From the NCBI GenBank assembly GCA_040766025.1, contig JAXGRH010000004.1, forward strand, positions 78,779-142,778: a stretch of DNA of 64,000 bases. The letters are read 5' to 3'. Each line of letters opens with the position of its first letter. The first letter of the stretch is position 1. The position numbers were made by a program, and so were the translations under genes. This document shows positions 1 through 64,000 of the stretch, piece by piece. Below the pieces are notes generated by a model, which searched no databases, was not told where the DNA came from, and saw only the letters and a list, made by a program, of their open reading frames with translations. The DNA comes from Clostridia bacterium (GTDB taxonomy: Bacteria > Bacillota > Clostridia > Saccharofermentanales > DTU023).

Positions 1-433
1 CCCATGAGATAAGCGATCAATGGATTCATCGCGAAGCGATCCAGCCTAAAGGGCAGTCTACGGTCGCGCGCCAGGAAAAAGGAAGTCCCAAAAGCGCCCA
101 GCTGGTACAGGCCAAACAAAATGACCAGCACACCGCCCCCAATCGCAAAAGTGCGCCGGTAGGTTTGGAAAAACTCACCCGCGGCGGTAAATCCTAAGGC
201 CAGTACGAAAAAGGTCGATGCGATCCCAAATACAAAGAACAGGGTATTTAAAAAGACGCGTCTTCTCGGGTAGTCAATACTACCGTCTTCACTCACCTGA
301 TAGGTCCCCCTGCCAAATAGCCGATATACATCGGCAAAAGGGGCAGGACACAGGGCGATAAAAAGCTGACAAGTCCTTGTAAAAAGACGGTCAAAATAGG
401 GATTGAATGCTGAACTTCCAGTGCTGGCGGCAT
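1..433 (-). pseudogene. ccdA: CcdA/DsbD-family thiol-disulfide transporter membrane protein (cytochrome c biogenesis type); 3' part cut by window edge, frame broken at a C5 run
   Basis: Not in the ORF track. Minus-strand ATG at 433-431 follows GGAAAGGA. Translation [43 protein letters not shown]... stops after 46 codons. Changing frame at the C5 run 306-310 continues as ...[46 protein letters not shown]...NPLIAYLMG to position 1. The [11 protein letters not shown] motif is the CcdA signature. Confidence 0.55.
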
Positions 434-540
434 CACTTTTTCCTTTCCGGCTCAAAACTATCGTACGCTACAAAAGGCAGATAAATAACATGCTCATCAT
501 TCTACCAACAGTTGGAGATGTTCTTGTCACCTGGGTAACG

Positions 541-1428
541 CTATTCATCGATCGGGAGAAACCCCTCGCCGTAGACCTCGTCGTAAGAGGTGACGATCAT
601 TAGGGCGTCGGGATCGATCTCTTTGACGATCTTTCGCACTTCGGGCACCTGCGAGCGGCTGCAGGCACACATCACGACAGGACGATGTTCCTTCGAATAA
701 GCGCCTTTTGCGCGGAGGATCGTTGAACCGCGGGTCAATTTGTCGCCGATCTCCTTTGAAATCTCTTCCCCCCGCGATGAGATGATCATCGCTAATTTCC
801 CTGAGATCACGCCGAACATGATCTTGTCGATGACGACAATCAATACCGCGCTGTAAACAAAGCCGTAGAGCACCGAATCAATCTGATGAAAGACAAGCCC
901 GCCTGTCAATACAACAATGCCGTCCACAAACATGGTGATTTGCCCCAGTGACATATGCGGCCTTTTTTTGCGCAAGGACATGATGAGCAAATCCGAACCG
1001 CCTGTACTGCTTTTATTCTGATAAATAATGGCCAAGCCGATGCCGGCCAAAGCACCCGCAAAAAGGGCGGCCAAGAATGGATCGCCTTGGTACACGGGGA
1101 GCCTCGGGCTGATCAGGTCAAGGAAGATGGTATTGACCACAAGCGTTCGAAATGAACGTATTAGAAAGCGATGTCCCAGGATGCGCCAGGCCATCAGGAT
1201 GAGGGGGATGTTGAACAAAAGCGCCAGGGTACCAATGGGCAAATTCGTAAAATGATTCACAATAATGGCGATGCCCGTGACGCCACCGGGCGCAAAGTTC
1301 GCTTGCACCGCAAAGTTGTAGACCCCCAAGGCAAAAAAGAATGAACCTAAAATGTCATAGAGTAAATCGACACTCAGACGCTTCAATGACGCGGCTGAAA
1401 AACGAACTGCTTTCCGATCTTGCGGCAT
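541..1428 (-). CDS. YitT-family membrane protein with DUF2179-type C-terminal domain
   Basis: 295-aa ORF. Multi-TM N-terminal part (NFAPGGVTGIAIIVNH...) and a soluble C-terminal part (VVMCACSRSQVPEVRKIVKEIDPDALMIV) are typical of YitT proteins. Confidence 0.75.
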   Translation of the reverse strand: MPQDRKAVRFSAASLKRLSVDLLYDILGSFFFALGVYNFAVQANFAPGGVTGIAIIVNHFTNLPIGTLALLFNIPLILMAWRILGHRFLIRSFRTLVVNTIFLDLISPRLPVYQGDPFLAALFAGALAGIGLAIIYQNKSSTGGSDLLIMSLRKKRPHMSLGQITMFVDGIVVLTGGLVFHQIDSVLYGFVYSAVLIVVIDKIMFGVISGKLAMIISSRGEEISKEIGDKLTRGSTILRAKGAYSKEHRPVVMCACSRSQVPEVRKIVKEIDPDALMIVTSYDEVYGEGFLPIDE

Positions 1429-1446
1429 CCATTCTCCTCCGAGCTG

Positions 1447-2478
1447 TTATTTTGTTAGGAATTCAATAATGCGCTGATGGGTTTTTGCCACGTCAAACCA
1501 CCAGACTTCTTGCCCATTTACGTAATACTGGCGCGTCTCGCTCATGTCAGGGATCTGAAGCTGAGAACGCTGGTACGACAGATAGGTGGGTGCCTTTGTA
1601 ATATAGCTGTTCAGGTCGATGTTGGTATAGGTATTCGCAAGAATGACCGTCGCCGCTTTATACGCAGAAGCGCCTCCCTGATTCGCCATCTCATTCAGGA
1701 TAGAGGTAATGACATTGCGCTGCCTCTGGTTGCGTTGGAAATCGCTATCCAGCTTTCGAATACGTGAGTACTCAAGCGCTTGTTGTCCATTCAGTCGCTG
1801 GTAGCCACTTGGCACTCCCACGATGCGTGCTTCCCCCGGCGTTAACGTGATGCCTACGCCTCCGATTGCGTTCACGATGCGGACAAAGGAAGTGAAATTG
1901 ACGGCCACAAATCCCGTGATGGGAATGCCGAAATTCTGTTCCACCGTCTTCATCGCAAGCGCCGGACCTCCGTACGAATAGGCCGCGTTCAATAATCCCC
2001 AGTTATGGTTTTTAGCGCCGATTTTGACATACATCGCACGCATCAGCGAGATGATGCTGATTTTTTTCGTATTATGATTGATCGAAATCAGCATGGTGAC
2101 GTCGGACCTGCCCGTATAACTGTAAGTATCGACGCCTAACAGAAGAATGTTGTCAACGCCCGCCATGCCCTGGACCGCAACGCTCTCTTGGGGAGGTGAG
2201 TCAAGATCGATGTCGTCCGTATCGTCATCGGTTGACGGATTATTTTGAAGCTGATAGCCCAGAAGAATATCGGGGTCCATCAGATCTTGAATCCTCCAGT
2301 GCGAATCGTCATTCGCCTCGACATAGGTCACGCGCGACATCATATCGGCATAGACAATGAAAACGCCCAAGACAACCGCAATCAAAAAGCCGCAGACAAC
2401 TCCGCACACTAAGAACTGCGTCGGGTAAAGACGGCTGAATATACGGCGTGACGAAGCTCTTTGTGGATCAGGACGCAA
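1447..2478 (-). CDS. LCP (LytR-CpsA-Psr) family cell-envelope glycopolymer transferase
   Basis: 343-aa ORF with an N-terminal TM helix and the LCP core NILLLGVDTYSYTGRSDVTMLISIN...LNAAYSYGGPALAMKTVEQNFGIPITGFVAVNFTSF. Confidence 0.85.
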   Translation of the reverse strand: MRPDPQRASSRRIFSRLYPTQFLVCGVVCGFLIAVVLGVFIVYADMMSRVTYVEANDDSHWRIQDLMDPDILLGYQLQNNPSTDDDTDDIDLDSPPQESVAVQGMAGVDNILLLGVDTYSYTGRSDVTMLISINHNTKKISIISLMRAMYVKIGAKNHNWGLLNAAYSYGGPALAMKTVEQNFGIPITGFVAVNFTSFVRIVNAIGGVGITLTPGEARIVGVPSGYQRLNGQQALEYSRIRKLDSDFQRNQRQRNVITSILNEMANQGGASAYKAATVILANTYTNIDLNSYITKAPTYLSYQRSQLQIPDMSETRQYYVNGQEVWWFDVAKTHQRIIEFLTK

Positions 2479-2500
2479 CGAATGATCTCCTCATTTGAAC

Positions 2501-3253
2501 CTAGCGGAACAAGCCAGACAAGCCTTTATAAAGGCCCCAATTCATACCCGCCGTCAAAATTGCGCTGTCCAACACATGTAACACGATAAACACGCCCGTA
2601 AGCGCGAGTATAAGCTGCCATTTTTTGGAAAGAGGTGCCTCCGAATCATGGACAGACAAGAGCAGGGAGGCCGCAAACGACAAGAGCGGAATCAACAGCC
2701 TTAACGCCGAGATAAAACGTATACCGCCGGCGGAGGTCATGGACACCGTCAGGCCGAACAACAAAACCAACAGTGCGACAGGCAAAATGATCGTGTGAAA
2801 TGAGGCATAGGTTGAAAACACATCCACGATCTTGACCTCTTGTTTGAGCATATGACGTTTTAACAGCCAGGCCACGGCAGGCAGCGCGACTATTTGCACG
2901 ATGCTGAAAAACCATAACAGGAAAAAGCCGCCCGCGTGCCAGTTCATCATCCTTGCGGATGCAAGCGTGTAAAAGAGCGTAATCACAAAGGGGACGATGG
3001 CCGCAAACAGAAGATGCATCGGTTCTTCGTTACCAAAGATTCCTCCTGTAAGCCATTTAAAGTAACGCCGTCCTTCCAAGGCGAGCGCTGAGGGCTCTTT
3101 GGGCGCCGCAGCTTGCGGCGGATACGGATAGGGCGCAGGCGGCGGCGTCACCGCGGCGGCAGTAACCGTGACATCCGCCTGTTTATTACCACATTGACTA
3201 CAAAACGCCGCGTGGTCATCGAGTTCCGCGTTGCAAAATTGACAATTCTTCAT
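2501..3253 (-). CDS. zinc-ribbon domain membrane protein, function unknown
   Basis: CQFCNAELDDHAAFCSQCGNK zinc ribbon, Pro-rich linker, then several TM helices. Start moved to the ATG at 3253, which follows GAGGAG. The ORF-track start at 3274 lacks an RBS. Confidence 0.5.
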   Translation of the reverse strand: MKNCQFCNAELDDHAAFCSQCGNKQADVTVTAAAVTPPPAPYPYPPQAAAPKEPSALALEGRRYFKWLTGGIFGNEEPMHLLFAAIVPFVITLFYTLASARMMNWHAGGFFLLWFFSIVQIVALPAVAWLLKRHMLKQEVKIVDVFSTYASFHTIILPVALLVLLFGLTVSMTSAGGIRFISALRLLIPLLSFAASLLLSVHDSEAPLSKKWQLILALTGVFIVLHVLDSAILTAGMNWGLYKGLSGLFR

Positions 3254-3435
3254 GGGTCTCCTCATTCTTTCCAAATCGAAGCCCCGAGCTTCGAGGTCAA
3301 GAGTGCGATAATTATACCATAGGAGGATGAACAGACTTGGCTGGAAAAGCGCTGTTATCCGTCGATTTATCCCTGTAAAGTCCCCTCGTGGTAGGATGAT
3401 TCAAAATACTAATAGAGACAAAGGAAGTGGCATCC

Positions 3436-3882
3436 ATGCGTGCATTAATTCAACGAGTCACACAGGCAAAGGTCTCCACCCTGGACGGATTTCAGTCCGA
3501 GATCGAAAAGGGCTATCTCATATTATTGGGGGTTGGCGAAGAAGACGATGAAAACAACGCCGCCCGCCTTTGGAGCAAAATCAACAAACTCCGCATCTTT
3601 AAAGACGAGGCCGGTAAGACCAACTTGGATCTTGCAAGCGTCGGAGGTGAAGTCTTAATCGTCTCCCAATTCACCTTATTCGCGAATACAAAAAAAGGGA
3701 ATCGGCCGAGCTTTATCGGAGCGGCCTCTCCTGAAAAAGGAGAACGGCTGTATGAGTATTTTGTCGAGTTAGCGCGCCGTGACGTGGAAGTCGTACAAAC
3801 GGGGTCCTTTGGCGCCGAAATGAAAATTAATCTCGTCAATGACGGCCCCTTCACCCTCTGGCTCGATACCGATCAGTTTTAG
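3436..3882 (+). CDS. dtd: D-aminoacyl-tRNA deacylase
   Basis: MRALIQRVTQAKV...ILLGVGEEDD...VSQFTLFANTKKGNRPSF...NDGPFTLWLD is a full-length Dtd signature. ATG at 3436 follows AAAGGAAG. Confidence 0.9.
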   Translation: MRALIQRVTQAKVSTLDGFQSEIEKGYLILLGVGEEDDENNAARLWSKINKLRIFKDEAGKTNLDLASVGGEVLIVSQFTLFANTKKGNRPSFIGAASPEKGERLYEYFVELARRDVEVVQTGSFGAEMKINLVNDGPFTLWLDTDQF

Positions 3883-4862
3883 CCCTCAAGCGGATCCAAA
3901 AAAGAGGATAGCTCTGTTTTAACCCACCGCACTTCAGGCATGGCGGCGCTTAAAGATTGAAACGCCCGGTCGCGATCTTTTTCGGATAAAAAGAGCGAAA
4001 AACAAGTCGGTCCGGTCCCCGTCATGGAAACCATAAAGGCATCCCGTTGCCGCATGGCGTCTAAAAGCTCCGCGATTTGAGGAATCTGAGACGACAGGAC
4101 ATCTTCGAAGTCGTTTGATACAAGCGGGATAAGCTCAGCCGGGTCACCGCTTTTTAACGCATTACGCCAGGTATCAAAAGACGCTCCGGGTTCTCCCGAG
4201 GCACTAACGGCCTTCTCTTCTCGCCTCTGATCCAATTGTTTAAAGGCCCAAACTGTCCGCACCTCTGCCTTGGGTTTAGCGATGAGAACAGGCCAAGACG
4301 GGGCGACAAGAGGAAGCGACATCATCTCTCCCACCCCTTGACAAAAACGAGTCCCTCCCTCGATGCAAAAGGGGACATCCGCGCCACAGCGAAGCGCAAT
4401 CTGCAATAAAGTTTCCTTGTCAATACGCTTTTTATCCAGACCGAAAGATGAGGCCAGACCCGCATGCCAAGCGCTCCATAAAAAACGCAGTGTGGCGGCG
4501 GCATCCGCGCTCCCTCCGCCTAGTCCTGCGGCGACAGGTATGATTTTTTCCAGATGGATCTCAAAATGAAGCATCTCTTGTTCGATGCCGGCGGCCTCAA
4601 AGAACAATTCAGCCGCCCTGAAACATAGATTGTCCCCTCCTAGGGGTATTTCAGTGGAATCGCTGTTCATTTGCCACGCGCGCTTTTCATCACTGGCGCC
4701 GCGCAGAAAAAGATTAAATCGAAGGCGATCAGAAAGCCCGATGGTGGTCATAAGCGAAGACAGCTCATGGTATCCATCGGGCCTTCGTCCCTCAATGTGT
4801 AAAGATAAATTTATCTTCGCTCGAGCGGCGTACTGCGCTTCAAACGATTCCAAAAAGCACAC
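3879..4862 (-). CDS. ispE: 4-(cytidine 5'-diphospho)-2-C-methyl-D-erythritol kinase
   Basis: AKINLSLHIEGRRPDGYHEL... and the GHMP-kinase motif PVAAGLGGGSADAAATL. 327 aa. Confidence 0.9.
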   Translation of the reverse strand: MCFLESFEAQYAARAKINLSLHIEGRRPDGYHELSSLMTTIGLSDRLRFNLFLRGASDEKRAWQMNSDSTEIPLGGDNLCFRAAELFFEAAGIEQEMLHFEIHLEKIIPVAAGLGGGSADAAATLRFLWSAWHAGLASSFGLDKKRIDKETLLQIALRCGADVPFCIEGGTRFCQGVGEMMSLPLVAPSWPVLIAKPKAEVRTVWAFKQLDQRREEKAVSASGEPGASFDTWRNALKSGDPAELIPLVSNDFEDVLSSQIPQIAELLDAMRQRDAFMVSMTGTGPTCFSLFLSEKDRDRAFQSLSAAMPEVRWVKTELSSFLDPLEG

Positions 4863-4865
4863 AGC

Positions 4866-5150
4866 CTAACGGCTGTCCTCCGTTTGCTGGAGAAGGCGCT
4901 CAAGCCCGTCATCGTCATAAGCGATTTCGACCACTTTCGTCAGCAGGTCGATGTAACTAAAGCAAACATGCTCGTTATAAGTAGGGCTTACGGGACAACA
5001 GACCGTAAACACATTCGACGAGCAATTTTCCAGATATCCTTCGTGGATAACGGTGCGGCGTCGCCCACCGTTTGATTTCAACATAATTCTTTGTCCGAGA
5101 CGTTCTTCCAGTTCAGCACGGCATGAAGCCAGGTCAGATTTTGCAATCAA
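4866..5150 (-). CDS. veg: Veg family protein
   Basis: 94 aa. LGQRIMLKSNGGRRRTVIHEGYLENCSSNVFTV...FSYIDLLT resembles B. subtilis Veg, and the veg-ispE neighbourhood is typical of Firmicutes. Confidence 0.8.
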   Translation of the reverse strand: MIAKSDLASCRAELEERLGQRIMLKSNGGRRRTVIHEGYLENCSSNVFTVCCPVSPTYNEHVCFSYIDLLTKVVEIAYDDDGLERLLQQTEDSR

Positions 5151-5231
5151 TCGTATTCACCCCATTTTGTATATTGGCATAGGCACATAATTGGCCATCA
5201 AACCGCATTATACCTTAAAATACGATTAATT

Positions 5232-6311
5232 TCAAGGATTGAAGCGCATTTTGGCCACAATCCCGCCCCCGAGCACGCGGTCGCCCTCGTAAAGCACCAG
5301 CGATTGTCCCGGTGAGGAAAGACGGGTCGCTTGAATGAATCGCACGGTCGCTCTACGCTGATCGTCGTCCAATTGAACCGTAACCGGCAAGGTTTTCCCC
5401 TGCGAACGGAGCTGCGCTTCTGCCTCAAAAAATGGGGGTAAGGGGTGGCTTCCTATGAAATCGACAAGCTCCAACTCCGCCATCTGCGCGTCTTCTTCCG
5501 TGCCTAAGACCACAATGTTTTGTCTGTGGTCGATTGAAAGAACCGTCATGCGGCTCCCAAAGGCCTGGCCCAAATGGCGGCGTTGTCCCACTGTGTAGCG
5601 CCAGCTCCCCTGATGGGTCCCGATTGGCTCGCCTGCCCGATTCACAAATGCGCCTTCTTGTTCTTCGAGTCCATGCTGATTCAGAAAGTCGCGCAACTTC
5701 CCTTGGCCGAGAAAACAAATATCCTGACTGTCTTTTTGTCCCGCCACAGGATCGGATGTTGCGGCCGCGATGTGCCTCGCCTCCTCTTTGGTTTTGTCAC
5801 CCAAGGGAAAACGAATCCGCTCCAACCACTTTTCGGGGAGGCGGTACAAAAAATAACTCTGATCTTGCGGCCGGTGAGAAGCGCGATAAAGCCAACGCCC
5901 ACAGTCATCCTGCTTAATGCGAGCATAGTGCCCTGTCGCGACATAGGGGCACCCGAGCTTGTCGGCCAATTCGAACATTTTTTTGAATTTAAAATCGGGG
6001 TTGCACATGACACAAGGGTTAGGGGTCAAACCCTCGCGCCAATCGTTGACGAAGGAGAGAACCACCTTGTCATAAAACGCCTCCCTCACATCTAAGATGA
6101 TATGGGGGATACCAAGGAGCGCGGCAGAATGCGCGGCACGCTCTAATCTTTGGCGATCCGTTTCACCTTCTTGCCATGTATCCAAGGTCACCGCGGTGAC
6201 CTCAAAGCCTTGCGCCTTCAAAAGGGCGGCGGAGGCCGTGCTGTCGACTCCGCCCGATAAACCAAGCAGCAGCTTTTTGGGCTGCGATGTTTCTTTATTT
6301 TTTGTCATCAT
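5232..6311 (-). CDS. mnmA: tRNA 2-thiouridine(34) synthase MnmA
   Basis: PP-loop LGLSGGVDSTASAALL, then CVMCNPDFKF and FPLGDKTKEEARHIA. Start placed at the ATG at 6311 (MMTKNK...). The track's GTG at 6332 is also possible. Neither has a clear SD. Confidence 0.9.
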   Translation of the reverse strand: MMTKNKETSQPKKLLLGLSGGVDSTASAALLKAQGFEVTAVTLDTWQEGETDRQRLERAAHSAALLGIPHIILDVREAFYDKVVLSFVNDWREGLTPNPCVMCNPDFKFKKMFELADKLGCPYVATGHYARIKQDDCGRWLYRASHRPQDQSYFLYRLPEKWLERIRFPLGDKTKEEARHIAAATSDPVAGQKDSQDICFLGQGKLRDFLNQHGLEEQEGAFVNRAGEPIGTHQGSWRYTVGQRRHLGQAFGSRMTVLSIDHRQNIVVLGTEEDAQMAELELVDFIGSHPLPPFFEAEAQLRSQGKTLPVTVQLDDDQRRATVRFIQATRLSSPGQSLVLYEGDRVLGGGIVAKMRFNP

Positions 6312-6332
6312 GATATATATAATAACCGACAC

Positions 6333-6690
6333 ACGAAACGGGCAGGATTCCCATTTTCACCCCGGGAATCATCTGCCCGTTCCTACGAGGTGTACTTTCA
6401 AAGTACGCCTCCTTTCCTGTCCCCTCACTGGTCGCGCGAGTGCCGTTGAAAACCAGACGGTCTTATGAACAATTCCGGCCAATAGATACATTTCTAGTGC
6501 GCCTTCGATGTGCGAAGACTCTGTCAACTCAGTTCACTCGGGTTACGCAACCCCGGCTTCAGGTCCATCGCATTCTTATGCGCACGGCGCGATCCTCTGG
6601 GACACTATCTCTCTCGATTTTCTTTGAACCTTCTGACGTAACGGAACCTCCGCCACGTACTCGTTCCTCTATATAATCCAATCGAGGTTA
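6333..6690 (-). ncRNA. unassigned ~350-nt structured leader or independent small RNA between a consensus promoter and mnmA
   Basis: No credible ORF. Several hand-found hairpins on the minus-strand transcript: GAGGCGUACUUUGAAAGUACACCUC, CGGGGUUGCGUAACCCG, CUUCGCACAUCGAAG and a possible CCGU/ACGG + CUGGU/ACCAG pseudoknot. It ends in the hairpin at 6337-6381. Confidence 0.35.
6337..6381 (-). terminator. strong terminator/attenuator-like hairpin immediately upstream of mnmA
   Basis: Minus strand reads AACGGGCAG-AU-GAUUCCC [loop] GGGAAUC-CUGCCCGUU, about 16 bp, followed by a U-rich but interrupted tract UCGUGUGUCGGUUAUUAU. Confidence 0.5.
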
Positions 6691-6695
6691 GCGCT

Positions 6696-6725
6696 ATTAT
6701 AGCAAGAAGGCTCCGTTTCTGTCAA
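6696..6725 (-). promoter_or_regulatory. near-consensus sigma-A promoter driving the mnmA leader
   Basis: Minus strand reads TTGACA (6725-6720), an 18-nt spacer, then TGcTATAAT (-10 at 6701-6696). Confidence 0.6.
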
Positions 6726-6779
6726 TATTTATCCGCGAAACGTGAATGAATATAAAACCTATGGTACGCTTCGGGGCTG

Positions 6780-7196
6780 TTATTCCTCTTCGGTCGCGGA
6801 TTGGATTTTACTCATACTCTCAACTTCGTAGTACAGTTCCGCACGGTCAATCACACGTTGGCGCGCAAGCGGTGTCAATTGATCCATCAGCTTCAACAAG
6901 CGCCCTTTTTGTTCCAATAAAAGTAACTCGGTTTCATCGATATCCGCAAGTTTCTCCGCCACGATCGCCCCAGACATCATGGCATCAACAAGCGGTTTCT
7001 CGGACATATCCTCCATCCCCAGTATTTGATCAAGTGTTGCGTCAAACATGGTCGCGAGCCTTTTGGCCATCTTAATGTCAGGGTAATTCCTGCCGCCCTC
7101 CCATTGGCTGACGGAGGTCTGCGTAACACCCAGCATTTCGGCGAGATCGCTCTGTGTGAGATGGTTCTTCTTCCTGAAGTATCGAATTCCGTTCAT
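6780..7196 (-). CDS. XRE-family helix-turn-helix transcriptional regulator
   Basis: LTQSDLAEMLGVTQTSVSQWEGGRNYPDIKMAKRLATMF is a Cro/C1-type HTH, with a helical C-terminal tail. ATG at 7196 follows GAAAGGAA. Confidence 0.8.
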   Translation of the reverse strand: MNGIRYFRKKNHLTQSDLAEMLGVTQTSVSQWEGGRNYPDIKMAKRLATMFDATLDQILGMEDMSEKPLVDAMMSGAIVAEKLADIDETELLLLEQKGRLLKLMDQLTPLARQRVIDRAELYYEVESMSKIQSATEEE

Positions 7197-7453
7197 AGAT
7201 TCCTTTCTTGCCAACAGGCACTGTTTAAAAATTAATATTTTATATACATGTCATTTCGCCATATAACATCTACTTGAGCCCATATCTGTCGATACTGAAA
7301 ATATGGCACTTTTTAATGACAGTTTAATAATACGCAATAAGTGTGGAATGATGCAAGCAATGCCGGGCGTCCAAATTGACCAATTCCATCGGGTAATCAC
7401 GCCTCATCATTGGGCAATTGGCAGGTTCAACCCACCGCTAAATGCCGGAATAG

Positions 7454-8446
7454 TCAAACATACCAGGTGGGGACCGGAGCTCTAAAAAGATCATAGCTTC
7501 GAGCCATTTTTTCAAAACGGTCAATCCAAATGACTCGTTGGCAGATGGTTAAATTCTCATCGGCAATGGCTTCCAACATTTTCGTCATATGATGGTAGGC
7601 CATTAAGTTGAAAAAGTGTAAGGGCGCTTCCATATCGTAATAAAGATCAATCAAGTACTGACGGTCTTGAACACTTAAGTCTAAGAAGGCAAAGAGTAGT
7701 TCACAAAGGTCCGTATCCTCAACGTTGGTGTCCAAGAAGAAGGGGTAGTCGATAATGAGGGCGCCCCGCTCCGAATACGCCAAACAGGAGGTCGCAAAAG
7801 AGCCAAAAGACAAGGACATTTCAGTGCTTGTAGAAGTCGCGACATTGTACGCGTTTTTCAAATAAAATGTTTCCCAATCACGGAAAGACGAGTAGTCAGG
7901 AATGTATTTTTTAACCGCCTCCACCAAGTCATGAGCCCCGTCCAAAATAGAAATCATTTTAACTTCGCGGTCCACGGAGACTAGGTGTTTTGTTTGGTGC
8001 TGGAACAATCGAAAAAAGCCTGTGAGCTGAACGAGATTTGTAAGGCAGGGCGGATTTTCCTTGCTGATCGCGCTCATAAAAGGTGTGCTGGAACGCCTTT
8101 TCGTCAAACCGATAAAACGCTTGCCGCAGGCGATCCATTTAATTTCCGGAAGTATCGGTCCATAAGCGGCAAAGAGCTGAGAAATACTTTGGATGGTTTT
8201 ACTCACGAAAGAGAGCTCACCCCACACAAGTCTCACGCGATCCCATGCAGGCCACGATCCGGTAAACAACCAATGAGATGAATGCTCGCGGTCAAACACC
8301 TCATAGGTACTGCAGGAACCGGCAGGGTGCTCTGCATGACATGAACCCATCGCCCAACCTTCGCAATAGGGCAACTGAGTAAAACAGCATTCGATCTCAT
8401 TACATTGGCTAAATGGCTTAGAATAAGCAAACAAAGGGGTATTCAC
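7454..8446 (-). CDS. hypothetical protein: Cys/His-rich N-terminus plus APH/choline-kinase-like C-terminal region with degenerate catalytic loop
   Basis: 330 aa. IIDYPFFLDTNVEDTDLCELLFAFL resembles the metal-binding IDW...D..DLA segment of the aminoglycoside phosphotransferase fold. The expected upstream HGDxxxxN is replaced by FGSFATSCL. The region looks AT-richer than its flanks. Confidence 0.3.
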   Translation of the reverse strand: MNTPLFAYSKPFSQCNEIECCFTQLPYCEGWAMGSCHAEHPAGSCSTYEVFDREHSSHWLFTGSWPAWDRVRLVWGELSFVSKTIQSISQLFAAYGPILPEIKWIACGKRFIGLTKRRSSTPFMSAISKENPPCLTNLVQLTGFFRLFQHQTKHLVSVDREVKMISILDGAHDLVEAVKKYIPDYSSFRDWETFYLKNAYNVATSTSTEMSLSFGSFATSCLAYSERGALIIDYPFFLDTNVEDTDLCELLFAFLDLSVQDRQYLIDLYYDMEAPLHFFNLMAYHHMTKMLEAIADENLTICQRVIWIDRFEKMARSYDLFRAPVPTWYV

Positions 8447-8530
8447 CGTATTATTGTCCTAACTTTCAGAATTCGTTCAGTAAAAATATAGCAGTAATTA
8501 CTAATCGAAATGAACCATTACGGCGCATAT

Positions 8531-8581
8531 TAAAAGCGCCACACCGAATAGATCGAAAAAAACGTCAATTCGGCGTGGCGC
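8531..8581 (-). terminator. intrinsic terminator after the aminotransferase gene
   Basis: 14-bp stem GCGCCACGCCGAAU/AUUCGGUGUGGCGC followed by UUUUA on the minus strand. Confidence 0.7.
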
Positions 8582-8603
8582 GTCTTGTAAAGGCGGATAT
8601 TGA

Positions 8604-9809
8604 CTAAGCGGTACGTCCCGGGTAGGCTTCGAGCGCAGCTTTCAAAACAAGCATCGCATCCTTCAGGTCATCCGTGTTTAACACATAGGCGACACGCGCT
8701 TCGTTCACACCCATGCCGGGTGTCTGGTAGAAGTTTTCTACCGGGGCGAGCATGACTGTTTTTCCGTCTAACTCAAAGTCAGTTAACAGCCAGATCGCAA
8801 ATTTCTCCGCGTTGTCGACAGGGAGTTTTGCCACCGCGTAAAATGCTCCTCCGGGTGTTTCGCAGAGCACACCGTCCATCTTCTGCAGGGCGTCTACTAA
8901 GATATTTCGACGCTCTTCATAGCGCGCACGGATGGGCGCGAAATAATCAGGATCAAGGTCATAAAGTGCCTTTGAGCCAATCATTTCAAGCGTCGGCACA
9001 CAGAGTCTGGCCTGGCCCAATTTCAGCGCGGCAGCCATCACCTCTTTATTCTTACTGGTCAGGGAGCCGATGCGCGCACCGCAGGCTGAGAAGCGTTTGG
9101 ATACGCTGTCGATGATGATAATGCGGTCGAGCACATCGGTCATGGTGCCAAAACTTGTGGCTTCTTTACCGTCGTAGCAGAATTCCCGATAAACTTCATC
9201 CGCGATGATGTAAAGATCTTTTTCGCGCGCGATATCGGCGACCATGCGCACTTCTTCGGCACTGTAGACCACACCTGCCGGGTTTCCGGGGTTGGACAAC
9301 AAAATGCCGCGCGTTTTCTCTGTGATGCGTGATTCAATCACCGCCTTTTCGGGCAGGGCAAATCCGTTTTCGGGGTAGGTTGTGATCGGACTGATCTCAA
9401 CTAAGTAGGGGGCCGCAAAACCTCTGTAGTTCGTGTAAAAAGGTTCGGGAACCAGCACTTCTTCACCGGGGTCACAGGCAATTAAAAGCGCCCATTGCAG
9501 CGCTTCACTCCCGCCGTTTGTGATGATGACATCCTCTGTCTCATACGGTAGGCCCATGCGCTGGTAGTAGGCCGCGATGCTCTCTCTTAAAGGCTCCCAG
9601 CCATTTGAATCAGCGTAGGCCAATACATCGATGTCCGCGGCGCGAACGGCTTCCATGAAGACTTTCGGTGTTTCGATATCGGGCTGACCGATGTTGAGAT
9701 GATAGACTTTTGTACCCCTTTTCTTCGCGGCGTTCGCGTAGGGAACAAGTTTTCGAATCGGAGATGCCTGCATGGCAAGACTTCGTTTGGATGTTCGCAT
9801 TTTGTTCAA
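8604..9809 (-). CDS. class I/II pyridoxal-phosphate-dependent aminotransferase (aspartate aminotransferase-like)
   Basis: 401 aa. ...LSNPGNPAGVVYS...IIADEVYREF...SVSKRFSACGARIG carries the PLP-lysine motif. Confidence 0.8.
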   Translation of the reverse strand: MNKMRTSKRSLAMQASPIRKLVPYANAAKKRGTKVYHLNIGQPDIETPKVFMEAVRAADIDVLAYADSNGWEPLRESIAAYYQRMGLPYETEDVIITNGGSEALQWALLIACDPGEEVLVPEPFYTNYRGFAAPYLVEISPITTYPENGFALPEKAVIESRITEKTRGILLSNPGNPAGVVYSAEEVRMVADIAREKDLYIIADEVYREFCYDGKEATSFGTMTDVLDRIIIIDSVSKRFSACGARIGSLTSKNKEVMAAALKLGQARLCVPTLEMIGSKALYDLDPDYFAPIRARYEERRNILVDALQKMDGVLCETPGGAFYAVAKLPVDNAEKFAIWLLTDFELDGKTVMLAPVENFYQTPGMGVNEARVAYVLNTDDLKDAMLVLKAALEAYPGRTA

Positions 9810-9876
9810 TCCCCCCTTATTTTTAAGAAGCTTTTACTTCAGCTGTTTCGCGTGCTTATCATAGCACAAACGGCCC

Positions 9877-9903
9877 AAATAAACGGAGGTCCGAGGACCT
9901 CCG
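9877..9903 (-). terminator. intrinsic terminator after the FucI-like gene
   Basis: CGGAGGUCCUCGGACCUCCG hairpin followed by UUUAUUU on the minus strand. Confidence 0.65.
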
Positions 9904-9938
9904 CTAAATTCATTGATTCGACCCGCAAGGCACCTGGC

Positions 9939-11141
9939 TCACGCTTCATAGGACTTGAAGAACTCTTCCACAAGTGCCTGATGATGCCCTAGGACAATCA
10001 TATGATGATTGGCGATCGGCCGGGTTGTAAAGTAATCAAGTCCGCTCGGAATCATAAGCTCCATCTGCGTGCGGCAGAGATTACTTTCATGCATGCTGTG
10101 GAGTAGTTTCGCGTCGGCGGCATAGAAGGTTTCAAAATCGTCCTTGCATTTGAACACGGTGCAGGCACCTGGCTCAAAGTCCGCCGCAACCGAAATACCC
10201 AAACCGCTTTCAAAATGGGTGGTCAGGCGATATTCGGGAGCCATATTGAGCGGCAGGATGCAGTGCGCGAACACGACTTTATTCTCACTGGGATAAAGGC
10301 GGGAAGGGTTCACCATAAACACAGGCTGCCCCGTCAGCTCCCCGATCACTGTCATGGACACAAGCGAACGGCTGTCACCCTCACAGGCGGCCCATATCCC
10401 TTCAGCGTTCAAGATGCCCAGAGCAAGACAGCCCGTAATACAATGGGGCTCCAAAAGATCGAAGCATCGGAGTGTAAAACCGTCGAGTTCATAGCGATCC
10501 ACAATCCGCCGGCAGGCGCCGTACACTTCAAGCGCGCGCTCCATCTCCTCACTGTCATAACCTTTGGCTTTCAACTCCAATGTCCATCGGTTGTCGGTGT
10601 AGGATTTTTTATCGATTTCACGCATAATCTCATCCATTGAAATATGGACGAGTTCCATCCCCGAACGCTCCAAGAGCATCTTTTCATCGACCGGACGACT
10701 GATGAGCCAGTCTGACTCTCCCGTCACGCCCAGGCGCATACCGGCGAGCTTATGGCGCGTATCGGCGACGCGCAGCAAAAGTTTCAGCCTGTTTGCGATT
10801 TCGTCAGGACTTCCGTGCAGAATCTCACCTTTTTCGCCCTGTTCATTTAAGTAAGATAAAATCTCCATGGACGCCGCAAGTGAGTTGTGCGAACGTGTCG
10901 TCAGCAATATATAGGGACCGTCGACGGATTCATAAATTGTTTTGAAAACCTGCTCTGAGCCCCCGGAACCAATAAAAAACAGTCGCAGCGACTGCTGTTT
11001 AAAAACCTCCAAATCTTCAGAAAATGTGAGCGACTCACCCAGTGATTTCTCAATTTCTCCCAGAAAATCTTCACAGGACTGGACAAGATTCGGATCACGA
11101 TTGTCGTCAGGTGCTTTTACCAACCAAACCAGTTTTGCCAT
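9939..11141 (-). CDS. L-fucose/L-arabinose isomerase-like family protein (COG2407-type), substrate unknown
   Basis: 400 aa. FTLRCFDLLEPHCITGCLALGILNAEGIWAACEGDSRSLVSMTVIGELTG resembles the FucI/AraA-like core as I remember it. No HMM was run. Confidence 0.45.
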   Translation of the reverse strand: MAKLVWLVKAPDDNRDPNLVQSCEDFLGEIEKSLGESLTFSEDLEVFKQQSLRLFFIGSGGSEQVFKTIYESVDGPYILLTTRSHNSLAASMEILSYLNEQGEKGEILHGSPDEIANRLKLLLRVADTRHKLAGMRLGVTGESDWLISRPVDEKMLLERSGMELVHISMDEIMREIDKKSYTDNRWTLELKAKGYDSEEMERALEVYGACRRIVDRYELDGFTLRCFDLLEPHCITGCLALGILNAEGIWAACEGDSRSLVSMTVIGELTGQPVFMVNPSRLYPSENKVVFAHCILPLNMAPEYRLTTHFESGLGISVAADFEPGACTVFKCKDDFETFYAADAKLLHSMHESNLCRTQMELMIPSGLDYFTTRPIANHHMIVLGHHQALVEEFFKSYEA

Positions 11142-11161
11142 TAACTAACCTCCCAATTGTT

Positions 11162-13039
11162 CTATCGCGTTCTCACGGCTTCCGGCAGGAGATTGCCGAT
11201 GATCGCGTCTATATTTTTGCCCTTAAGCGACTGCCAGGTAGCCTTCGTGCGCGCAAAATAATCCTCGATCTGAGCCAATTCAACACCGCGCCGTATCTTA
11301 AGCGTGGTCGTTTTCACCATGTCTTGCAAGCTGTAGAAATAGGAGCGGATCTCTTTGAACGACGGCAGGCCCCTATTCACATCCGCGATAATCGTGGCGA
11401 GCGCTTCGGCCATCTCAGCTTCCGTGGGTTCACGGTTGAGCTTATCGCGCAATTTATCCTGGTTGATCACGACTTTCGCGGTAATGACCACGTCACCCGC
11501 CGAGCCCGCATAACCAAAGACAAACGCGTCCCGGACCACCTCATGGCGGTACAGCAGTGCTTCCAATTATTCCTGGAATACTTTCTTGCCGCTCGGCAAA
11601 ACGATCATGGATTTGCTTCTGCCCGTAATGACAAGACTGTTCTTGCGTGTGAAGTGCCCGATGTCGCCGGTGTGCAGCCAGCCATCCTGATCAATCGTCT
11701 CAGCTGTGGCTTCAGGGTCATCTAAATATTCTTTCATGACAATGTCGGAGCGCACGAGAATTTCGCCTTCTCCTTTACCGCCATTGTCAATCGCGACGAC
11801 CACACCGGCAAGCGGCTGTCCGACCGTCTCAAACTCATTGACACATGTATTGCCACCTGAGACCACAGGGGATGCCTCAGTGAGCCCGTAGCCCGCTAAG
11901 ACTTCCACACCGATCGCTCGGAAGAATTTCAAGGTATCCAGTTCTACCGGCGCCGCGCCGCAGATGATGTATTTCAAATTGCCGCCCAATTTGTCCAGGA
12001 CGTCTTTCATGATTTTACGGCGTACGTCAATGCCCATCTTGTAAAGGAAGGTCGAAATCGACATACCCAATTTTAGTTTCTTCGCCTGGCCAGTTTTGGC
12101 CGCCTCGCTCATCACACGGCGGTAAATAGCGTCCAAAATCGCAGGCACCACAACGGTCAAATGCACCTTATGTTCTTCCAAATTTTTCCCGATATAGCGC
12201 AGGCCGTCAAACACATGAATGGTGCCGCCTAAGGCGATGACGGTCAGAAAACCGCATGTATTTTCAAATGCGTGATGAATGGGAAGCATGGACAAGGTGT
12301 ACAAAGGAGGCGGGAAGTAGACGGATCCCAGAAGCGCTACGACGTCCGCAACGATTGATTTATTGGTCAAAACGGCCGCCTTCGAGGTGGCGCTTGTCCC
12401 CGATGTAAATAAGATTGCCGCGTCATCTGTCGGATCATTAGGCGCAAGCAGTACAGGATCATCGCCTGGCGTCGGAAGCTTGGCCAGCTCGTCATCGAGA
12501 CTATAAAGATGCTCATTTAGCTGTGAAGAAGCGATGCGCTCGCGAAGCGGCTCAGGGGCAACACCCCGGTCCATGACCACGCGGTGGGTCAATGCCGGCA
12601 GTTCGTCGACCATCTTGTCCACATGTTCATGCCAATCAGCGTCGTAGATGAACATCACGGAACCGCTTCTTTCAAGAATCGGTTTCAATTCATCCGGTTT
12701 CAACAGCCGGTCGATGGGCACGATGACGCCAAACCCTGAGGCTACCGCAAGCCAGGTCACCATCCAAAGGTAGCTGTTCTCGCCAATTAAAGCGATGCGG
12801 CTGCCTACGGGCAGTTTCTCCTGGAGCCAAATTTGCATTTTTTCGACATCGCGCGCCAAGTCACGATACGTACGGGATTGAAGCTCGCTGTCTCGGGGTC
12901 TCACACGCCAGCGCACCATCTCGCGATCGGGAAACTTCTGATAACCCATGAGGACGATGTCTCGTAACAGTTCTATAGGGGGCGCGTCATACCAGACCTT
13001 ACCGGTGACGATCTGCATCGCGCGACTATTTTCTTTCAT
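11162..13039 (-). pseudogene. AMP-forming long-chain acyl-CoA ligase interrupted by one in-frame TAA
   Basis: The 490-aa ORF carries FTSGTSATSKAAVLTNKS and GYGLTEASPVV...WLHTGDIG...ITGRSKSMIVLPSGKKVFQE, then TAA at 11569-11567. The same frame continues directly as LEALLYRHEVVRDAFVFG... (134 aa), which is the C-terminal subdomain of the same enzyme. Confidence 0.75.
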
Positions 13040-13076
13040 TTTACGGCGTAAGCCTCCTTGTTTTCTTTGATCAGTC

Positions 13077-13583
13077 TTAGTGGGGGAACAACCACCCGAA
13101 CAGCATGATATGACTTACCGTCACTGCCGCAATAAATATCAGGGCAACAATCGCGATCAGGGTGCCGGCAATGCCGAGCGCCCGCCCATCGCTTTGACGC
13201 CGCCGCGAGAGATGCGCACCGATCGGTGTGAGCACAAGGCCAAACAAGGCCAACAGCGCGCTCACGCTTCCGATCGAGATCGTCGCGTAGTAATAATAGT
13301 TGAGCAAAAATTCCTTTGCGCCCTCATAAAACAGGTACTGGTCAAATGCCTCCTTGTAAAAAGGCATTAAGAACAGGCTGAGCAAGGCGGCTGTGAACCC
13401 AAATCCGGTGAGTCCGGGTACCCCCGTTTTCACTTTCTTCGGCTTTGGTTCAGCATAGGCAGGCGCGTACGCCGGCAATGGCGCCACATAAGGCACCGCG
13501 GGTTCTGTTTGAACCGGTGGATCAGTTTTCATCGCTTCGGTACTTTCGATTGTTTCGAATGGTTGACTTGGCTCTGTCATCAT
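13077..13583 (-). CDS. hypothetical membrane protein with Pro-rich N-terminus
   Basis: ATG at 13583 follows GGAGGAG. About 4 TM helices follow a Pro/Ala-rich region. Confidence 0.4.
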   Translation of the reverse strand: MMTEPSQPFETIESTEAMKTDPPVQTEPAVPYVAPLPAYAPAYAEPKPKKVKTGVPGLTGFGFTAALLSLFLMPFYKEAFDQYLFYEGAKEFLLNYYYYATISIGSVSALLALFGLVLTPIGAHLSRRRQSDGRALGIAGTLIAIVALIFIAAVTVSHIMLFGWLFPH

Positions 13584-13730
13584 GCTCTCCTCCCCGCGGT
13601 ATCCGCGCAATCTTCGGCTTTTGGACTGTGTCTGTATTATCGCACGAGTTAGCGCATATGCGTGACACTGTAACGGATGACAATTGAATTCTTATTGACA
13701 ATTCATGTCCTCTTTATGACCTTGGGTGAT

Positions 13731-14735
13731 TTAACTTAAGAAATCACTGAAGATTCTATCAAATAAGGCATTGACACTCGACTGAGCCTCCGACGCCAAG
13801 CTTTCATAGCGGTAAAGCAAATCGCGGCCGGCGTCCGTCAAACGAGAACTGCCGCCCTCCTGCCCCCCCGTCCTTCGCTCAATCACCTGCTGCCCCAGCT
13901 GTTCCTCTAAGAGATTTAAAATTTGCCATCCCTTGCTGTAGGACAGCTTCATGCGAACACAGGCGGTACGCACAGAACCGGTCTCATCGATGAGCCGGAG
14001 AAGCGTGGCGGGTCCGGGCCCGAAAAATACTGTTTCGCGCGCCAATCCAAGTTTTATGCGGGCGCGCATCGGCAAATGTAACGCCGTCCCTTGAGCCCCC
14101 AGATCGTCATCGAAGTCTTCTGTGACACTTAAAGCCGACAAAATCCCCTGATCCGGCACCTCAATTCTTTCCACATATTCCGGGGCTATCCGGGTGAAAT
14201 CCGACAGAGTCCCGTCACCTTTAATTTTTTCGAACTCTGAAACGACCGCCTTATCAAACACAATCGGCAGTCCCTCAATCCCTTCAAACACCGGTACGCT
14301 CAAAGGGCTTTTGGACGAGAGTAACTGTGTTAAGGTCTCTGTCGATACCGCGGGAATTAAAGGGGTTGCCAGAAGGATCTTTTTGCAGGCGTCGCAGGTT
14401 CTCGATACATACAAGATCCCCTCCATCGCGTCTGCGAATAGGGAGCTGTCTTTCCAGTTTTCGATATTCAGGCAGACCACGCCCATCTTGGAAAGATTGC
14501 GCTCCAGTTGTTCATTTTCAAATCCGGTGATGACCACGATGGGAGCGACGCCGAGGGTTTGCAAGCGGATGATCACCCGCTCTAAAAAAGTCACCTGACC
14601 CGCTTTAATCATCGCGGGCAAGACACGCTTTCGCCCACCGCTCAAACCGGAGACAGAGTCTTTCGGTTCGAGCGGTTTTGAGGCGACAATCACGGCCGCC
14701 CCGCGAAGTACATTTGTTTTCAGCGGGTTGTTCAC
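13731..14735 (-). CDS. MobA/MocA-like nucleotidyltransferase domain fused to a ModE-type winged-helix DNA-binding domain
   Basis: The N-terminus AAVIVAS...GGRKRVLPAMIKAGQVTFLERVI...VVITG is MobA-like NTP-transferase. The C-terminus GSVRTACVRMKLSYSKGWQILNLLEEQLGQQVIERRTGGQEGGSSRLTDAGRDLL is ModE N-terminal-like HTH. Confidence 0.55.
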   Translation of the reverse strand: MNNPLKTNVLRGAAVIVASKPLEPKDSVSGLSGGRKRVLPAMIKAGQVTFLERVIIRLQTLGVAPIVVITGFENEQLERNLSKMGVVCLNIENWKDSSLFADAMEGILYVSRTCDACKKILLATPLIPAVSTETLTQLLSSKSPLSVPVFEGIEGLPIVFDKAVVSEFEKIKGDGTLSDFTRIAPEYVERIEVPDQGILSALSVTEDFDDDLGAQGTALHLPMRARIKLGLARETVFFGPGPATLLRLIDETGSVRTACVRMKLSYSKGWQILNLLEEQLGQQVIERRTGGQEGGSSRLTDAGRDLLYRYESLASEAQSSVNALFDRIFSDFLS

Positions 14736-14740
14736 ATCAT

Positions 14741-17317
14741 TTAAGATTTTTTCTTGCGGTAGAACGTGTCCTCCATGGGGAGACTTGTCCGCATCTTCCC
14801 GTCCAGCCTGTAGTAAGCATGCGCGACAGAAGGCGCGATCGGCACGCAGGCAAGCTCACCGATTCCGCGAGCCCCGTAGGCGACATCCACGTATCCCGGG
14901 CCCTTCACAATATGGGTCTCCATCTCAGGGATGCGGTTCGCGCGGAACAGGCCATAGGTCCCCAGTTTAAATTTCGGGATGCCTCCGGGATTGACAAATT
15001 CTTCTGTCAAGGCGTAGCCAAGGCTCATGACACAGCCGCCTTCGATCTGACCTTCAACGGCGGTAATGTTCACCGGCGTGCCGACGTCATAGGCACCGAC
15101 CATTTTTTGGAGTTCGCCTTTTTCATCGATCAGGGCAACCTCACAGCCATAGCTGTAGCCGATATGGCTTACGGGGTTCTCTTTATCGGAACCGAGCGGA
15201 TCGGTCGGGGGACCAAATTCACCAAAGAATTCCATCCCTTCGATCTTTGAAATATCGCCTCCGGCAGCGTCAAGGGCCGCTTTCAAGTCGGCCGCCGCCT
15301 GACGCGTCGCCTCACCTGTGAAGAGGGTCTGCCTTGAGGCGGTACTCGTCCCCGCGTCCGGTGTGCGATCCGTGTCGGGCATCTCGAAGACAGTATCGGT
15401 GACCTCACAGTTCAATGTCTGACACACGATGGCAGTGACCATCTGCGCGACGCCCTGCCCGGAGCAAGCCGCCGATGTGCGAATGTGAATTTTGCCCTTT
15501 TCAACCGACAAGGTGCAGCGCCCGAAGTCAGGCACGCCGACCCCGAGTCCGCTGTTTTTAAAGCCGCAGGCAAGTCCCGCGTAGGGGCTTGAGTCGTAAG
15601 CCTCTTTTACGGCTTCGAGGCACTCGGCCAAGCCGCAGCTCTCGTCCACAATCTGGCCGTTCGGCAACACATCGCCGGGCCTTACGACGTTGAGGTAGCG
15701 GAAATCCCAGGGATCCATCCCGCATTTAGCGGCCAAAAGATTCAGGTTCGATTCCATGGCGTAGCAACTTTGCGTGACACCAAAACCGCGGAAGGCACCG
15801 GATACGACATTATTCGTATAGACGGCCTTGCCTGTGATATCAACATTTTGGAAATTGTAAGGGCCGCCCGCGTGTGTACAGGCCCTTTGGGTAACAGGGC
15901 CGCCCAATGAGGCGTAGGCGCCCGTGTCCGCGATGATCTCCGCGATAAGCGCGGTGATTCTTCCATCCGCGTCGCAGGAGGTAGTCATCTTCATCGTCAT
16001 GGGGTGGCGCTTGGTGTGCATGATCGTGCTCTCATAGCGCGACAGCGTCACGTTCACACGCAGGCCGGTCTTCCATGCCAACAGTGCCGCGTGATGCTGC
16101 ACACTCATGTCTTCACGGCCACCAAAGGCGCCGCCGACCAGGGCGGAGCGGATATGAACCTGCTCCGGTTTAAGCTGCAGCATATTCGATACTTCGCGCT
16201 GTTCATCGTAGATGGACTGCGACGCCGTGATCATATGGACGCCGCCATCCTCTGAGGGCCAGGCAATCGCGGTTTCTGTTTCCAAGAAAGCGTGCTCTTC
16301 CCAAGACACGCGGTAGGTTTCTGTCACCACATGCGCCGCTTCGGCCACCGCTTTATGCGCGTCGCCGCGAATCAGGCGTTCACTTGACAGGATGTTGCCG
16401 TTCTTATGGATCTTCGGGGCGTCTTCTTTCATCGCCTCGAAAGGATCCAATACCGGTTCAAGTTCTGTGTAATCGACTTCGATTAAATCGAGCAGCTCTT
16501 GGAGGCTTTCGCGTTTTTTCGACGCGACCAAGGCCACAGAATCCCCGATAAAGCGCGTGACTTCCCCTTGGGGGATCATGACATCCCAGTCCTGGACAAT
16601 ATGCCCTATGGTGTTGTTGGGGACGTCTTTTGCGGTCAGCACCGTAATGCAGTCAGGATGCTCTAAGGCTTTTGACACGTCGATACGATTCACGCGTGCG
16701 CGCGGATACGGCGTGCGAAGCGCCCTGCCGTATACCATGTCATCAAATTGGAAGTCATCAGGGAATTTGCCCGTGCCAAGCACCTTTTCGGCGACGTCGA
16801 CACGTGGCGACCGGTCCCCGACGCGTACGTCGAAATCAAGGGACGGAACCTCTTCACCTGTCGCAAAAAAGCGCGCGGCCATTTCGATCGCGTCAATGAT
16901 CTTTTTGTAGCCAGTACAGCGACATAAATTGCCCGTGATCGCCTTCGCGATATCGTCTCGCGTAGGCTCGGGGTTTTTATCAAGTAGCACCTTGGCGGCC
17001 ATAACCATCCCCGGCGTGCAGTATCCGCATTGCACGGCACCCGCCTCCCCGAAGGCGTGAACGTAGACTTCCTTTTCTCTTGGCGAAAGGCCCTCTACGG
17101 TAATAATGTTTGCGCCGTCATAGCGTGAGACTTTCATTATGCAGGCTTTGACAAGCTTACCGTCAATATCGACGGAGCATGTTCCGCAGGCGCCCTCGCT
17201 GCATCCATCCTTGACAGAAGTAAGTCCGAGATCGTTTCTTAAGAAATCGATGAGCCGCTTATCTTCTTGGATGGTATATTGTTGATCGTTGACCGTTAAA
17301 GTCCAGGACATGGTCAT
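14741..17317 (-). CDS. molybdopterin-dependent hydroxylase with two N-terminal [2Fe-2S] domains and no FAD domain (xanthine dehydrogenase/aldehyde oxidoreductase family; selenium-dependent Mo-hydroxylase type)
   Basis: 858 aa. CSEGACGTCSVDIDG and QCGYCTPGMVM...CRCTGY are the [2Fe-2S] motifs. The Mo-binding body includes GGAFGGREDMS, and the ...CVPIAPSVAHAY tail follows. Confidence 0.8.
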   Translation of the reverse strand: MTMSWTLTVNDQQYTIQEDKRLIDFLRNDLGLTSVKDGCSEGACGTCSVDIDGKLVKACIMKVSRYDGANIITVEGLSPREKEVYVHAFGEAGAVQCGYCTPGMVMAAKVLLDKNPEPTRDDIAKAITGNLCRCTGYKKIIDAIEMAARFFATGEEVPSLDFDVRVGDRSPRVDVAEKVLGTGKFPDDFQFDDMVYGRALRTPYPRARVNRIDVSKALEHPDCITVLTAKDVPNNTIGHIVQDWDVMIPQGEVTRFIGDSVALVASKKRESLQELLDLIEVDYTELEPVLDPFEAMKEDAPKIHKNGNILSSERLIRGDAHKAVAEAAHVVTETYRVSWEEHAFLETETAIAWPSEDGGVHMITASQSIYDEQREVSNMLQLKPEQVHIRSALVGGAFGGREDMSVQHHAALLAWKTGLRVNVTLSRYESTIMHTKRHPMTMKMTTSCDADGRITALIAEIIADTGAYASLGGPVTQRACTHAGGPYNFQNVDITGKAVYTNNVVSGAFRGFGVTQSCYAMESNLNLLAAKCGMDPWDFRYLNVVRPGDVLPNGQIVDESCGLAECLEAVKEAYDSSPYAGLACGFKNSGLGVGVPDFGRCTLSVEKGKIHIRTSAACSGQGVAQMVTAIVCQTLNCEVTDTVFEMPDTDRTPDAGTSTASRQTLFTGEATRQAAADLKAALDAAGGDISKIEGMEFFGEFGPPTDPLGSDKENPVSHIGYSYGCEVALIDEKGELQKMVGAYDVGTPVNITAVEGQIEGGCVMSLGYALTEEFVNPGGIPKFKLGTYGLFRANRIPEMETHIVKGPGYVDVAYGARGIGELACVPIAPSVAHAYYRLDGKMRTSLPMEDTFYRKKKS

Positions 17318-17356
17318 TTCCTCCCCTAATTTTTAAATCATTTATTGTATCGCCAC

Positions 17357-18760
17357 TTAACGAATATCCACGTTCGGAAGTTTGCGTTTTAAGTATTGTC
17401 CGTCCGCTTCCTCAATCACAATCTTACCAGAGGCAAGCTTCCTTCGTCCGCGCAAGAATACATCGCGAATCTTTCCATTCATGGCAAAACCCTCGTAGGG
17501 TGTATAGTCGCAATTTTCGTGCAGCGCCTCCGATGTCAGCGTCCATTCAACATGGGGATCCAGAACGACGATGTCGGCGTCACTTCCTGCTTGGAGGATG
17601 CCTTTTTTCGGGTACAGGCCAAAATGTTTGGCCGCGTTGGTGGATGTCACGACCGAGTAGCGGTTGATATCCATACGCCCCTTGGCAACGCCATGGGAGT
17701 AAAGCAAGTGCATGCGTGTTTCAATCCCGGGGGCGCCATTTGGAATTTTTGAAAAATCATCACGACCCATTTCTTTTTGACCGACAAAATTGAAAGAGCA
17801 GTGATCGGTTCCGACAAACTGGATCTCCCCCGATGCCAGTCCGTCCCAGAGGGCCTCCTGATCGCGGCGTTCGCGCAAGGGCGGACTCATGATGTACTTC
17901 GCTGACTCGAAATCGTCGCTTGACGCAGTACCGTAGCGCGATGAATCAAGCAGCAAATACTGAGGGCATGTTTCAACAATGACTCCTATCCCGCGTTCCC
18001 GTGTGCGCTTAATCGCCGATAAGCCCTTCGCGGTCGACAGGTGAACGACATAATGATGGGCATTCAAAAGGGAGTTCACAGCCTCCAGCCGAACGATTGC
18101 CTCTTCTTCGAACACATCCGGGCGCGTCAGCTGGTGGTAGTAGGGGGATAGATGTCCCTTCGCCCGTTCTTCTTTTACCAACACATCGATGAGTAAGCCG
18201 TTTTCACAGTGAAATCCGATCGTCGCGCCAAGGCGTTTTGTTTCCTCCAAGGCGTCGTAGATTTCATCTTCTTGCACCATCATGTTGTTCTTGTACGCCA
18301 TGTACATTTTAAAAGAACTGATCCCGCCTGCCACAACCTCTTCCATCTCGGCTTTTAACGATTGATTCCATTCGGTCAGCGCCATATGAAATCCATAGTC
18401 GATGGCACAGTTCCCGTCGGCCTTTTCGTGCCAACGCTGAAGTCCGCGCGCCATGCATTCGCCGTGGAATTGCGTCGCAAAGTCGATGACGGTCGTCGTC
18501 CCACCCGCAAGCGCCGCGCGCGTGCCCGTCGCAAAATCGTCAGCGGTGACGGTGCCCATCGATTCGAGTTGGAGGTGGGTATGTGTTTCAATGCCTCCGG
18601 GCAATAAATACATGCCCGTACAGTCGATCACTTCCTCTCCCGGAAGGGGTGAAAGATTTCCGACCGCCTCGATGACTTCACCTCGGATGCGAATATCGCC
18701 TTGTATTGTCTCGTCGGGGAGGACAACGTAGCCGTCTTTCAGCAAAATTGTCTTTTCCAT
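17357..18760 (-). CDS. hyuA: dihydropyrimidinase/D-hydantoinase-type cyclic amidohydrolase (HyuA/YgeZ-like)
   Basis: LLPGGIETHTHLQ..., FKMYMAY, VVHLSTAKG and FVGTDHCSF are metal-ligand motifs of hydantoinases. Start moved to the ATG at 18760 (MEKTILLKDG) after AGAGGAAA, because the track's extension crosses a hairpin. Confidence 0.8.
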   Translation of the reverse strand: MEKTILLKDGYVVLPDETIQGDIRIRGEVIEAVGNLSPLPGEEVIDCTGMYLLPGGIETHTHLQLESMGTVTADDFATGTRAALAGGTTTVIDFATQFHGECMARGLQRWHEKADGNCAIDYGFHMALTEWNQSLKAEMEEVVAGGISSFKMYMAYKNNMMVQEDEIYDALEETKRLGATIGFHCENGLLIDVLVKEERAKGHLSPYYHQLTRPDVFEEEAIVRLEAVNSLLNAHHYVVHLSTAKGLSAIKRTRERGIGVIVETCPQYLLLDSSRYGTASSDDFESAKYIMSPPLRERRDQEALWDGLASGEIQFVGTDHCSFNFVGQKEMGRDDFSKIPNGAPGIETRMHLLYSHGVAKGRMDINRYSVVTSTNAAKHFGLYPKKGILQAGSDADIVVLDPHVEWTLTSEALHENCDYTPYEGFAMNGKIRDVFLRGRRKLASGKIVIEEADGQYLKRKLPNVDIR

Positions 18761-18779
18761 GAATTTTCCTCTTGAAAGC

Positions 18780-18808
18780 GCTGTGCCGGATACGTGATCC
18801 GGCACAGC
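18780..18808 (-). other. intercistronic GC-rich hairpin (ssnA | hyuA)
   Basis: GCUGUGCCGGA [7-nt loop] UCCGGCACAGC, an 11-bp stem with no clean U tract. Confidence 0.5.
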
Positions 18809-18846
18809 CGTTAAACTGTTGCTTCGTTAAGCTAAGGCCGCCATAA

Positions 18847-20169
18847 TTACAGATTCGGCCAAATGGTTGCCGCGCGCTCTTTTGTGCGGGCAAAGATCTT
18901 CTCTTCGTCAACCGTCTTGATCTCACGGTTTCTCATGATCACCTTACCGTTAATCACCACGTCGTTGGTCATGCGGCCGTAGCCTCCAAACAACAGGTGA
19001 CCCTTCCAGTTATCGGCCCCAAAGGGGGTGAAGGGATAGTAATCAAGGGTAATGATGTCCGCGTACGCGCCTTCTTTCAACACGCCCAACGGACGCTGGA
19101 AGTGCTGAGCCGCGATCGCGGGGTTGCCTTCGTACTGAAGCTTCAAGGCTTCGCCAAAGCCGACCGTGGGGTTGGCCAGACGGTGCGATTGCAGGATCTT
19201 TGACACCTTGATCGATTCGAACATGTCGTGCGTGTAGGCGTCTGTTCCAAGGCCTAAGCGAATGCCTCTGCGAAGCATACCGAGCACCGGAGTCGCGCCC
19301 ACCGCGTTCCCCATATTCGACATGGGGTTGTGCACCACGGAGGTGTCTGTCTCCGCCAAGATATCGAGCTCGCGTCCATTGACGTTAACCGCGTGGACCG
19401 CGATTGATTTAGGCCCGAGAAGTCCCCAGCCCAAAAGGCGCTCCGTCACGCGCATGTCGTATTTCTCGAGGCTGTCGTACTGGTCTTCGCGCCCTTCTCC
19501 CACGTGGATGTGGTAGCCGGCGTCGATGCCTTCCATCGCGTCTTTCACTTTTTCCATGGTCTCATCGGAGATGGTGAATGACGCGTGCATACCGAACATG
19601 CCTTTAATCATGTCCTGCTCATCGGTGTTCATGGCCTTGATAAAGTCCACGTTTTCTTTGATCTCGCGCTCAGCGACTTCAACGCCGTCACGATCCGAGA
19701 GTTCCATTGAGAAGGAGCCGCGGATACCGATCTCTTTGGCCGCTTCCGCCAGGGTAAACAGTGAACCGGTCGCCGAGTGCGGGCTCGCGTGGTGATCAAA
19801 AAGCGTTGTGACACCATTGCGGATGCTGTCGATATACGTCGTGTACGCGGACAGGGAGTTGTCCTCTTCTGTCAAGCTGCGGTCAAGCGCCCACCAGAGA
19901 TTTTCCAAAATTTCCGGAAAATTCCTTGTCGGCTTTGACACGCCCATGCCGCGCGCGTATGAACTGTAGATATGGGTATGCGCGTTGATCATGCCGGGCA
20001 TGATCACACGGCCCTCTGCATCCAGCACTTCATCTTCCGGATACTTGGCCTTCAATTCCTCAAAATCGCCGACCGCATCCACTAGCTCGTCCACGATGCG
20101 GATCGCGCCATTTTCAAAATAAGGATGATCGGGATCGTTTGTCACGAGTCGTCCATTACCCATAATCAT
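18847..20169 (-). CDS. ssnA: SsnA-type aminohydrolase (chlorohydrolase/deaminase amidohydrolase family)
   Basis: 440 aa. PGMINAHTHIYSS, ...HIHVGEG..., ...AVHAVNV... and ...LGTDAYTHDMFE. Size and context match E. coli SsnA. Confidence 0.75.
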   Translation of the reverse strand: MIMGNGRLVTNDPDHPYFENGAIRIVDELVDAVGDFEELKAKYPEDEVLDAEGRVIMPGMINAHTHIYSSYARGMGVSKPTRNFPEILENLWWALDRSLTEEDNSLSAYTTYIDSIRNGVTTLFDHHASPHSATGSLFTLAEAAKEIGIRGSFSMELSDRDGVEVAEREIKENVDFIKAMNTDEQDMIKGMFGMHASFTISDETMEKVKDAMEGIDAGYHIHVGEGREDQYDSLEKYDMRVTERLLGWGLLGPKSIAVHAVNVNGRELDILAETDTSVVHNPMSNMGNAVGATPVLGMLRRGIRLGLGTDAYTHDMFESIKVSKILQSHRLANPTVGFGEALKLQYEGNPAIAAQHFQRPLGVLKEGAYADIITLDYYPFTPFGADNWKGHLLFGGYGRMTNDVVINGKVIMRNREIKTVDEEKIFARTKERAATIWPNL

Positions 20170-20187
20170 TTACTTCCTCCTGTCATG

Positions 20188-20218
20188 TCCGTCCCAGGCT
20201 CTGGAAGCCTGGGACGGA
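20188..20218 (-). other. intercistronic GC-rich hairpin (ygfK | ssnA)
   Basis: UCCGUCCCAGGC [7-nt loop] GCCUGGGACGGA, a 12-bp stem directly upstream of the ssnA AGGAGG RBS. Confidence 0.5.
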
Positions 20219-20234
20219 AAGTCGTTTTCATTCA

Positions 20235-23200
20235 TTAATGTTCATTGTTCAACAGCCAGGGATATTCTGTGGTAACCGCTGTTATGACGGCTGTCATTTC
20301 TTTCCCGGCTTTCGCTTCCAACTCGCTGGCCAAAGCGTCGAAGACACGGCCGCGCTCGTCGCGGATGCGGTAGGCCTGATCGGTCAATTTTAGGAAGCCA
20401 ATATTTTCTGAATCGGCGAAATCCGCTTCACTCCAGAACACGGTGAGCTTATCTTTGTAAGGTTTCCCCGCGTGCGGACAGAAGGTCGCGCAGTTTCCGC
20501 ATTCATTACACATGCCGTCGATATGGACGATCTGTTCTGAATTGACAAAGCCTGCGACCGTGATGGCCACGTTCGCGCGGTTCGGGCAGACCTCTGTACA
20601 GATCCGGCAGACCTGGTCGCAGATGAGGCAGCGCAGTCCTTCTTCGGAGGGCAGGCGTCCGGCGACTAATTCGCCGCGGCGTTCCACAATGGTCGGCTCA
20701 TCGACGGGAACCTCGATGTGCACAAAGTCATGTTCCAGTGCTTCTTTTTCGAGAATGTCAAGGGCTGCTTTTTTAGCGTCCCCCATGGCCGCGACAACGG
20801 TGGAAGGACCTTTGCGGCAGTCGCCGACGACATACACGCCGTCAATGGAGCTCTCCATCGCCGATGACAGGCGGGGATCGCCGTAGGAATCAACGTTCAT
20901 GCCCAAGGTCTCAAACAAACTCTTGTCAACGCGGGCACCTGTCGCGCCGATCACGGTGTCAAATGCCAGGGTTTCAAATTCGCCTGTGCCGACTGAGGCT
21001 CTGCGCCCTGAATCGTCAAAGGCTCCGAGCTGTTGTTTTTCACAGACAAGCGCTTTGCCGTCATAGCTCACCGGTGCGAGCAGTTCGCGCCAGAGGACGC
21101 CCTCTTCCATGGCGCCGTCAAATTCGTCCTGACTGGCAGGCGCGTACATCTCTGTTCTGCGGTACACGATGGTGACTTCAGGATCACCCGGCATACGCTT
21201 GGCGAGGCGGGCGGCGTCCATGGCGACGTCACCTGCGCCGATGACCGCAATTTTCTTACCGAGATCGCGTTCGCCGTTTTCGTTCACATCGATGAGGAAA
21301 TCGAGCGCGTCGATGACGCGGTCAGCACCTTCTTTGACCGGTGAACGGCCTTTATCCCAAGCGCCGGTCGCGATGACGACGTAGTCATGGGTTTTCTTCA
21401 ACTCTTTTAGATCAAATTTAGGATCGGCGTTGAAGTGGAAGTTGACGCCTGTCGCTTCAACGAGTCTGAAGTCGCGGTCAATCTCTTCTTTCGAAATACG
21501 GAAAGAAGGAATTGCATAGCGGACGATCCCGTGTGAAGCAGAACGCTTCTCGTATACGTCTGTCGCGATGCCGTTGCGTCTCAGGTAGTAGGCCGCAGCC
21601 ATACCGCCCGGCCCCGCCCCGATGACCGCCACTTTTTTATCGCTCTTCAAAGCGCTTTGGGCTATTTGGCCGATGTAGGCATCTTGTGCCTCGTCCGCGG
21701 CCTTCTTCTTGATGTCGCGCATATGGACTGACTCATCGTAGTCAAGGCGTGTGCAGTGCTCACGGCAAGGCTGTGCGCAAAGGACGCCGGTGATGGTCGG
21801 ACAGGGGTTGTCAATGGCGATGACGCGCATGGCTTCATCGTACTCGCCTCGGGCGACCAGGGTGTTGTATTCAGGGATCTGTTGCTCGATGGGGCAGCCG
21901 CCGTCTTTACAGGGTGCCTTGTAGCAGTCGTAAAGGGGTAACTCTGATTCGGTCTTCCTGGAGGCGACTTTTTCGCGCCAGCGCTTTTGCATGCGCGGGT
22001 CCGCCAGCATCTTATCGGCCAGTTGATCGAGTTTTTTAAGATCGACTTGTCCGGGATTTCCAAGCACATCTTCCGTCTCACGCGCCATCTGGTAGAAGCG
22101 CATATAGCCGCCCGGTTTCAACAGGGTAGTTGCCATGGTCACGGGACCGATACCTACTTCTAGGATATCTTTCAGGTTAAAGGCGTCCGCGCCACCCGCA
22201 AATGAGATCGGGAGCTTGCCGTCGAAGGCTTTGGATAATTTGACCGCCAGATTAATGGTGAGGGGCATCAAAGAGCGGCCCGACATGTACATTTCTTCTG
22301 AAGGCACTTCATTGCGTTTGACGTCAACGGGGCATGTGTTGGACAGCTTCACGCCGAAGGCTAAGTCTTTTTCCTTGGCCACGTTTAACATGCGCGTGAA
22401 AATACCGACCGCGTCATCGTATTGCAGGTCGGCCAAGAAGTGTTTATCCGGGAACTGGATGTAGTCGTATCCGAGGTTGTCAAGCGTTTCACGGACGTAT
22501 TCGTAACCCAGCATCGTCGGGTTACATTTGACGAAGGTGTGAAGGTGTTTTTCTGTCAAGAGGTAATGCGCGATACGCTCGATTTCGTCAGGCGGACAGC
22601 CGTGCAAGGTTGATAAGGTGACCGAATGACAAAGCGAGGGAGAGATCGCGTCGACCACCGCTTCATCGACTTTTTCGAACGCGTCGAGATGATCTTTCAA
22701 ATAGGCGATGGCCTCTTTAAAAGCGGGCGTGTCTGACGCATCCTTCAAGCCTTCGATGAAGGCGTCCATTTTCGGCAATTTGATGCCATCAAGATCGTAA
22801 CCGACGCTCATGTTGTAGGCAAAATCATGTCCGTCTGAAAGACCGAACTCAACGGAAAGCACCTTGATCGCTACCCAAGCCTTGACGTACTCATCAAATG
22901 CTTCTTCAACGGTTAATTCGGTCGACCATTCGCAGTTGTAACACTCGTCTTCCGCGTTGATACAAGGTTTTGCAACGGCGTGACGAATTTCTTCACCATC
23001 CATCTTTTGGACGGTTTTCAATTCCATAAAGCGAGCGCCCGCAAGGTAGCTCACAATGATGTTTTGTGCCAGCTGAGAGTGCGGACCGGCCGCGGGGCCA
23101 ACTGCCGAAGCGATTTTTTCACCAAAGGGCGTCGTAAAACGGCTCCCTTTTTCATTTACATAAAATTTGCTCTTATCGAGTCCAAAAACACGTCCTTGTT

Positions 23201-23267
23201 TTTTATACTCCGCGAGGCTCCATTCGATCAGGTTCGCAAAACTAATGGGTCTCATGATATCGCTCAT
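20235..23267 (-). CDS. ygfK: YgfK-type multidomain Fe-S flavoprotein ('putative selenate reductase subunit YgfK' family)
   Basis: 1010 aa. N-terminal DPD/DHOD-like barrel, central Cys clusters (CPIEQQIPEY..., CAQPCREHC), GltD-like dinucleotide folds (VAVIGAGPGGMAAAYYL, IAVIGAGDVAMD), and a C-terminal 2x[4Fe-4S] region (CLICDQVCRICTEVCP...CNECGNCATFCP). Confidence 0.8.
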   Translation of the reverse strand: MSDIMRPISFANLIEWSLAEYKKQGRVFGLDKSKFYVNEKGSRFTTPFGEKIASAVGPAAGPHSQLAQNIIVSYLAGARFMELKTVQKMDGEEIRHAVAKPCINAEDECYNCEWSTELTVEEAFDEYVKAWVAIKVLSVEFGLSDGHDFAYNMSVGYDLDGIKLPKMDAFIEGLKDASDTPAFKEAIAYLKDHLDAFEKVDEAVVDAISPSLCHSVTLSTLHGCPPDEIERIAHYLLTEKHLHTFVKCNPTMLGYEYVRETLDNLGYDYIQFPDKHFLADLQYDDAVGIFTRMLNVAKEKDLAFGVKLSNTCPVDVKRNEVPSEEMYMSGRSLMPLTINLAVKLSKAFDGKLPISFAGGADAFNLKDILEVGIGPVTMATTLLKPGGYMRFYQMARETEDVLGNPGQVDLKKLDQLADKMLADPRMQKRWREKVASRKTESELPLYDCYKAPCKDGGCPIEQQIPEYNTLVARGEYDEAMRVIAIDNPCPTITGVLCAQPCREHCTRLDYDESVHMRDIKKKAADEAQDAYIGQIAQSALKSDKKVAVIGAGPGGMAAAYYLRRNGIATDVYEKRSASHGIVRYAIPSFRISKEEIDRDFRLVEATGVNFHFNADPKFDLKELKKTHDYVVIATGAWDKGRSPVKEGADRVIDALDFLIDVNENGERDLGKKIAVIGAGDVAMDAARLAKRMPGDPEVTIVYRRTEMYAPASQDEFDGAMEEGVLWRELLAPVSYDGKALVCEKQQLGAFDDSGRRASVGTGEFETLAFDTVIGATGARVDKSLFETLGMNVDSYGDPRLSSAMESSIDGVYVVGDCRKGPSTVVAAMGDAKKAALDILEKEALEHDFVHIEVPVDEPTIVERRGELVAGRLPSEEGLRCLICDQVCRICTEVCPNRANVAITVAGFVNSEQIVHIDGMCNECGNCATFCPHAGKPYKDKLTVFWSEADFADSENIGFLKLTDQAYRIRDERGRVFDALASELEAKAGKEMTAVITAVTTEYPWLLNNEH

Positions 23268-23437
23268 TATTTTGATACCTCTCCTTCTTCTTTCATTTCC
23301 AATATTATCTCGCCATATCCCGAATTGTCTTTGATACCAGTTTTAAGAGTCACTGTTTCCTCGCGTTGCAAGATTGACGCGGGATTAAACGGCTCATTAT
23401 TCATATTACCAGTTTTTGATTGTGTACTATGCCAAAT

Positions 23438-23473
23438 TAAAAAAACCGGGACTTTCGAAATGAAAGTCCCGGT
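23438..23473 (-). terminator. intrinsic terminator after ygeY
   Basis: ACCGGGACUUU [loop] AAAGUCCCGGU followed by UUUUUUU on the minus strand. Confidence 0.75.
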
Positions 23474-23493
23474 CGAGTAATCACATACTCAGC

Positions 23494-24717
23494 TTACGCT
23501 TCGCTGGTGATGTTGTGGTAGACGGCCGGTACCGCACTGTAGATGGCGGCGACGCGCACGACGTCTTCTTTCCACTGGATTTCGTTCGGTGCGTGAGCCT
23601 GAGCTTCCTTACCAGGGCCTAAGCCAATGCAGGGGATGCCGTGGCGGCCCATGATGGCCACACCGTTGGTGGAAAATGTCCACTTGTCGACTTTCGGTAC
23701 GCCGTAAAGCTCTGTGTAAGCTTCAACGAGCGCCAAGGTCTGCGGTGCATCTTCCGGAATGACCCAGGTCGGGAAGTAGCAGTCTTGCTCGTACACTTCA
23801 CCGGTCCATGACGGACGGTCGTATTTGTACATCGAGACGACCGCACCGTGCTTCTTGACGGACGGAAGGTCTTCGATCTCTTTCAAGGCGGACTGGTAGG
23901 TCTCACCCCATGTGAGACGACGGTCAAGTGAGATGGCGCAGCTGTCGGCGACAGCACAGCGTGAAGGCGATGTGTAGAAAATCTGTGAGGTGGTGACGGT
24001 GCCCTTGCCGAGGAAGGGGTCATCTTTCAGATTGTTGTTCAGCTCTTCGATTTCTTTCAGGATGTCAGCCATTTTGTAGATGGCGTTTTCACCGCGCTCA
24101 GGGGCGGAGCCGTGGCAGGAGATGCCGGCGACGTCCACACGGATCTCCATACGTCCGCGGTGTCCGCGATAAACGTGCATGTCGGTCGGTTCACTGACCA
24201 CGACAAACTCGGGACGGATGTTGCTACGCTCGATGAGGTGGAGCCAGCACATGCCGTCACAGTCTTCTTCCTGAACGGTCCCTGTGACAAGGAGTTTGTA
24301 CTCATCGCCGATGAGGCCGAGTTCTTTGGCCATGTATGCGCCGTAAACGGACGACACCACGCCACCGAGCTGGTCGGATCCGCCGCGGCCGCCGATTTCG
24401 GTTTCAGTCTCGAAGCCTTCGTAGGGATCAAATTCCCAGTTTTCAATATTGCCGATGCCGACGGTGTCGATGTGGCCGTCGTAGGCAATGATGCGATCGC
24501 CTTTACCGATCCAGCCCAGGACGTTGCCCAAGGGATCGATTTCAGCTTTATCGTAGCCCAGCTTTTCCATCTCTTCTTTGATACGGTAAGCCTTGTCTTT
24601 TTCTTCACAGCTCTCTCCGCCGATCTTGATCAGATCGCGAAGGAAGCGAACCATATCCTCTTCGTGGCTCTTTGCGAGCTCGCGGATACGATCGTAGTCA
24701 ATCTGCATTTTCGCCAT
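23494..24717 (-). CDS. ygeY: YgeY-type M20-family metallohydrolase ('selenium metabolism-linked hydrolase')
   Basis: [30 protein letters not shown]...DGHIDTV...[10 protein letters not shown]...EEDCDG. Start moved to the ATG at 24717 after AGGAG, because the track's extension to 24795 runs through a terminator hairpin. Confidence 0.8.
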
Positions 24718-24756
24718 GTTCGTGTTACTCCTTTTTTTTGGATTATATTGGTATGC

Positions 24757-24788
24757 AAAAGACTGCCTCCCCGAAACGGGAGGCAGTC
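24757..24788 (-). terminator. terminator/attenuator hairpin between ygeW and ygeY
   Basis: GACUGCCUCCC [6-nt loop] GGGAGGCAGUC followed by UUUUGCAU on the minus strand. Confidence 0.6.
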
Positions 24789-24805
24789 CATTCAACCGGA
24801 ATTAT

Positions 24806-26002
24806 TTAGGCATTGTCCGCCCAGCGGGGGGTGGTGCCATTCCAGAGCTCGTCAAGCTTCGCGCCGGGGTTCTTAATCTTCTGGAGGAAAATCATCGCCG
24901 CGATGACGTAAGGCTTGTAGCTTGCTTCTTTATAAAGCGGGATACGGTAACGATCAAAGACTGACTCATCCACTTCGCCTTCCGCGCAGGAAAGACCCGT
25001 GATGTCGGCCGGCAGACAGTGCATGTAAAGTGCTTTGCCGTCGCGTGTCAGGCTCATCATTTCTTCGGTGCAGGCCCAGTCTTTATGAAGGGCGTTCTGC
25101 GCCAGAAGCTCTTGCTCGAGCGCGTGGATACCGGCCTGGTCGCCCTTGGCGTACAGGTCTGTACGTTTTTCCATCGCACTGAACGGTGCCCAGCTCTTGG
25201 GGTACACGATGTCAGCGTCCTTGAACGCTTCCGCCATGGATTCGACGCGAGTGAATTTGCCGCCGTACATTTCTTCGTTGTGCTTGGCGACGCCTTCGAT
25301 TTCGTCCATGATCTCGTAGCCTTCGGGGTGCGCCAAGACAACGTCCATGCCAAAGCGTGTCATCAGGCCGATGACGCCCTGGGGCACTGAGAGCGGTTTA
25401 CCGTAAGACGGTGAGTAGGCCCATGTCATGGCCACTTTTTTGCCGCGCAGGTTTTCCACGCCACCGAACTCATGGATCATGTGAAGTGTATCCGCCATCG
25501 TCTGGGTCGGGTGATCGATGTCGCACTGGAGGTTGACAACGGTCGGGCGCTGTTCGAGCACGCCATCGTTGAAGCCTTCGGTGATGTATTCAGAAACGTT
25601 CTTCATGTACGTATGGCCTTTGCCGATGTACATGTCATCACGGATACCGATGACGTCCGCCATGAAGGAAATCATGTTGGCCGTTTCTTTTACGGTTTCT
25701 CCGTGCGCGATTTGGGACTGACCCTCATCGAGATCCTGGATTTCGAGCCCTAGGAAGTTACAAGCCGAAGCAAATGAAAAGCGCGTTCTCGTCGAGTTGT
25801 CGCGGAACAGCGAAATGCCAAGTCCCGAGTCAAAAATACGGGCGCTCTTATTGTTCTCACGCAGTTCGCGCAGGGCGTCGGCCACCGCGAAAATTGCCAT
25901 GATTTCATCCTGAGATTTATCCCATGTCAGGAAGAAATCGTCCTGGTACAACCCTTTGTAGTCGTAGCCTTCCAGTTGCTTGATCAGTTCGTTGATTTTC
26001 AT
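24806..26002 (-). CDS. ygeW: YgeW-type knotted carbamoyltransferase
   Basis: 398 aa. FRDNSTRTRFSFASA (the STRTR carbamoyl-phosphate motif), HPTQTMAD and HCLPA. Length and context match YgeW. Confidence 0.8.
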   Translation of the reverse strand: MKINELIKQLEGYDYKGLYQDDFFLTWDKSQDEIMAIFAVADALRELRENNKSARIFDSGLGISLFRDNSTRTRFSFASACNFLGLEIQDLDEGQSQIAHGETVKETANMISFMADVIGIRDDMYIGKGHTYMKNVSEYITEGFNDGVLEQRPTVVNLQCDIDHPTQTMADTLHMIHEFGGVENLRGKKVAMTWAYSPSYGKPLSVPQGVIGLMTRFGMDVVLAHPEGYEIMDEIEGVAKHNEEMYGGKFTRVESMAEAFKDADIVYPKSWAPFSAMEKRTDLYAKGDQAGIHALEQELLAQNALHKDWACTEEMMSLTRDGKALYMHCLPADITGLSCAEGEVDESVFDRYRIPLYKEASYKPYVIAAMIFLQKIKNPGAKLDELWNGTTPRWADNA

Positions 26003-26040
26003 TCGTATCTCATTCCTCTCTTGAAATTAGGATCAGCGAA

Positions 26041-27516
26041 TTAAAGTCTTGCGAGGACGCCTGTGCGCTCGTTAAACTCTTCTGTCAGTCTGTCGATTTC
26101 CTCGACCTGCTTATGGACGTTGTCCCAGTAGTGCTCGTCGTACCACTGCGCGTTCAGCTCTTCGAGCGTGCGGCCCTGTTGCTCAACCCAGGTGTAGTAC
26201 TTGAGGTTGTGGATGCGCTTACGCGACATGTAGGTCAACTCTTCCATGTTGTCGGTCTTGGTGGACGCCAGGTGATGCCAGTAATCGCGCGCGGCGACTT
26301 CGGCCGTGTAGGGTCCTTGTTGTTCGTCAAGCTCGATGATGCGTGAACCGTACATCTCAGCGGAGTCGGTCGCAACGGTCATCAGGACATCGTTTCCGGT
26401 CAATTCGTAGTATTTTGCCATCTTGATCAGGCCGATCACGTTCGCGATACCGCTGATGCCCAACAGTGAGAGATTCGAAATCTGCTCTTCTGTCAGGTTG
26501 AGATGGGTTCTCAGATACTCGTGGCCGACTTCTGTGTTGAACAGGCGCAACAGATTCTGTGAATCGTTGTCGTCGATCGCAACAGCCATGTCAGTGTTTT
26601 TCACGTTGTGGACGAAGGGGATATGCTTGTCGCCGATACCTTCGATGCGGTGACGGCCAAAGCCGTTGTTCAGGATGGTCGGGCACTGGAGTGCTTCACC
26701 GACTGCCACTTTGATATGCGGGAAATGGTCTTTCAGGTAGTCGCCGGCACTCATGGAGCCGCCGCTGCCGCTGGTGAAGAAGACGCCGAAGAATTTCGAG
26801 TCATCGGTCTTGACTTCGCCGTAGACTTCTTCCAAGGCGGGGCCGGTCACGTTGTAATGCCACATGACGTTGCCCATTTCTTCGAACTGATTAAAAATAA
26901 AGGCTTCCGGGCGGGTCGCGCGGATTTCTTTGACTTTCGCAAAGATCTCATACACGTCGCTCTCACAGCCGGGGGTCGCGATGGTTTCATCGGCAACACT
27001 CAACAGCCAGTTGTGGCGCTCTTCACTCATTTCCTCGGGCAAAATCGCGATGGATTTCACGCCGAGCAATTTTGAGTTAAAAGCACCGCCGCGGCAGTAG
27101 TTGCCGGTGGAAGGCCAGACAGCCCAGTTGGACATCGGGTCAAATTGTCCCGTCACGAGGCGAGGCACGAGGCAGCCGTAGGAGGCGCCCACTTTATGAC
27201 AGCCTGTCGGGAACCATTTGCCGATCATGACGAAAATACGTGCATCAATACCGGTCAGAGCTTTTGGCATTTCAATGTAGTTGACGCCGCCATAGGTACC
27301 GCCGTCAAGGGTCGGCTCATTTTTCCAGGTAATGCGGAACAGGTTCAAGGGGTCGATATCCCAGGTGCCTACTCCGTGAAGAGCCTCTTTGATTTTTTCG
27401 GGAACATTTTTGACGGGATCACGCATTTGCGCATAGGTCGGGATGATAATGTTGTTTTCGCGCGCGCGTTGTACCGCGTTCTCGAGCGCGTCCTTATGGA
27501 TCGTAAGATCGATCAT
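26041..27516 (-). CDS. fold-type II PLP-dependent enzyme, TrpB/OrtB-like ('PLP-dependent lyase/thiolase' type)
   Basis: GKWFPTGCHKVGASYG is a putative PLP-lysine motif, and FFTSGSGGSMSAG is a Gly-rich phosphate loop. Start moved to the ATG at 27516 (MIDLTIHKD) after AAGGAGA. The track's 29-aa His-rich extension has no RBS. Confidence 0.55.
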   Translation of the reverse strand: MIDLTIHKDALENAVQRARENNIIIPTYAQMRDPVKNVPEKIKEALHGVGTWDIDPLNLFRITWKNEPTLDGGTYGGVNYIEMPKALTGIDARIFVMIGKWFPTGCHKVGASYGCLVPRLVTGQFDPMSNWAVWPSTGNYCRGGAFNSKLLGVKSIAILPEEMSEERHNWLLSVADETIATPGCESDVYEIFAKVKEIRATRPEAFIFNQFEEMGNVMWHYNVTGPALEEVYGEVKTDDSKFFGVFFTSGSGGSMSAGDYLKDHFPHIKVAVGEALQCPTILNNGFGRHRIEGIGDKHIPFVHNVKNTDMAVAIDDNDSQNLLRLFNTEVGHEYLRTHLNLTEEQISNLSLLGISGIANVIGLIKMAKYYELTGNDVLMTVATDSAEMYGSRIIELDEQQGPYTAEVAARDYWHHLASTKTDNMEELTYMSRKRIHNLKYYTWVEQQGRTLEELNAQWYDEHYWDNVHKQVEEIDRLTEEFNERTGVLARL

Positions 27517-27633
27517 GTTTTTTCTCCTTGCTTTGTGATGATGATGTGCTGGTGCTGGCGAGAAGTAATTGATTGCCCACACCCCAGCCACTATAGCATA
27601 CATATAAAAAGGTAAAGAGTAAAGTGCCTCATT

Positions 27634-28440
27634 TTACCTTTGAAACCGCTCATTTGTTACATCCGTTTCCGAAAGACGTCGCTCTTCTTCTTCCGCCTTT
27701 CGGTTAAGACGTTTGTAATACATAATACCGATTCCGGCAACCACTGCCGTAACCGTGAATACGGCTATGCCAAAAACATAATTTTGTGTTCCTAATAAGC
27801 CCCCGCTGACCGTCGAGGTCACCACTGAAATGAGGCGCGCCGAAATGATGACAAGCCAACTTGAAAGCCGCATCGGTGTCAACCCCGCAAGATAGGTCAG
27901 GATATCTTTGGGGGTGCCGGGAATAAAGAGCAAAAGGTACATCAAGATGTTGAGACGACCGGGCTCCCGAAACAGCCGCACCTGATCAATCCGTTCAGCT
28001 TCAAAGAACAATTCAATCACAGAGCGCCCATAGCGCTTGACGAGCAAAAAGATGAGGGTGCTGGCCGCATAGATGGCCGCCATACAGATGATCGTCCCTT
28101 CCAAAGCGCCGAATGCGTAGCCGGCCGCAAGCTCGAAAGGTTCACCCGGGATAATGGCGATGATTACTTGCAGGAAATTCGCGATGAAGAAAATCAGGCG
28201 GCTGGCCACAGGATAGTTGCCCACCATCGCGCGCACCCTGGTCGGGTCGGAGAAAAAGTCAATGGCCGTTTCGCCCCAAATCAAGTAAATTAAAACAAAG
28301 ACCGCAATCGTCACAACGACCCAACCGATGGCCATGGATCGCTGAAACACGCGCCGCCTGTATCGACGGTACGCTGCTTGTGCCGGCCGGATGATGCGGC
28401 AGTTGTTATTTTCTTTGATGCCTGTCATTTTCTCTGTCAT
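27634..28440 (-). CDS. TVP38/TMEM64 (DedA-superfamily) membrane protein
   Basis: 268 aa, multi-TM, with IIAIIPGEPFELAAGYAFG and LFIPGTPKDILTYLAGLT motifs. Confidence 0.7.
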   Translation of the reverse strand: MTEKMTGIKENNNCRIIRPAQAAYRRYRRRVFQRSMAIGWVVVTIAVFVLIYLIWGETAIDFFSDPTRVRAMVGNYPVASRLIFFIANFLQVIIAIIPGEPFELAAGYAFGALEGTIICMAAIYAASTLIFLLVKRYGRSVIELFFEAERIDQVRLFREPGRLNILMYLLLFIPGTPKDILTYLAGLTPMRLSSWLVIISARLISVVTSTVSGGLLGTQNYVFGIAVFTVTAVVAGIGIMYYKRLNRKAEEEERRLSETDVTNERFQR

Positions 28441-28465
28441 TCTATCACGCGAACAGGCTTTCTAA

Positions 28466-28506
28466 ATGACAAGGCCACCCGCCTCGCCGAAGCGCTGCGG
28501 GTGGCC
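28466..28506 (-). terminator. terminator hairpin after the adhesin gene
   Basis: GGCCACCCGC [14-nt loop] GCGGGUGGCC, a 10-bp GC stem followed by a weak U tract. Confidence 0.5.
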
Positions 28507-28535
28507 CGAATCAGACCTTATTCAGGCTGATGTAG

Positions 28536-30668
28536 CTAGTGTTCTTTTTTGAATCTTGGCAGGACCAAGAGGGCCGCGCCCGTCAACATCAGGATCGCTC
28601 CCATCACCCATAGCAGTGTCGTGTCAAGGTAACCGCCGGTGCTCGGCAGTTCTTCCTCTTCGCCCAAGACAAGCTCATCGGGAACTTTGACCGTCACGAC
28701 GTTTGATTCAATCGCCGGTCGATCGTTCAATGTGATCGTAGCCTTGTTGGGGATGATCCAGTCAACATGATCATCAAGATCCGCGCCGTGCTCGATGTTC
28801 ACTTCGATTAGGAGCGTCAGGCGGCGGCCCGCGATTCTCGCATAGTCGAAGGTTTCATCAAGTGACAGCTTCACCAGGTGATCGTGTGCTTCCACTAAGG
28901 AAGTGAGCGCGACATCCACCACACCCTCCAGCAGTACTTTGACTTCACGGATCGCGAGCACATCCTCTAATTGGTCCACGATCACAAGAGATTCGTAGTC
29001 TTGGACGTTTTCAGGGATGTCCACATGGACACGGTAGACAAAGGGTTCATTCTCGTCTTCCAGATCCTCATGCAACTTTCCGTTCACTGTTTTTTCAATC
29101 GAAGGATCTTCAATCGGAGGCGGAGGCGGCGGAGGCGGCGGAGGAGGATCCGCCGGCGGCTTCACCGTAACGATATTAGACTCATTCACGGGTCCGTCAT
29201 TCAGGACGTAGTACCCCTCATTAGGGACACGGCTTCCTTCATATTCGGACAGGTTCGCGCCACTTCTGATCTTTGCTTCGATCGTGAGGCTTAGGACTTT
29301 GCCTTTGATCTCCCCGAAATCAAACTCACCTGTGAGCATGAGCTCGACTTGCTGACCGAGCACGGTCACATAGGAGAGAAGCGCTGGATCTTCAACGCCA
29401 TCGAGCAATACTTTGACGTCTTGGATCTCTAATACCGGCACAAGCACATCGCCGATGAGAAGCATCTCATAGCCTCTGACATTGTCCGGAATCTTCACGT
29501 TCACGTGGTAGGTGAACACATCGTTCTTATGGGCCAGATCTTCATGCAGTTTGCCGTTGACATCTTTTCTGATATCCGAGTCTTCAATCGGAGGCGTCAC
29601 CGTCACTACATTTGAATCAATGGCCGGATCGTCGTTGAGCTTCACGCTTGCCGTATTAGGCACGGTATCCGCCGCGTATTCGCTAAGATCCGCATCCTCT
29701 TTGATCTTGGCTTCAATGACGAGGGTAATCGTAGCACCCGCGATCGTATCAAAATCAAATTCATCGTCAAGCACAAGCTTCACTTCCTGTCCCACGACCG
29801 TCAGGTAGCCTCCGAGCATTGCGTCTTCAACGCCGTCCAAAAGCACCCTGACGTCTTGAATCTGAAGGACAGATTCAATCATGTCGCGGATGACGAGTTC
29901 CTCGTAGCCTCTGACATTTTTAGGAACTTCAACACTCACGTGATAGCTGAACACCTGATCCCTTGCGGCCAAGTCTTCATGGAGTTTTCCGTTGACATCC
30001 TTTTCAATCTCAGGTTCTTCCACCGGAGGCGTCACCGTCACCACATTTGACTCAATGCCGGGATTGTCGTTCACTTTCACGATGGCCTTGTTGGGCACCG
30101 TGTCATTAATGTACTCAGCGAGGTCAGCATTGTTTTTAATCTTGGCTTGAATGACCAGGGTCACACGTTTGCCGGCCACATCTAGAATGCCATCCTCACC
30201 AATGAGGAGGCTGACCTTCCAGTCGTCAATGTCCACAAGATCGCCGAGATCTTCATCTTCAACGCCGTTTACCTGTACCTTCACGTCCATAATCTGAAGC
30301 ACATTCTCGAGCGTGTCGCTGATGAGAAGTGACTCATAGCCCCGGATGTTCTCGGGTACATCGACGTGGACCGTGTAAATGAAGGGTTCATCTCTTTCTT
30401 CCAAGTCGACATGGTTTTGTCCGTTGATTTCCTTTTTGATGCCTGGGTCTTCCACAGGCGGCGTCACGGTCACCTCATTCGACTGGGTCTCGGGACGGTC
30501 GTTAATTTGGTAGCTTCCCTTGTTGGGAATGGTTTCATTTTCGTAGCCACTAAGGTCCGCGCCATCTCGAATCTGCGCTTTAATGACCAAGGTAATGGTC
30601 TTGCGCGCGAACTGCCCCATCTCACTTTCATTCAACGTCAAGGAAATGGTCTGGCCTGTAATATCCAC
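28536..30668 (-). CDS. C-terminal fragment of a giant LPXTG-anchored surface adhesin (about 4.5 isopeptide/pilin-like domain repeats plus sorting signal)
   Basis: Repeating ~145-aa units: P.E.P.I.K.VNGK.HEDL....F.Y.V.V..P.NV.GYE.L.I.D......I.DVKVLL.GVED...PN.A.V.LND.P...SNVVTVTPP. The C-terminus is LPSTGG + TM + RFKKEH. The 'start' at 30668 is only an internal GTG created by the upstream lesion. Confidence 0.8.
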   Translation of the reverse strand: MDITGQTISLTLNESEMGQFARKTITLVIKAQIRDGADLSGYENETIPNKGSYQINDRPETQSNEVTVTPPVEDPGIKKEINGQNHVDLEERDEPFIYTVHVDVPENIRGYESLLISDTLENVLQIMDVKVQVNGVEDEDLGDLVDIDDWKVSLLIGEDGILDVAGKRVTLVIQAKIKNNADLAEYINDTVPNKAIVKVNDNPGIESNVVTVTPPVEEPEIEKDVNGKLHEDLAARDQVFSYHVSVEVPKNVRGYEELVIRDMIESVLQIQDVRVLLDGVEDAMLGGYLTVVGQEVKLVLDDEFDFDTIAGATITLVIEAKIKEDADLSEYAADTVPNTASVKLNDDPAIDSNVVTVTPPIEDSDIRKDVNGKLHEDLAHKNDVFTYHVNVKIPDNVRGYEMLLIGDVLVPVLEIQDVKVLLDGVEDPALLSYVTVLGQQVELMLTGEFDFGEIKGKVLSLTIEAKIRSGANLSEYEGSRVPNEGYYVLNDGPVNESNIVTVKPPADPPPPPPPPPPPIEDPSIEKTVNGKLHEDLEDENEPFVYRVHVDIPENVQDYESLVIVDQLEDVLAIREVKVLLEGVVDVALTSLVEAHDHLVKLSLDETFDYARIAGRRLTLLIEVNIEHGADLDDHVDWIIPNKATITLNDRPAIESNVVTVKVPDELVLGEEEELPSTGGYLDTTLLWVMGAILMLTGAALLVLPRFKKEH
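29116..29147 (-). repeat. (GGAGGC/GGCGGA)n simple repeat encoding an 11-proline linker
   Basis: ggaggcggaggcggcggaggcggcggaggagg on the plus strand translates to PPPPPPPPPPP in the adhesin. Confidence 0.9.
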
Positions 30669-31098
30669 GCGGGCCTTGAGATTTCATCTTCAACGCCGTT
30701 TACCTGTACCTTCACGTCCATAATCTGAAGCACATTCTCGAGCGTGTCGCTGATGAGAAGTGACTCATAGCCCCGGATGTTCTCGGGTACATCGACGGAC
30801 CAAATGAAGGGTTCATCTCTTCTTCCAAGTCGACATGGTTTTGTCCGTTGATTTCCTTTTGATGCCTGGGTCTTCCACAGGCGGCGTCACGGTCACTTTA
30901 TCGACTGGGTCTCGGGACGGTCGTTAATTTGGTAGCTTCCCTTGTTGGGAATGGTTCATTTTCGTAGCCACTAAGGTCCGCGCCACTTCGAATCTGCTTT
31001 AATGACCAAGGCAATGGTCTTGCGCGCGAACTGCCCCATCTCACTTTCATTCAACGTCAAGAAATGGTCTGGCCTGTAATATCCACGCGGGCCTTGAG
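30249..31098. repeat. tandem direct duplication of one 432-bp (144-codon) adhesin domain unit; the second copy is 418 bp and indel-riddled
   Basis: Hand alignment of 30249-30680 against 30681-31098. The copies are identical except for about 9 deletion events removing 14 nt, about 5 substitutions, and no insertions in the second copy. Confidence 0.9.
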
Positions 31099-31211
31099 CG
31101 CCAGATCCTCCACCCCGTTCAGCCAGACGGTCACGCCCTTTTCTTCAAGCACGGCCTCAAGGGTGTCAGAGACGACGAAGCTTTCGTATCCTGCAAGATT
31201 GTTGGGAAGGG

Positions 31212-33944
31212 TTACTTCCACGGATAGGTGAATATTTCATCCTTTTGGCTGAGATCTTCATGGCTCTTCCCGTTCACATCTTTTTCGATCACAGGATCGG
31301 AAGTGGGTGGCGTGACAGTAACAATGTTCGACAGAACATCATATTGCTCGTTGAACACAAGCGTGGCTTGGTTCGGCACTGTGTCATTCACGTAAAGGTC
31401 AAGGTTCGCACCTGCCTTAATCTTCGCTTCAATTTCCAATGTGAGCTTCTTGCCCGCAATACTGTTGAAATCGAAGGTGTTGTCCAGGGTCAAGCTGACC
31501 ATCTGGCCGGTTGTGACCGCCTGAGCGCTAAGGCTCGTGTCTTCCGTGCCGTTGAGTAATACTTTCACGCTCACGATGTCGAGCACGTTCTCGAGCGTGT
31601 CACGGATGACAAGCGAGTCGTAACCGTGTACGCGCGAAGGAATAGCCACATTCACCTGGTAGCTGAAGATGTCGTTCCTGTTGAGCAGGTTCTCATGTGT
31701 TTTGCCGTTGACTTCCTTGTCAATCTCTGGGATATCCGGCGGAGGGGTCACCGTCACCTTGTTAGAGGTCACGAAATCGTTATCGTTAAACGAGTACGAA
31801 CCCTCATTGGGAATCTTATCCTCAGCGTAGCCGGAAAGGTCCGCGCCGTTTTTAATTTTCGCTTTGATTTCAAGCGCGATGACTTTGCCGATCAGTTCTG
31901 TAAAGTCCACCTCGGTATCGGTGAAACTCAATGTCACGGTCTGTCCCGACTGCGTGATCAATCCGCCAAGTGTCGGATCTTCCACATTGTTCACAAGCGC
32001 TCTGTAGCCTGTGATGTCAAGTACGCTTTCCAGGGTATCCTGAATGATCAATTTTTCGTACAACTCACCTTCAGGCTGCTGCGGTAAGAGGACCTTCACA
32101 CGATAGGTGAATTCATCGTCCATGGCCGTCAGGTTCTCATGTGTTTTTCCGTTCACATCTTTTGAGATCTGCGGCACTTCCGGGGCAGGCGGTTTGATCG
32201 TCACCGTGTTCGATTCGACCCGTTTATGGTTATAGAGCAGGGTCGCCGTATTGGGGATCTTGCTATCGGGGTATACATTTTTCACCTCGCCGCAAAGGAC
32301 GCAGGCATCAATGCTTGCCTTAAATTCCAAGACCACTTCTTTTTCTTCGATTTCATGGAAATCGCTTTGTTTTAAAAACTTGATCTTGTTGCCGACCACC
32401 GTCAGCTCTCCGGCTTTGACAATGCTTGTCCCATCGACTTTGACATCGACAGAACCCGGAGTAATCTTCAAAAGATCATCGACTTCATCCTCGAAGCCAA
32501 AGCTTGTCATGTTGAAAATGTTCTCAACATAGGTCGAGACCGTGTAGGTCACTTCGTCCCGCACGTGTGAAAGATCCACGTGGTTTTGTCCATTGACTTT
32601 TTTAACCGGCTCGGTCGGCTCTATAAGACAGACCGTATTGGGGTTGCCCGGGACGGTGGGATTGTCAATTTCATAGCGTTTTTGACCTGATCGGCCGGTC
32701 GCGGTGACAGGTGTTTTCTCGGAACCGAAGAACTCAAGTTCCTTCAGTTTGTACGTGATGCGATAGTCGCCATCCTGCGTAACCGAGACATTATTGAGTC
32801 CCGTATGCAGGCCCAGGTTGCCGTTGATGAGCGTGCTGTCTTTATACAGCTTCGATTCCACAACCTGGTAACCGGGCTCAATATTGACTTCAATCCATTC
32901 CTGACTGATTTCCGCAACCAAGGCCTCAAACAGGTTGCCGACGGTGGTGCCGAAGCTTGTCGGGTTATTGAATACTACGTAGTAGTCGTCTGAGGTCGCC
33001 ATCGCCTTCAGCGCGGCCTGTGTGTATGGGCCGACCGTACCATCGTAGTAGCTTTCTCCGTACTGCGACCTTAAGGAAGATAGATCCTGAATAAAGGTTG
33101 AGATCATGTAGTAACCCTGACCTTTAATCTGATTCGCAATGGTGCCCGCCTGGTCAATGGCCGTTTTGTAGTCCTGATATTTCTCATTGAATCCGGTCCT
33201 GTTGGAACCGCCCCAATTTTGATCAAGCCATATCGTGCCATCGTCACCTGGAGAGTCGTCAGGAAGCCTCACGTTCGCAACGCCGTCCGTGACAAGCAAA
33301 AAGACGGTCTCACGAAGAAGGTCGCCTGTGTCACCGAGACTATTGCGTTTCTGATTGTATTCGTTGAGCGCGTATTGCAATCCTCTCGCGGTGGGCGTCG
33401 CACCATTCGCCGTGATCCCACTAATGGCGGTCTTGGCCGTGGGGAAATTGTTGCCCAAGGCGTAACGCGTCTGCACACTCACAGGGCTCCAACCTGAGCC
33501 TGTACCCGTCTGAACGCTACCATCTTTTACTTGATTGCCGCCTTCCGTTTTATACCACTGATAGCGGTTGCCCATCTGATACGTCGTGACCATGACGCGG
33601 TCGCCGTTTGCGGCGCTCAATTTGTCCACAACCGCTTTTAAACCGTCCTTCATGGTTCCGATCGTATTTACGAACGAACCGCTGGCGTCTTGTACGATGA
33701 CCAGGTCAATGTATTTTTGAACCAACGGTCGGGTGAAGCTGATCTCTCCCTCAATTGTTCGGAGACAAAACTCGAGCGGGTCTGTATTCACACTGTTGGT
33801 ATGATCCAGACGCACGAGTTTATCTTCGTTATTTTGCACAGCAATTACATTGTTGGGTAAAATAGGAGAAACCAGATACAGCAGCATGGATATCGCCATG
33901 ACGAGCGCGAAAATAACTTTCGACTTTGTTTTGTGACTGTTCAT
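31212..33944 (-). CDS. N-terminal fragment of the same adhesin: signal peptide, vWA (MIDAS) domain, then repeat domains
   Basis: MNSHKTKSKVIFALVMAISMLLYL is the signal peptide. DLVIVQDASGSF is a DxSxS MIDAS motif. About 4 repeat units follow, identical in type to those at 28536-30668. It ends at a frameshift-generated TAA (31214-31212): the text ...DEIFTYPWK* continues in another frame as VEVTLPNNLAGYESFVVSDTLEAVLEEKGVTVWLNGVEDLALKARVDITGQ. Confidence 0.8.
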   Translation of the reverse strand: MNSHKTKSKVIFALVMAISMLLYLVSPILPNNVIAVQNNEDKLVRLDHTNSVNTDPLEFCLRTIEGEISFTRPLVQKYIDLVIVQDASGSFVNTIGTMKDGLKAVVDKLSAANGDRVMVTTYQMGNRYQWYKTEGGNQVKDGSVQTGTGSGWSPVSVQTRYALGNNFPTAKTAISGITANGATPTARGLQYALNEYNQKRNSLGDTGDLLRETVFLLVTDGVANVRLPDDSPGDDGTIWLDQNWGGSNRTGFNEKYQDYKTAIDQAGTIANQIKGQGYYMISTFIQDLSSLRSQYGESYYDGTVGPYTQAALKAMATSDDYYVVFNNPTSFGTTVGNLFEALVAEISQEWIEVNIEPGYQVVESKLYKDSTLINGNLGLHTGLNNVSVTQDGDYRITYKLKELEFFGSEKTPVTATGRSGQKRYEIDNPTVPGNPNTVCLIEPTEPVKKVNGQNHVDLSHVRDEVTYTVSTYVENIFNMTSFGFEDEVDDLLKITPGSVDVKVDGTSIVKAGELTVVGNKIKFLKQSDFHEIEEKEVVLEFKASIDACVLCGEVKNVYPDSKIPNTATLLYNHKRVESNTVTIKPPAPEVPQISKDVNGKTHENLTAMDDEFTYRVKVLLPQQPEGELYEKLIIQDTLESVLDITGYRALVNNVEDPTLGGLITQSGQTVTLSFTDTEVDFTELIGKVIALEIKAKIKNGADLSGYAEDKIPNEGSYSFNDNDFVTSNKVTVTPPPDIPEIDKEVNGKTHENLLNRNDIFSYQVNVAIPSRVHGYDSLVIRDTLENVLDIVSVKVLLNGTEDTSLSAQAVTTGQMVSLTLDNTFDFNSIAGKKLTLEIEAKIKAGANLDLYVNDTVPNQATLVFNEQYDVLSNIVTVTPPTSDPVIEKDVNGKSHEDLSQKDEIFTYPWK

Positions 33945-34059
33945 AGGTATCGCTCCAATCTAATGATTTGAAACAACACCTCTTTTGGTATCTTCCTCAC
34001 CGGGATAGTAGACGCCAAGTGTGAATAGACTGTTAAATCAACGTTATCTGTAACTTGGG

Positions 34060-35184
34060 TTATTTGAGCATGGCTTCGTCGTACATCGACAGCAGTTCCT
34101 TTGAGGGTGCTATTTTAAGTTCCTTTTCCAGCAGCGCTTTGTATTCGTTAAAAAAATGAGCCAGCTCGCTTCGTCTATTTTGGCGACTCAAAATCGCAAT
34201 GATAAGCCCTGCCCCTTGTTCGCTCACAGAATTCAAATACGTCAAAAGCGCGAGACTCTCATCTGAAAAAGTAAAATGTCCCTCACGAAGCCTCTGTGCC
34301 ATATAGCCCGACACGACCGTGAAGGCCCTGTTTCGCAGCTGGTGCTGGGTCGAAAGCGCCCAATCGTAAAGCTCATCGCCGAGAAAATCGCGCTTATAAA
34401 GTCTTGCGATTTCATCGAGTTCCTTGTCATCCGCCAAACCCTTCAAAAGAAGTGTCTCCACTCTTTCCAAATCACTCATAAGAGACGTTGCCAAGCGATA
34501 TTTATTTTGTGAAAAAATGATGGATTCACTAAACCCAAGATCAGCCAATCCGCGCCGCAATTGATAGACAGTGGTATGCAAAAGTGCCAATGCTTTCGCC
34601 TCATCCCTTTCAGGAAATATCTTTTCGATGATGACACTTTTATTGGCCTTCCTATCATCCGTAAGCCACAGGTAATAGAAGAGTTCCCGCGCTTTTTTAG
34701 TGCGCCAAAGCATCCGTTTTCCGTCCTGATTGCGAACTTCCAAATGGTCGAAGCTGACGATATGAAGATGTTGGCCTTCCGGCTCAACCTCATCTTTTCC
34801 GTTAATTCTGGCCTGCCGCGTCGTTACCAGGCGCTCGATCGCCTGATCAAGTCTCTTTTTTTGGACCGGCTTCAAAAGATAATCAATGGCATTCACATCG
34901 AAGGCCTGAACCGCGTAATGGGCATAGGCGGTGACAAAGATGATATCCACAAAATGCTGCTGATTGAAAAGATCCGCCATCGTCAAACCGTCGATGTATC
35001 CCATCTCGATGTCGAGAAATATGACGTCGGGTTTCACACGCGCGATTTCAGCCAACGCGGCCTCCGGTTTCGTATAACTGGCGACAATTTTGATATTCTT
35101 GTAATGCTCCAAAAGAGACGACATGACCTTGATCGCATGGGGCTCATCGTCGACAATAATCGCTTTCATGACACGGTTTTTCAT
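34060..35184 (-). CDS. response regulator with REC + winged-helix + BTAD (SARP-like) output (COG3947 type)
   Basis: IIVDDEPHAIK...DVIFLDIEMGYIDGL...DYLLKP is the receiver domain. LWRTKKARELFYYLWL is the wHTH, followed by a helical BTAD-like tail. ATG at 35184 follows GGAGGAA. Confidence 0.7.
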   Translation of the reverse strand: MKNRVMKAIIVDDEPHAIKVMSSLLEHYKNIKIVASYTKPEAALAEIARVKPDVIFLDIEMGYIDGLTMADLFNQQHFVDIIFVTAYAHYAVQAFDVNAIDYLLKPVQKKRLDQAIERLVTTRQARINGKDEVEPEGQHLHIVSFDHLEVRNQDGKRMLWRTKKARELFYYLWLTDDRKANKSVIIEKIFPERDEAKALALLHTTVYQLRRGLADLGFSESIIFSQNKYRLATSLMSDLERVETLLLKGLADDKELDEIARLYKRDFLGDELYDWALSTQHQLRNRAFTVVSGYMAQRLREGHFTFSDESLALLTYLNSVSEQGAGLIIAILSRQNRRSELAHFFNEYKALLEKELKIAPSKELLSMYDEAMLK

Positions 35185-37090
35185 GGATTCCTCCAACTCG
35201 TATTTCCACCGTCAGCCCCTGCCCGGGCTGACTGATCAACTGCACCGAGCCGTTGGGCATCAGGTTGATTTTGTTCAAAATATTTTGCAACCCGAGGCGC
35301 TCCGACTCACCCTTCATAATCTCATGCATTTTTTGGGGTGTCATGCCTTCGCCATCATCGGAAATAGCGATCATGACGCCACCTTTGTCCGCCTTTTTGA
35401 CCGTGATTTTAACGGTTCCCGGGGTCCCTTTCGGAACAATGCCGTGCCTCACCGCATTTTCCGCGATGGGCTGCAAGGTGAGCGGCGGAATTTTGGCGCT
35501 AAGGGATTCATCAATGTCGTAGACTAGATTCAAGCGATCGCCGTAACGCATTTTCTCAATCTCAAGATAGGCCATCGCCATCTCGATTTCATCTTCTAAC
35601 GGGATCAGGCCTTTTTGCAAATGCAAATCCATTTTGCCGCGAAAGTACACCGCCAGATAATTAAGTGCCTCTCTTGTTTTTTCAGGCTCCTCGTAACTCA
35701 AACCGATAATCGTATTCAGCGTATTGTAGAAGAAATGAGGCGATATCTGAGAGAAAAAATACCGAAATTCCTTTTCTAGTCGCTCGTCCGTCAATTCGGT
35801 CGCATCCACATATTCCAAATGCAAGCGGTTCCCGATGAGCAACGCCATCCCCATCATCACAAAGAGAAGAATAAGGTCAGAATAGTACGTCAACTTGAGG
35901 TTGAACAGGATCTTGGCAATCATGTTCACCCAATAGGCGATCAATCCTGCCGCCACGACAAGAATGTAGTTGATCGAACGGGCCCCTTTTTTCATGGCTT
36001 TCAATAAGGTAAAAGTCGAATAGCCAAGTGAGAGCGCCACGCTGATGACGACAAGAAGCTGCAGGATATCCACCGCTGGAAACCCCTCAGACAAAAGGAA
36101 AACAGAAACCAAGCCGAGCAGGAGCGCGCTCTGAAAGATTGACAGCGCAAGGCAGATTTTCCTGTTCACCATACCTTTGAAAAAATATCGAATAAATAAA
36201 AGAAAAAATATACTTGTACTGAGCATGGTCGTGGTTTGAATGATGGAGCGTTCTCGCAACCCATACTCAAATAACAAGGCTAAGTTTTGGTTGTTCATCG
36301 TGGCCGTATAAATGCCCATCGATAAGCTTCCTAAACTAAAATAGAGCAAGGCTTTCGATCGGCTACGACTAAAATACAATGAGGTGAAAAATAGGCTAAT
36401 CAGAATAAATGACGCCGTGACTAAAAGCTCAAACGCGCGCTCGCGATTCACAAGGCGTTCGATATTGGCAGAGGTGCCAAACAGAATAGGCGTCAAAATA
36501 CCGCCCTGTTTGTAATCGAAGTTTGCCACCTGAATCAATATTTCAATTTCCTCGCCGTGGCTGTGGATAAGACCCGTCAAAAACTTGCTTTCGGGGACAT
36601 AGCTTTCGGCATGCGACGAGGGTTCTCCTAAGGAGGCGACTTTTTCACCGTTCAAAACAATATCGGCCGAAAAACGGATGGTCCCCGTCTTGACAGAATA
36701 AAAGCGGCTCTCATTCACTTTCACAAGGAGTCGGTACGTTCCGAACCCCCGGGCTTCACCGCTCTTGTCCGAAGAGAGATCCCAGGGCGAAGGGACGGTC
36801 ACATATTCGACGCCTGCGAGATCTTCATCGTAGGAGCCGATGAAACGGTTGGGGAAAAACTGCCACTCGCCGTTTAGCTCAACGGTTTTCTCGTGAAGGT
36901 CGACGTCTGAGAGGTCAAGCACCCCTTTTTGGGCGATTCGTTCACTCTTGCCGGGAGGTTGATTCGCCATGATGAGGAATACAACGGACAACAGCAGAAT
37001 ACTGATGGCAAGCGCCAACGCAACATAGTATCCAAGTAGTTCACGGTAGCGACTGTTTGCAGTCATCGCGGACGCCGCCTTCTCATGCAC
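35144..37090 (-). CDS. sensor histidine kinase: 7TMR-DISM extracellular domain + 7TM + LytS/YehU-type His_kinase + HATPase
   Basis: LNGEWQFFPNRF is the 7TMR-DISMED2-like part. About 7 TM helices follow, then FRYFFSQISPHFFYNTLNTI (His_kinase) and ENAVRHG...DDGEGM...GLQNI (ATPase). Overlaps the regulator gene by about 40 nt. Confidence 0.75.
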   Translation of the reverse strand: MHEKAASAMTANSRYRELLGYYVALALAISILLLSVVFLIMANQPPGKSERIAQKGVLDLSDVDLHEKTVELNGEWQFFPNRFIGSYDEDLAGVEYVTVPSPWDLSSDKSGEARGFGTYRLLVKVNESRFYSVKTGTIRFSADIVLNGEKVASLGEPSSHAESYVPESKFLTGLIHSHGEEIEILIQVANFDYKQGGILTPILFGTSANIERLVNRERAFELLVTASFILISLFFTSLYFSRSRSKALLYFSLGSLSMGIYTATMNNQNLALLFEYGLRERSIIQTTTMLSTSIFFLLFIRYFFKGMVNRKICLALSIFQSALLLGLVSVFLLSEGFPAVDILQLLVVISVALSLGYSTFTLLKAMKKGARSINYILVVAAGLIAYWVNMIAKILFNLKLTYYSDLILLFVMMGMALLIGNRLHLEYVDATELTDERLEKEFRYFFSQISPHFFYNTLNTIIGLSYEEPEKTREALNYLAVYFRGKMDLHLQKGLIPLEDEIEMAMAYLEIEKMRYGDRLNLVYDIDESLSAKIPPLTLQPIAENAVRHGIVPKGTPGTVKITVKKADKGGVMIAISDDGEGMTPQKMHEIMKGESERLGLQNILNKINLMPNGSVQLISQPGQGLTVEIRVGGIHEKPCHESDYCRR

Positions 37091-37105
37091 AAAACAAAGC
37101 TATCG

Positions 37106-38029
37106 TCAAATCGTTTGCTGCGCGATCCCCTTGATATTTGAAAGAACCCAGTCAAATTCAGGCGCGGTGACAATCGAATGGCAATAGCTGCATCGCGCGG
37201 ACTGTGTCAGATCAATCGGCGCCCCGCAATGCGGACAATTGCGGCTCACTTCTTGCTTGCCTTCCACACCCGGCGCAGGGGTTTTAACACCGACACTGCG
37301 GATCATGGTCCATTCATAGGTCATAAATTTCTCACGTTTCGGATCACCGCTGACTACATTGCCCGTGTTCCGGTCAATGGTGTAGTCCGTAATCCTCGTG
37401 GTAAGACGGATCAACAGGTTGTCGTTTTGTTCATCCTGATAAAACTGCTTTAAAGCCACGCTCATGATCGCGATGCGTTCAATGCGATTGATCTGGCCGC
37501 GTGTGACGAGCTCTTGCATCTGACGCCACATCTGATTATATAGATCGTCTGTTAAGCGAGCCCGCATAGGCTCCCAATCTTGAGTCTCCCAGGCGCGCTG
37601 CATCTCAGAATACAGATTCGACACCTTTTCCTGCATCTCCGCTTCGGTGAAAAACGGGTCAACCTGGCGGATTTGATCCGCCACGGCCGCAGATTGCGCC
37701 GGCGGAATGGCCGCGACGCTTGTCGGCGCGCTGCTACTCCCTTTTTTCTTACGGGAGAGGACGAAAAAGAGAATGATGATAATGATGACGACAGGGAAAG
37801 GGATCGGAATGCCTCCCACGCTGCTGCCGCCTCCGGTATAACCGTAGTCGCCGCTGCCTGAATCATTCCAACTCGGCGGATCAAAATCAAAGTCGCTGTC
37901 GCCGCCAAAAAAACCGGCATCCAGAGGACTCGGATAAAGAAGCGTTGAGGCACTCGCCGTCACATTGAACAATGCCAAAACACACAGCGCTATCAGTGAC
38001 AAATACAAGAATCGATTCATTCTCTTCAT
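37106..38029 (-). CDS. Tim44-like domain membrane protein with C-terminal zinc ribbon
   Basis: Signal/TM region, Gly-rich spacer, Tim44-like core (FFTEAEMQEKVSNLYSEMQRAWETQDWEPMRARLTDDLY) and CPHCGAPIDL...CSYCHS. ATG at 38029 follows AAAGGAGG. Confidence 0.6.
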   Translation of the reverse strand: MKRMNRFLYLSLIALCVLALFNVTASASTLLYPSPLDAGFFGGDSDFDFDPPSWNDSGSGDYGYTGGGSSVGGIPIPFPVVIIIIILFFVLSRKKKGSSSAPTSVAAIPPAQSAAVADQIRQVDPFFTEAEMQEKVSNLYSEMQRAWETQDWEPMRARLTDDLYNQMWRQMQELVTRGQINRIERIAIMSVALKQFYQDEQNDNLLIRLTTRITDYTIDRNTGNVVSGDPKREKFMTYEWTMIRSVGVKTPAPGVEGKQEVSRNCPHCGAPIDLTQSARCSYCHSIVTAPEFDWVLSNIKGIAQQTI

Positions 38030-38067
38030 ACTTTCCGCCTCCTTTGCCAGTGCCACAATTCTATACT

Positions 38068-38132
38068 AAAAAAGACACCCCTGCCACGCCGGTATCCGTA
38101 AAATCCCGGCGGTGGCTTTAAGGGGTGTCTTT
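38068..38132 (-). terminator. long-stem intrinsic terminator after the dehydrogenase gene
   Basis: AAAGACACCCCU...AGGGGUGUCUUU outer stem with an inner GC stem, followed by UUUUU on the minus strand. Confidence 0.7.
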
Positions 38133-38165
38133 GAAAACGAATCCGTATGGATAGCGTTTATGGCT

Positions 38166-39068
38166 TTAGTGGGCCTCGCTTCTTGTCCCTTTTTTGCCGC
38201 GATAGAGGCGTACCAAGGCCTGTGTCCCTAAGTCTTCATCGCCATCCTCTGCCATATCTTCATACAGCTGTAAAACCGTACGCAGCATGGGAAGGACGGT
38301 GCCCCGGTGGGCCATTTCTTCTTCGACAATATGCATGTCTTTGATGAAATGCTTGATGAAAAAACCAGGGTCATGATCCCCTGAAAGCACACGGGGTGCC
38401 ATATTCGTGATCTGCCAGCTTCCCGCGGCCCCGGCCCCGATGGCGCGCAGCATGGTCGACGGGTCAAGGCCCGTTTTTTCAGCATAGACGATGGCTTCCG
38501 TCATGGCTACCGTCGCGCCCGCAACCGCAATCTGATTGGCCGCCTTCGTATGCTGCCCGCTGCCCGCGGGCCCCATGTAGACAATGTTTTTTCCCATGGC
38601 TTTAAAAAGGGGCAAACAGCGCTCAAAGCTGTCCTCGTCCCCGCCCACCATGATGGAGAGCGTACCTTCTTTCGCACCCACGTCTCCACCGGAGACAGGC
38701 GCGTCAAGCAGCTTAAGGCCTGCTTTTTCGCCTTGCGCGTACAACTTTTTTGCCAAGGCCGGCGAGGAGGTCGTCATATCGATGACAATCGTGCCGGGGC
38801 GAGCGGACTCGAAGACGCCGCCTTCACCCAACATCACTTGTTCAACATCCGAGGGGTATCCGACGATGGTGATCACCACATCGGCGTCCCGCACCGTATC
38901 CGCGATCGATCCCGCGCAAACGGCCCCGGTCGCCTCAGCGGTTGCCTCAGCCTTTTCAATCGAGCGGTTACAGACCGTCACCGGATATCCGTTATGGCGC
39001 AGACGGGCGACCATGGATTTTCCCATGACGCCTGTCCCGATAAAACCAATGCGTTGATCCGACATCAC
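38166..39068 (-). CDS. NAD(P)-dependent beta-hydroxyacid dehydrogenase (3-hydroxyisobutyrate / tartronate-semialdehyde reductase family)
   Basis: IGFIGTGVMGKSMVARL Rossmann motif, ...DAPVSGG... and ...GSGQHTKAANQI. 300 aa. Confidence 0.8.
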   Translation of the reverse strand: MMSDQRIGFIGTGVMGKSMVARLRHNGYPVTVCNRSIEKAEATAEATGAVCAGSIADTVRDADVVITIVGYPSDVEQVMLGEGGVFESARPGTIVIDMTTSSPALAKKLYAQGEKAGLKLLDAPVSGGDVGAKEGTLSIMVGGDEDSFERCLPLFKAMGKNIVYMGPAGSGQHTKAANQIAVAGATVAMTEAIVYAEKTGLDPSTMLRAIGAGAAGSWQITNMAPRVLSGDHDPGFFIKHFIKDMHIVEEEMAHRGTVLPMLRTVLQLYEDMAEDGDEDLGTQALVRLYRGKKGTRSEAH

Positions 39069-39072
39069 GCAA

Positions 39073-39936
39073 TTAAACTCCTCTTTCAGACATGATCAGC
39101 TCAATTTGTTCGGGATTTAGGCCGACCATCGCTTCCCCCAGATTTTCTGACACATAAGCAAGACGCTCGGGATCGTCATAATGCTCACAGGCTTCCACGA
39201 TCGCCTTCGCGCGGCGGACGGGGTCACCTGACTTGAAGATGCCCGATCCGACAAAGACACCCTCCGCGCCTAATTGACGCATCAGGGCGGCATCGGCCGG
39301 TGTCGCTACACCGCCCGCGGAGAAGTTCGGGACGGGAAGTTTGCCGTGCTTGTGAACGTATTGAACAAGATCCACGGGCACCGCAAGATCGCGGGCGCGC
39401 ACATAGAGTTCATCTTCACGCATGGACACCACTTCCTGAATCTGTGCGTTAATTTTGCGCATATGGCGGACCGCCTGAACGACGTCGCCTGTTCCGGGCT
39501 CGCCTTTTGTCCGGATCATCAAGGCGCCTTCAGCCAGACGCCTCAAGGCCTCGTCAAGGCCGCGCGCACCGCACACAAAAGGAACGTCGAACTTCGTCTT
39601 ATCGATGTGATAGACTTCGTCCGCCGGTGTTAACACTTCACTTTCGTCGACAAAGTCAACGCCGATGGCCTGCAGTATCTGCGCTTCCACAAAATGGCCG
39701 ATGCGCACTTTTGCCATCACGGGAATCTTAACCGCCTTCATGATCTCTTTGACCATAGAGGGATCACTCATTCGGGAGACGCCTCCGGCCGCCCGTATGT
39801 CGGCGGGGACGCGTTCAAGCCCCATAACGGCGATGGCTCCCGCCTCTTCGGCAATCTTTGCCTGTTCGACGTTCACCACGTCCATAATCACGCCGCCTCT
39901 CAACTTTTCGGCCAGCGTACGATCAAACTGTTTCAT
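39073..39936 (-). CDS. pdxS: pyridoxal 5'-phosphate synthase lyase subunit PdxS
   Basis: [46 protein letters not shown]...[12 protein letters not shown]...GEPGTG. Start at the ATG at 39936. Confidence 0.9.
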
Positions 39937-39980
39937 CAGAATCAAGCCTCCATTCGATTTATCAATGAATCCGGTGTTTC

Positions 39981-40007
39981 AAAAAAAGGCCTCCTGTTAC
40001 GGAGGTT
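39981..40007 (-). terminator. short terminator-like hairpin inside the predicted pdxS 5' leader
   Basis: Minus strand reads CCUCC-GUAACA-GGAGG followed by CCUUUUUUUG. It lies between the predicted pdxS promoter and the start codon. Confidence 0.35.
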
Positions 40008-40020
40008 TCGCCGCATTTTC

Positions 40021-40034
40021 TGTGAGACCTCACA
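40021..40034. promoter_or_regulatory. perfect palindrome TGTGAG-AC-CTCACA (candidate operator) in the pdxS/rex divergent region
   Basis: The 6+6 inverted repeat is seen directly. It sits just downstream of the predicted pdxS -10. It resembles Rex half-sites (TGTGA/TCACA), but with 4-nt rather than 6-nt spacing. Confidence 0.3.
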
Positions 40035-40045
40035 GTATTGAATTC

Positions 40046-40074
40046 AGTATACGCTGTCAGTCAAGCGAACGCAA
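40046..40074 (-). promoter_or_regulatory. candidate pdxS promoter
   Basis: Minus strand reads TTGCGT, a 17-nt spacer, then TATACT. Confidence 0.35.
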
Positions 40075-40082
40075 CAAAATGA

Positions 40083-40120
40083 TTGACAGAGAGATGCAAT
40101 ATCGATATTATGTTATCGAT
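40083..40120 (+). promoter_or_regulatory. candidate rex promoter with an overlapping inverted repeat
   Basis: TTGACA (40083-40088), 17-nt spacer, TATTAT (40106-40111). The inverted repeat ATCGATA-N6-TATCGAT (40101-40120) overlaps the -10. Confidence 0.45.
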
Positions 40121-40134
40121 TACAGGAGGTCTTT

Positions 40135-40749
40135 ATGGCACCACGATCTTTTTCCCTCCAAACACTGCAGCGACTGCCTTATTATCTCGATCACCTTCGC
40201 AAGCTTGAAACGGAAAATATCTCGTCCACGGCGCTTGCGGATGCCTTTGGATTAAACGATGTACAGGTCCGAAAAGACCTGGCTTCCGTCAGCCGTCAAG
40301 CAGGGCAACCCCGCAAGGGATTCGAACGCAAGGCACTGATCCGCGACATTGAAGAAGTCTTAGGCTACGGCCATGTGGACGAAGCGATCATCGTCGGAGT
40401 GGGGCATCTGGGAACGGCACTTTCAAATTACAAGGGATTTTCCAACTACGGTTTAAAAATCGTCGCGGGTTTTGACAAACGCGTACAAAAAGAAGAACGC
40501 TTAAACGACATGCCCGTTTTTCCCGTCGAACAGATGGTTCCCATGATCCGCCGTCTGAACACGCGCCTTGGCATCATTACAGTCGGCGCGGAGAGCGCTC
40601 AAGAGGTCTGCGACCAACTGGTTGAGGCGGGCGTATTGGCTATTTGGAATTTTGCGCCCGTCATCTTACAAGTCCCTGAACATATCATTGTTCAAAATGA
40701 AAACATGGCAAGCGCCCTGGCTGTTTTGAGCCACCACTTAAGAAAATAA
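40135..40749 (+). CDS. rex: redox-sensing transcriptional repressor Rex
   Basis: LQRLPYYLDHLRKLETENISSTALADAFGLNDVQVRKDL, then the Rossmann motif IIVGVGHLGTAL. 204 aa. Confidence 0.9.
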   Translation: MAPRSFSLQTLQRLPYYLDHLRKLETENISSTALADAFGLNDVQVRKDLASVSRQAGQPRKGFERKALIRDIEEVLGYGHVDEAIIVGVGHLGTALSNYKGFSNYGLKIVAGFDKRVQKEERLNDMPVFPVEQMVPMIRRLNTRLGIITVGAESAQEVCDQLVEAGVLAIWNFAPVILQVPEHIIVQNENMASALAVLSHHLRK

Positions 40750-40761
40750 TGAGGCGCCAAG

Positions 40762-42480
40762 ATGGATCTAAATCAGTTTGAGACCAAGCAGATCAATATC
40801 ATTGACACCAACCTTGCCAACTGTGTCGACTGCTACCGTTGTGTGCGCGCCTGCCCTGTAAAAGCCATTCGGGTCACGGGCGGCCACGCGCGCGTCGTCG
40901 CCGAACTATGCATTCAATGCGGCACCTGTGTCCATGAATGCCCTCAGCACGCCAAGATCATTTATCCTTCGCTCGGAGAAGTCAAAGCTCTGCTCGCCTC
41001 AGGCGCCCGTGTGGCCGCGAGCATCGCGCCTTCTTTCCCGGCGGCCTTTCCCGGCTGGCAAAGCGAAAAAATCGCCTCAGCGCTCCGCCATCTTGGTTTT
41101 TTCTATGTCGGTGAAACCGCCGAAGGCGCGGAGGCGGTCGCACAAAAATCCATGGAGTATCTGGAAGCAGGCAGTATTTTCACCGCCTGCCCCGCGGTCG
41201 TCCGTTACATCGAACAGGAACGCCCGTCTTTCATTGACAAAATGATCCCCGTGACCTCCCCCATGATCGCGCACGCCAGAATCTTGAGAGCGCGTTTAGG
41301 GGAGGATGTTTCCATTGTCTTCATCGGCCCCTGCGCCGCAAAAAAGCAAGAAATTTTGCGCGACGAGAACCAAGGTGACGTGCAGGCTGTTTTGACCTTC
41401 GCGGAGCTTGCAGAATGGTTCTGTGATGAACAAATCGATCTCCATGACTTTGACGATGGCGTCTTTGACGAGGAGGGTGGTTACGATCTGGCGCGGCTTT
41501 TCCCCTTGGAAGGCGGCATGCTCAAAACCTGTGGGATCCCCGCCGACGCCTCCACAGGCGAACTTGTTCACCCCTGCGGCGCTTCTTCCATTGAAGCGCT
41601 GTTTAACATGGCCCCTGAGTCCTGGAATTTCCAAGCCGCCGAACCCCTGTTTTGTGAAGGCGGCTGCATCGGCGGTCCTGGCTTTGCCGATGAGTTAAAT
41701 CTCTTTCAGCGCCGATCAGCCGTGCAGGATTACGTGAAGAAACACGCGAAAACAGCTACCCCCAAAAAAGAATATTCTGTCGATCTGTCCGCGCGTTTTG
41801 AAAAAAGGCGAAAGACCCTGTCACTCTCCGAAGTCAGTGACGAAGCGATTGAAGAAGTCCTCATCGCGACCGGGAAGGCCGACGAAAGCGAGCGGCTAAA
41901 CTGCGGCGCCTGCGGCTACCGAAGCTGCCGCGAAAAAGCGGCCGCGGTCGTCTTAGGTCTGGCCGAAGCCTCCATGTGCATCCCCCAGATGCGGCGTTTG
42001 GCCGAGCGCAAAATTGACCATATTATTGAGCTGTCCCCTGTGGGCATTGTCGTCTTGGATGAGGATCTTCGTATCCTCAGCATGAACCCCGCGTTCCGCG
42101 ATATGTTCCTTTGCAATGACCTAGTGATCGGCCGCGAGATCAGTTACCTGGTGAACGCTGAAAGTTACGAGGAATCGGCCTTGGCCGACACGGACGCGAT
42201 TGAAGCGGTCCGCGCCAAATACGGCAAGCGCTACCATGAGATCGTCTATCGCTCAGAGGATCGGCGCCAATTCATCGGCTTTTACTTGAACCTGTCAAAA
42301 ATCAAGCTCGACGGCGGGCAGATGGAACTCATCCGCGACCAAACCGTCACACAGGCCAAGGAATTGCTTGAACACCAAATTGAGTTTGCTCAAAACATCG
42401 CGCGTTATTTGGGTGAGAGCACGGCCGAAAGCGAAGCGCTTGTGAAGCGCATGATCGATCTTTACGAAGAAAAACCATAA
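40762..42480 (+). CDS. hydS: sensory (group C, HydS-type) [FeFe]-hydrogenase-like protein with C-terminal PAS domain
   Basis: 2x[4Fe-4S] (CVDCYRCVRACP, CIQCGTCVHECP). H-cluster motifs FTACPAV (Ala where catalytic enzymes have the proton-relay Cys), GPCAAKKQE and FCEGGCIGGPG. An extra CGACGYRSC-x16-C cluster, then a PAS-like region (VGIVVLDEDLRILSMNPAFRDMF). Confidence 0.75.
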   Translation: MDLNQFETKQINIIDTNLANCVDCYRCVRACPVKAIRVTGGHARVVAELCIQCGTCVHECPQHAKIIYPSLGEVKALLASGARVAASIAPSFPAAFPGWQSEKIASALRHLGFFYVGETAEGAEAVAQKSMEYLEAGSIFTACPAVVRYIEQERPSFIDKMIPVTSPMIAHARILRARLGEDVSIVFIGPCAAKKQEILRDENQGDVQAVLTFAELAEWFCDEQIDLHDFDDGVFDEEGGYDLARLFPLEGGMLKTCGIPADASTGELVHPCGASSIEALFNMAPESWNFQAAEPLFCEGGCIGGPGFADELNLFQRRSAVQDYVKKHAKTATPKKEYSVDLSARFEKRRKTLSLSEVSDEAIEEVLIATGKADESERLNCGACGYRSCREKAAAVVLGLAEASMCIPQMRRLAERKIDHIIELSPVGIVVLDEDLRILSMNPAFRDMFLCNDLVIGREISYLVNAESYEESALADTDAIEAVRAKYGKRYHEIVYRSEDRRQFIGFYLNLSKIKLDGGQMELIRDQTVTQAKELLEHQIEFAQNIARYLGESTAESEALVKRMIDLYEEKP

Positions 42481-42482
42481 TC

Positions 42483-43622
42483 ATGTTGCACTATGACAGC
42501 TGGATCCGCCAACAAAAAAAAGACGGCCACCACGTCTCGGGTGACCAGATTGTTCATTTTAGCTTCAAAGATTCCTACTACTTTGCCATCTTCGACGGTG
42601 TGGGCTCCGGCGTGTACGCCAATATCGCGGCGACCGGGAATGCCGGCCGGTGGAGCCGGATGATCCGCGAAGGCATTTCCATCAGCGAAGCTTCCGAAAC
42701 CATTGCTTCCAGCATGCGCACGCAGGAGGAAGGACGCGCGTTTTATACCGCGTTTTCCGCCCTGATGCTGACACGCCACGGCAATGCCCTGCTCTACACT
42801 TTTGAGTCGCCCAAAGCCATCTTGCGACGCGGACGCGCGGCGCAAGTTTTGGAGCCGCACTACTACGACGTCCAGGGGACGACCTTGGGTGAAACACAGT
42901 TCGAACTCGAAGAAAACGACGCGCTGTTTATTTTCAGCGACGGCATCAGCCAGGCAGGGATGGGACAGATGTACCCTTTAGGGTGGCAGGAAAAGGGCGC
43001 CGCCTCCTATATCCAGGTGCAAAGCCGCGAACATGCGGACGCGTTCATCCTTGACCGACTCATTGAACGCTGCCGTGTGCTGTCAGGCGGTTCGCACGCG
43101 GATGACACGAGCGCCATCATGATCAAGGCCATCCAGGCAAAGCATTTACATCTCTTTTCGGGACCTCCCGTTTCGCCCCTGCACGACAAGAAACTGGCCG
43201 AGCGTTTTGACAACGCCCAGGGCGTCCGCGTGATCTGCGGATCCTCCACAGCGGGCATCATTTCGCGGGAACTCGGCGTGCGACTTCATTTTCTGTCTGA
43301 AGGCGACGGGCTCCATTCACCGCCCAAATACAAAATGAAGGGCGCGGATCTTGTCACAGAGGGCGCGCTCGCCTTAAACCAGGCGGCGAACCTGCTTTTA
43401 GCCAATACCCAAGAGATCACGGGCGACACGCCTCCCGAACAGCTCACACGTCTCCTTTTAGAAGCGGATGTCATCGACATCTATGAGGGAACGGCGCAAA
43501 ATGAAGCCCACCGGATGCTATTGTTCAAACAGCTCGGCATACGCTCCCGTAAAGAAGCGTTGCGCGTCATTGCGCAGGCGTTAGAACAGATGGGCAAAAG
43601 AATTCATTACCACAGCTGTTGA
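42483..43622 (+). CDS. PP2C/SpoIIE-family serine phosphatase with an uncharacterised ~170-aa C-terminal domain
   Basis: SGDQIVHF...FAIFDGVGSGVYANIAA...LFIFSDGISQAG...HADDTSAIMIK. The C-terminal half has no motif I can name. There is a 2-nt gap after hydS. Confidence 0.65.
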   Translation: MLHYDSWIRQQKKDGHHVSGDQIVHFSFKDSYYFAIFDGVGSGVYANIAATGNAGRWSRMIREGISISEASETIASSMRTQEEGRAFYTAFSALMLTRHGNALLYTFESPKAILRRGRAAQVLEPHYYDVQGTTLGETQFELEENDALFIFSDGISQAGMGQMYPLGWQEKGAASYIQVQSREHADAFILDRLIERCRVLSGGSHADDTSAIMIKAIQAKHLHLFSGPPVSPLHDKKLAERFDNAQGVRVICGSSTAGIISRELGVRLHFLSEGDGLHSPPKYKMKGADLVTEGALALNQAANLLLANTQEITGDTPPEQLTRLLLEADVIDIYEGTAQNEAHRMLLFKQLGIRSRKEALRVIAQALEQMGKRIHYHSC

Positions 43623-44629
43623 GTGACGCCACGTGCTATCATACGGGCATGAGCGAAGTCACAGAAAAAATTCTCGTCATCATCAATCCCAACGCGGGAA
43701 AATACGGCGCCACCCAGAAGGCCGAACAGCTTTGTAAGGCGCTCAAAGCTTCGGGCGCTTTTGTTCAAAGCCGCGCGACGGAAGGGATCGGTCATGCCCG
43801 TGACATCGTGTCCCAAGAAGCCTCCCACTACGATCTTGTCGTGGCCTGTGGAGGAGACGGCACACTCTCAGAAGTCGTCTCAGGCCTCATGCGCCTTGAC
43901 ACGCCTCCCGACGTCGGTTTCCTGCCCGTCGGCTCCACCTGCGATATCGCACGCAACTTCCGGCTTCCCTCACACCCTCAAAAGGCCGCCCATGTCCTGT
44001 TGAAGGGCATCGCTTACCCGCTTGACATTGGCCGTGTCACAGGGAGTGTCCCGGAGCTTAGAGACGATCTTCCCGAAGGGGTCGTCCCGGATGAGACAGA
44101 ACTTCTCCCCGACCATTTCAGTTACGTCACAAGTTTCGGCGCCTTCTCAGAAACCTCATACGCGACAAAACGCGAGCTCAAAAAATCGCTCGGCCATTTT
44201 GCGTACGTGCTGACGGGTCTGCAGTCCGTGCCACATATCCACCCCGTCGAGACAAAGGTGACCCTGGACGGCGATGACTACTCGGGTGCCTATATTTTTG
44301 GGGGTGTGCTCAATTCCTATTCGGTCGGGGGCATGGTGAAAATCGACCAGGTCTCTTTTAATGACGGCTTATTTGAAGTGCTGCTTGTGAAGCCTCCTAA
44401 AAATATGGGGCAGATCGCCCGCTTGCTGTCTTTGCTCTTGAGGCGTAAAACAGGGGACGCGATTATCCGGCGGCGCGCGAGGGAAGTAGTTTTCGAGTTC
44501 CCTGACAAGGTTTCTTTCACCATTGATGGCGAATACGGCGGTTCACGCCACCTTTGGCGGATCGAAAATATTGAACGCGCCATCCGCCTGCGCGTAGCAG
44601 AGCCGCCTCAAAACACCATCCTCCCTTAA
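43619..44629 (+). CDS. YegS/DagK-family lipid kinase
   Basis: ILVIINPNAGKYG...VVACGGDGTLSEVVSGL...LPVGSTCDIARNF. The TTG at 43619 overlaps the upstream stop. The ATG at 43649 is an alternative start. Confidence 0.75.
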   Translation: MSDATCYHTGMSEVTEKILVIINPNAGKYGATQKAEQLCKALKASGAFVQSRATEGIGHARDIVSQEASHYDLVVACGGDGTLSEVVSGLMRLDTPPDVGFLPVGSTCDIARNFRLPSHPQKAAHVLLKGIAYPLDIGRVTGSVPELRDDLPEGVVPDETELLPDHFSYVTSFGAFSETSYATKRELKKSLGHFAYVLTGLQSVPHIHPVETKVTLDGDDYSGAYIFGGVLNSYSVGGMVKIDQVSFNDGLFEVLLVKPPKNMGQIARLLSLLLRRKTGDAIIRRRAREVVFEFPDKVSFTIDGEYGGSRHLWRIENIERAIRLRVAEPPQNTILP

Positions 44630-44639
44630 GGAGTCCAAT

Positions 44640-45725
44640 ATGACGCTTGATCATTCCGGATACCAGCGGCAGGACGACGGCCTCGGAGAACTCTTGCGCT
44701 ACGAAAATGTCGCCTGGTTTGAGAACGGTATCGTCCGTATTTTGGACCGGCGTGTCTACCCCAAGCAAAAACGTTTCGTCCATTGCGAAACGGTCGATGA
44801 GGTCGCCGAGGCGATCGCCGACATGGTCACTCAAAGCGCCGGCCCCTACACGGCAGCGGGCATGGGGATGGCGTTGGCCTCCTGGCAGGTTAAAAATAAA
44901 AGCGAAAAAAGACAGGTAGAAGCCTTAGAATATGCCGCCCATCGTCTGTCAACGGCACGCCCCACGACATCCGTGAGGATGCAAAAGATCACGGGCGCGG
45001 CGCTTATGAAGGCGAAGGAGCTCCTTCAAAAAGGAGAATCAGATCTTTCGTCTCATCTTTTCCAACTCGCCTTAGATTCACTTGAACGACGCTATCGGCG
45101 CATGTCAAAGGTCGGTCATAACCTCGTCGCTCTTTTTCCAAAGAAGGCCCTTGTCATGACGCATTGCTTCGGTGAAACCATTGTGGGCACCATGATCCGC
45201 GCGGCCCAAGAGCAGGGCATCGAGATACAACTCATCTGTCCTGAAACGCGCCCCTACCTTCAGGGGGCGCGGCTCACCGCGAGCGTCGCCTCGGATATGG
45301 GCATCGATGTCACGGTCATCACGGATAATATGCCGGCTGCTGTTTTTTCAACTCACCCTGTCGATGTATTCACAACGGCCGCGGACGCCATCACGGTCGA
45401 AGGTTACGTGGTGAACAAGGTCGGAACACTCCAGATCGCAATCGCGGCCCAGTATTTTGGCATTCCCTACTATGTCACGGGAATCCCGGACAAAGTTCGT
45501 ATTGACGACATCACGATTGAAACGCGCGACCCTCGACAGGTGCTGGAAATCGGTGGAATCCGCCATACTAAAGATGCCGTCAAGGGTTATTACCCCGCCT
45601 TTGATATTACGCCGCCCACGCTTGTCTCAAAAATAGTCAGCGATGGGGGAGTTTTGAATCCCCTAACGCTGTCGAGTTATGATCCCCCCGATGACGCGAA
45701 TGGAGACTTTTACAGCGGTTCGTAA
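44640..45725 (+). CDS. eIF-2B alpha/beta/delta-like family isomerase (MtnA / ribose-1,5-bisphosphate isomerase-like, divergent)
   Basis: 361 aa. VRILDRRVYPKQKRFVHCETVDEVAEAIADM... and ...VFTTAADAITVEGYVVNKVGTLQIAIAAQYFGIPYYV...PAFDITP. Confidence 0.6.
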   Translation: MTLDHSGYQRQDDGLGELLRYENVAWFENGIVRILDRRVYPKQKRFVHCETVDEVAEAIADMVTQSAGPYTAAGMGMALASWQVKNKSEKRQVEALEYAAHRLSTARPTTSVRMQKITGAALMKAKELLQKGESDLSSHLFQLALDSLERRYRRMSKVGHNLVALFPKKALVMTHCFGETIVGTMIRAAQEQGIEIQLICPETRPYLQGARLTASVASDMGIDVTVITDNMPAAVFSTHPVDVFTTAADAITVEGYVVNKVGTLQIAIAAQYFGIPYYVTGIPDKVRIDDITIETRDPRQVLEIGGIRHTKDAVKGYYPAFDITPPTLVSKIVSDGGVLNPLTLSSYDPPDDANGDFYSGS

Positions 45726-45742
45726 ATAATAATGAATCATTC

Positions 45743-45770
45743 TTGACGCAAGCCTAACTTGTGTTAGCAT
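45743..45770 (+). promoter_or_regulatory. candidate promoter of the selenium locus
   Basis: TTGACG, 16-nt spacer, TGtTAGCAT. Confidence 0.35.
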
Positions 45771-45815
45771 GATGGCGGATAATGATCCGAAATAACAGGC
45801 AAAGGAGGTATGCTC

Positions 45816-46859
45816 ATGTCTGAACAAAAGATACGTCTGACACAGATGACCCAAGCGGGCGGTTGAGGCGCGAAGATAGGACCGGCGGTTCTTTCCCAGC
45901 TTCTTTCAGGATTACCCCGCGTGTCGGACGAGCGCCTCCTCATCGGTTATGATTCCGATGACGATGCCTGTGTGTACCTCGCTTCGGAAGATGTTGCCAT
46001 CATTCAAACGATTGACTTCTTCCCTCCGGTGGTGGATGACCCTTACGACTACGGCTGCATCGCAGCAGCCAACGCCCTAAGTGATGTCTACGCCATGGGG
46101 GCCACACCGAAAACCGCGCTGAATCTGCTTTGCTTTTCCAGCTGTCTCGACTTGGATGTCGTGCGGAAAATTCTGGAAGGAGGCGCCGATAAATGCCTTG
46201 AGGCAGGTGCCAGCATCGCGGGCGGCCACAGTATCGAAGACGAGGAACCCAAATACGGACTTTCCGTTATGGGTTTATGCCATCCAGATAAGATACGGCG
46301 CAATGATACACCGAGAATAGGTGATCTCCTCGTACTGACGAAACCACTGGGCACAGGCGCACTCTCTACGGGCTTGAAGGCAGAGCTGATCCGAGAGGAG
46401 TCGATCAAAAAATTAGTCGACACCATGGCAAAGCTCAACAAATATGCCTTTGAAGCCTCGATCGGCCTCGACGTATCGGCTTCCACCGATGTCACAGGCT
46501 TTGGCCTTCTGGGTCACGCCAGAGAGATGGCGGGAAAAGAAAATCGGGTGACCATCGAGATCGACAGCGAAAAGCTTCCGCTTTTGCCTGAAGCGCTCGA
46601 GATGGCCCAAGACGGCATGCTGCCCGGCGGCTGTTATCGTAACCGCGGCTTTGTCGGTGATCGAGTCCAATTCGATGAAGGGGTACCCTTGGCTTTGAGT
46701 GATCTGATGTTTGATCCTCAGACCTCCGGCGGATTGCTGTTAGCAATGCCCGAAAAAGACGCTACAACCTACCTTTCGACCATGCATGAGCAAGGTGAAG
46801 GAGCTTGGGTGATAGGGCGCGTCAAAGCCTTCGAAGGGGTCGCGATCAAAGTCCGCTAA
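45816..46859 (+). CDS. selD: selenide, water dikinase SelD containing selenocysteine (in-frame TGA at 45864-45866)
   Basis: The ORF track starts at an internal GTG (45921). Upstream in the same frame, the ATG at 45816 follows AAAGGAGG and gives MSEQKIRLTQMTQAGG-U-GAKIGPAVLSQLLSGLPR. The TGA falls exactly where SelD has its catalytic Cys/Sec (GxGCK/GUGxK loop). The total of 347 codons matches typical SelD length. Confidence 0.85.
45872..45895 (+). promoter_or_regulatory. candidate SECIS hairpin downstream of the selD UGA
   Basis: Hand fold GGACC-GGC-GGUUC, extendable by A-U pairs. The apical loop is about 21-23 nt after the UGA, similar in position to the E. coli fdhF SECIS loop. Confidence 0.35.
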
Positions 46860-46982
46860 TCCGCATTACCCTACGGTCCATTCCAACGACTCAACCTTGA
46901 ACAAGTCGGCTGTTGTACAGCCGGGCAATGCTCGAGCGCGCTTTGCGACTCGATTATGGATTAATAATTTAGGAGAATTTGA

Positions 46983-48089
46983 ATGAAAAAATTAACAAAA
47001 CTCGCGGTGCTCTTGACAGGAGCCGCGATCGGATTTGCCGCGATCCTCTTAGTGATCACCGGCAACCCCGCCAACATGGGTATTTGTATCGCGTGCTTTA
47101 TCCGCGACACGGCAGGGGCGTTGAAACTTCACACCGCAGCGCCCGTTCAGTATATACGCCCTGAGATCATCGGCCTTATTTTGGGCTCTTTTGCCATCTC
47201 GCTTGCGACCAAAGAATTCCGCGCCAGAGGCGGCTCCTCACCCCTGACCCGCTTCGTCCTCGGAGCACTCGTCATGATCGGCGCGCTCGTTTTCTTGGGC
47301 TGCCCGCTCCGCATGGTCCTGCGTATGGCGGCAGGCGACCTGAACGCATGGATCGGCCTTGTCGGATTTGTCCTGGGTATCTATATCGGGACACTGTTTT
47401 TACGCCGCGGCTTTTCACTTGGCCGCACGCACAAGCTCAACAATTTTGAAGGCGCCTTTATGCCTGGCCTGCAGGTGGTACTGTTCATCATGCTGGCGGT
47501 TGCCTCCCCCCTTCTCGCCTACTCAGAGGCGGGACCCGGATCCATGCGCGCCCCCATCTGGATTGCGCTCGGACTCACCTTTGTCTTGGGCATCTTCGCT
47601 CAGCGCTCACGCATCTGCCAGGCGGGCGGTATCCGCGACGTCTTCATGATCCGCGACCTGCACCTTTTCTGGGGCAATATCGGCATCCTCGTCGTCGCCT
47701 TTGTGTTTAACATCGCGACCAACCGTTTCAACCTCGGCCTTTACCATCAACCTGTCGCCCACAGCCAGTGGATCTGGAACGTTCTGGGCCTCATGGTCGT
47801 CGGCTTTGGCTCAGTCCTTTTGGGCGGCTGCCCCATGCGCCAGCTCGTCCTCACCGGCACAGGCAATGTTGACTCAGCCATCACCGTTCTGGGACTCTTG
47901 GTGGGTGCCGCGGTCAGCCATAACTTCGGGCTTGCCTCATCAGGCGACGTCTATGAAGAGGGCACCAGCATTGTGGTAGGAGGCGGCGCCACACCGGGCG
48001 GCCGTATCGCGGTCATCGTGGCCCTGGCCCTGATGATTCTGATCGGGTTTTTCTACTCGAAAAAGCCCAAAGCCAAAGTCAGCCAATAA
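46983..48089 (+). CDS. yedE: YedE-family putative selenium/sulfur-compound transporter
   Basis: 368 aa, about 9-10 TM, with conserved Cys-containing loops (GICIACFIRD, GCPLRM, RICQAGG, GGCPMRQ). Confidence 0.75.
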   Translation: MKKLTKLAVLLTGAAIGFAAILLVITGNPANMGICIACFIRDTAGALKLHTAAPVQYIRPEIIGLILGSFAISLATKEFRARGGSSPLTRFVLGALVMIGALVFLGCPLRMVLRMAAGDLNAWIGLVGFVLGIYIGTLFLRRGFSLGRTHKLNNFEGAFMPGLQVVLFIMLAVASPLLAYSEAGPGSMRAPIWIALGLTFVLGIFAQRSRICQAGGIRDVFMIRDLHLFWGNIGILVVAFVFNIATNRFNLGLYHQPVAHSQWIWNVLGLMVVGFGSVLLGGCPMRQLVLTGTGNVDSAITVLGLLVGAAVSHNFGLASSGDVYEEGTSIVVGGGATPGGRIAVIVALALMILIGFFYSKKPKAKVSQ

Positions 48090-48120
48090 GACATACCGAT
48101 AAGATTGAAAGGAACTAAAA

Positions 48121-48327
48121 ATGAAAGTAATTGACGCCAAAGGCTTATCCTGTCCCGAACCCGTGCTTCTTGCAAAAAGGGGAGTCGCCGAAGGAGAATA
48201 CCCTTTCCAAATCCTGGTGGACGATGAGACGCCGAGAGAGAATATCCTGCGCTTTGCGAAAAACAACGACCATCACGCAAGTCTGACCGAAGAGGATGAC
48301 CACTACGTGATCGAATTCACAAGATAA
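48121..48327 (+). CDS. TusA/SirA-like sulfur(selenium)-carrier protein (N-terminal half of YedF-type proteins)
   Basis: 68 aa. MKVIDAKGLSCPEPVLLAKR carries the CPxP motif. Confidence 0.75.
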   Translation: MKVIDAKGLSCPEPVLLAKRGVAEGEYPFQILVDDETPRENILRFAKNNDHHASLTEEDDHYVIEFTR

Positions 48328-48328
48328 T

Positions 48329-48568
48329 ATGTCACAGATTGCGACATTTCATTCCCATTACGGGGCGATCTCCTTCCTCCGGCGCCTGGAGGCGCTGGGG
48401 GACGAGGAGGCCCGCATGGTCCCCGCACCCCGGAAGCTGTCGGTTTCCTGCGGCTCCGCGGTGCGATTTTCGTTACCCTTTGACGAGGCGACCATGACCG
48501 ACGATGACACGGAACGCGTGTTCAAAGAAGAAGACAACGACTATATCCTGATTTTTGATAATGAATAG
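48329..48568 (+). CDS. DUF3343-type small protein (putative Se/S carrier, C-terminal half of YedF-type proteins)
   Basis: 79 aa. ...MVPAPRKLSVSCGSAVRF... is characteristic of DUF3343. Its start overlaps the preceding stop (TAATATG). Confidence 0.6.
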   Translation: MSQIATFHSHYGAISFLRRLEALGDEEARMVPAPRKLSVSCGSAVRFSLPFDEATMTDDDTERVFKEEDNDYILIFDNE

Positions 48569-48642
48569 ATGGCATCACATCGATTTTGCGTTCTTTTGAT
48601 AAGATGTGAGTGTGATACTTCAAATAGTGAGAGGTAGGCTTC

Positions 48643-50053
48643 ATGACGACGATTGACAGCGTGCGACAGCTTCCGAAAGTAGACGAACTCCTAAGAGAGC
48701 CGCGACTGGAAAATGCCCTCCGATTAATAGGGCATGTGCCCGTCCGTGAAGCGATTCGCACGACACTCGATAAGGCCCGTGAAAGCCTTCTTTCGGGTCA
48801 CCCCGATGAACCGATCACAGAAGAATCCATTGTTTTTTCCATTTTAAAACAACTCGACCGAGAGACAAAAACGAAGATCCGGAAAGTCATTAACGCGACC
48901 GGAGCTATTTTGCATACCAATTTGGGACGTGCGCCGCTGGCCGAACAGGCCTTAGAAGCGGTCATGGACTGCAGCCGCGGATATTCATCGCTGGAATATG
49001 ACCTTGAACACAGCCGCCGCGGACAGCGAAGCTCATCGACCGAAGAACTCCTCTGCCGGCTTTTCAACGTAGAGGCGGCCACCGTCGTCAACAACAACGC
49101 GGCGGCAGTCATGTTAGCGCTCTCATCGCTTTGCCGCGGACGTGAAGTCATTGTCTCGCGCGGCGAACTGGTCGAAATCGGAGGCAAATTCCGCGTCCCG
49201 GAAATCATGGAAGAAAGCGGTGCGAGACTGCGTGAAGTCGGCACCACCAACAGGACGCGCATTTCTGATTACGTGCGAGCGGTGAACGAGTCTACCGCCG
49301 CATTTTTAAAAGTGCACCGCAGTAATTTTCGCATGAGCGGCTTCGTGGAGGAAGTCGATGAATGCGATTTAGCCGCGCTTGCCCGCCAACACGCGATTCC
49401 CCTCATCTACGATCTGGGCAGCGGATGCATCTCCCAAGATCTGGCCGAGCTATTGCCTGAGGAGCCGACGGTCTCACAGGCCATCGCCTGCGGCGCCGAG
49501 GTGATTTGTTTTTCCGGCGATAAACTTTTGGGCGGCCCCAGGCAGCATCATTATCGGGAAAAAAGAATACGTTGAGCGCTGCCAGGCCCATCCGCTCATG
49601 CGCGCGTTTCGCTGTGACAAGATGACCCTCTCAGCGCTCCAGGCGACACTGACCCTTTACCTTGACCCTGAAATGGCCCGTCAACATATTCCGCTTTTGC
49701 GGATGGCGCTTGTGGATACGGACGCGCTCTTTAAACGTAGCGAACAAGTAAAAGAAATTTTAAACGCCCGGGGTATCAAAGCAACGGTCACGTCAAGCAA
49801 CATGATCATGGGTGGCGGCTCCGCGCCTGAAGTTCGCATTCCTTCATGGGCCTTAACCCTTGTTCCCGAAAATGGCGGTTCCTTGACCCTGCAGTCGATT
49901 GAGTCGGCGCTTCGCGCCTATGATCCGCCGATCATTTGCCGCACGGTAAACAACTCACTTTTGTTTGACCTTCGCACGGTGTCAGAGAGGGAAGAACAGA
50001 TCTTAATCGAGGCACTTTGTGCCATCTTAAAAGAAGGAGATAAACGCTTGTGA
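48643..50053 (+). pseudogene. selA: L-seryl-tRNA(Sec) selenium transferase SelA, split by a frameshift near 49537-49546
   Basis: ORF 48643-49575 carries the SelA N-terminus through ...VICFSGDKLLGGP, then garbles (RQHHYREKRIR*). The +1 frame reads ...IIIGKKEYVERCQAHPLMRAFRCDKMTLSALQATLTLY... to 50053. Joined, they give about 469 aa of full-length SelA. Confidence 0.85.
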
Positions 50054-51960
50054 GCCACGTCATCATCGGCACCGCGGGACACGTCGATCACGGGAAATCC
50101 TCGCTGATCGTCGCCCTGACCGAGCGCGACCCCGATCGCTTAAGTGAAGAGAAAGAGCGAGGGATCACAATCGAGCTCGGCTTCACCTGGCTTGACCTCC
50201 CCGACGGTACCCGAACGGGCATCATCGACGTACCGGGGCACGAACGGTTTGTCAGCAATATGCTCGCGGGCGCGGGCGGTATTGACTTAGCGCTCCTTGT
50301 CGTCGCGGCGGACGAAGGCGTCATGCCGCAAACGCGTGAGCATTTAGGTATCCTGTCACTTCTCGGCATCCCCAGAGGTGTCATCGCGATCACCAAATGC
50401 GACCTGGCCGATAAGGATTTCATTGAACTCGTGGAGGAAGATGTCCGCGACCATGTGAAAAACACCTTCCTTGAAAATGCCCCGATCATCCGCACTTCAA
50501 GCGCGACGGGCGAGGGCATTCAGCATCTTAAGGATGTATTATTCTCCGAAATTGCCCGTGTGGACTCCAACAAAAACCATCTACCCTTCCGCCTACCCGT
50601 TGACCGCGTCTTTTCCATGGGAGGATTTGGCACGGTTGTGACCGGCACCCTGATCGAGGGCACAGTCCGCACAGGGGAACAGGTGGAGGTGTATCCCGGG
50701 CAAAAGAAAGCCCGCGTACGCGGCATCCAGGTCCATGAGACGGCGGTCGATCTTGCGAGCCACGGCCAGCGCGTCGCGCTGAATCTTGCGGGACTGCACA
50801 AAGACGATCTTGATCGAGGCGATACGCTCGCGCCTGAGGGAAGCCTTCTGGGCACCAATCTTTTAGATGTCAGCCTGTCCGCCTTGCCGGACACGCGCTT
50901 TTCGATCAGTCACAACATGCGTGTCCACCTTTTCCACGGCGCCCGTGAAGTCTTAGCGCGCGTCGTCCTCTTAGACAAAGATATCCTTGAGGCGGGAGAC
51001 ACAACCTTCGCGCAGCTGCGCACAGAGGAAGAAGTTTTTACAAAATACGGGGACCGTTTTGTCATCCGTTTTTATTCACCCTTAGAAACGATCGGCGGCG
51101 GCATCATTGTCGATCCGTTCCCTTCTAAGCGTAAACGCTTCCGGGATACGAATGAGGAAGACTTCAACCGGATGGGTGGAGATGATCGGTCCCTTCGCCT
51201 TGCCCTGGCCATTGAACACGGCAGCGAAAGACTGGATCCCTTAACGGTCGCCTATTACCGTGCGGGCATTCAAAGAGAACAGTCAAAAACCCTGCTCGAT
51301 GAACTTGTATCCCGAGGGCTCGTCATCGTGTTAAACGAGCGCGTCGCCATCGGGACGAAGGAGCTTGCGTCCTTGAGCGAAAAAGCCGTTGCCATCCTCG
51401 AACGCTTCCACGAAGAAGAGCCTTTAGAACAGGGAATGCGACGTGAGGAGCTTCGAACACGCCTTATGCCGCGCGCCAACCTCCAGCTGTCCGACCTAGT
51501 CATCGACCGCCTAAAAGAGCGCCAAGTGATTGACGTCCACGAGGGATTAGTCGCCCGACACGGCTTTTCGGTAACACTCACCGCCGAGCAAGAAGACACG
51601 CTCAAAGCATTGGAGCAGGCGTTCATCAAGGCGGGCTATCTGCCTCCCACGCCTGAAGAGATCCGGCTTGAGACCGCGGGGAAAATCAACAGCGACCAGT
51701 ATTTATCGCTCCTTATCAATCGCGGGGTGCTAATCCGTCTCACCCCTCAGATCCTGATGCACCGCGACCATGTCGATGAAGCCTGGCGGATCGTCCGTGA
51801 GGCCATCGACACAAACGGCAGCATCACCTTAGCGGAATTCCGCGACCACCTGGATGCCTCGCGCAAGTTTGCCATCGCTATTTTGGAATATTTCGATAAA
51901 TTAAAGCGCACGCGCCTTATAGACGATGCGCGCCAATTCTATCCGCAAAAAGAAGGGTAA
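50050..51960 (+). CDS. selB: selenocysteine-specific translation elongation factor SelB
   Basis: [23 protein letters not shown] and TKCD are GTPase motifs, with a long C-terminal winged-helix region. The GTG start overlaps the selA stop (GTGA). Confidence 0.9.
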
Positions 51961-51964
51961 GGAC

Positions 51965-54900
51965 GTGTCTTCCAAAAAAGTCCGGCTCGTCTATGCGATA
52001 GACCAGGACGCTGTCATTGATCATGTCTTCGATGAACTTGCTAAACACCATGCGCGTTGGCCCGATGACCGCGCCTTTGTGGTGGTCCCCGAATACTTAA
52101 AAGCCGATATGGAGCGCCGCTACATCACAGGCCAGAAATCACAGGGCATCATGATGGCGGAGGTGCTGTCCTTTAACCGCTTAGCCACCCGATTATTCAC
52201 AGAAGCCGGACAACTGGCGTTACCTTCTATTTCGCTTGCGGGCAAGGCCGTCCTGACACAAAGAGCGCTCTTGGATGAACAACTCCCCTTCCAACAATTT
52301 CACCGCTTAGCGGGGCGCCCGGGCTACGCCTTAGAATTGGTCAATATCTTAGGTGACTTCACGCGTTACCGTATCTCAACGGATGAACTGCGACACAGCG
52401 GTACGTCGGAGGATACGAGCCTCCATGAGGCCACGCGCCATAAGTTCTCCGATTTTGCCATCTTAAAAGAGACCCTGGATCAAAGTTTCGTTGAAAAAGG
52501 GCTTGCCGACCCCGATACGGCACTTTCAAGACTTGCTTTGTTATTACAAAAAACACCGCTCGATGAGCGGCTCCATTTCCTTCGACGCTGTCATATCTGG
52601 GTCATCGGATTTGGAAACAACCGTGAATTGACGTCCCAGGAACTCTTAGCCATCCATGCGCTATCTGAACAGGTGTCTGAAATGACGGTCGCTCTTTCCG
52701 CTGACTCCATCGATCCGGAAGGTGATCCTGCCTGGCAGCACGGACGGGAGACTTTGCGAAGCCTGATGCGCATGTTCCCAGAAGCCGTGCCGGAATCCCT
52801 TGAGGGGCCTTTTCAAGCGCGCGAACCTGAATTGAAATTCATAAGAGCGGTGGATCGTCGTGAGGAAGCGCGATATGCCGCGGGCGAAATAAGACGACTG
52901 CTCCTTTCAGGCGCTGTGCGCCGCCGGGAGATCGGCATTGCGCTTTGTGAAACGGACAAAACCATGGCTTACCTTGAGCCGGCTTTGTCGGAATATGGTA
53001 TCGCGGCCGCGATTGATTCAAAACGCCCCCTTCAAAACACATCCTTCATACGGATGCTCAGTTCTTTCCTCCTGCTTTGTGAATACGAATTTTCATTTGA
53101 GGACTTGATCGACTATTTGAAAAGCGGGCTTGTGCCGCTTTCTCTGTCATCCGTGGATCTTTTTGAAAACACGGCCTTGGCGCTCGGCTGGAAACGTGCC
53201 CGGCAATTTCGAAAGTTGGCTGAAGATGAACTAGTGATCAATGAAGCCATGGCGCGCTACCTCGACCCCACTTCCGAAAGAGGGGCGGTCATCCGAGAGG
53301 TGTTCGCCTATATTCGAAAGCTTTTGGATCTCACCGCCGCCATGCGCCAACTGCGAAGCGGGCGCGAAAAATGCCAATTCCTGCTTAACTTTTTATACGA
53401 CGAAATGGAAGCGCCGGTCACCCGACAAAGAGACCGACTGCTTTTGGAGGAACGCGAAGAAAACGCAAGACTACTTGTATCAAGCTGGAACGCGGTCGTC
53501 GATTTTCTCACCGAATCGGAAAATCTTTTGAGCGATATCCGGATCTCGCAGGCGCATTTTGGGAAACTCTTGAGCGCGGGCATCGAAGGACTGTCCTTGC
53601 CCTTTATCCCCTCCGGTGTGGACCGCGTGCGCGTCGGCCCCTTGAACGAAATGGTCCACACGCCCTGCAAAATACTGATGATCCTCGGCATGACGGATGA
53701 AGACTTCCCGCCTAAGATGAACCGTGAAGGTTTTTTGCTCGACAAGGAACGTGCCTTGTTGTCAGAAGAAGTGAATAAGCCTTTCCCGAGCCGTAAAAGA
53801 GATCATCCTGCAACCCAGGCATGGCTTGTCAAAAATCTTCTCAATCGGCCCGAACACAGGCTTTACTTATCGGTCCCAAGCCTTGGGGAGGACAGTTCGC
53901 GCATCTACGATGAGGAATTGAGAAAGCATGAAGCCAAAGAGACGCTCTTAACCGACTATGGAAAAGACCCGGACCCCAGATGGTACGCGGCCACGGTTGC
54001 CTTTCGCATGCTCCGATGGAACAAAGAAGCGCCCCTTGAGTGGAGGGAATCGATTCGAACACTGTTAAAGGAGCTCCCCGAGACGGCAAGAAATGCCGAT
54101 GAGATCGCGGATGAATTTTCATTACCCTCTCCCCTTGTCATGTCGGTCATGGAGGAACAGGACAGTGTCAGTGTGTCCATGCTCCAGCAGTACAACGAAT
54201 GTCCCTTCCGGTTCTTTACCCAGTATCTGCTCAATACGAGGGAGCGCCTGATCGCCGATGACATGCCCAATCTGCAGGGGACGATGTTGCACCGCCTTTT
54301 GGAATTGTCGGTCAGCGATTTGGTCAGCCGGCTCGAGGCCGCCAAGGATGGACAAGAACGGCAGGTGATCGCGCAACAATGGGAGGCCCGGCTATCGCTG
54401 GATTTCATGCGTCCTTTCTACCGAAGAGCGACTGAAGATGCCCGGCTTGCGCTTTACGGATTTCCTGATTTTGCGGGCGGCGTAGGCGAACGGCTCATGA
54501 CGCGGGCGTCCGATACGCTTGCAATTTTGGCGCGATTTGACCCGCAAAATGATTATCTTCCGCGCTGGCTTGAATGGTACTTCCCGCACAGTTCACTTGA
54601 GCCTTACCTTTTAGAAGCAACAGGTCATCCATTTACTTGCCGCGGTCTCATTGACCGCGCGGACGAAGGCCAGGGGGGCGTGATCCGCCTGATCGATTAC
54701 AAGCGCTCGCCCAAAGATTTTTCGTGGCTCAATCTTTTCGATGGTACGGATCTTCAGATGCCGCTTTACAAGCGCGCCTTTGAGACGGCCTATCCGGATC
54801 GATCGGTTGAAACATTACTTTACGCGGGCTGGAAAACGGAGCATCGGTACAGTCTCGCGGCCTATGGGATCGGGGGCTTTGATCAAAAATCTGAGGCGAT

Positions 54901-55216
54901 CAGATCTTTAGAACGGCAAAATAAAATGTGGGAAGAAGGCGCCGCCGATCACGCGGCAAGTTTTGCGGAGCATAAGGCCCGGGAAACCTTAGAGGCTATC
55001 CTTTCAGGTGATTTTGCCGCAAAACCCGTCATTCGGGGAACATCCGGCAATCCTTGTAAATACTGTCCCTGGCACAGCGCCTGCGGCTTTGACCACCGCC
55101 TCCCAAGAAGCCGGCCGCTTGCGGACGGGAGGGCTGAAAAAGAGATGGCGCGGCAAAATATCCTTAATTTTGATCAGGGCGAGGTCGGCGATATCCAGGG
55201 CAGTTCTTCCATATAA
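51965..55216 (+). CDS. addB: helicase-exonuclease AddAB subunit AddB (nuclease subunit with Fe-S cluster)
   Basis: About 1083 aa. C-terminal PD-(D/E)XK nuclease region (IDRADEG...LIDYKRS) and the Cys set NECPFRF...CKYCPWHSAC. The GTG at 51965 (or the ATG at 51926, inside selB) is the start. Confidence 0.8.
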   Translation: MSSKKVRLVYAIDQDAVIDHVFDELAKHHARWPDDRAFVVVPEYLKADMERRYITGQKSQGIMMAEVLSFNRLATRLFTEAGQLALPSISLAGKAVLTQRALLDEQLPFQQFHRLAGRPGYALELVNILGDFTRYRISTDELRHSGTSEDTSLHEATRHKFSDFAILKETLDQSFVEKGLADPDTALSRLALLLQKTPLDERLHFLRRCHIWVIGFGNNRELTSQELLAIHALSEQVSEMTVALSADSIDPEGDPAWQHGRETLRSLMRMFPEAVPESLEGPFQAREPELKFIRAVDRREEARYAAGEIRRLLLSGAVRRREIGIALCETDKTMAYLEPALSEYGIAAAIDSKRPLQNTSFIRMLSSFLLLCEYEFSFEDLIDYLKSGLVPLSLSSVDLFENTALALGWKRARQFRKLAEDELVINEAMARYLDPTSERGAVIREVFAYIRKLLDLTAAMRQLRSGREKCQFLLNFLYDEMEAPVTRQRDRLLLEEREENARLLVSSWNAVVDFLTESENLLSDIRISQAHFGKLLSAGIEGLSLPFIPSGVDRVRVGPLNEMVHTPCKILMILGMTDEDFPPKMNREGFLLDKERALLSEEVNKPFPSRKRDHPATQAWLVKNLLNRPEHRLYLSVPSLGEDSSRIYDEELRKHEAKETLLTDYGKDPDPRWYAATVAFRMLRWNKEAPLEWRESIRTLLKELPETARNADEIADEFSLPSPLVMSVMEEQDSVSVSMLQQYNECPFRFFTQYLLNTRERLIADDMPNLQGTMLHRLLELSVSDLVSRLEAAKDGQERQVIAQQWEARLSLDFMRPFYRRATEDARLALYGFPDFAGGVGERLMTRASDTLAILARFDPQNDYLPRWLEWYFPHSSLEPYLLEATGHPFTCRGLIDRADEGQGGVIRLIDYKRSPKDFSWLNLFDGTDLQMPLYKRAFETAYPDRSVETLLYAGWKTEHRYSLAAYGIGGFDQKSEAIRSLERQNKMWEEGAADHAASFAEHKARETLEAILSGDFAAKPVIRGTSGNPCKYCPWHSACGFDHRLPRSRPLADGRAEKEMARQNILNFDQGEVGDIQGSSSI

Positions 55217-57447
55217 CGGATATAGGGTTCGTTGATTTCGGCCCACTCCTCTTCACTCAAAAGATCCCTGTAATAATCTGAATCAATCACGACGCGCGCG
55301 GTATCATAGCGCAGCTTCACCTCGCGGTTAATGCGATCGACGTACGCCTCCTGATCCTCCAACTCACGTCCCGGATGAGGGGTAAATGTAGCGGTTAGGG
55401 CGTTGTAGCGCCCCTCCTCAGTGATCCAGCTCCGCCCTAAGAAGATGGCGATGGCCTCGGAGTCTGAGAAGATGTCGCGTCCTGAAAAGAATCTGGAATC
55501 GTAGGGCACGCCCATGTAGTTATAGATGGTCGGCAAAAGATCGAGGCTGGTCGCGTATTTGTCGACCACCTCCGGCTCAATGCCGTCATGGTAGAAAAGC
55601 GCGCAGCTTTCGTAAATATCAAATTCTTTATCAAGCTTCTTACCGGCCAATGCCTCATAGCTGGAATGCTCTTCCAAAGCGTAGGGATAGTGATCCGGGT
55701 TGATGACAATTAGAGTGCGCTCCGCGATGCCCGCGTCTCTGAGTTGTTCTAATAGGCTTGTCATCGCCAGCTCAAGTTCATAGTTCGCCGCCAGATAAGC
55801 GATCCCCTCGTGCGGGAGATCAAGATGCGAAAAGGTATCCCAGTGCTTGGTGGACATCGCGTTACCGTTCTTCGTCCAGTTGGCGTGTCCGCTGACGGTC
55901 AGGTAGTACACATGGAAGGGCTCTTGATCGACAAACTCAAAGGCCGTCTTTTCAATCATTTCAAGGTCGGACTCCGGCCAGGTCGGAACGACACTGAGGC
56001 CGTGCCCTAAACCGCGGTAGTCATAGCCCAGATTCGGATGCGACAGGTCACGGGAATAATAGTTCCAGGTGTGGTTGTGCCAGGCGTATGTCGTATAGCC
56101 CAGCCGCCTGAACATATTGCCCGGTACCATGGCCATGTCATTCTTATGGGCTTCTTTCAAAGTCCACACCCCTTGCTTGGGGATCATGCCGCACAGGCCG
56201 GCATACTCACCGTCGAGTGTGGAGACTGTCCAGACCGGCACATAGAAGTTCTCAAAGTGAACGCCCTCGTGGTACATCATCCAGAGAGTGGGGGTCAATT
56301 CTTCGTCGATGCAATACTTTGAAAAGCTTTCCGCCGTGACAAAAATCAGGTTAAACCCTTGGCCGCGCCCCGTATGGTCGTTCGTGTAGCTGGGCGGGGT
56401 CCTTGAAAATACAAGATCGAGATAGGACACAAGGTCCGCTCTTGATTGTCCCATGAGGACCGGCAGACTGTCGTCTTTGAGCCCGTCATTCAACAGCCTT
56501 GCCTCATAGTCAATCGGAAGGATGTTAGGATAGCGGATCACCGGGGGCGGGGCTTCACTCTCAGTCGGGTCCGTGGAGGGATCCGGGATCGTCGGTTCAA
56601 TCGGCTCGGGCGGATCGATCGGATCGGGGAGCAGACCGCCTTGGATGGCAGCGCTTCTTGGGTAGATCAAGTGGCTAATGTCCACCCCCATGGCTGTCAA
56701 CAGGCCAAATTGATTCGTGCCGGTGAGTATCTCATTTTCCAAAAAATAATGTTCCCAAGGGCTGTTAAAAGAACGGTTGAACGCCATGATCCCGAGGGTG
56801 CTGCCAAAGAGCAAGAACATGATCATTCCCGCGGTTAACAAGACACGCCAGCCCTTGATCATCTTTGGGTACATCGCGCTGATTTTTTCTTTTAGATACA
56901 CGCGCCATAGGATGAAGGGGATGAAAAACAATATGATCCACGGGAGATTGCGAAGCACCTTAAAAATAATATCTTCTAAAAATTGCAAAATCTGGCCGCC
57001 TTCACCGACCGAGTAAAATACGAAGAAGGTCCGGAAAAACTTATAGTAAATAAGCTGCGAGGCGTAAATAACAGGCAACAGAACGAGCAGGAAAAAGATT
57101 GCGCGCGACTTAACGCGCGCGGGCAAAATGCTGATCACGGCCGCAAAAAATACGGAACGGATGAGGCAAAACAGACTTAAGTAGAATAATCCGACGGTCA
57201 GAAATTGGCCGTCGACATTCAATCGCAAAATGAGTTCATAGATCAATTGCGCAGCAAAAAACAACAAGGTCAGCTGAACCGGAAAGCGCGCCTCAAGTTG
57301 AGACCACTTACTATCTTCCGGGAGCTCAACCGCTTCTATTATGTCGTCTTCTTTGACAAAATGAGACCGGTCGATCAACGGGGCGCGAAAATGGCGTTCG
57401 TTTGAATTGATGTCGATGTCGTCATGTTCATCGTTGTGCGAATTCAT
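55174..57447 (-). CDS. LTA-synthase/sulfatase-family membrane protein (phosphoglycerol-transferase-like)
   Basis: 757 aa. Acidic N-terminus, 5 or more TM helices, Pro-rich linker (PDPIDPPEPIEPTIPDPSTDP), then a sulfatase-type domain (FNLIFVTAESFS...). Its 3' end overlaps the addB 3' end by 43 nt. Confidence 0.65.
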   Translation of the reverse strand: MNSHNDEHDDIDINSNERHFRAPLIDRSHFVKEDDIIEAVELPEDSKWSQLEARFPVQLTLLFFAAQLIYELILRLNVDGQFLTVGLFYLSLFCLIRSVFFAAVISILPARVKSRAIFFLLVLLPVIYASQLIYYKFFRTFFVFYSVGEGGQILQFLEDIIFKVLRNLPWIILFFIPFILWRVYLKEKISAMYPKMIKGWRVLLTAGMIMFLLFGSTLGIMAFNRSFNSPWEHYFLENEILTGTNQFGLLTAMGVDISHLIYPRSAAIQGGLLPDPIDPPEPIEPTIPDPSTDPTESEAPPPVIRYPNILPIDYEARLLNDGLKDDSLPVLMGQSRADLVSYLDLVFSRTPPSYTNDHTGRGQGFNLIFVTAESFSKYCIDEELTPTLWMMYHEGVHFENFYVPVWTVSTLDGEYAGLCGMIPKQGVWTLKEAHKNDMAMVPGNMFRRLGYTTYAWHNHTWNYYSRDLSHPNLGYDYRGLGHGLSVVPTWPESDLEMIEKTAFEFVDQEPFHVYYLTVSGHANWTKNGNAMSTKHWDTFSHLDLPHEGIAYLAANYELELAMTSLLEQLRDAGIAERTLIVINPDHYPYALEEHSSYEALAGKKLDKEFDIYESCALFYHDGIEPEVVDKYATSLDLLPTIYNYMGVPYDSRFFSGRDIFSDSEAIAIFLGRSWITEEGRYNALTATFTPHPGRELEDQEAYVDRINREVKLRYDTARVVIDSDYYRDLLSEEEWAEINEPYIRYMEELPWISPTSP

Positions 57448-57513
57448 CCAAGGGCCTCCCTGTTTTTAGCTTACGCTACGACTGATAATGATAGCACAGC
57501 ATGAGGTTTTCGA

Positions 57514-58974
57514 TCATTCTTGGTAAGCCACACTTGGGGGGACCGCGGCTTCTACGATCAGATTGCTGCCGGCCCCGTATTGGTGTTTCAGGGTCGAAAT
57601 CACGTCGAGTTCAACATCGCTGTGAAGTTTCAAATTGATGTCATAAAAATCTGTAATATCCGCGCGGTCATACATGATCCGATCGATGACGTACACAAGA
57701 TAGAGTGTAGAGGAAAGCGTTTCCCCCTCCTCGTAAGATGACTGGTAAGGTGTAGCCTCAACACAGGTCCCCTCGACCGAAACTTCGTAAATGATCGCGA
57801 TGAAATTATCTGCCCGGTCTGTTTGATCGTAGCCGTAGTAGATGCGCTTCACCCCGAAACGGTCGCGGTAATCCCACAGGCTCACCGGCTCGCCCGCCCG
57901 GTAGTCGCGATTCCAGTAGTTGCTTACAAGCCTTAGGTGGATATCTTGCTCAATCCATGTTTCGATTTTTTCAAACAAGGGAACAAGGTCAATATCGTCG
58001 AGGTTTCGGGGATATTCTTTTAAGCCCGTGGCCTCATACTCTTTTTCCAAAGCCACAGGCTTCAACCCACGCGTTGAGAACCATTGTTCGTCAATCTGCG
58101 CCTGAACAGTGAGCTTGTCACCGTTCGCCAATCCGCTTTCGGGAAAGGCAAAAAACTGCAAAGGCGCCCGGCCCATACTTCCCGCTTCAACCCAGTCGGA
58201 GGGCAGCCGTGTAGTGTCAAAAGACACGCTCCCCTGGTCACTGATGCCGTCAAAAATAAGGACAAGCTCGCCGAACAAATCGACTGAGGCCATGGGGGCT
58301 AACCCCTGCACCTCAAAAGACAGCGAAATCTCACGCGCGATCTTGCCGTGAGATGTCAGCACGGTGTTGTTGGGTACCACTTTTAATGCCACGCGCTCAC
58401 CGTTTGATAGGTTTGTTTTATCGCCCTGGAAAACAAAGTTAAAAGCATAGGAGAAGGCCTCCACATCGCCGTCGAGTTCGAGCGTGGCCGTACCCAGTCC
58501 GTCATACCCTTCAAAGAGTAGCTTGACATTATTCTTCACATCGATGGCCAAGGCATCTGTCAGACCTTCCACCCGATATTTAAACTGGGTGTTTTTGAAT
58601 TTGATGCCGGCGTCTTTAGCAAGTTGTTCGTCATAGCTGGCACGGATGTTGATTTCATCGCCGTTTTTAAGATCGGCCATCTGCTCCGCTGTGAAAATGA
58701 TCGAATTTAAAGCTGCCTCACGTTTAAACAAGCGCTCTAGACCCTTTTCGTCATTGTCCTTCAATTCCGACATCGCCTCTTCGATGAGGGCCGCAATCGC
58801 TTGTTCGTCCGTCTTGACGGCGATCGAGGCAAAGCCGTCCGCTCCGGTAAGCTCTATAGACGCCAAAGACTGCGCGTCAATGGAACGCGTTCCGCAGGCC
58901 ACAAGCGTCACAAGCAAGAATATAAAAATTAAGATTAATCCAATAGTTCGTTTCACAAACGGTCCTCCACCCAC
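57514..58974 (-). CDS. putative lipoprotein, function unknown
   Basis: Signal peptide with lipobox (FLLVTLVAC|GT). About 460 aa of soluble sequence with no motif I recognise. Confidence 0.5.
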   Translation of the reverse strand: MGGGPFVKRTIGLILIFIFLLVTLVACGTRSIDAQSLASIELTGADGFASIAVKTDEQAIAALIEEAMSELKDNDEKGLERLFKREAALNSIIFTAEQMADLKNGDEINIRASYDEQLAKDAGIKFKNTQFKYRVEGLTDALAIDVKNNVKLLFEGYDGLGTATLELDGDVEAFSYAFNFVFQGDKTNLSNGERVALKVVPNNTVLTSHGKIAREISLSFEVQGLAPMASVDLFGELVLIFDGISDQGSVSFDTTRLPSDWVEAGSMGRAPLQFFAFPESGLANGDKLTVQAQIDEQWFSTRGLKPVALEKEYEATGLKEYPRNLDDIDLVPLFEKIETWIEQDIHLRLVSNYWNRDYRAGEPVSLWDYRDRFGVKRIYYGYDQTDRADNFIAIIYEVSVEGTCVEATPYQSSYEEGETLSSTLYLVYVIDRIMYDRADITDFYDINLKLHSDVELDVISTLKHQYGAGSNLIVEAAVPPSVAYQE

Positions 58975-59070
58975 ACTTCACCGTGAAGGGGTTCTACTAT
59001 TGTCCGCCATTTTCTTTTATCTTTCAAGGAGAGCCCCGCGTGTGTGCTGCCATTTTGGTAGTATGAGCCT

Positions 59071-62000
59071 ATGGCGACATCCTTCCTGACTCTCGATCAA
59101 TTGCTCGCGGTACAATTCGACCGCCCTGCGAACCTGCTCCTGTCTGCCGCGGCCGGTTCCGGCAAGACCACGACACTGACGGAGCGCATTGTCAACCGGA
59201 TGCTGAAAGGAGCGGTGCTCCCTTCCGAACTGCTTGTCATTACCTTTACCGAACTTGCGGCCAAAGATTTGAAAGTCAAGATTGAACGCCGCCTGAATGA
59301 GGCGCGTGACAGGGCCGGTTCAAAAGAAGAAAAGCTCTTCTCAGACCGCCTGTTAAATGAACTCAGCCTCGCGCAAATTTCAACCATCCACGCTTTTTGC
59401 CAACAAATCCTAAACGCCTACCTGCCCGAATTCGCGGATGAAGAAGGAAAGGCCTTGCTCGAACCGGGCTTCCGAGTGATGGATAATGAGGAAGAACGAA
59501 AGCTTCGGGATGATTCGCTCGACACGGTCTTGCGTACTATTTACCGCCGGATCAGTGAGGCTGAATCCTTTGAACCCTTCATCCTGGCGGGCGAAAAACG
59601 GAGTGCCGATGACTGGCTACTTGATTTTCAAACGGTGGCGCGCGCTTATTCACCCGACTTGGATGACAAAGCATTTCGAGAAGCCATCCTTAGCATGCTC
59701 GAGTTATTGCGAAATCTCCCGCGCTATGAGGAACAGGCCGCCACTTCGTTAGAAACGCTGTTCCATCGGGCGCAACACTTCCCCTCCCCGGACGATCGGG
59801 CGGTCTCTTATTGGTGGGAGCTTTATGAGGAAAGCCTTGACAGCGCAAAGCGCTCCCTACGGGAGATGAATGACGACCCCTTCCTTAACGATGTCCTTAG
59901 AACCTCAAAGCTTAAAACAGAGCTGCAACTCGCCCAGGCGGTTGAGACCGCAAGCGGCGTGGTGGAGGCGCTCACGGGGTTATCCGGCCGTGATGCCGAG
60001 CATTGGGATGCTGTCCATGCGGTAGGCCAAGCGATCGATGACATTCGCCTGCCCGCTTTTTCGGGCGGTGAAAAGCTCTCCGAGAAAAACGAAGAAAAAA
60101 ACAGATGGATTGAGCAGTACCGCCAAACGATTCTGCCTCTTTTGGCCCTTCTTTCAGATCGGATAAAGCGAACAGGTCGTGACGCGGACGTCGTCGTCAA
60201 CCACCCGCCCGTGTTTTGTGCGTCTTCTTCACAAATACGACAGGCGCTCATCCATACCTGCCAACCGGTCGCGCGATTCATGGAAATCGTCCTCTTGACG
60301 GATCAGGAATTTAAAAAACGCCGCTTCCAACGCAATGCCATACAGTTCAGCGACATGGAACACAGCGCCTTACAGTTATTGAGCGACCCTCATATCCAAC
60401 AGGATTACCGTTCGCGTTTCAAGGAAGTCTATGTCGATGAATACCAGGATACGAGTAGCATCCAGGACGCGATCATTGAAAAGGTAAGTGACCAGAACCG
60501 GCTCGCGGTGGGGGACATCAAGCAGAGCATCTATCGTTTCCGCTACGCGAATCCACAACTATTTTCCCATCACGAAAAACATTCGCGGACGATCACGGCG
60601 GGCGAAGAAATTCCCCCGCTTCAACCGGGCGAATTGGGTTATCTGGCGCTTCTCAATCGCTGTTTTCGCACGCGCCCGAAAATCATTGATTTTATCAACG
60701 ATTTTTTTGACTCGTTTCTGACGGAAGTTTCAGGTGAAATTGAATACGATGAAACACAGCAGCTGATCGCCGATGACAATAAATGGAAAAAGATTGAAGA
60801 GAACGAAACCCTCGGAAAAAACTGGACTCCCTCTGTCGAAACGGTGCTTCATGTGGCTACCTCTGTGGCGAATCAATATTTGCCGGAGGATGACGAAGCG
60901 ATCAATGAGGACCTGGTGGCCCTAAGTCCCTTGAGGCCCGCTGCCCGAGAAGCCTTTATGGCGGTCGACATCATCCGTGAACTGACCGTCAAGGGCGTCA
61001 AACACGAGCAGATCGCCATCCTTTTACCCACGAACGACGACTGCCGCCAGTACGAGGAGATCCTGGCACTTTCGGGCATCCCCGTGACCACACGATCGGG
61101 GCGAAGTTTTGCCGACAGTTTTGTGTTTTCGCAGGCAGAAGCCCTGTTGTCACTCCTCGATAACCCCAGACAGGACATCCCCCTGTTGTCCATGCTCATC
61201 GGCCCTTTTAGTCCCGAAATCTGGTCGGCCAAAGAGTTGATGGAAGCCGCAAGGACGCCGATTGCTTCCCCTTCTGACAAGAAAAAGGCTTACGACATTC
61301 ATTTTCACGATCGCTTTTTTACGCTTTGCGAATCAGGCGAAGGCGCACTTTCTGACAAGGCACGCAGCTTCATGAGTCAAATCGAGCGGTGGCGCTTTTT
61401 GTCGCGTGAACTCGATCCGAAGGAATTGCTGGAACTCATCTTCTATGAGACGGACTATGCCTATTACCTGGCCCAGTCGAAGTTCGGCGAAAGCTATCTG
61501 TCGGAGCTTGACCGCCTGCTTGACTGTCTGACAGCGCCTGAACTTATCGGGCAAATCGGAATTCGCTCTGCATTATCAACCCTTCAACATTGTGAGGAAA
61601 ACCTGGGGGCGCCCTCCGACACAGCCTTGTTGCCCCGGGCGGTCCGGGTCCTCACCCGCCATCGAAGCAAAGGCCTGGAGTGGGATTATGTCATCTTGGG
61701 GCAGCTTGATACCGCGTGGAAACTGCTCGACCAAAGACCCATCATCTATTACACCGAGGCCGAGGGTCTGACAAGCGCGACGATAGAAGATCAGGGGATG
61801 GCGGTGATGAATAACCCGCTGCACCAGGCGACCCTGTTAGCGGAGGAGCGGCGTGCCCGCGCCGAATCCTGGCGCCTTTTGTATGTCGCTATGACACGCG
61901 CCATCCATGGCCTTTACCTGTTGTTATCGACCGACAGGGCGACCTTGGGCGATCGCAACAACTACCAGCTTATTTTGAAAAATGTTGAGCGCCATACAGG

Positions 62001-63072
62001 AGAACTTGGCTACGATGAACGAAAAAAGCGCGCGATCATCCCCTCCGTCCTATCGGCTTCCACCAAAAGTGACGCGGATTTGCTTTTGATGTACCTGGCC
62101 GCCCGCTATCCGGATACCACCGAACAGCTATTATCCTTGGAATCGGGGCGCGTGGCCCTTCATCCTTTCGAAACAATTGTGGTCACCGACTGGCACGATA
62201 TCGTTCGTAAAACGCTCATTCAAGGGGAAGCGCCTGTCGATGAAAATCAAGAAGAGGCGATTCCCTTTGACAAGGAAGCGATCGAAGAGACCGCCTTGGA
62301 ATTACTCACAAAACCGATCCCCCGCCCTGAGGCGGCGATCACACCGTCTAAAATTACTGTCACCGAGATGCAGCGCATGGGGCTTGAGACTACCCTCGGC
62401 CTTTATGATGAAGAAAGCACGACTGAATCCGTCCACACCGTCGACCCTGAAGACGGCAGCCGGGTGATCCGGGCCGAGATGCCGCTTACCATGCGCACAC
62501 GTGAAAAAGCGCCCGAGGATAGGGGTCCGTCATTTGGGACAACCATGCACAGCGTTTTTCGCTTCCTCGACCTCGAAAAGCTCTGTTTGGGGGATCCCGA
62601 AGAAGGCGCGCGTGAATACCTTGCTCAATTGGCCGAGATGTGTGAAAGCCATACGCTCACGAAAGAAGAGGAAAAAGCGGCCTCCTCCCTGGCGTCCCAG
62701 GCGGTGCGTTGGGCAAGAAGTCCCTTGGCAAAGCGCGTCATGAAAGTCGAGCAGGAAACGAAAAAACTCTACCGTGAGATGCCCTTCACCTTAGCTGTCC
62801 CCTCCAATCGCTTCTCTTCGGCCTTCCCCAAAGACGAGACGAGTCTAGTTCAGGGGATGATCGATCTGTGGTTTGTGGAAGAAGACGGCCAGGCGGTGCT
62901 TGTGGATTTCAAGACGGACCGACTGCCCTTTGAGAAGGCCGAAGCCATTCTCAAAGAGCGTTACCAGATCCAGATCAATGCCTACCAGGAGGCCATCGAG
63001 CGCGCCACGGGACGGATGGTCAAGGAGCGCTACATCTGGCTCATCCGCGAAGGCCGAGCGATCGCCCTTTAG
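59071..63072 (+). CDS. addA: helicase-exonuclease AddAB subunit AddA (UvrD-type helicase + nuclease)
   Basis: LLSAAAGSGKTTTLTERIV (Walker A), VDEYQDTS, TRHRSKGLEW and the C-terminal nuclease motif GMIDLWFVEEDGQAVLVDFKTD. 1333 aa. Confidence 0.9.
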   Translation: MATSFLTLDQLLAVQFDRPANLLLSAAAGSGKTTTLTERIVNRMLKGAVLPSELLVITFTELAAKDLKVKIERRLNEARDRAGSKEEKLFSDRLLNELSLAQISTIHAFCQQILNAYLPEFADEEGKALLEPGFRVMDNEEERKLRDDSLDTVLRTIYRRISEAESFEPFILAGEKRSADDWLLDFQTVARAYSPDLDDKAFREAILSMLELLRNLPRYEEQAATSLETLFHRAQHFPSPDDRAVSYWWELYEESLDSAKRSLREMNDDPFLNDVLRTSKLKTELQLAQAVETASGVVEALTGLSGRDAEHWDAVHAVGQAIDDIRLPAFSGGEKLSEKNEEKNRWIEQYRQTILPLLALLSDRIKRTGRDADVVVNHPPVFCASSSQIRQALIHTCQPVARFMEIVLLTDQEFKKRRFQRNAIQFSDMEHSALQLLSDPHIQQDYRSRFKEVYVDEYQDTSSIQDAIIEKVSDQNRLAVGDIKQSIYRFRYANPQLFSHHEKHSRTITAGEEIPPLQPGELGYLALLNRCFRTRPKIIDFINDFFDSFLTEVSGEIEYDETQQLIADDNKWKKIEENETLGKNWTPSVETVLHVATSVANQYLPEDDEAINEDLVALSPLRPAAREAFMAVDIIRELTVKGVKHEQIAILLPTNDDCRQYEEILALSGIPVTTRSGRSFADSFVFSQAEALLSLLDNPRQDIPLLSMLIGPFSPEIWSAKELMEAARTPIASPSDKKKAYDIHFHDRFFTLCESGEGALSDKARSFMSQIERWRFLSRELDPKELLELIFYETDYAYYLAQSKFGESYLSELDRLLDCLTAPELIGQIGIRSALSTLQHCEENLGAPSDTALLPRAVRVLTRHRSKGLEWDYVILGQLDTAWKLLDQRPIIYYTEAEGLTSATIEDQGMAVMNNPLHQATLLAEERRARAESWRLLYVAMTRAIHGLYLLLSTDRATLGDRNNYQLILKNVERHTGELGYDERKKRAIIPSVLSASTKSDADLLLMYLAARYPDTTEQLLSLESGRVALHPFETIVVTDWHDIVRKTLIQGEAPVDENQEEAIPFDKEAIEETALELLTKPIPRPEAAITPSKITVTEMQRMGLETTLGLYDEESTTESVHTVDPEDGSRVIRAEMPLTMRTREKAPEDRGPSFGTTMHSVFRFLDLEKLCLGDPEEGAREYLAQLAEMCESHTLTKEEEKAASSLASQAVRWARSPLAKRVMKVEQETKKLYREMPFTLAVPSNRFSSAFPKDETSLVQGMIDLWFVEEDGQAVLVDFKTDRLPFEKAEAILKERYQIQINAYQEAIERATGRMVKERYIWLIREGRAIAL

Positions 63073-63104
63073 TAAAGCGCAGCCTTACCAGGACAGTACG
63101 GCCA

Positions 63105-63902
63105 TCATGGCCGGATGATCGGATTCGGGTCCTGGAAGATAAGTGGCTTCCGTGACTTCAATCCCCCATTCAGCCGCACAAAGATATGGTCAATCCGCCG
63201 CTCAGGATCTATCCCTTGATCTTCATTGCCTCCGGGCCACCGGACAAGCCAGGCGTCGTCCATGACCGCTGTTGTGATCTGGTACTGTTCGGTGGGTGGG
63301 CGAAAGTTCATATCCCCCATCAGGATGACATTCTCTCGATTTTGAACCATCTCGAGCACATTTTCCTGCTGAAAAATGGGACCTTTATTCCCCAAGTGCG
63401 TGACAAAGACATTGAACACCTGTTCACCCACGGTGATTTTAGCCTCAATGGTGGCTGTCTGTTCCCCGATGCTGTACATATAGTGTGTCTTAGCGTCCTC
63501 GATCGGATACTTGGACAACAGCGCGATCCCAAAGGTTCCGTTCACGGTTTTCGGGCCGTAGTAAGCGTGCATATTGAGACCGGAAGCGAAGTATTTGACA
63601 AGATCCGCGTTCCCCGTGCCCATTTTGGCAACGTCGGATTCCTGCAGACCGAGGATGTCGGGGTCAAGCTCCCGGATCCGTTCTAACTGCTCTTTAAAAC
63701 CCTTTTCACCCGCGTCGTTGTAGCCGTGCTGGATGTTGTAGGTCAAAATATTTAAAGAACGTGCCGATGGGGGCGCGGCCTTGATCGGCGGGACAAGCGC
63801 GGCCGTCACCACAATTGCCAATGACAGCGCCAATAATACAAGGGGTCGGAGACTATTTCTTGGTTCTTTAGGCTTCTTGTTTTTCTGATTCCCCTTGTCC
63901 AT
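63105..63902 (-). CDS. secreted endonuclease/exonuclease/phosphatase (EEP) family protein
   Basis: Signal/TM segment, then LNILTYNIQHGYN...LGLQESD...FVTHL...GDMNF...IDHIF, the EEP motifs. Confidence 0.7.
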   Translation of the reverse strand: MDKGNQKNKKPKEPRNSLRPLVLLALSLAIVVTAALVPPIKAAPPSARSLNILTYNIQHGYNDAGEKGFKEQLERIRELDPDILGLQESDVAKMGTGNADLVKYFASGLNMHAYYGPKTVNGTFGIALLSKYPIEDAKTHYMYSIGEQTATIEAKITVGEQVFNVFVTHLGNKGPIFQQENVLEMVQNRENVILMGDMNFRPPTEQYQITTAVMDDAWLVRWPGGNEDQGIDPERRIDHIFVRLNGGLKSRKPLIFQDPNPIIRP

Positions 63903-64000
63903 TCTCCTTGATCAACACAAACGGCAGGGCGACCACAAGCGCCGCCACGAGATGGATGAGCCAATACTTATCGCGAAAGAAGGGGCCCACAAGCGGCATG
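63868..64000 (-). CDS. 3' end of an unidentified membrane-protein gene (5' part outside window)
   Basis: Minus-strand frame ...PLVGPFFRDKYWLIHLVAALVVALPFVLIKENGQGESEKQEA* ends at the TAA at 63870-63868. It overlaps the RBS and start of the EEP gene. Confidence 0.35.
   Translation of the reverse strand, partial: MPLVGPFFRDKYWLIHLVAALVVALPFVLIKENGQGESEKQEA

Follow-up and report, generated by a model that had tools for sequence, protein, structure and literature searches.

A putative Clostridia-type urate-degradation cluster with a CysK/CBS-like PLP enzyme at the place of YgeX/DpaL

Eight consecutive minus-strand ORFs fill positions 13731-27603 of the window, the whole 64-kb stretch of DNA analyzed here, which belongs to a Saccharofermentanales/Mageeibacillus-like bacterium. 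Which catabolic pathway does this block encode, and which enzyme completes it? A sequence-only reading had described an eight-gene block at 13731-27516, had equated it with the ygeW-ygeY-hyuA / ygfK-ssnA-xdhD region of E. coli, and had linked it to anaerobic urate/purine breakdown. All three proposals hold, and what that reading missed is the absence of YgeX/DpaL, with a 491-aa PLP enzyme (PLP491) at its place, which is the only non-canonical feature of the cluster.

Gene content and transcription units

ORF calling on the window confirmed the eight ORFs. The last of them in fact starts at the ATG at 27516, behind an AAGGAG ribosome-binding site, in agreement with the end coordinate of the earlier reading. 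The features, in the direction of transcription, are as follows.

27634..28440, minus strand: VTT/DedA-family membrane protein, 268 aa (Pfam VTT_dom, 50 bits)
26041..27516, minus strand: PLP491, 491-aa fold-type-II PLP enzyme (PF00291)
24806..26002, minus strand: YgeW knotted carbamoyltransferase (TIGR03316, 765 bits; cut-off 500)
23494..24717 (ORF to 24795), minus strand: YgeY M20 amidohydrolase, 407 aa (TIGR03526, 628 bits; cut-off 321)
23444..23474, minus strand: intrinsic terminator in the ygeY/ygfK gap, 13-bp GC-rich stem followed by a T run
20235..23267, minus strand: YgfK (DOPOR) Fe-S flavoprotein (TIGR03315, 1346 bits; cut-off 835)
18847..20169, minus strand: SsnA amidohydrolase (NF005540, 588 bits, cut-off 444; TIGR03314, 528 bits)
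17357..18760 (ORF to 18805), minus strand: HyuA D-hydantoinase, 467 aa (TIGR02033, 570 bits; cut-off 393)
14741..17317, minus strand: FAD-less [2Fe-2S]x2 + molybdopterin hydroxylase (TIGR03311, 1264 bits; cut-off 830)
13731..14735, minus strand: fusion of a MobA/MocA-like NTP-transferase and a ModE-N-type HTH domain, 334 aa (PF12804)

Families were assigned from NCBIfam profile scores against curated cut-offs, which six of the eight proteins exceeded: the Se-dependent Mo hydroxylase, the D-hydantoinase, SsnA, YgfK, YgeY and YgeW. The profiles thus placed the proteins in the subfamilies that had been expected of them. The start of ygeY is probably the ATG at 24717, which has a ribosome-binding site and agrees with 407-aa orthologues, rather than 24795, and that of hyuA is probably the ATG at 18760, which gives 467 aa as in relatives, rather than 18805. 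Related genomes (loci L001, L002, L159 and L167-L171) keep the gene order VTT-PLP491-YgeW-YgeY-YgfK-SsnA-HyuA-XdhD-fusion.

The block comprises at least two transcription units and is not a single operon, because a strong terminator (23474-23444) lies between ygeY and ygfK, within a 226-bp intergenic gap that also holds a promoter-like site at 23331-23304, after the terminator. PLP491, ygeW and ygeY share one unit, with gaps of 38 and 88 bp. The VTT gene lies directly upstream of the PLP491 gene, across a gap of 117 bp, and its product is kept at the same position in L001, L002, L159 and L167-L170 (62-75% identity); its membership in the pathway is uncertain.

By its Pfam domains, the Mo enzyme consists of two [2Fe-2S] domains and MoCo domains and has no FAD domain, as the sequence-only reading had it, and this domain set equals that of C. 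sporogenes XdhAC. Assignment to the E. coli XdhD type was rejected (TIGR03313, 239 bits against a cut-off of 1102). YgfK contains the Pfam domains Fer4_20, Pyr_redox_2 and Fer4_9. The last gene had been called a MocA-like/ModE-like fusion, a label that stands for its two domains, a weak MobA/MocA-like NTP_transf_3 domain (PF12804, 32.4 bits; gathering threshold 27) and a ModE-N-type HTH (TIGR00637, 64 bits; under the cut-off of 98.5), and fails for the proteins themselves: the MocA cytidylyltransferase model gave 34.6 bits against 186 (TIGR03310) and BLASTP against E. coli MocA an E of 0.048, and ModE is reduced to the HTH, with no Mop domains. The fusion family is small (42 clusters) and in relatives always directly follows the Mo enzyme; it possibly serves cofactor (MCD) maturation, regulation or both.

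Predicted route from urate to pyruvate and its selenium supply

We consider it probable that the block is a Clostridia-type reductive (2,8-dioxopurine) anaerobic urate cluster, arranged in two transcription units and with PLP491 replacing YgeX/DpaL. The pathway steps had been described as still largely unassigned and the substrates of YgeW, YgeY, SsnA and YgfK as mostly unproven, a statement that is now outdated: all steps were assigned in 2025, when two studies reconstituted the pathway in vitro from end to end (10.1101/2025.04.24.650524; 10.1101/2025.05.19.654654; commentary, PMC12990295). It leads from urate through 2,8-dioxopurine, ring opening, 2,3-diureidopropionate and 2,3-diaminopropionate (DAP) to pyruvate. 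Purified C. sporogenes XdhAC converts urate to 2,8-dioxopurine and needs SelD, and YgfK (DOPOR) is NADPH-dependent in E. coli. Orthologues in C. sporogenes, C. saccharolyticum, E. bolteae and E. coli are induced by urate or required for anaerobic urate consumption.

We directly established the six enzyme families, the gene order, the operon structure, the lack of DpaL in the window and the neighbourhood statistics given below; the chemistry of all steps except the last is taken from the literature on the E. coli and C. sporogenes orthologues. By this analogy, the upper unit (ygfK-ssnA-hyuA-Mo hydroxylase-fusion) would begin with the FAD-less, Se-dependent Mo enzyme of the clostridial XdhAC/DOPDH type, which would remove the 6-oxo group of urate with a labile-selenium cofactor to yield 2,8-dioxopurine. 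YgfK would reduce the 2,8-dioxopurine ring, SsnA would open the ring of the reduced product, and HyuA would open the second one to give (R)-2,3-diureidopropionate. In the lower unit (PLP491-ygeW-ygeY, perhaps with the VTT membrane protein), YgeW, like the E. coli enzyme, would cleave one ureido group from 2,3-diureidopropionate by phosphorolysis, forming carbamoyl phosphate, from which a carbamate kinase encoded elsewhere may form ATP, and YgeY would hydrolyse the remaining ureido group to leave DAP. PLP491 may then eliminate the beta-amino group of DAP via an aminoacrylate intermediate, releasing pyruvate and ammonia.

Several partners of this pathway are absent from the window, where tblastn with E. 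coli queries (E<=1e-10) and HMM scans of large ORFs found no carbamate kinase, YqeB, YqeC, YgfM/XdhB, NCS2 permease or YgeX. The 10-kb flanks of the relatives' clusters likewise hold no carbamate kinase, YqeB/YqeC or permease. The absence of the kinase, YqeB/YqeC, FAD subunit and permease had been noted before and read as a variant that is either distributed or wired differently; the absence is borne out, and part of it has precedents. C. sporogenes encodes its carbamate kinase at another place on the chromosome, and in Collinsella too the gene is found apart from the cluster, so a kinase gene within the cluster is not strictly defining for the pathway. The XdhAC/XdhD enzymes of clostridia lack an FAD subunit and work without NAD(P)H. 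In the present case the kinase, YqeB/YqeC and a urate permease would be supplied from elsewhere in the genome.

The selD-yedE-selA-selB locus, about 18 kb away at 45.8-52 kb, is as previously described.

45813..46859, plus strand: selD, selenophosphate synthase, with an in-frame TGA (selenocysteine) (TIGR00476, 347 bits)
46983-48089, plus strand: yedE
48121-48327, plus strand: yedF-like gene
48329-48568, plus strand: small ORF, 79 aa
48643-50053, plus strand: selA, frameshifted
50050-51960, plus strand: selB

The selD match to TIGR00476 begins at model position 34, and the upstream translation reads 'MSEQKIRLTQMTQAGG*GAKIG'. A Sec-containing selD with yedE, yedF, selA and selB is thus encoded 18 kb from the cluster, and DOPDH-type enzymes depend on SelD for their Se cofactor. 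The selA gene carries a frameshift at about 49537-49541, and a premature TAA is present in a neighbouring ligase gene.

In two rival readings the block would not degrade urate. In one, the cluster may be present but inactive, because its Se cofactor supply is broken or because the accessory genes are truly missing. If real, the selA frameshift would mean no Sec-containing SelD and hence no Se cofactor; the ligase lesion points the same way, as does the lack of YqeB/YqeC, carbamate kinase and permease in the window and within 10 kb in relatives. We judge inactivity distinctly improbable, since none of the eight cluster ORFs is disrupted and their family-invariant residues are retained, a pair of isolated lesions in 64 kb looks more like errors of assembly or sequencing, and dispersed accessory genes have precedent. 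In the other, the block could hold a generic aldehyde/xanthine oxidoreductase beside enzymes of the reductive pyrimidine pathway, with no urate pathway at all. HyuA does match dihydropyrimidinase models too, and the domains of YgfK are common to dihydropyrimidine dehydrogenase and the GltD family; however, six proteins exceed the cut-offs for families that include YgfK, SsnA, YgeY, YgeW and the Se-dependent XDH, whereas the generic models score far below theirs (aldehyde oxidoreductase, 447 against 1100; PucD, 451 against 784; and OTC/ATC). As the equivalent genes of C. sporogenes and C. saccharolyticum are, moreover, induced by urate and required in genetic tests, we find this explanation barely credible.

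The PLP491 family and its neighbourhoods

The probable assignment as a urate cluster leaves its terminal step to be accounted for. PLP491 is a member of a large unnamed family that is highly conserved (60-80% identity across phyla), and its sole Pfam match is PF00291. It is not DpaL: models TIGR03528, TIGR01747 and NF006058 gave no match at E<=1e-5, whereas the positive control, E. coli YgeX, scored 651-697 bits. Nor is it an equivalog of CysK, CysM or CBS, as every score fell far below its cut-off (cysK, the best NCBIfam match, 89 bits against 351; cysKM, 82 against 344; CBS, 67 against 510). The previous label "TrpB/OrtB-like" proved imprecise, with no TrpB or OrtB model among the NCBIfam matches and just the 'HK' lysine motif recalling TrpB.

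The best 60 PDB sequence matches and the best 50 fold matches listed for PLP491 are CysK, CBS or beta-cyanoalanine synthase, and O-ureido-serine synthase is among the fold matches. Foldseek comparison of its AF2 model (pLDDT 84) with BSAS/CysK/CBS structures gave E values of about 1e-16 and TM scores of about 0.8 at 21-26% identity. Among the matches listed, sequence and predicted fold place PLP491 closest to the CysK/CBS-type beta-substituted-alanine synthases. Across 32 sequences, K108, S136-T137-G138-N139 and T248-S249-G250-S251 are invariant, which covers the Lys108 'CHK' motif, the STGNY loop and the glycine-rich loop; Cys106 and Cys278 are also invariant. The protein has an N-terminal extension of about 75 aa and a helical C-terminal one of about 110 aa. 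With CysK, CBS and beta-cyanoalanine synthase it shares the core fold, the Schiff-base lysine, the asparagine loop (STGN) and the glycine-rich phosphate loop, and it differs from these enzymes in the 'CHK' lysine motif, Cys106/Cys278, the terminal extensions and the purine-catabolic context.

Of 80 genome loci centred on PLP491, 41 have YgeY within 10 kb, 39 have YgeW and 32 have carbamate kinase; YgeX is that near in only 3. A second, independent sample, drawn from metagenomes and centred on YgeY, comprised 27 non-redundant loci that extend at least 4 kb to either side. The PLP491 family and a ThrC-like partner, with no YgeX, were present in 14/27 of these, YgeX only in 8, neither in 5 and both in none, so that PLP491 and YgeX are anticorrelated beside YgeY (Fisher p=6e-4, a value that ignores shared ancestry). 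Complete clusters such as L047 and L066 carry the PLP491/ThrC-like pair and no YgeX, as does L085, a cluster with adenine deaminase, XDH and a UacX-like gene. The urate-induced operon of C. saccharolyticum reads YheO-DpaL-YgeY-YgeW-CK, and in Oscillospiraceae-type loci PLP491, rather than DpaL, follows the YheO-like regulator. Together with the lack of DpaL in the window, the invariant PLP-binding motifs and the fold match, these neighbourhoods suggest that PLP491 may replace DpaL as the terminal enzyme acting on DAP, a substitution of the YgeX step that is not described in the literature searched.

Alternatively, the pathway could be the known one, with DAP passing to a DpaL encoded outside the window and PLP491 being a co-located or co-regulated beta-replacement or desulfhydrase-type enzyme of sulfur, selenium or serine metabolism. 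Its closest listed sequences and folds are indeed cysteine synthases, CBS and H2S-producing enzymes, and its strong conservation across phyla points to a central role. In 20/80 PLP491 loci, both YgeY and the ThrC-like partner are missing within 10 kb, which fits a broader function, and five loci (L020, L021, L040, L100 and L151) hold both YgeX and a member of the PLP491/ThrC-like pair, so the two are not strictly exclusive and could differ in role. The ThrC-like partner, present in most other lineages, is absent from this window, and PLP491 alone may therefore not suffice. CysK-type enzymes normally act on L-amino acids. The proposed D-configuration of the pathway intermediates consequently counts against PLP491 as the terminal enzyme. 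We nevertheless hold a non-terminal role to be unlikely, given the linkage of PLP491 to YgeY, carbamoyltransferase and carbamate kinase across Clostridia, Halanaerobium, Synergistota, Chloroflexota and a myxobacterial MAG, its anticorrelation with YgeX next to YgeY, and the transcription unit that it shares with ygeW and ygeY in the window. A further proposal moves PLP491 one step earlier, to beta-elimination of urea or carbamate from 2-amino-3-ureidopropionate (albizziin), which would make YgeX, and in some lineages YgeY, unnecessary. Albizziin is the YgeW product according to Li et al. and, as a beta-substituted alanine, falls in the substrate class of the CysK family; the O-ureido-serine synthase fold match agrees with this, and sister clusters L164-L166 have the order PLP491-YgeW-YgfK-SsnA-HyuA-XdhD with no ygeY in the cluster. 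However, ygeY may lie elsewhere in those genomes, YgeY is present here and stands beside PLP491 in half of all loci, no urease was seen, and Liu et al. place the two ureido cleavages in the reverse order, in which case PLP chemistry would lack a free alpha-amino group. An earlier action of PLP491 is, in our estimate, improbable.

Place among known urate clusters

The uric-acid cluster of C. sporogenes (Liu et al. 2022, 2025) consists of xdhAC (DOPDH), ygfK (DOPOR), ssnA, hyuA, ygeW, ygeY, ygeX and pbuX, and its pathway depends on SelD. The block in the window resembles it in the single-polypeptide FeS+Mo hydroxylase without an FAD subunit, in the presence of YgfK, SsnA, HyuA, YgeW and YgeY, and in having no carbamate kinase in the cluster; it differs in lacking ygeX/dpaL and a xanthine/urate permease, and in carrying the CysK-fold PLP491, the VTT membrane protein and the NTP-transferase/HTH fusion.

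The E. coli region (ygeW-ygeX-ygeY-hyuA-yqeA / yqeBC / mocA / ygfK-ssnA-ygfM-xdhD; Li et al. 2025) shares with the window the YgeW, YgeY, HyuA, YgfK and SsnA families and a cytidylyltransferase-like gene adjoining that of the Mo enzyme. The Mo enzymes themselves differ: that of E. coli is of the TIGR03313 type, with a YgfM FAD subunit, NADH as donor and an 11-residue insertion carrying E606, whereas that of the window is of the TIGR03311 type, is 27-28% identical to it, and lacks both the insertion and YgfM. The E. coli region further includes YgeX, YqeA, YqeB, YqeC and three permeases, none of which occurs in the window.

YgeX/DpaL (TIGR03528/TIGR01747) and PLP491 are both fold-type-II PLP enzymes encoded beside ygeY/ygeW, and PLP491, like YgeX/DpaL, is expected to use an aminoacrylate intermediate. 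PLP491 is about 90 residues longer, has family-specific N- and C-terminal extensions, and is more like CysK/CBS than like the dehydratase branch. The variant cluster of C. difficile (Li et al. 2025), whose Mo enzyme, as in the window, has no FAD subunit, uses UacX for YgfK and UacY for YgeW/YqeA, and is a precedent for non-orthologous enzymes filling single pathway steps. Apart from the missing YgeX/DpaL, with PLP491 in its place, the cluster of this Saccharofermentanales/Mageeibacillus-like bacterium is an ordinary one for anaerobic uric-acid breakdown, and the swap would here fall at the last step, that of YgeX.

Gene content of the cluster and its place in the urate pathway

ORF calling on the window returned eight consecutive minus-strand ORFs between 13731 and 27603. 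This bears out the eight-gene block of the sequence-only reading, whose end at 27516 coincides with the true start of the last ORF, an ATG preceded by an AAGGAG ribosome-binding site. The starts of ygeY and hyuA were refined from ribosome-binding sites and orthologue lengths. Six of the products exceed the curated cut-offs of the NCBIfam models bearing the family names assigned in that reading.

Products of the eight-gene block, with NCBIfam scores and curated cut-offs
26041-27516, minus strand: PLP491, a 491-aa PLP enzyme, first gene of the cluster
minus strand: YgeW, 765 bits (cut-off 500)
start at 24717, minus strand: YgeY, 628 bits (cut-off 321)
minus strand: YgfK, 1346 bits (cut-off 835)
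minus strand: SsnA, 588 bits (cut-off 444)
start at 18760, minus strand: D-hydantoinase (HyuA), 570 bits (cut-off 393)
14741-17317, minus strand: Se-dependent xanthine-dehydrogenase-type Mo enzyme, 1264 bits (cut-off 830)
13731-14735, minus strand: 334-aa NTP-transferase/HTH fusion

The Mo enzyme is of the TIGR03311 type, and Pfam models detected in it two [2Fe-2S] domains and MoCo domains, with no FAD domain. It falls outside the E. coli XdhD type, scoring 239 bits where the cut-off of that model is 1102, shares 27-28% identity with E. coli XdhD, and lacks the insertion that bears E606; as this insertion is particular to the E. coli-type enzyme, E606 was discarded as a marker of DOPDH specificity. 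The fusion combines a weak MobA/MocA-like NTP-transferase domain with a ModE-N-type HTH domain, both under the NCBIfam cut-offs, and its similarity to E. coli MocA was not significant; its family is small (42 clusters) and always lies directly after the Mo enzyme. In PLP491, the general PALP domain was the only domain matched.

The pathway to which these families belong was reconstituted in two 2025 studies (10.1101/2025.04.24.650524, 10.1101/2025.05.19.654654). XdhD/XdhAC (DOPDH) reduces urate to 2,8-dioxopurine, YgfK reduces the dioxopurine ring, SsnA and HyuA open the rings to 2,3-diureidopropionate, the two ureido groups are taken off by YgeW (with carbamate kinase) and YgeY, and YgeX/DpaL converts 2,3-diaminopropionate to pyruvate. 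According to the same studies, the XdhAC of C. sporogenes does not use NAD(P)H and requires SelD, and carbamate kinase lies outside the cluster in both C. sporogenes and Collinsella. The FeS plus Mo architecture of that XdhAC is common to the Mo enzyme of the window. A 2025 commentary lists ureido cleavage order, the electron donor of XdhAC and stereochemistry as open points (PMC12990295). The cluster is a member of this known reductive urate pathway, and constitutes a further lineage-level instance of it with an undescribed variant at the last step. The earlier attribution to urate/purine breakdown stands; the view that its steps are largely unassigned is outdated by the 2025 reconstitution.

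Organization, conservation and surroundings of the cluster

An intrinsic terminator, consisting of a GC-rich hairpin with a 13-bp stem and a trailing T run, lies in the 226-bp gap between ygeY and ygfK, and a promoter-like site comes after it. These elements divide the block into more than one operon: PLP-ygeW-ygeY forms the lower unit, and ygfK-ssnA-hyuA-Mo enzyme-fusion the upper one. No Rfam riboswitch or leader RNA family matched positions 12500-29500 at E<=1. The lack of several usual partners was reproduced by tblastn (E<=1e-10), in which E. coli YgeX, YqeA, YqeB, YqeC, MocA, YgfM, XanQ, UacT and GhxQ found no match in the window.

The nearest genomes are uncultured Mageeibacillus/Saccharofermentanales MAGs. 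The order VTT-PLP-YgeW-YgeY-YgfK-SsnA-HyuA-Mo enzyme-fusion is repeated in loci L001, L002, L159 and L167-L171, with no carbamate kinase, YqeB/C or permease within 10 kb. In a sister Saccharofermentanales lineage (L164, L165, L166), ygeW is followed directly by ygfK and the cluster is devoid of ygeY, with the PLP enzyme still present, as seen in L166. This last locus is a metagenome contig in which positions 2-2781, covering the PLP gene and ygeW only, are 91.6% identical in nucleotides to window positions 24811-27590, the PLP proteins being 99% identical in amino acids; past ygeW it runs straight into a ygfK only 76% identical, without ygeY, and represents either a recombination mosaic or a chimeric low-coverage assembly.

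Upstream of the block are a VTT/DedA-family membrane protein, sortase-type pilin genes and a LytTR two-component system. The VTT/DedA-family gene (27634-28440) directly precedes the PLP gene in every close relative and, with no nucleobase permease present, raises the question of a transport role. Positions 28536-33944 and 34060-37090 encode large surface proteins containing isopeptide-forming domains of the RrgB/SpaA type; together with the neighboring 7TMR-DISM histidine kinase and LytTR-type response regulator, they mark a Gram-positive pilus or adhesin locus. Downstream are a small membrane protein, an acyl-CoA ligase, an aminotransferase, mnmA, ispE and dtd. The small proline-rich membrane protein, encoded between the fusion gene and the ligase (13077-13610, 177-aa ORF), has no curated family match beyond a weak, sub-threshold one to MFS_1; its interpretation as a permease remnant was rejected, since the closest relative (L171) has a conserved small membrane protein of 167 aa.

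The selenium locus noticed in the sequence-only reading is real, and comprises selD, then yedE, a yedF-like gene, a 79-aa small ORF, selA and selB. In selD (45813-46859), the catalytic Cys/Sec position is encoded by an in-frame TGA (QAGG*GAKIG), which indicates that SelD is itself a selenoprotein. ARAGORN detected no tRNA across the whole window, and hence no tRNA-Sec (selC) near the sel genes. Between yedE and selA (48121-48568) lie two small ORFs, one of 68 aa, YedF/TusA-like and with a GLSCPEP motif, and the other of 79 aa. In selA (48643-50053), a frameshift at about 49537-49541, directly after the conserved GGP motif, splits the gene in two ORFs, with frame A ending in ...DKLLGGPRQHHYREKRIR* and frame B carrying on as GSIIIGKKEYVERC...; the break reflects either an assembly error or pseudogenization, and a genuine frameshift would impair the Sec-containing SelD. 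A second apparent lesion within the 64 kb is found in the acyl-CoA ligase gene (11162-13039), with an in-frame TAA at 11567-11569 where relatives carry Glu; the orthologue in L171 is intact (625 aa). A selenocysteine codon was rejected here, as the stop is TAA and the residue in relatives is Glu.

Family, fold and genomic context of PLP491

PLP491 had been labeled OrtB/TrpB-like, an assignment that we reject because the NCBIfam hits and the best PDB sequence and fold matches listed favor CysK/CBS types. No match to the DpaL models was obtained, with E. coli YgeX scoring 651-697 bits as control, and the closest solved relatives are cysteine synthases, at only ~1e-19. The best fold matches (TM ~0.8) of its AlphaFold model (pLDDT 84, pTM 0.88) are beta-substituted-alanine synthases, CBS, beta-cyanoalanine synthase and O-ureido-serine synthase, and the model shows N- and C-terminal helical extensions particular to the family. 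This family is very large (at least 8000 matches) and unnamed, with members 60-80% identical across phyla and annotated only as "pyridoxal-phosphate dependent enzyme" or "cysteine synthase". Residues conserved throughout include two cysteines, those of the STGN and glycine-rich loops and, within a CHK motif, the Schiff-base lysine. The PLP matches in the YgeY-centered sample described below form two subfamilies, 53-78% and 31-41% identical to PLP491, that align end to end.

Of 80 genome loci centered on a PLP491 homologue, 41 have YgeY within 10 kb, 39 YgeW and 32 carbamate kinase, but only three YgeX. In 53/80 of these loci the PLP gene is directly adjoined, before or after, by a gene for a ThrC-family protein that carries a zinc ribbon at its N terminus and matches NF006050 (321 bits, cut-off 303; loci L003-L161, e.g. 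L050:7264-8520 and L085:7375-8607); a YheO-like regulator is present in 31/80. The lineage of the window has neither this partner nor this regulator. Cultured carriers of the family include Flavonifractor sp. An306 (L062), Diplocloster modestus (L020) and Anaerotignum sp. MSJ-24 (L026). An independent metagenome sample of 27 non-redundant YgeY-centered loci, with at least 4 kb on each side, contained 14 loci with the pair of PLP491-family (CysK-like) and ThrC-like enzymes and no YgeX, eight with YgeX and no pair, five with neither and none with both (Fisher p=6e-4, shared ancestry ignored); all 14 pair-containing loci with full flanks had the ThrC-like partner. Locus L085 begins with an SsnA-like fragment (tblastn), followed by a PydA/UacX-like reductase, a three-subunit XDH-like enzyme and adenine deaminase, and further on by the ThrC-like and CysK-like proteins, YgeY, an OTC-like carbamoyltransferase and carbamate kinase. 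In a Halanaerobium locus, the pair is linked with YgeY, a carbamoyltransferase, a TRAP transporter and a xanthine permease.

In many environmental clusters it is an OTC-like carbamoyltransferase, not the knotted YgeW, that adjoins YgeY (e.g. L067:14644-15660, L085:11163-12203); these proteins share 31-36% identity with YgeW, fall under all curated cut-offs, and may be relevant to the dispute over the order in which the ureido groups are cleaved.

Proposed role of PLP491 at the end of the pathway

PLP491 would catalyze the terminal step, a beta-elimination converting 2,3-diaminopropionate to pyruvate and ammonia; this is its most likely role, considering fold class, motif conservation, operon position and a distribution complementary to that of DpaL. 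The urate-induced operon of C. saccharolyticum (Liu et al.) is YheO-DpaL-YgeY-YgeW-CK-permease, and where it has DpaL after YheO the Oscillospiraceae-type loci have the PLP enzyme. Among the rows listed in the RNA-seq tables of that study, the urate-induced clusters were of the DpaL type only, with no homologue of PLP491 or its ThrC-like partner. RidA-like genes, a sign of aminoacrylate release, were absent from the recurrent neighbor families of PLP491. In the network of Li et al., "YgeX" was colored by PF00291, which would merge the DpaL and PLP491 types, and a literature search for the pair beside ygeY, or for such a substitution of DpaL, found nothing relevant.

We tentatively propose, with a confidence that falls slightly short of even, that this CysK-fold family, usually with its zinc-ribbon ThrC-like partner, is an unrecognized non-orthologous replacement of DpaL in anaerobic purine/urate breakdown, both in many Clostridia (Oscillospiraceae, Ruminococcus-like lineages, Christensenellales and Saccharofermentanales) and in other phyla. 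Against the terminal role of PLP491, dpaL may sit elsewhere in the genome, five loci hold both YgeX and a member of the pair, the usual partner is missing from the window, about a quarter of the family's loci have no pathway genes nearby, and the pathway intermediates have been proposed to be D-configured. The ygeY-less sister clusters (L164-L166) would fit another, weakly supported reaction, in which PLP491 eliminates urea directly from albizziin.

The cluster itself adds one lineage, Saccharofermentanales, to an already solved pathway, and the useful lead is the terminal step, where a large, highly conserved, unnamed PLP family occupies the place of DpaL in many gut and environmental anaerobes. 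Anaerobic intestinal urate disposal is relevant to gout and chronic kidney disease, and work is under way to engineer the pathway into probiotics. If the family is a functional substitute for DpaL, an annotation gap would be filled for thousands of proteins, surveys relying on dpaL as a marker would overlook a large proportion of the gut bacteria that degrade urate, and the marker sets for counting uricolytic bacteria would be corrected. The pathway would then end differently in these organisms, stereochemistry included, and such a substitution would bear on the questions of stereochemistry and ureido cleavage order (PMC12990295).
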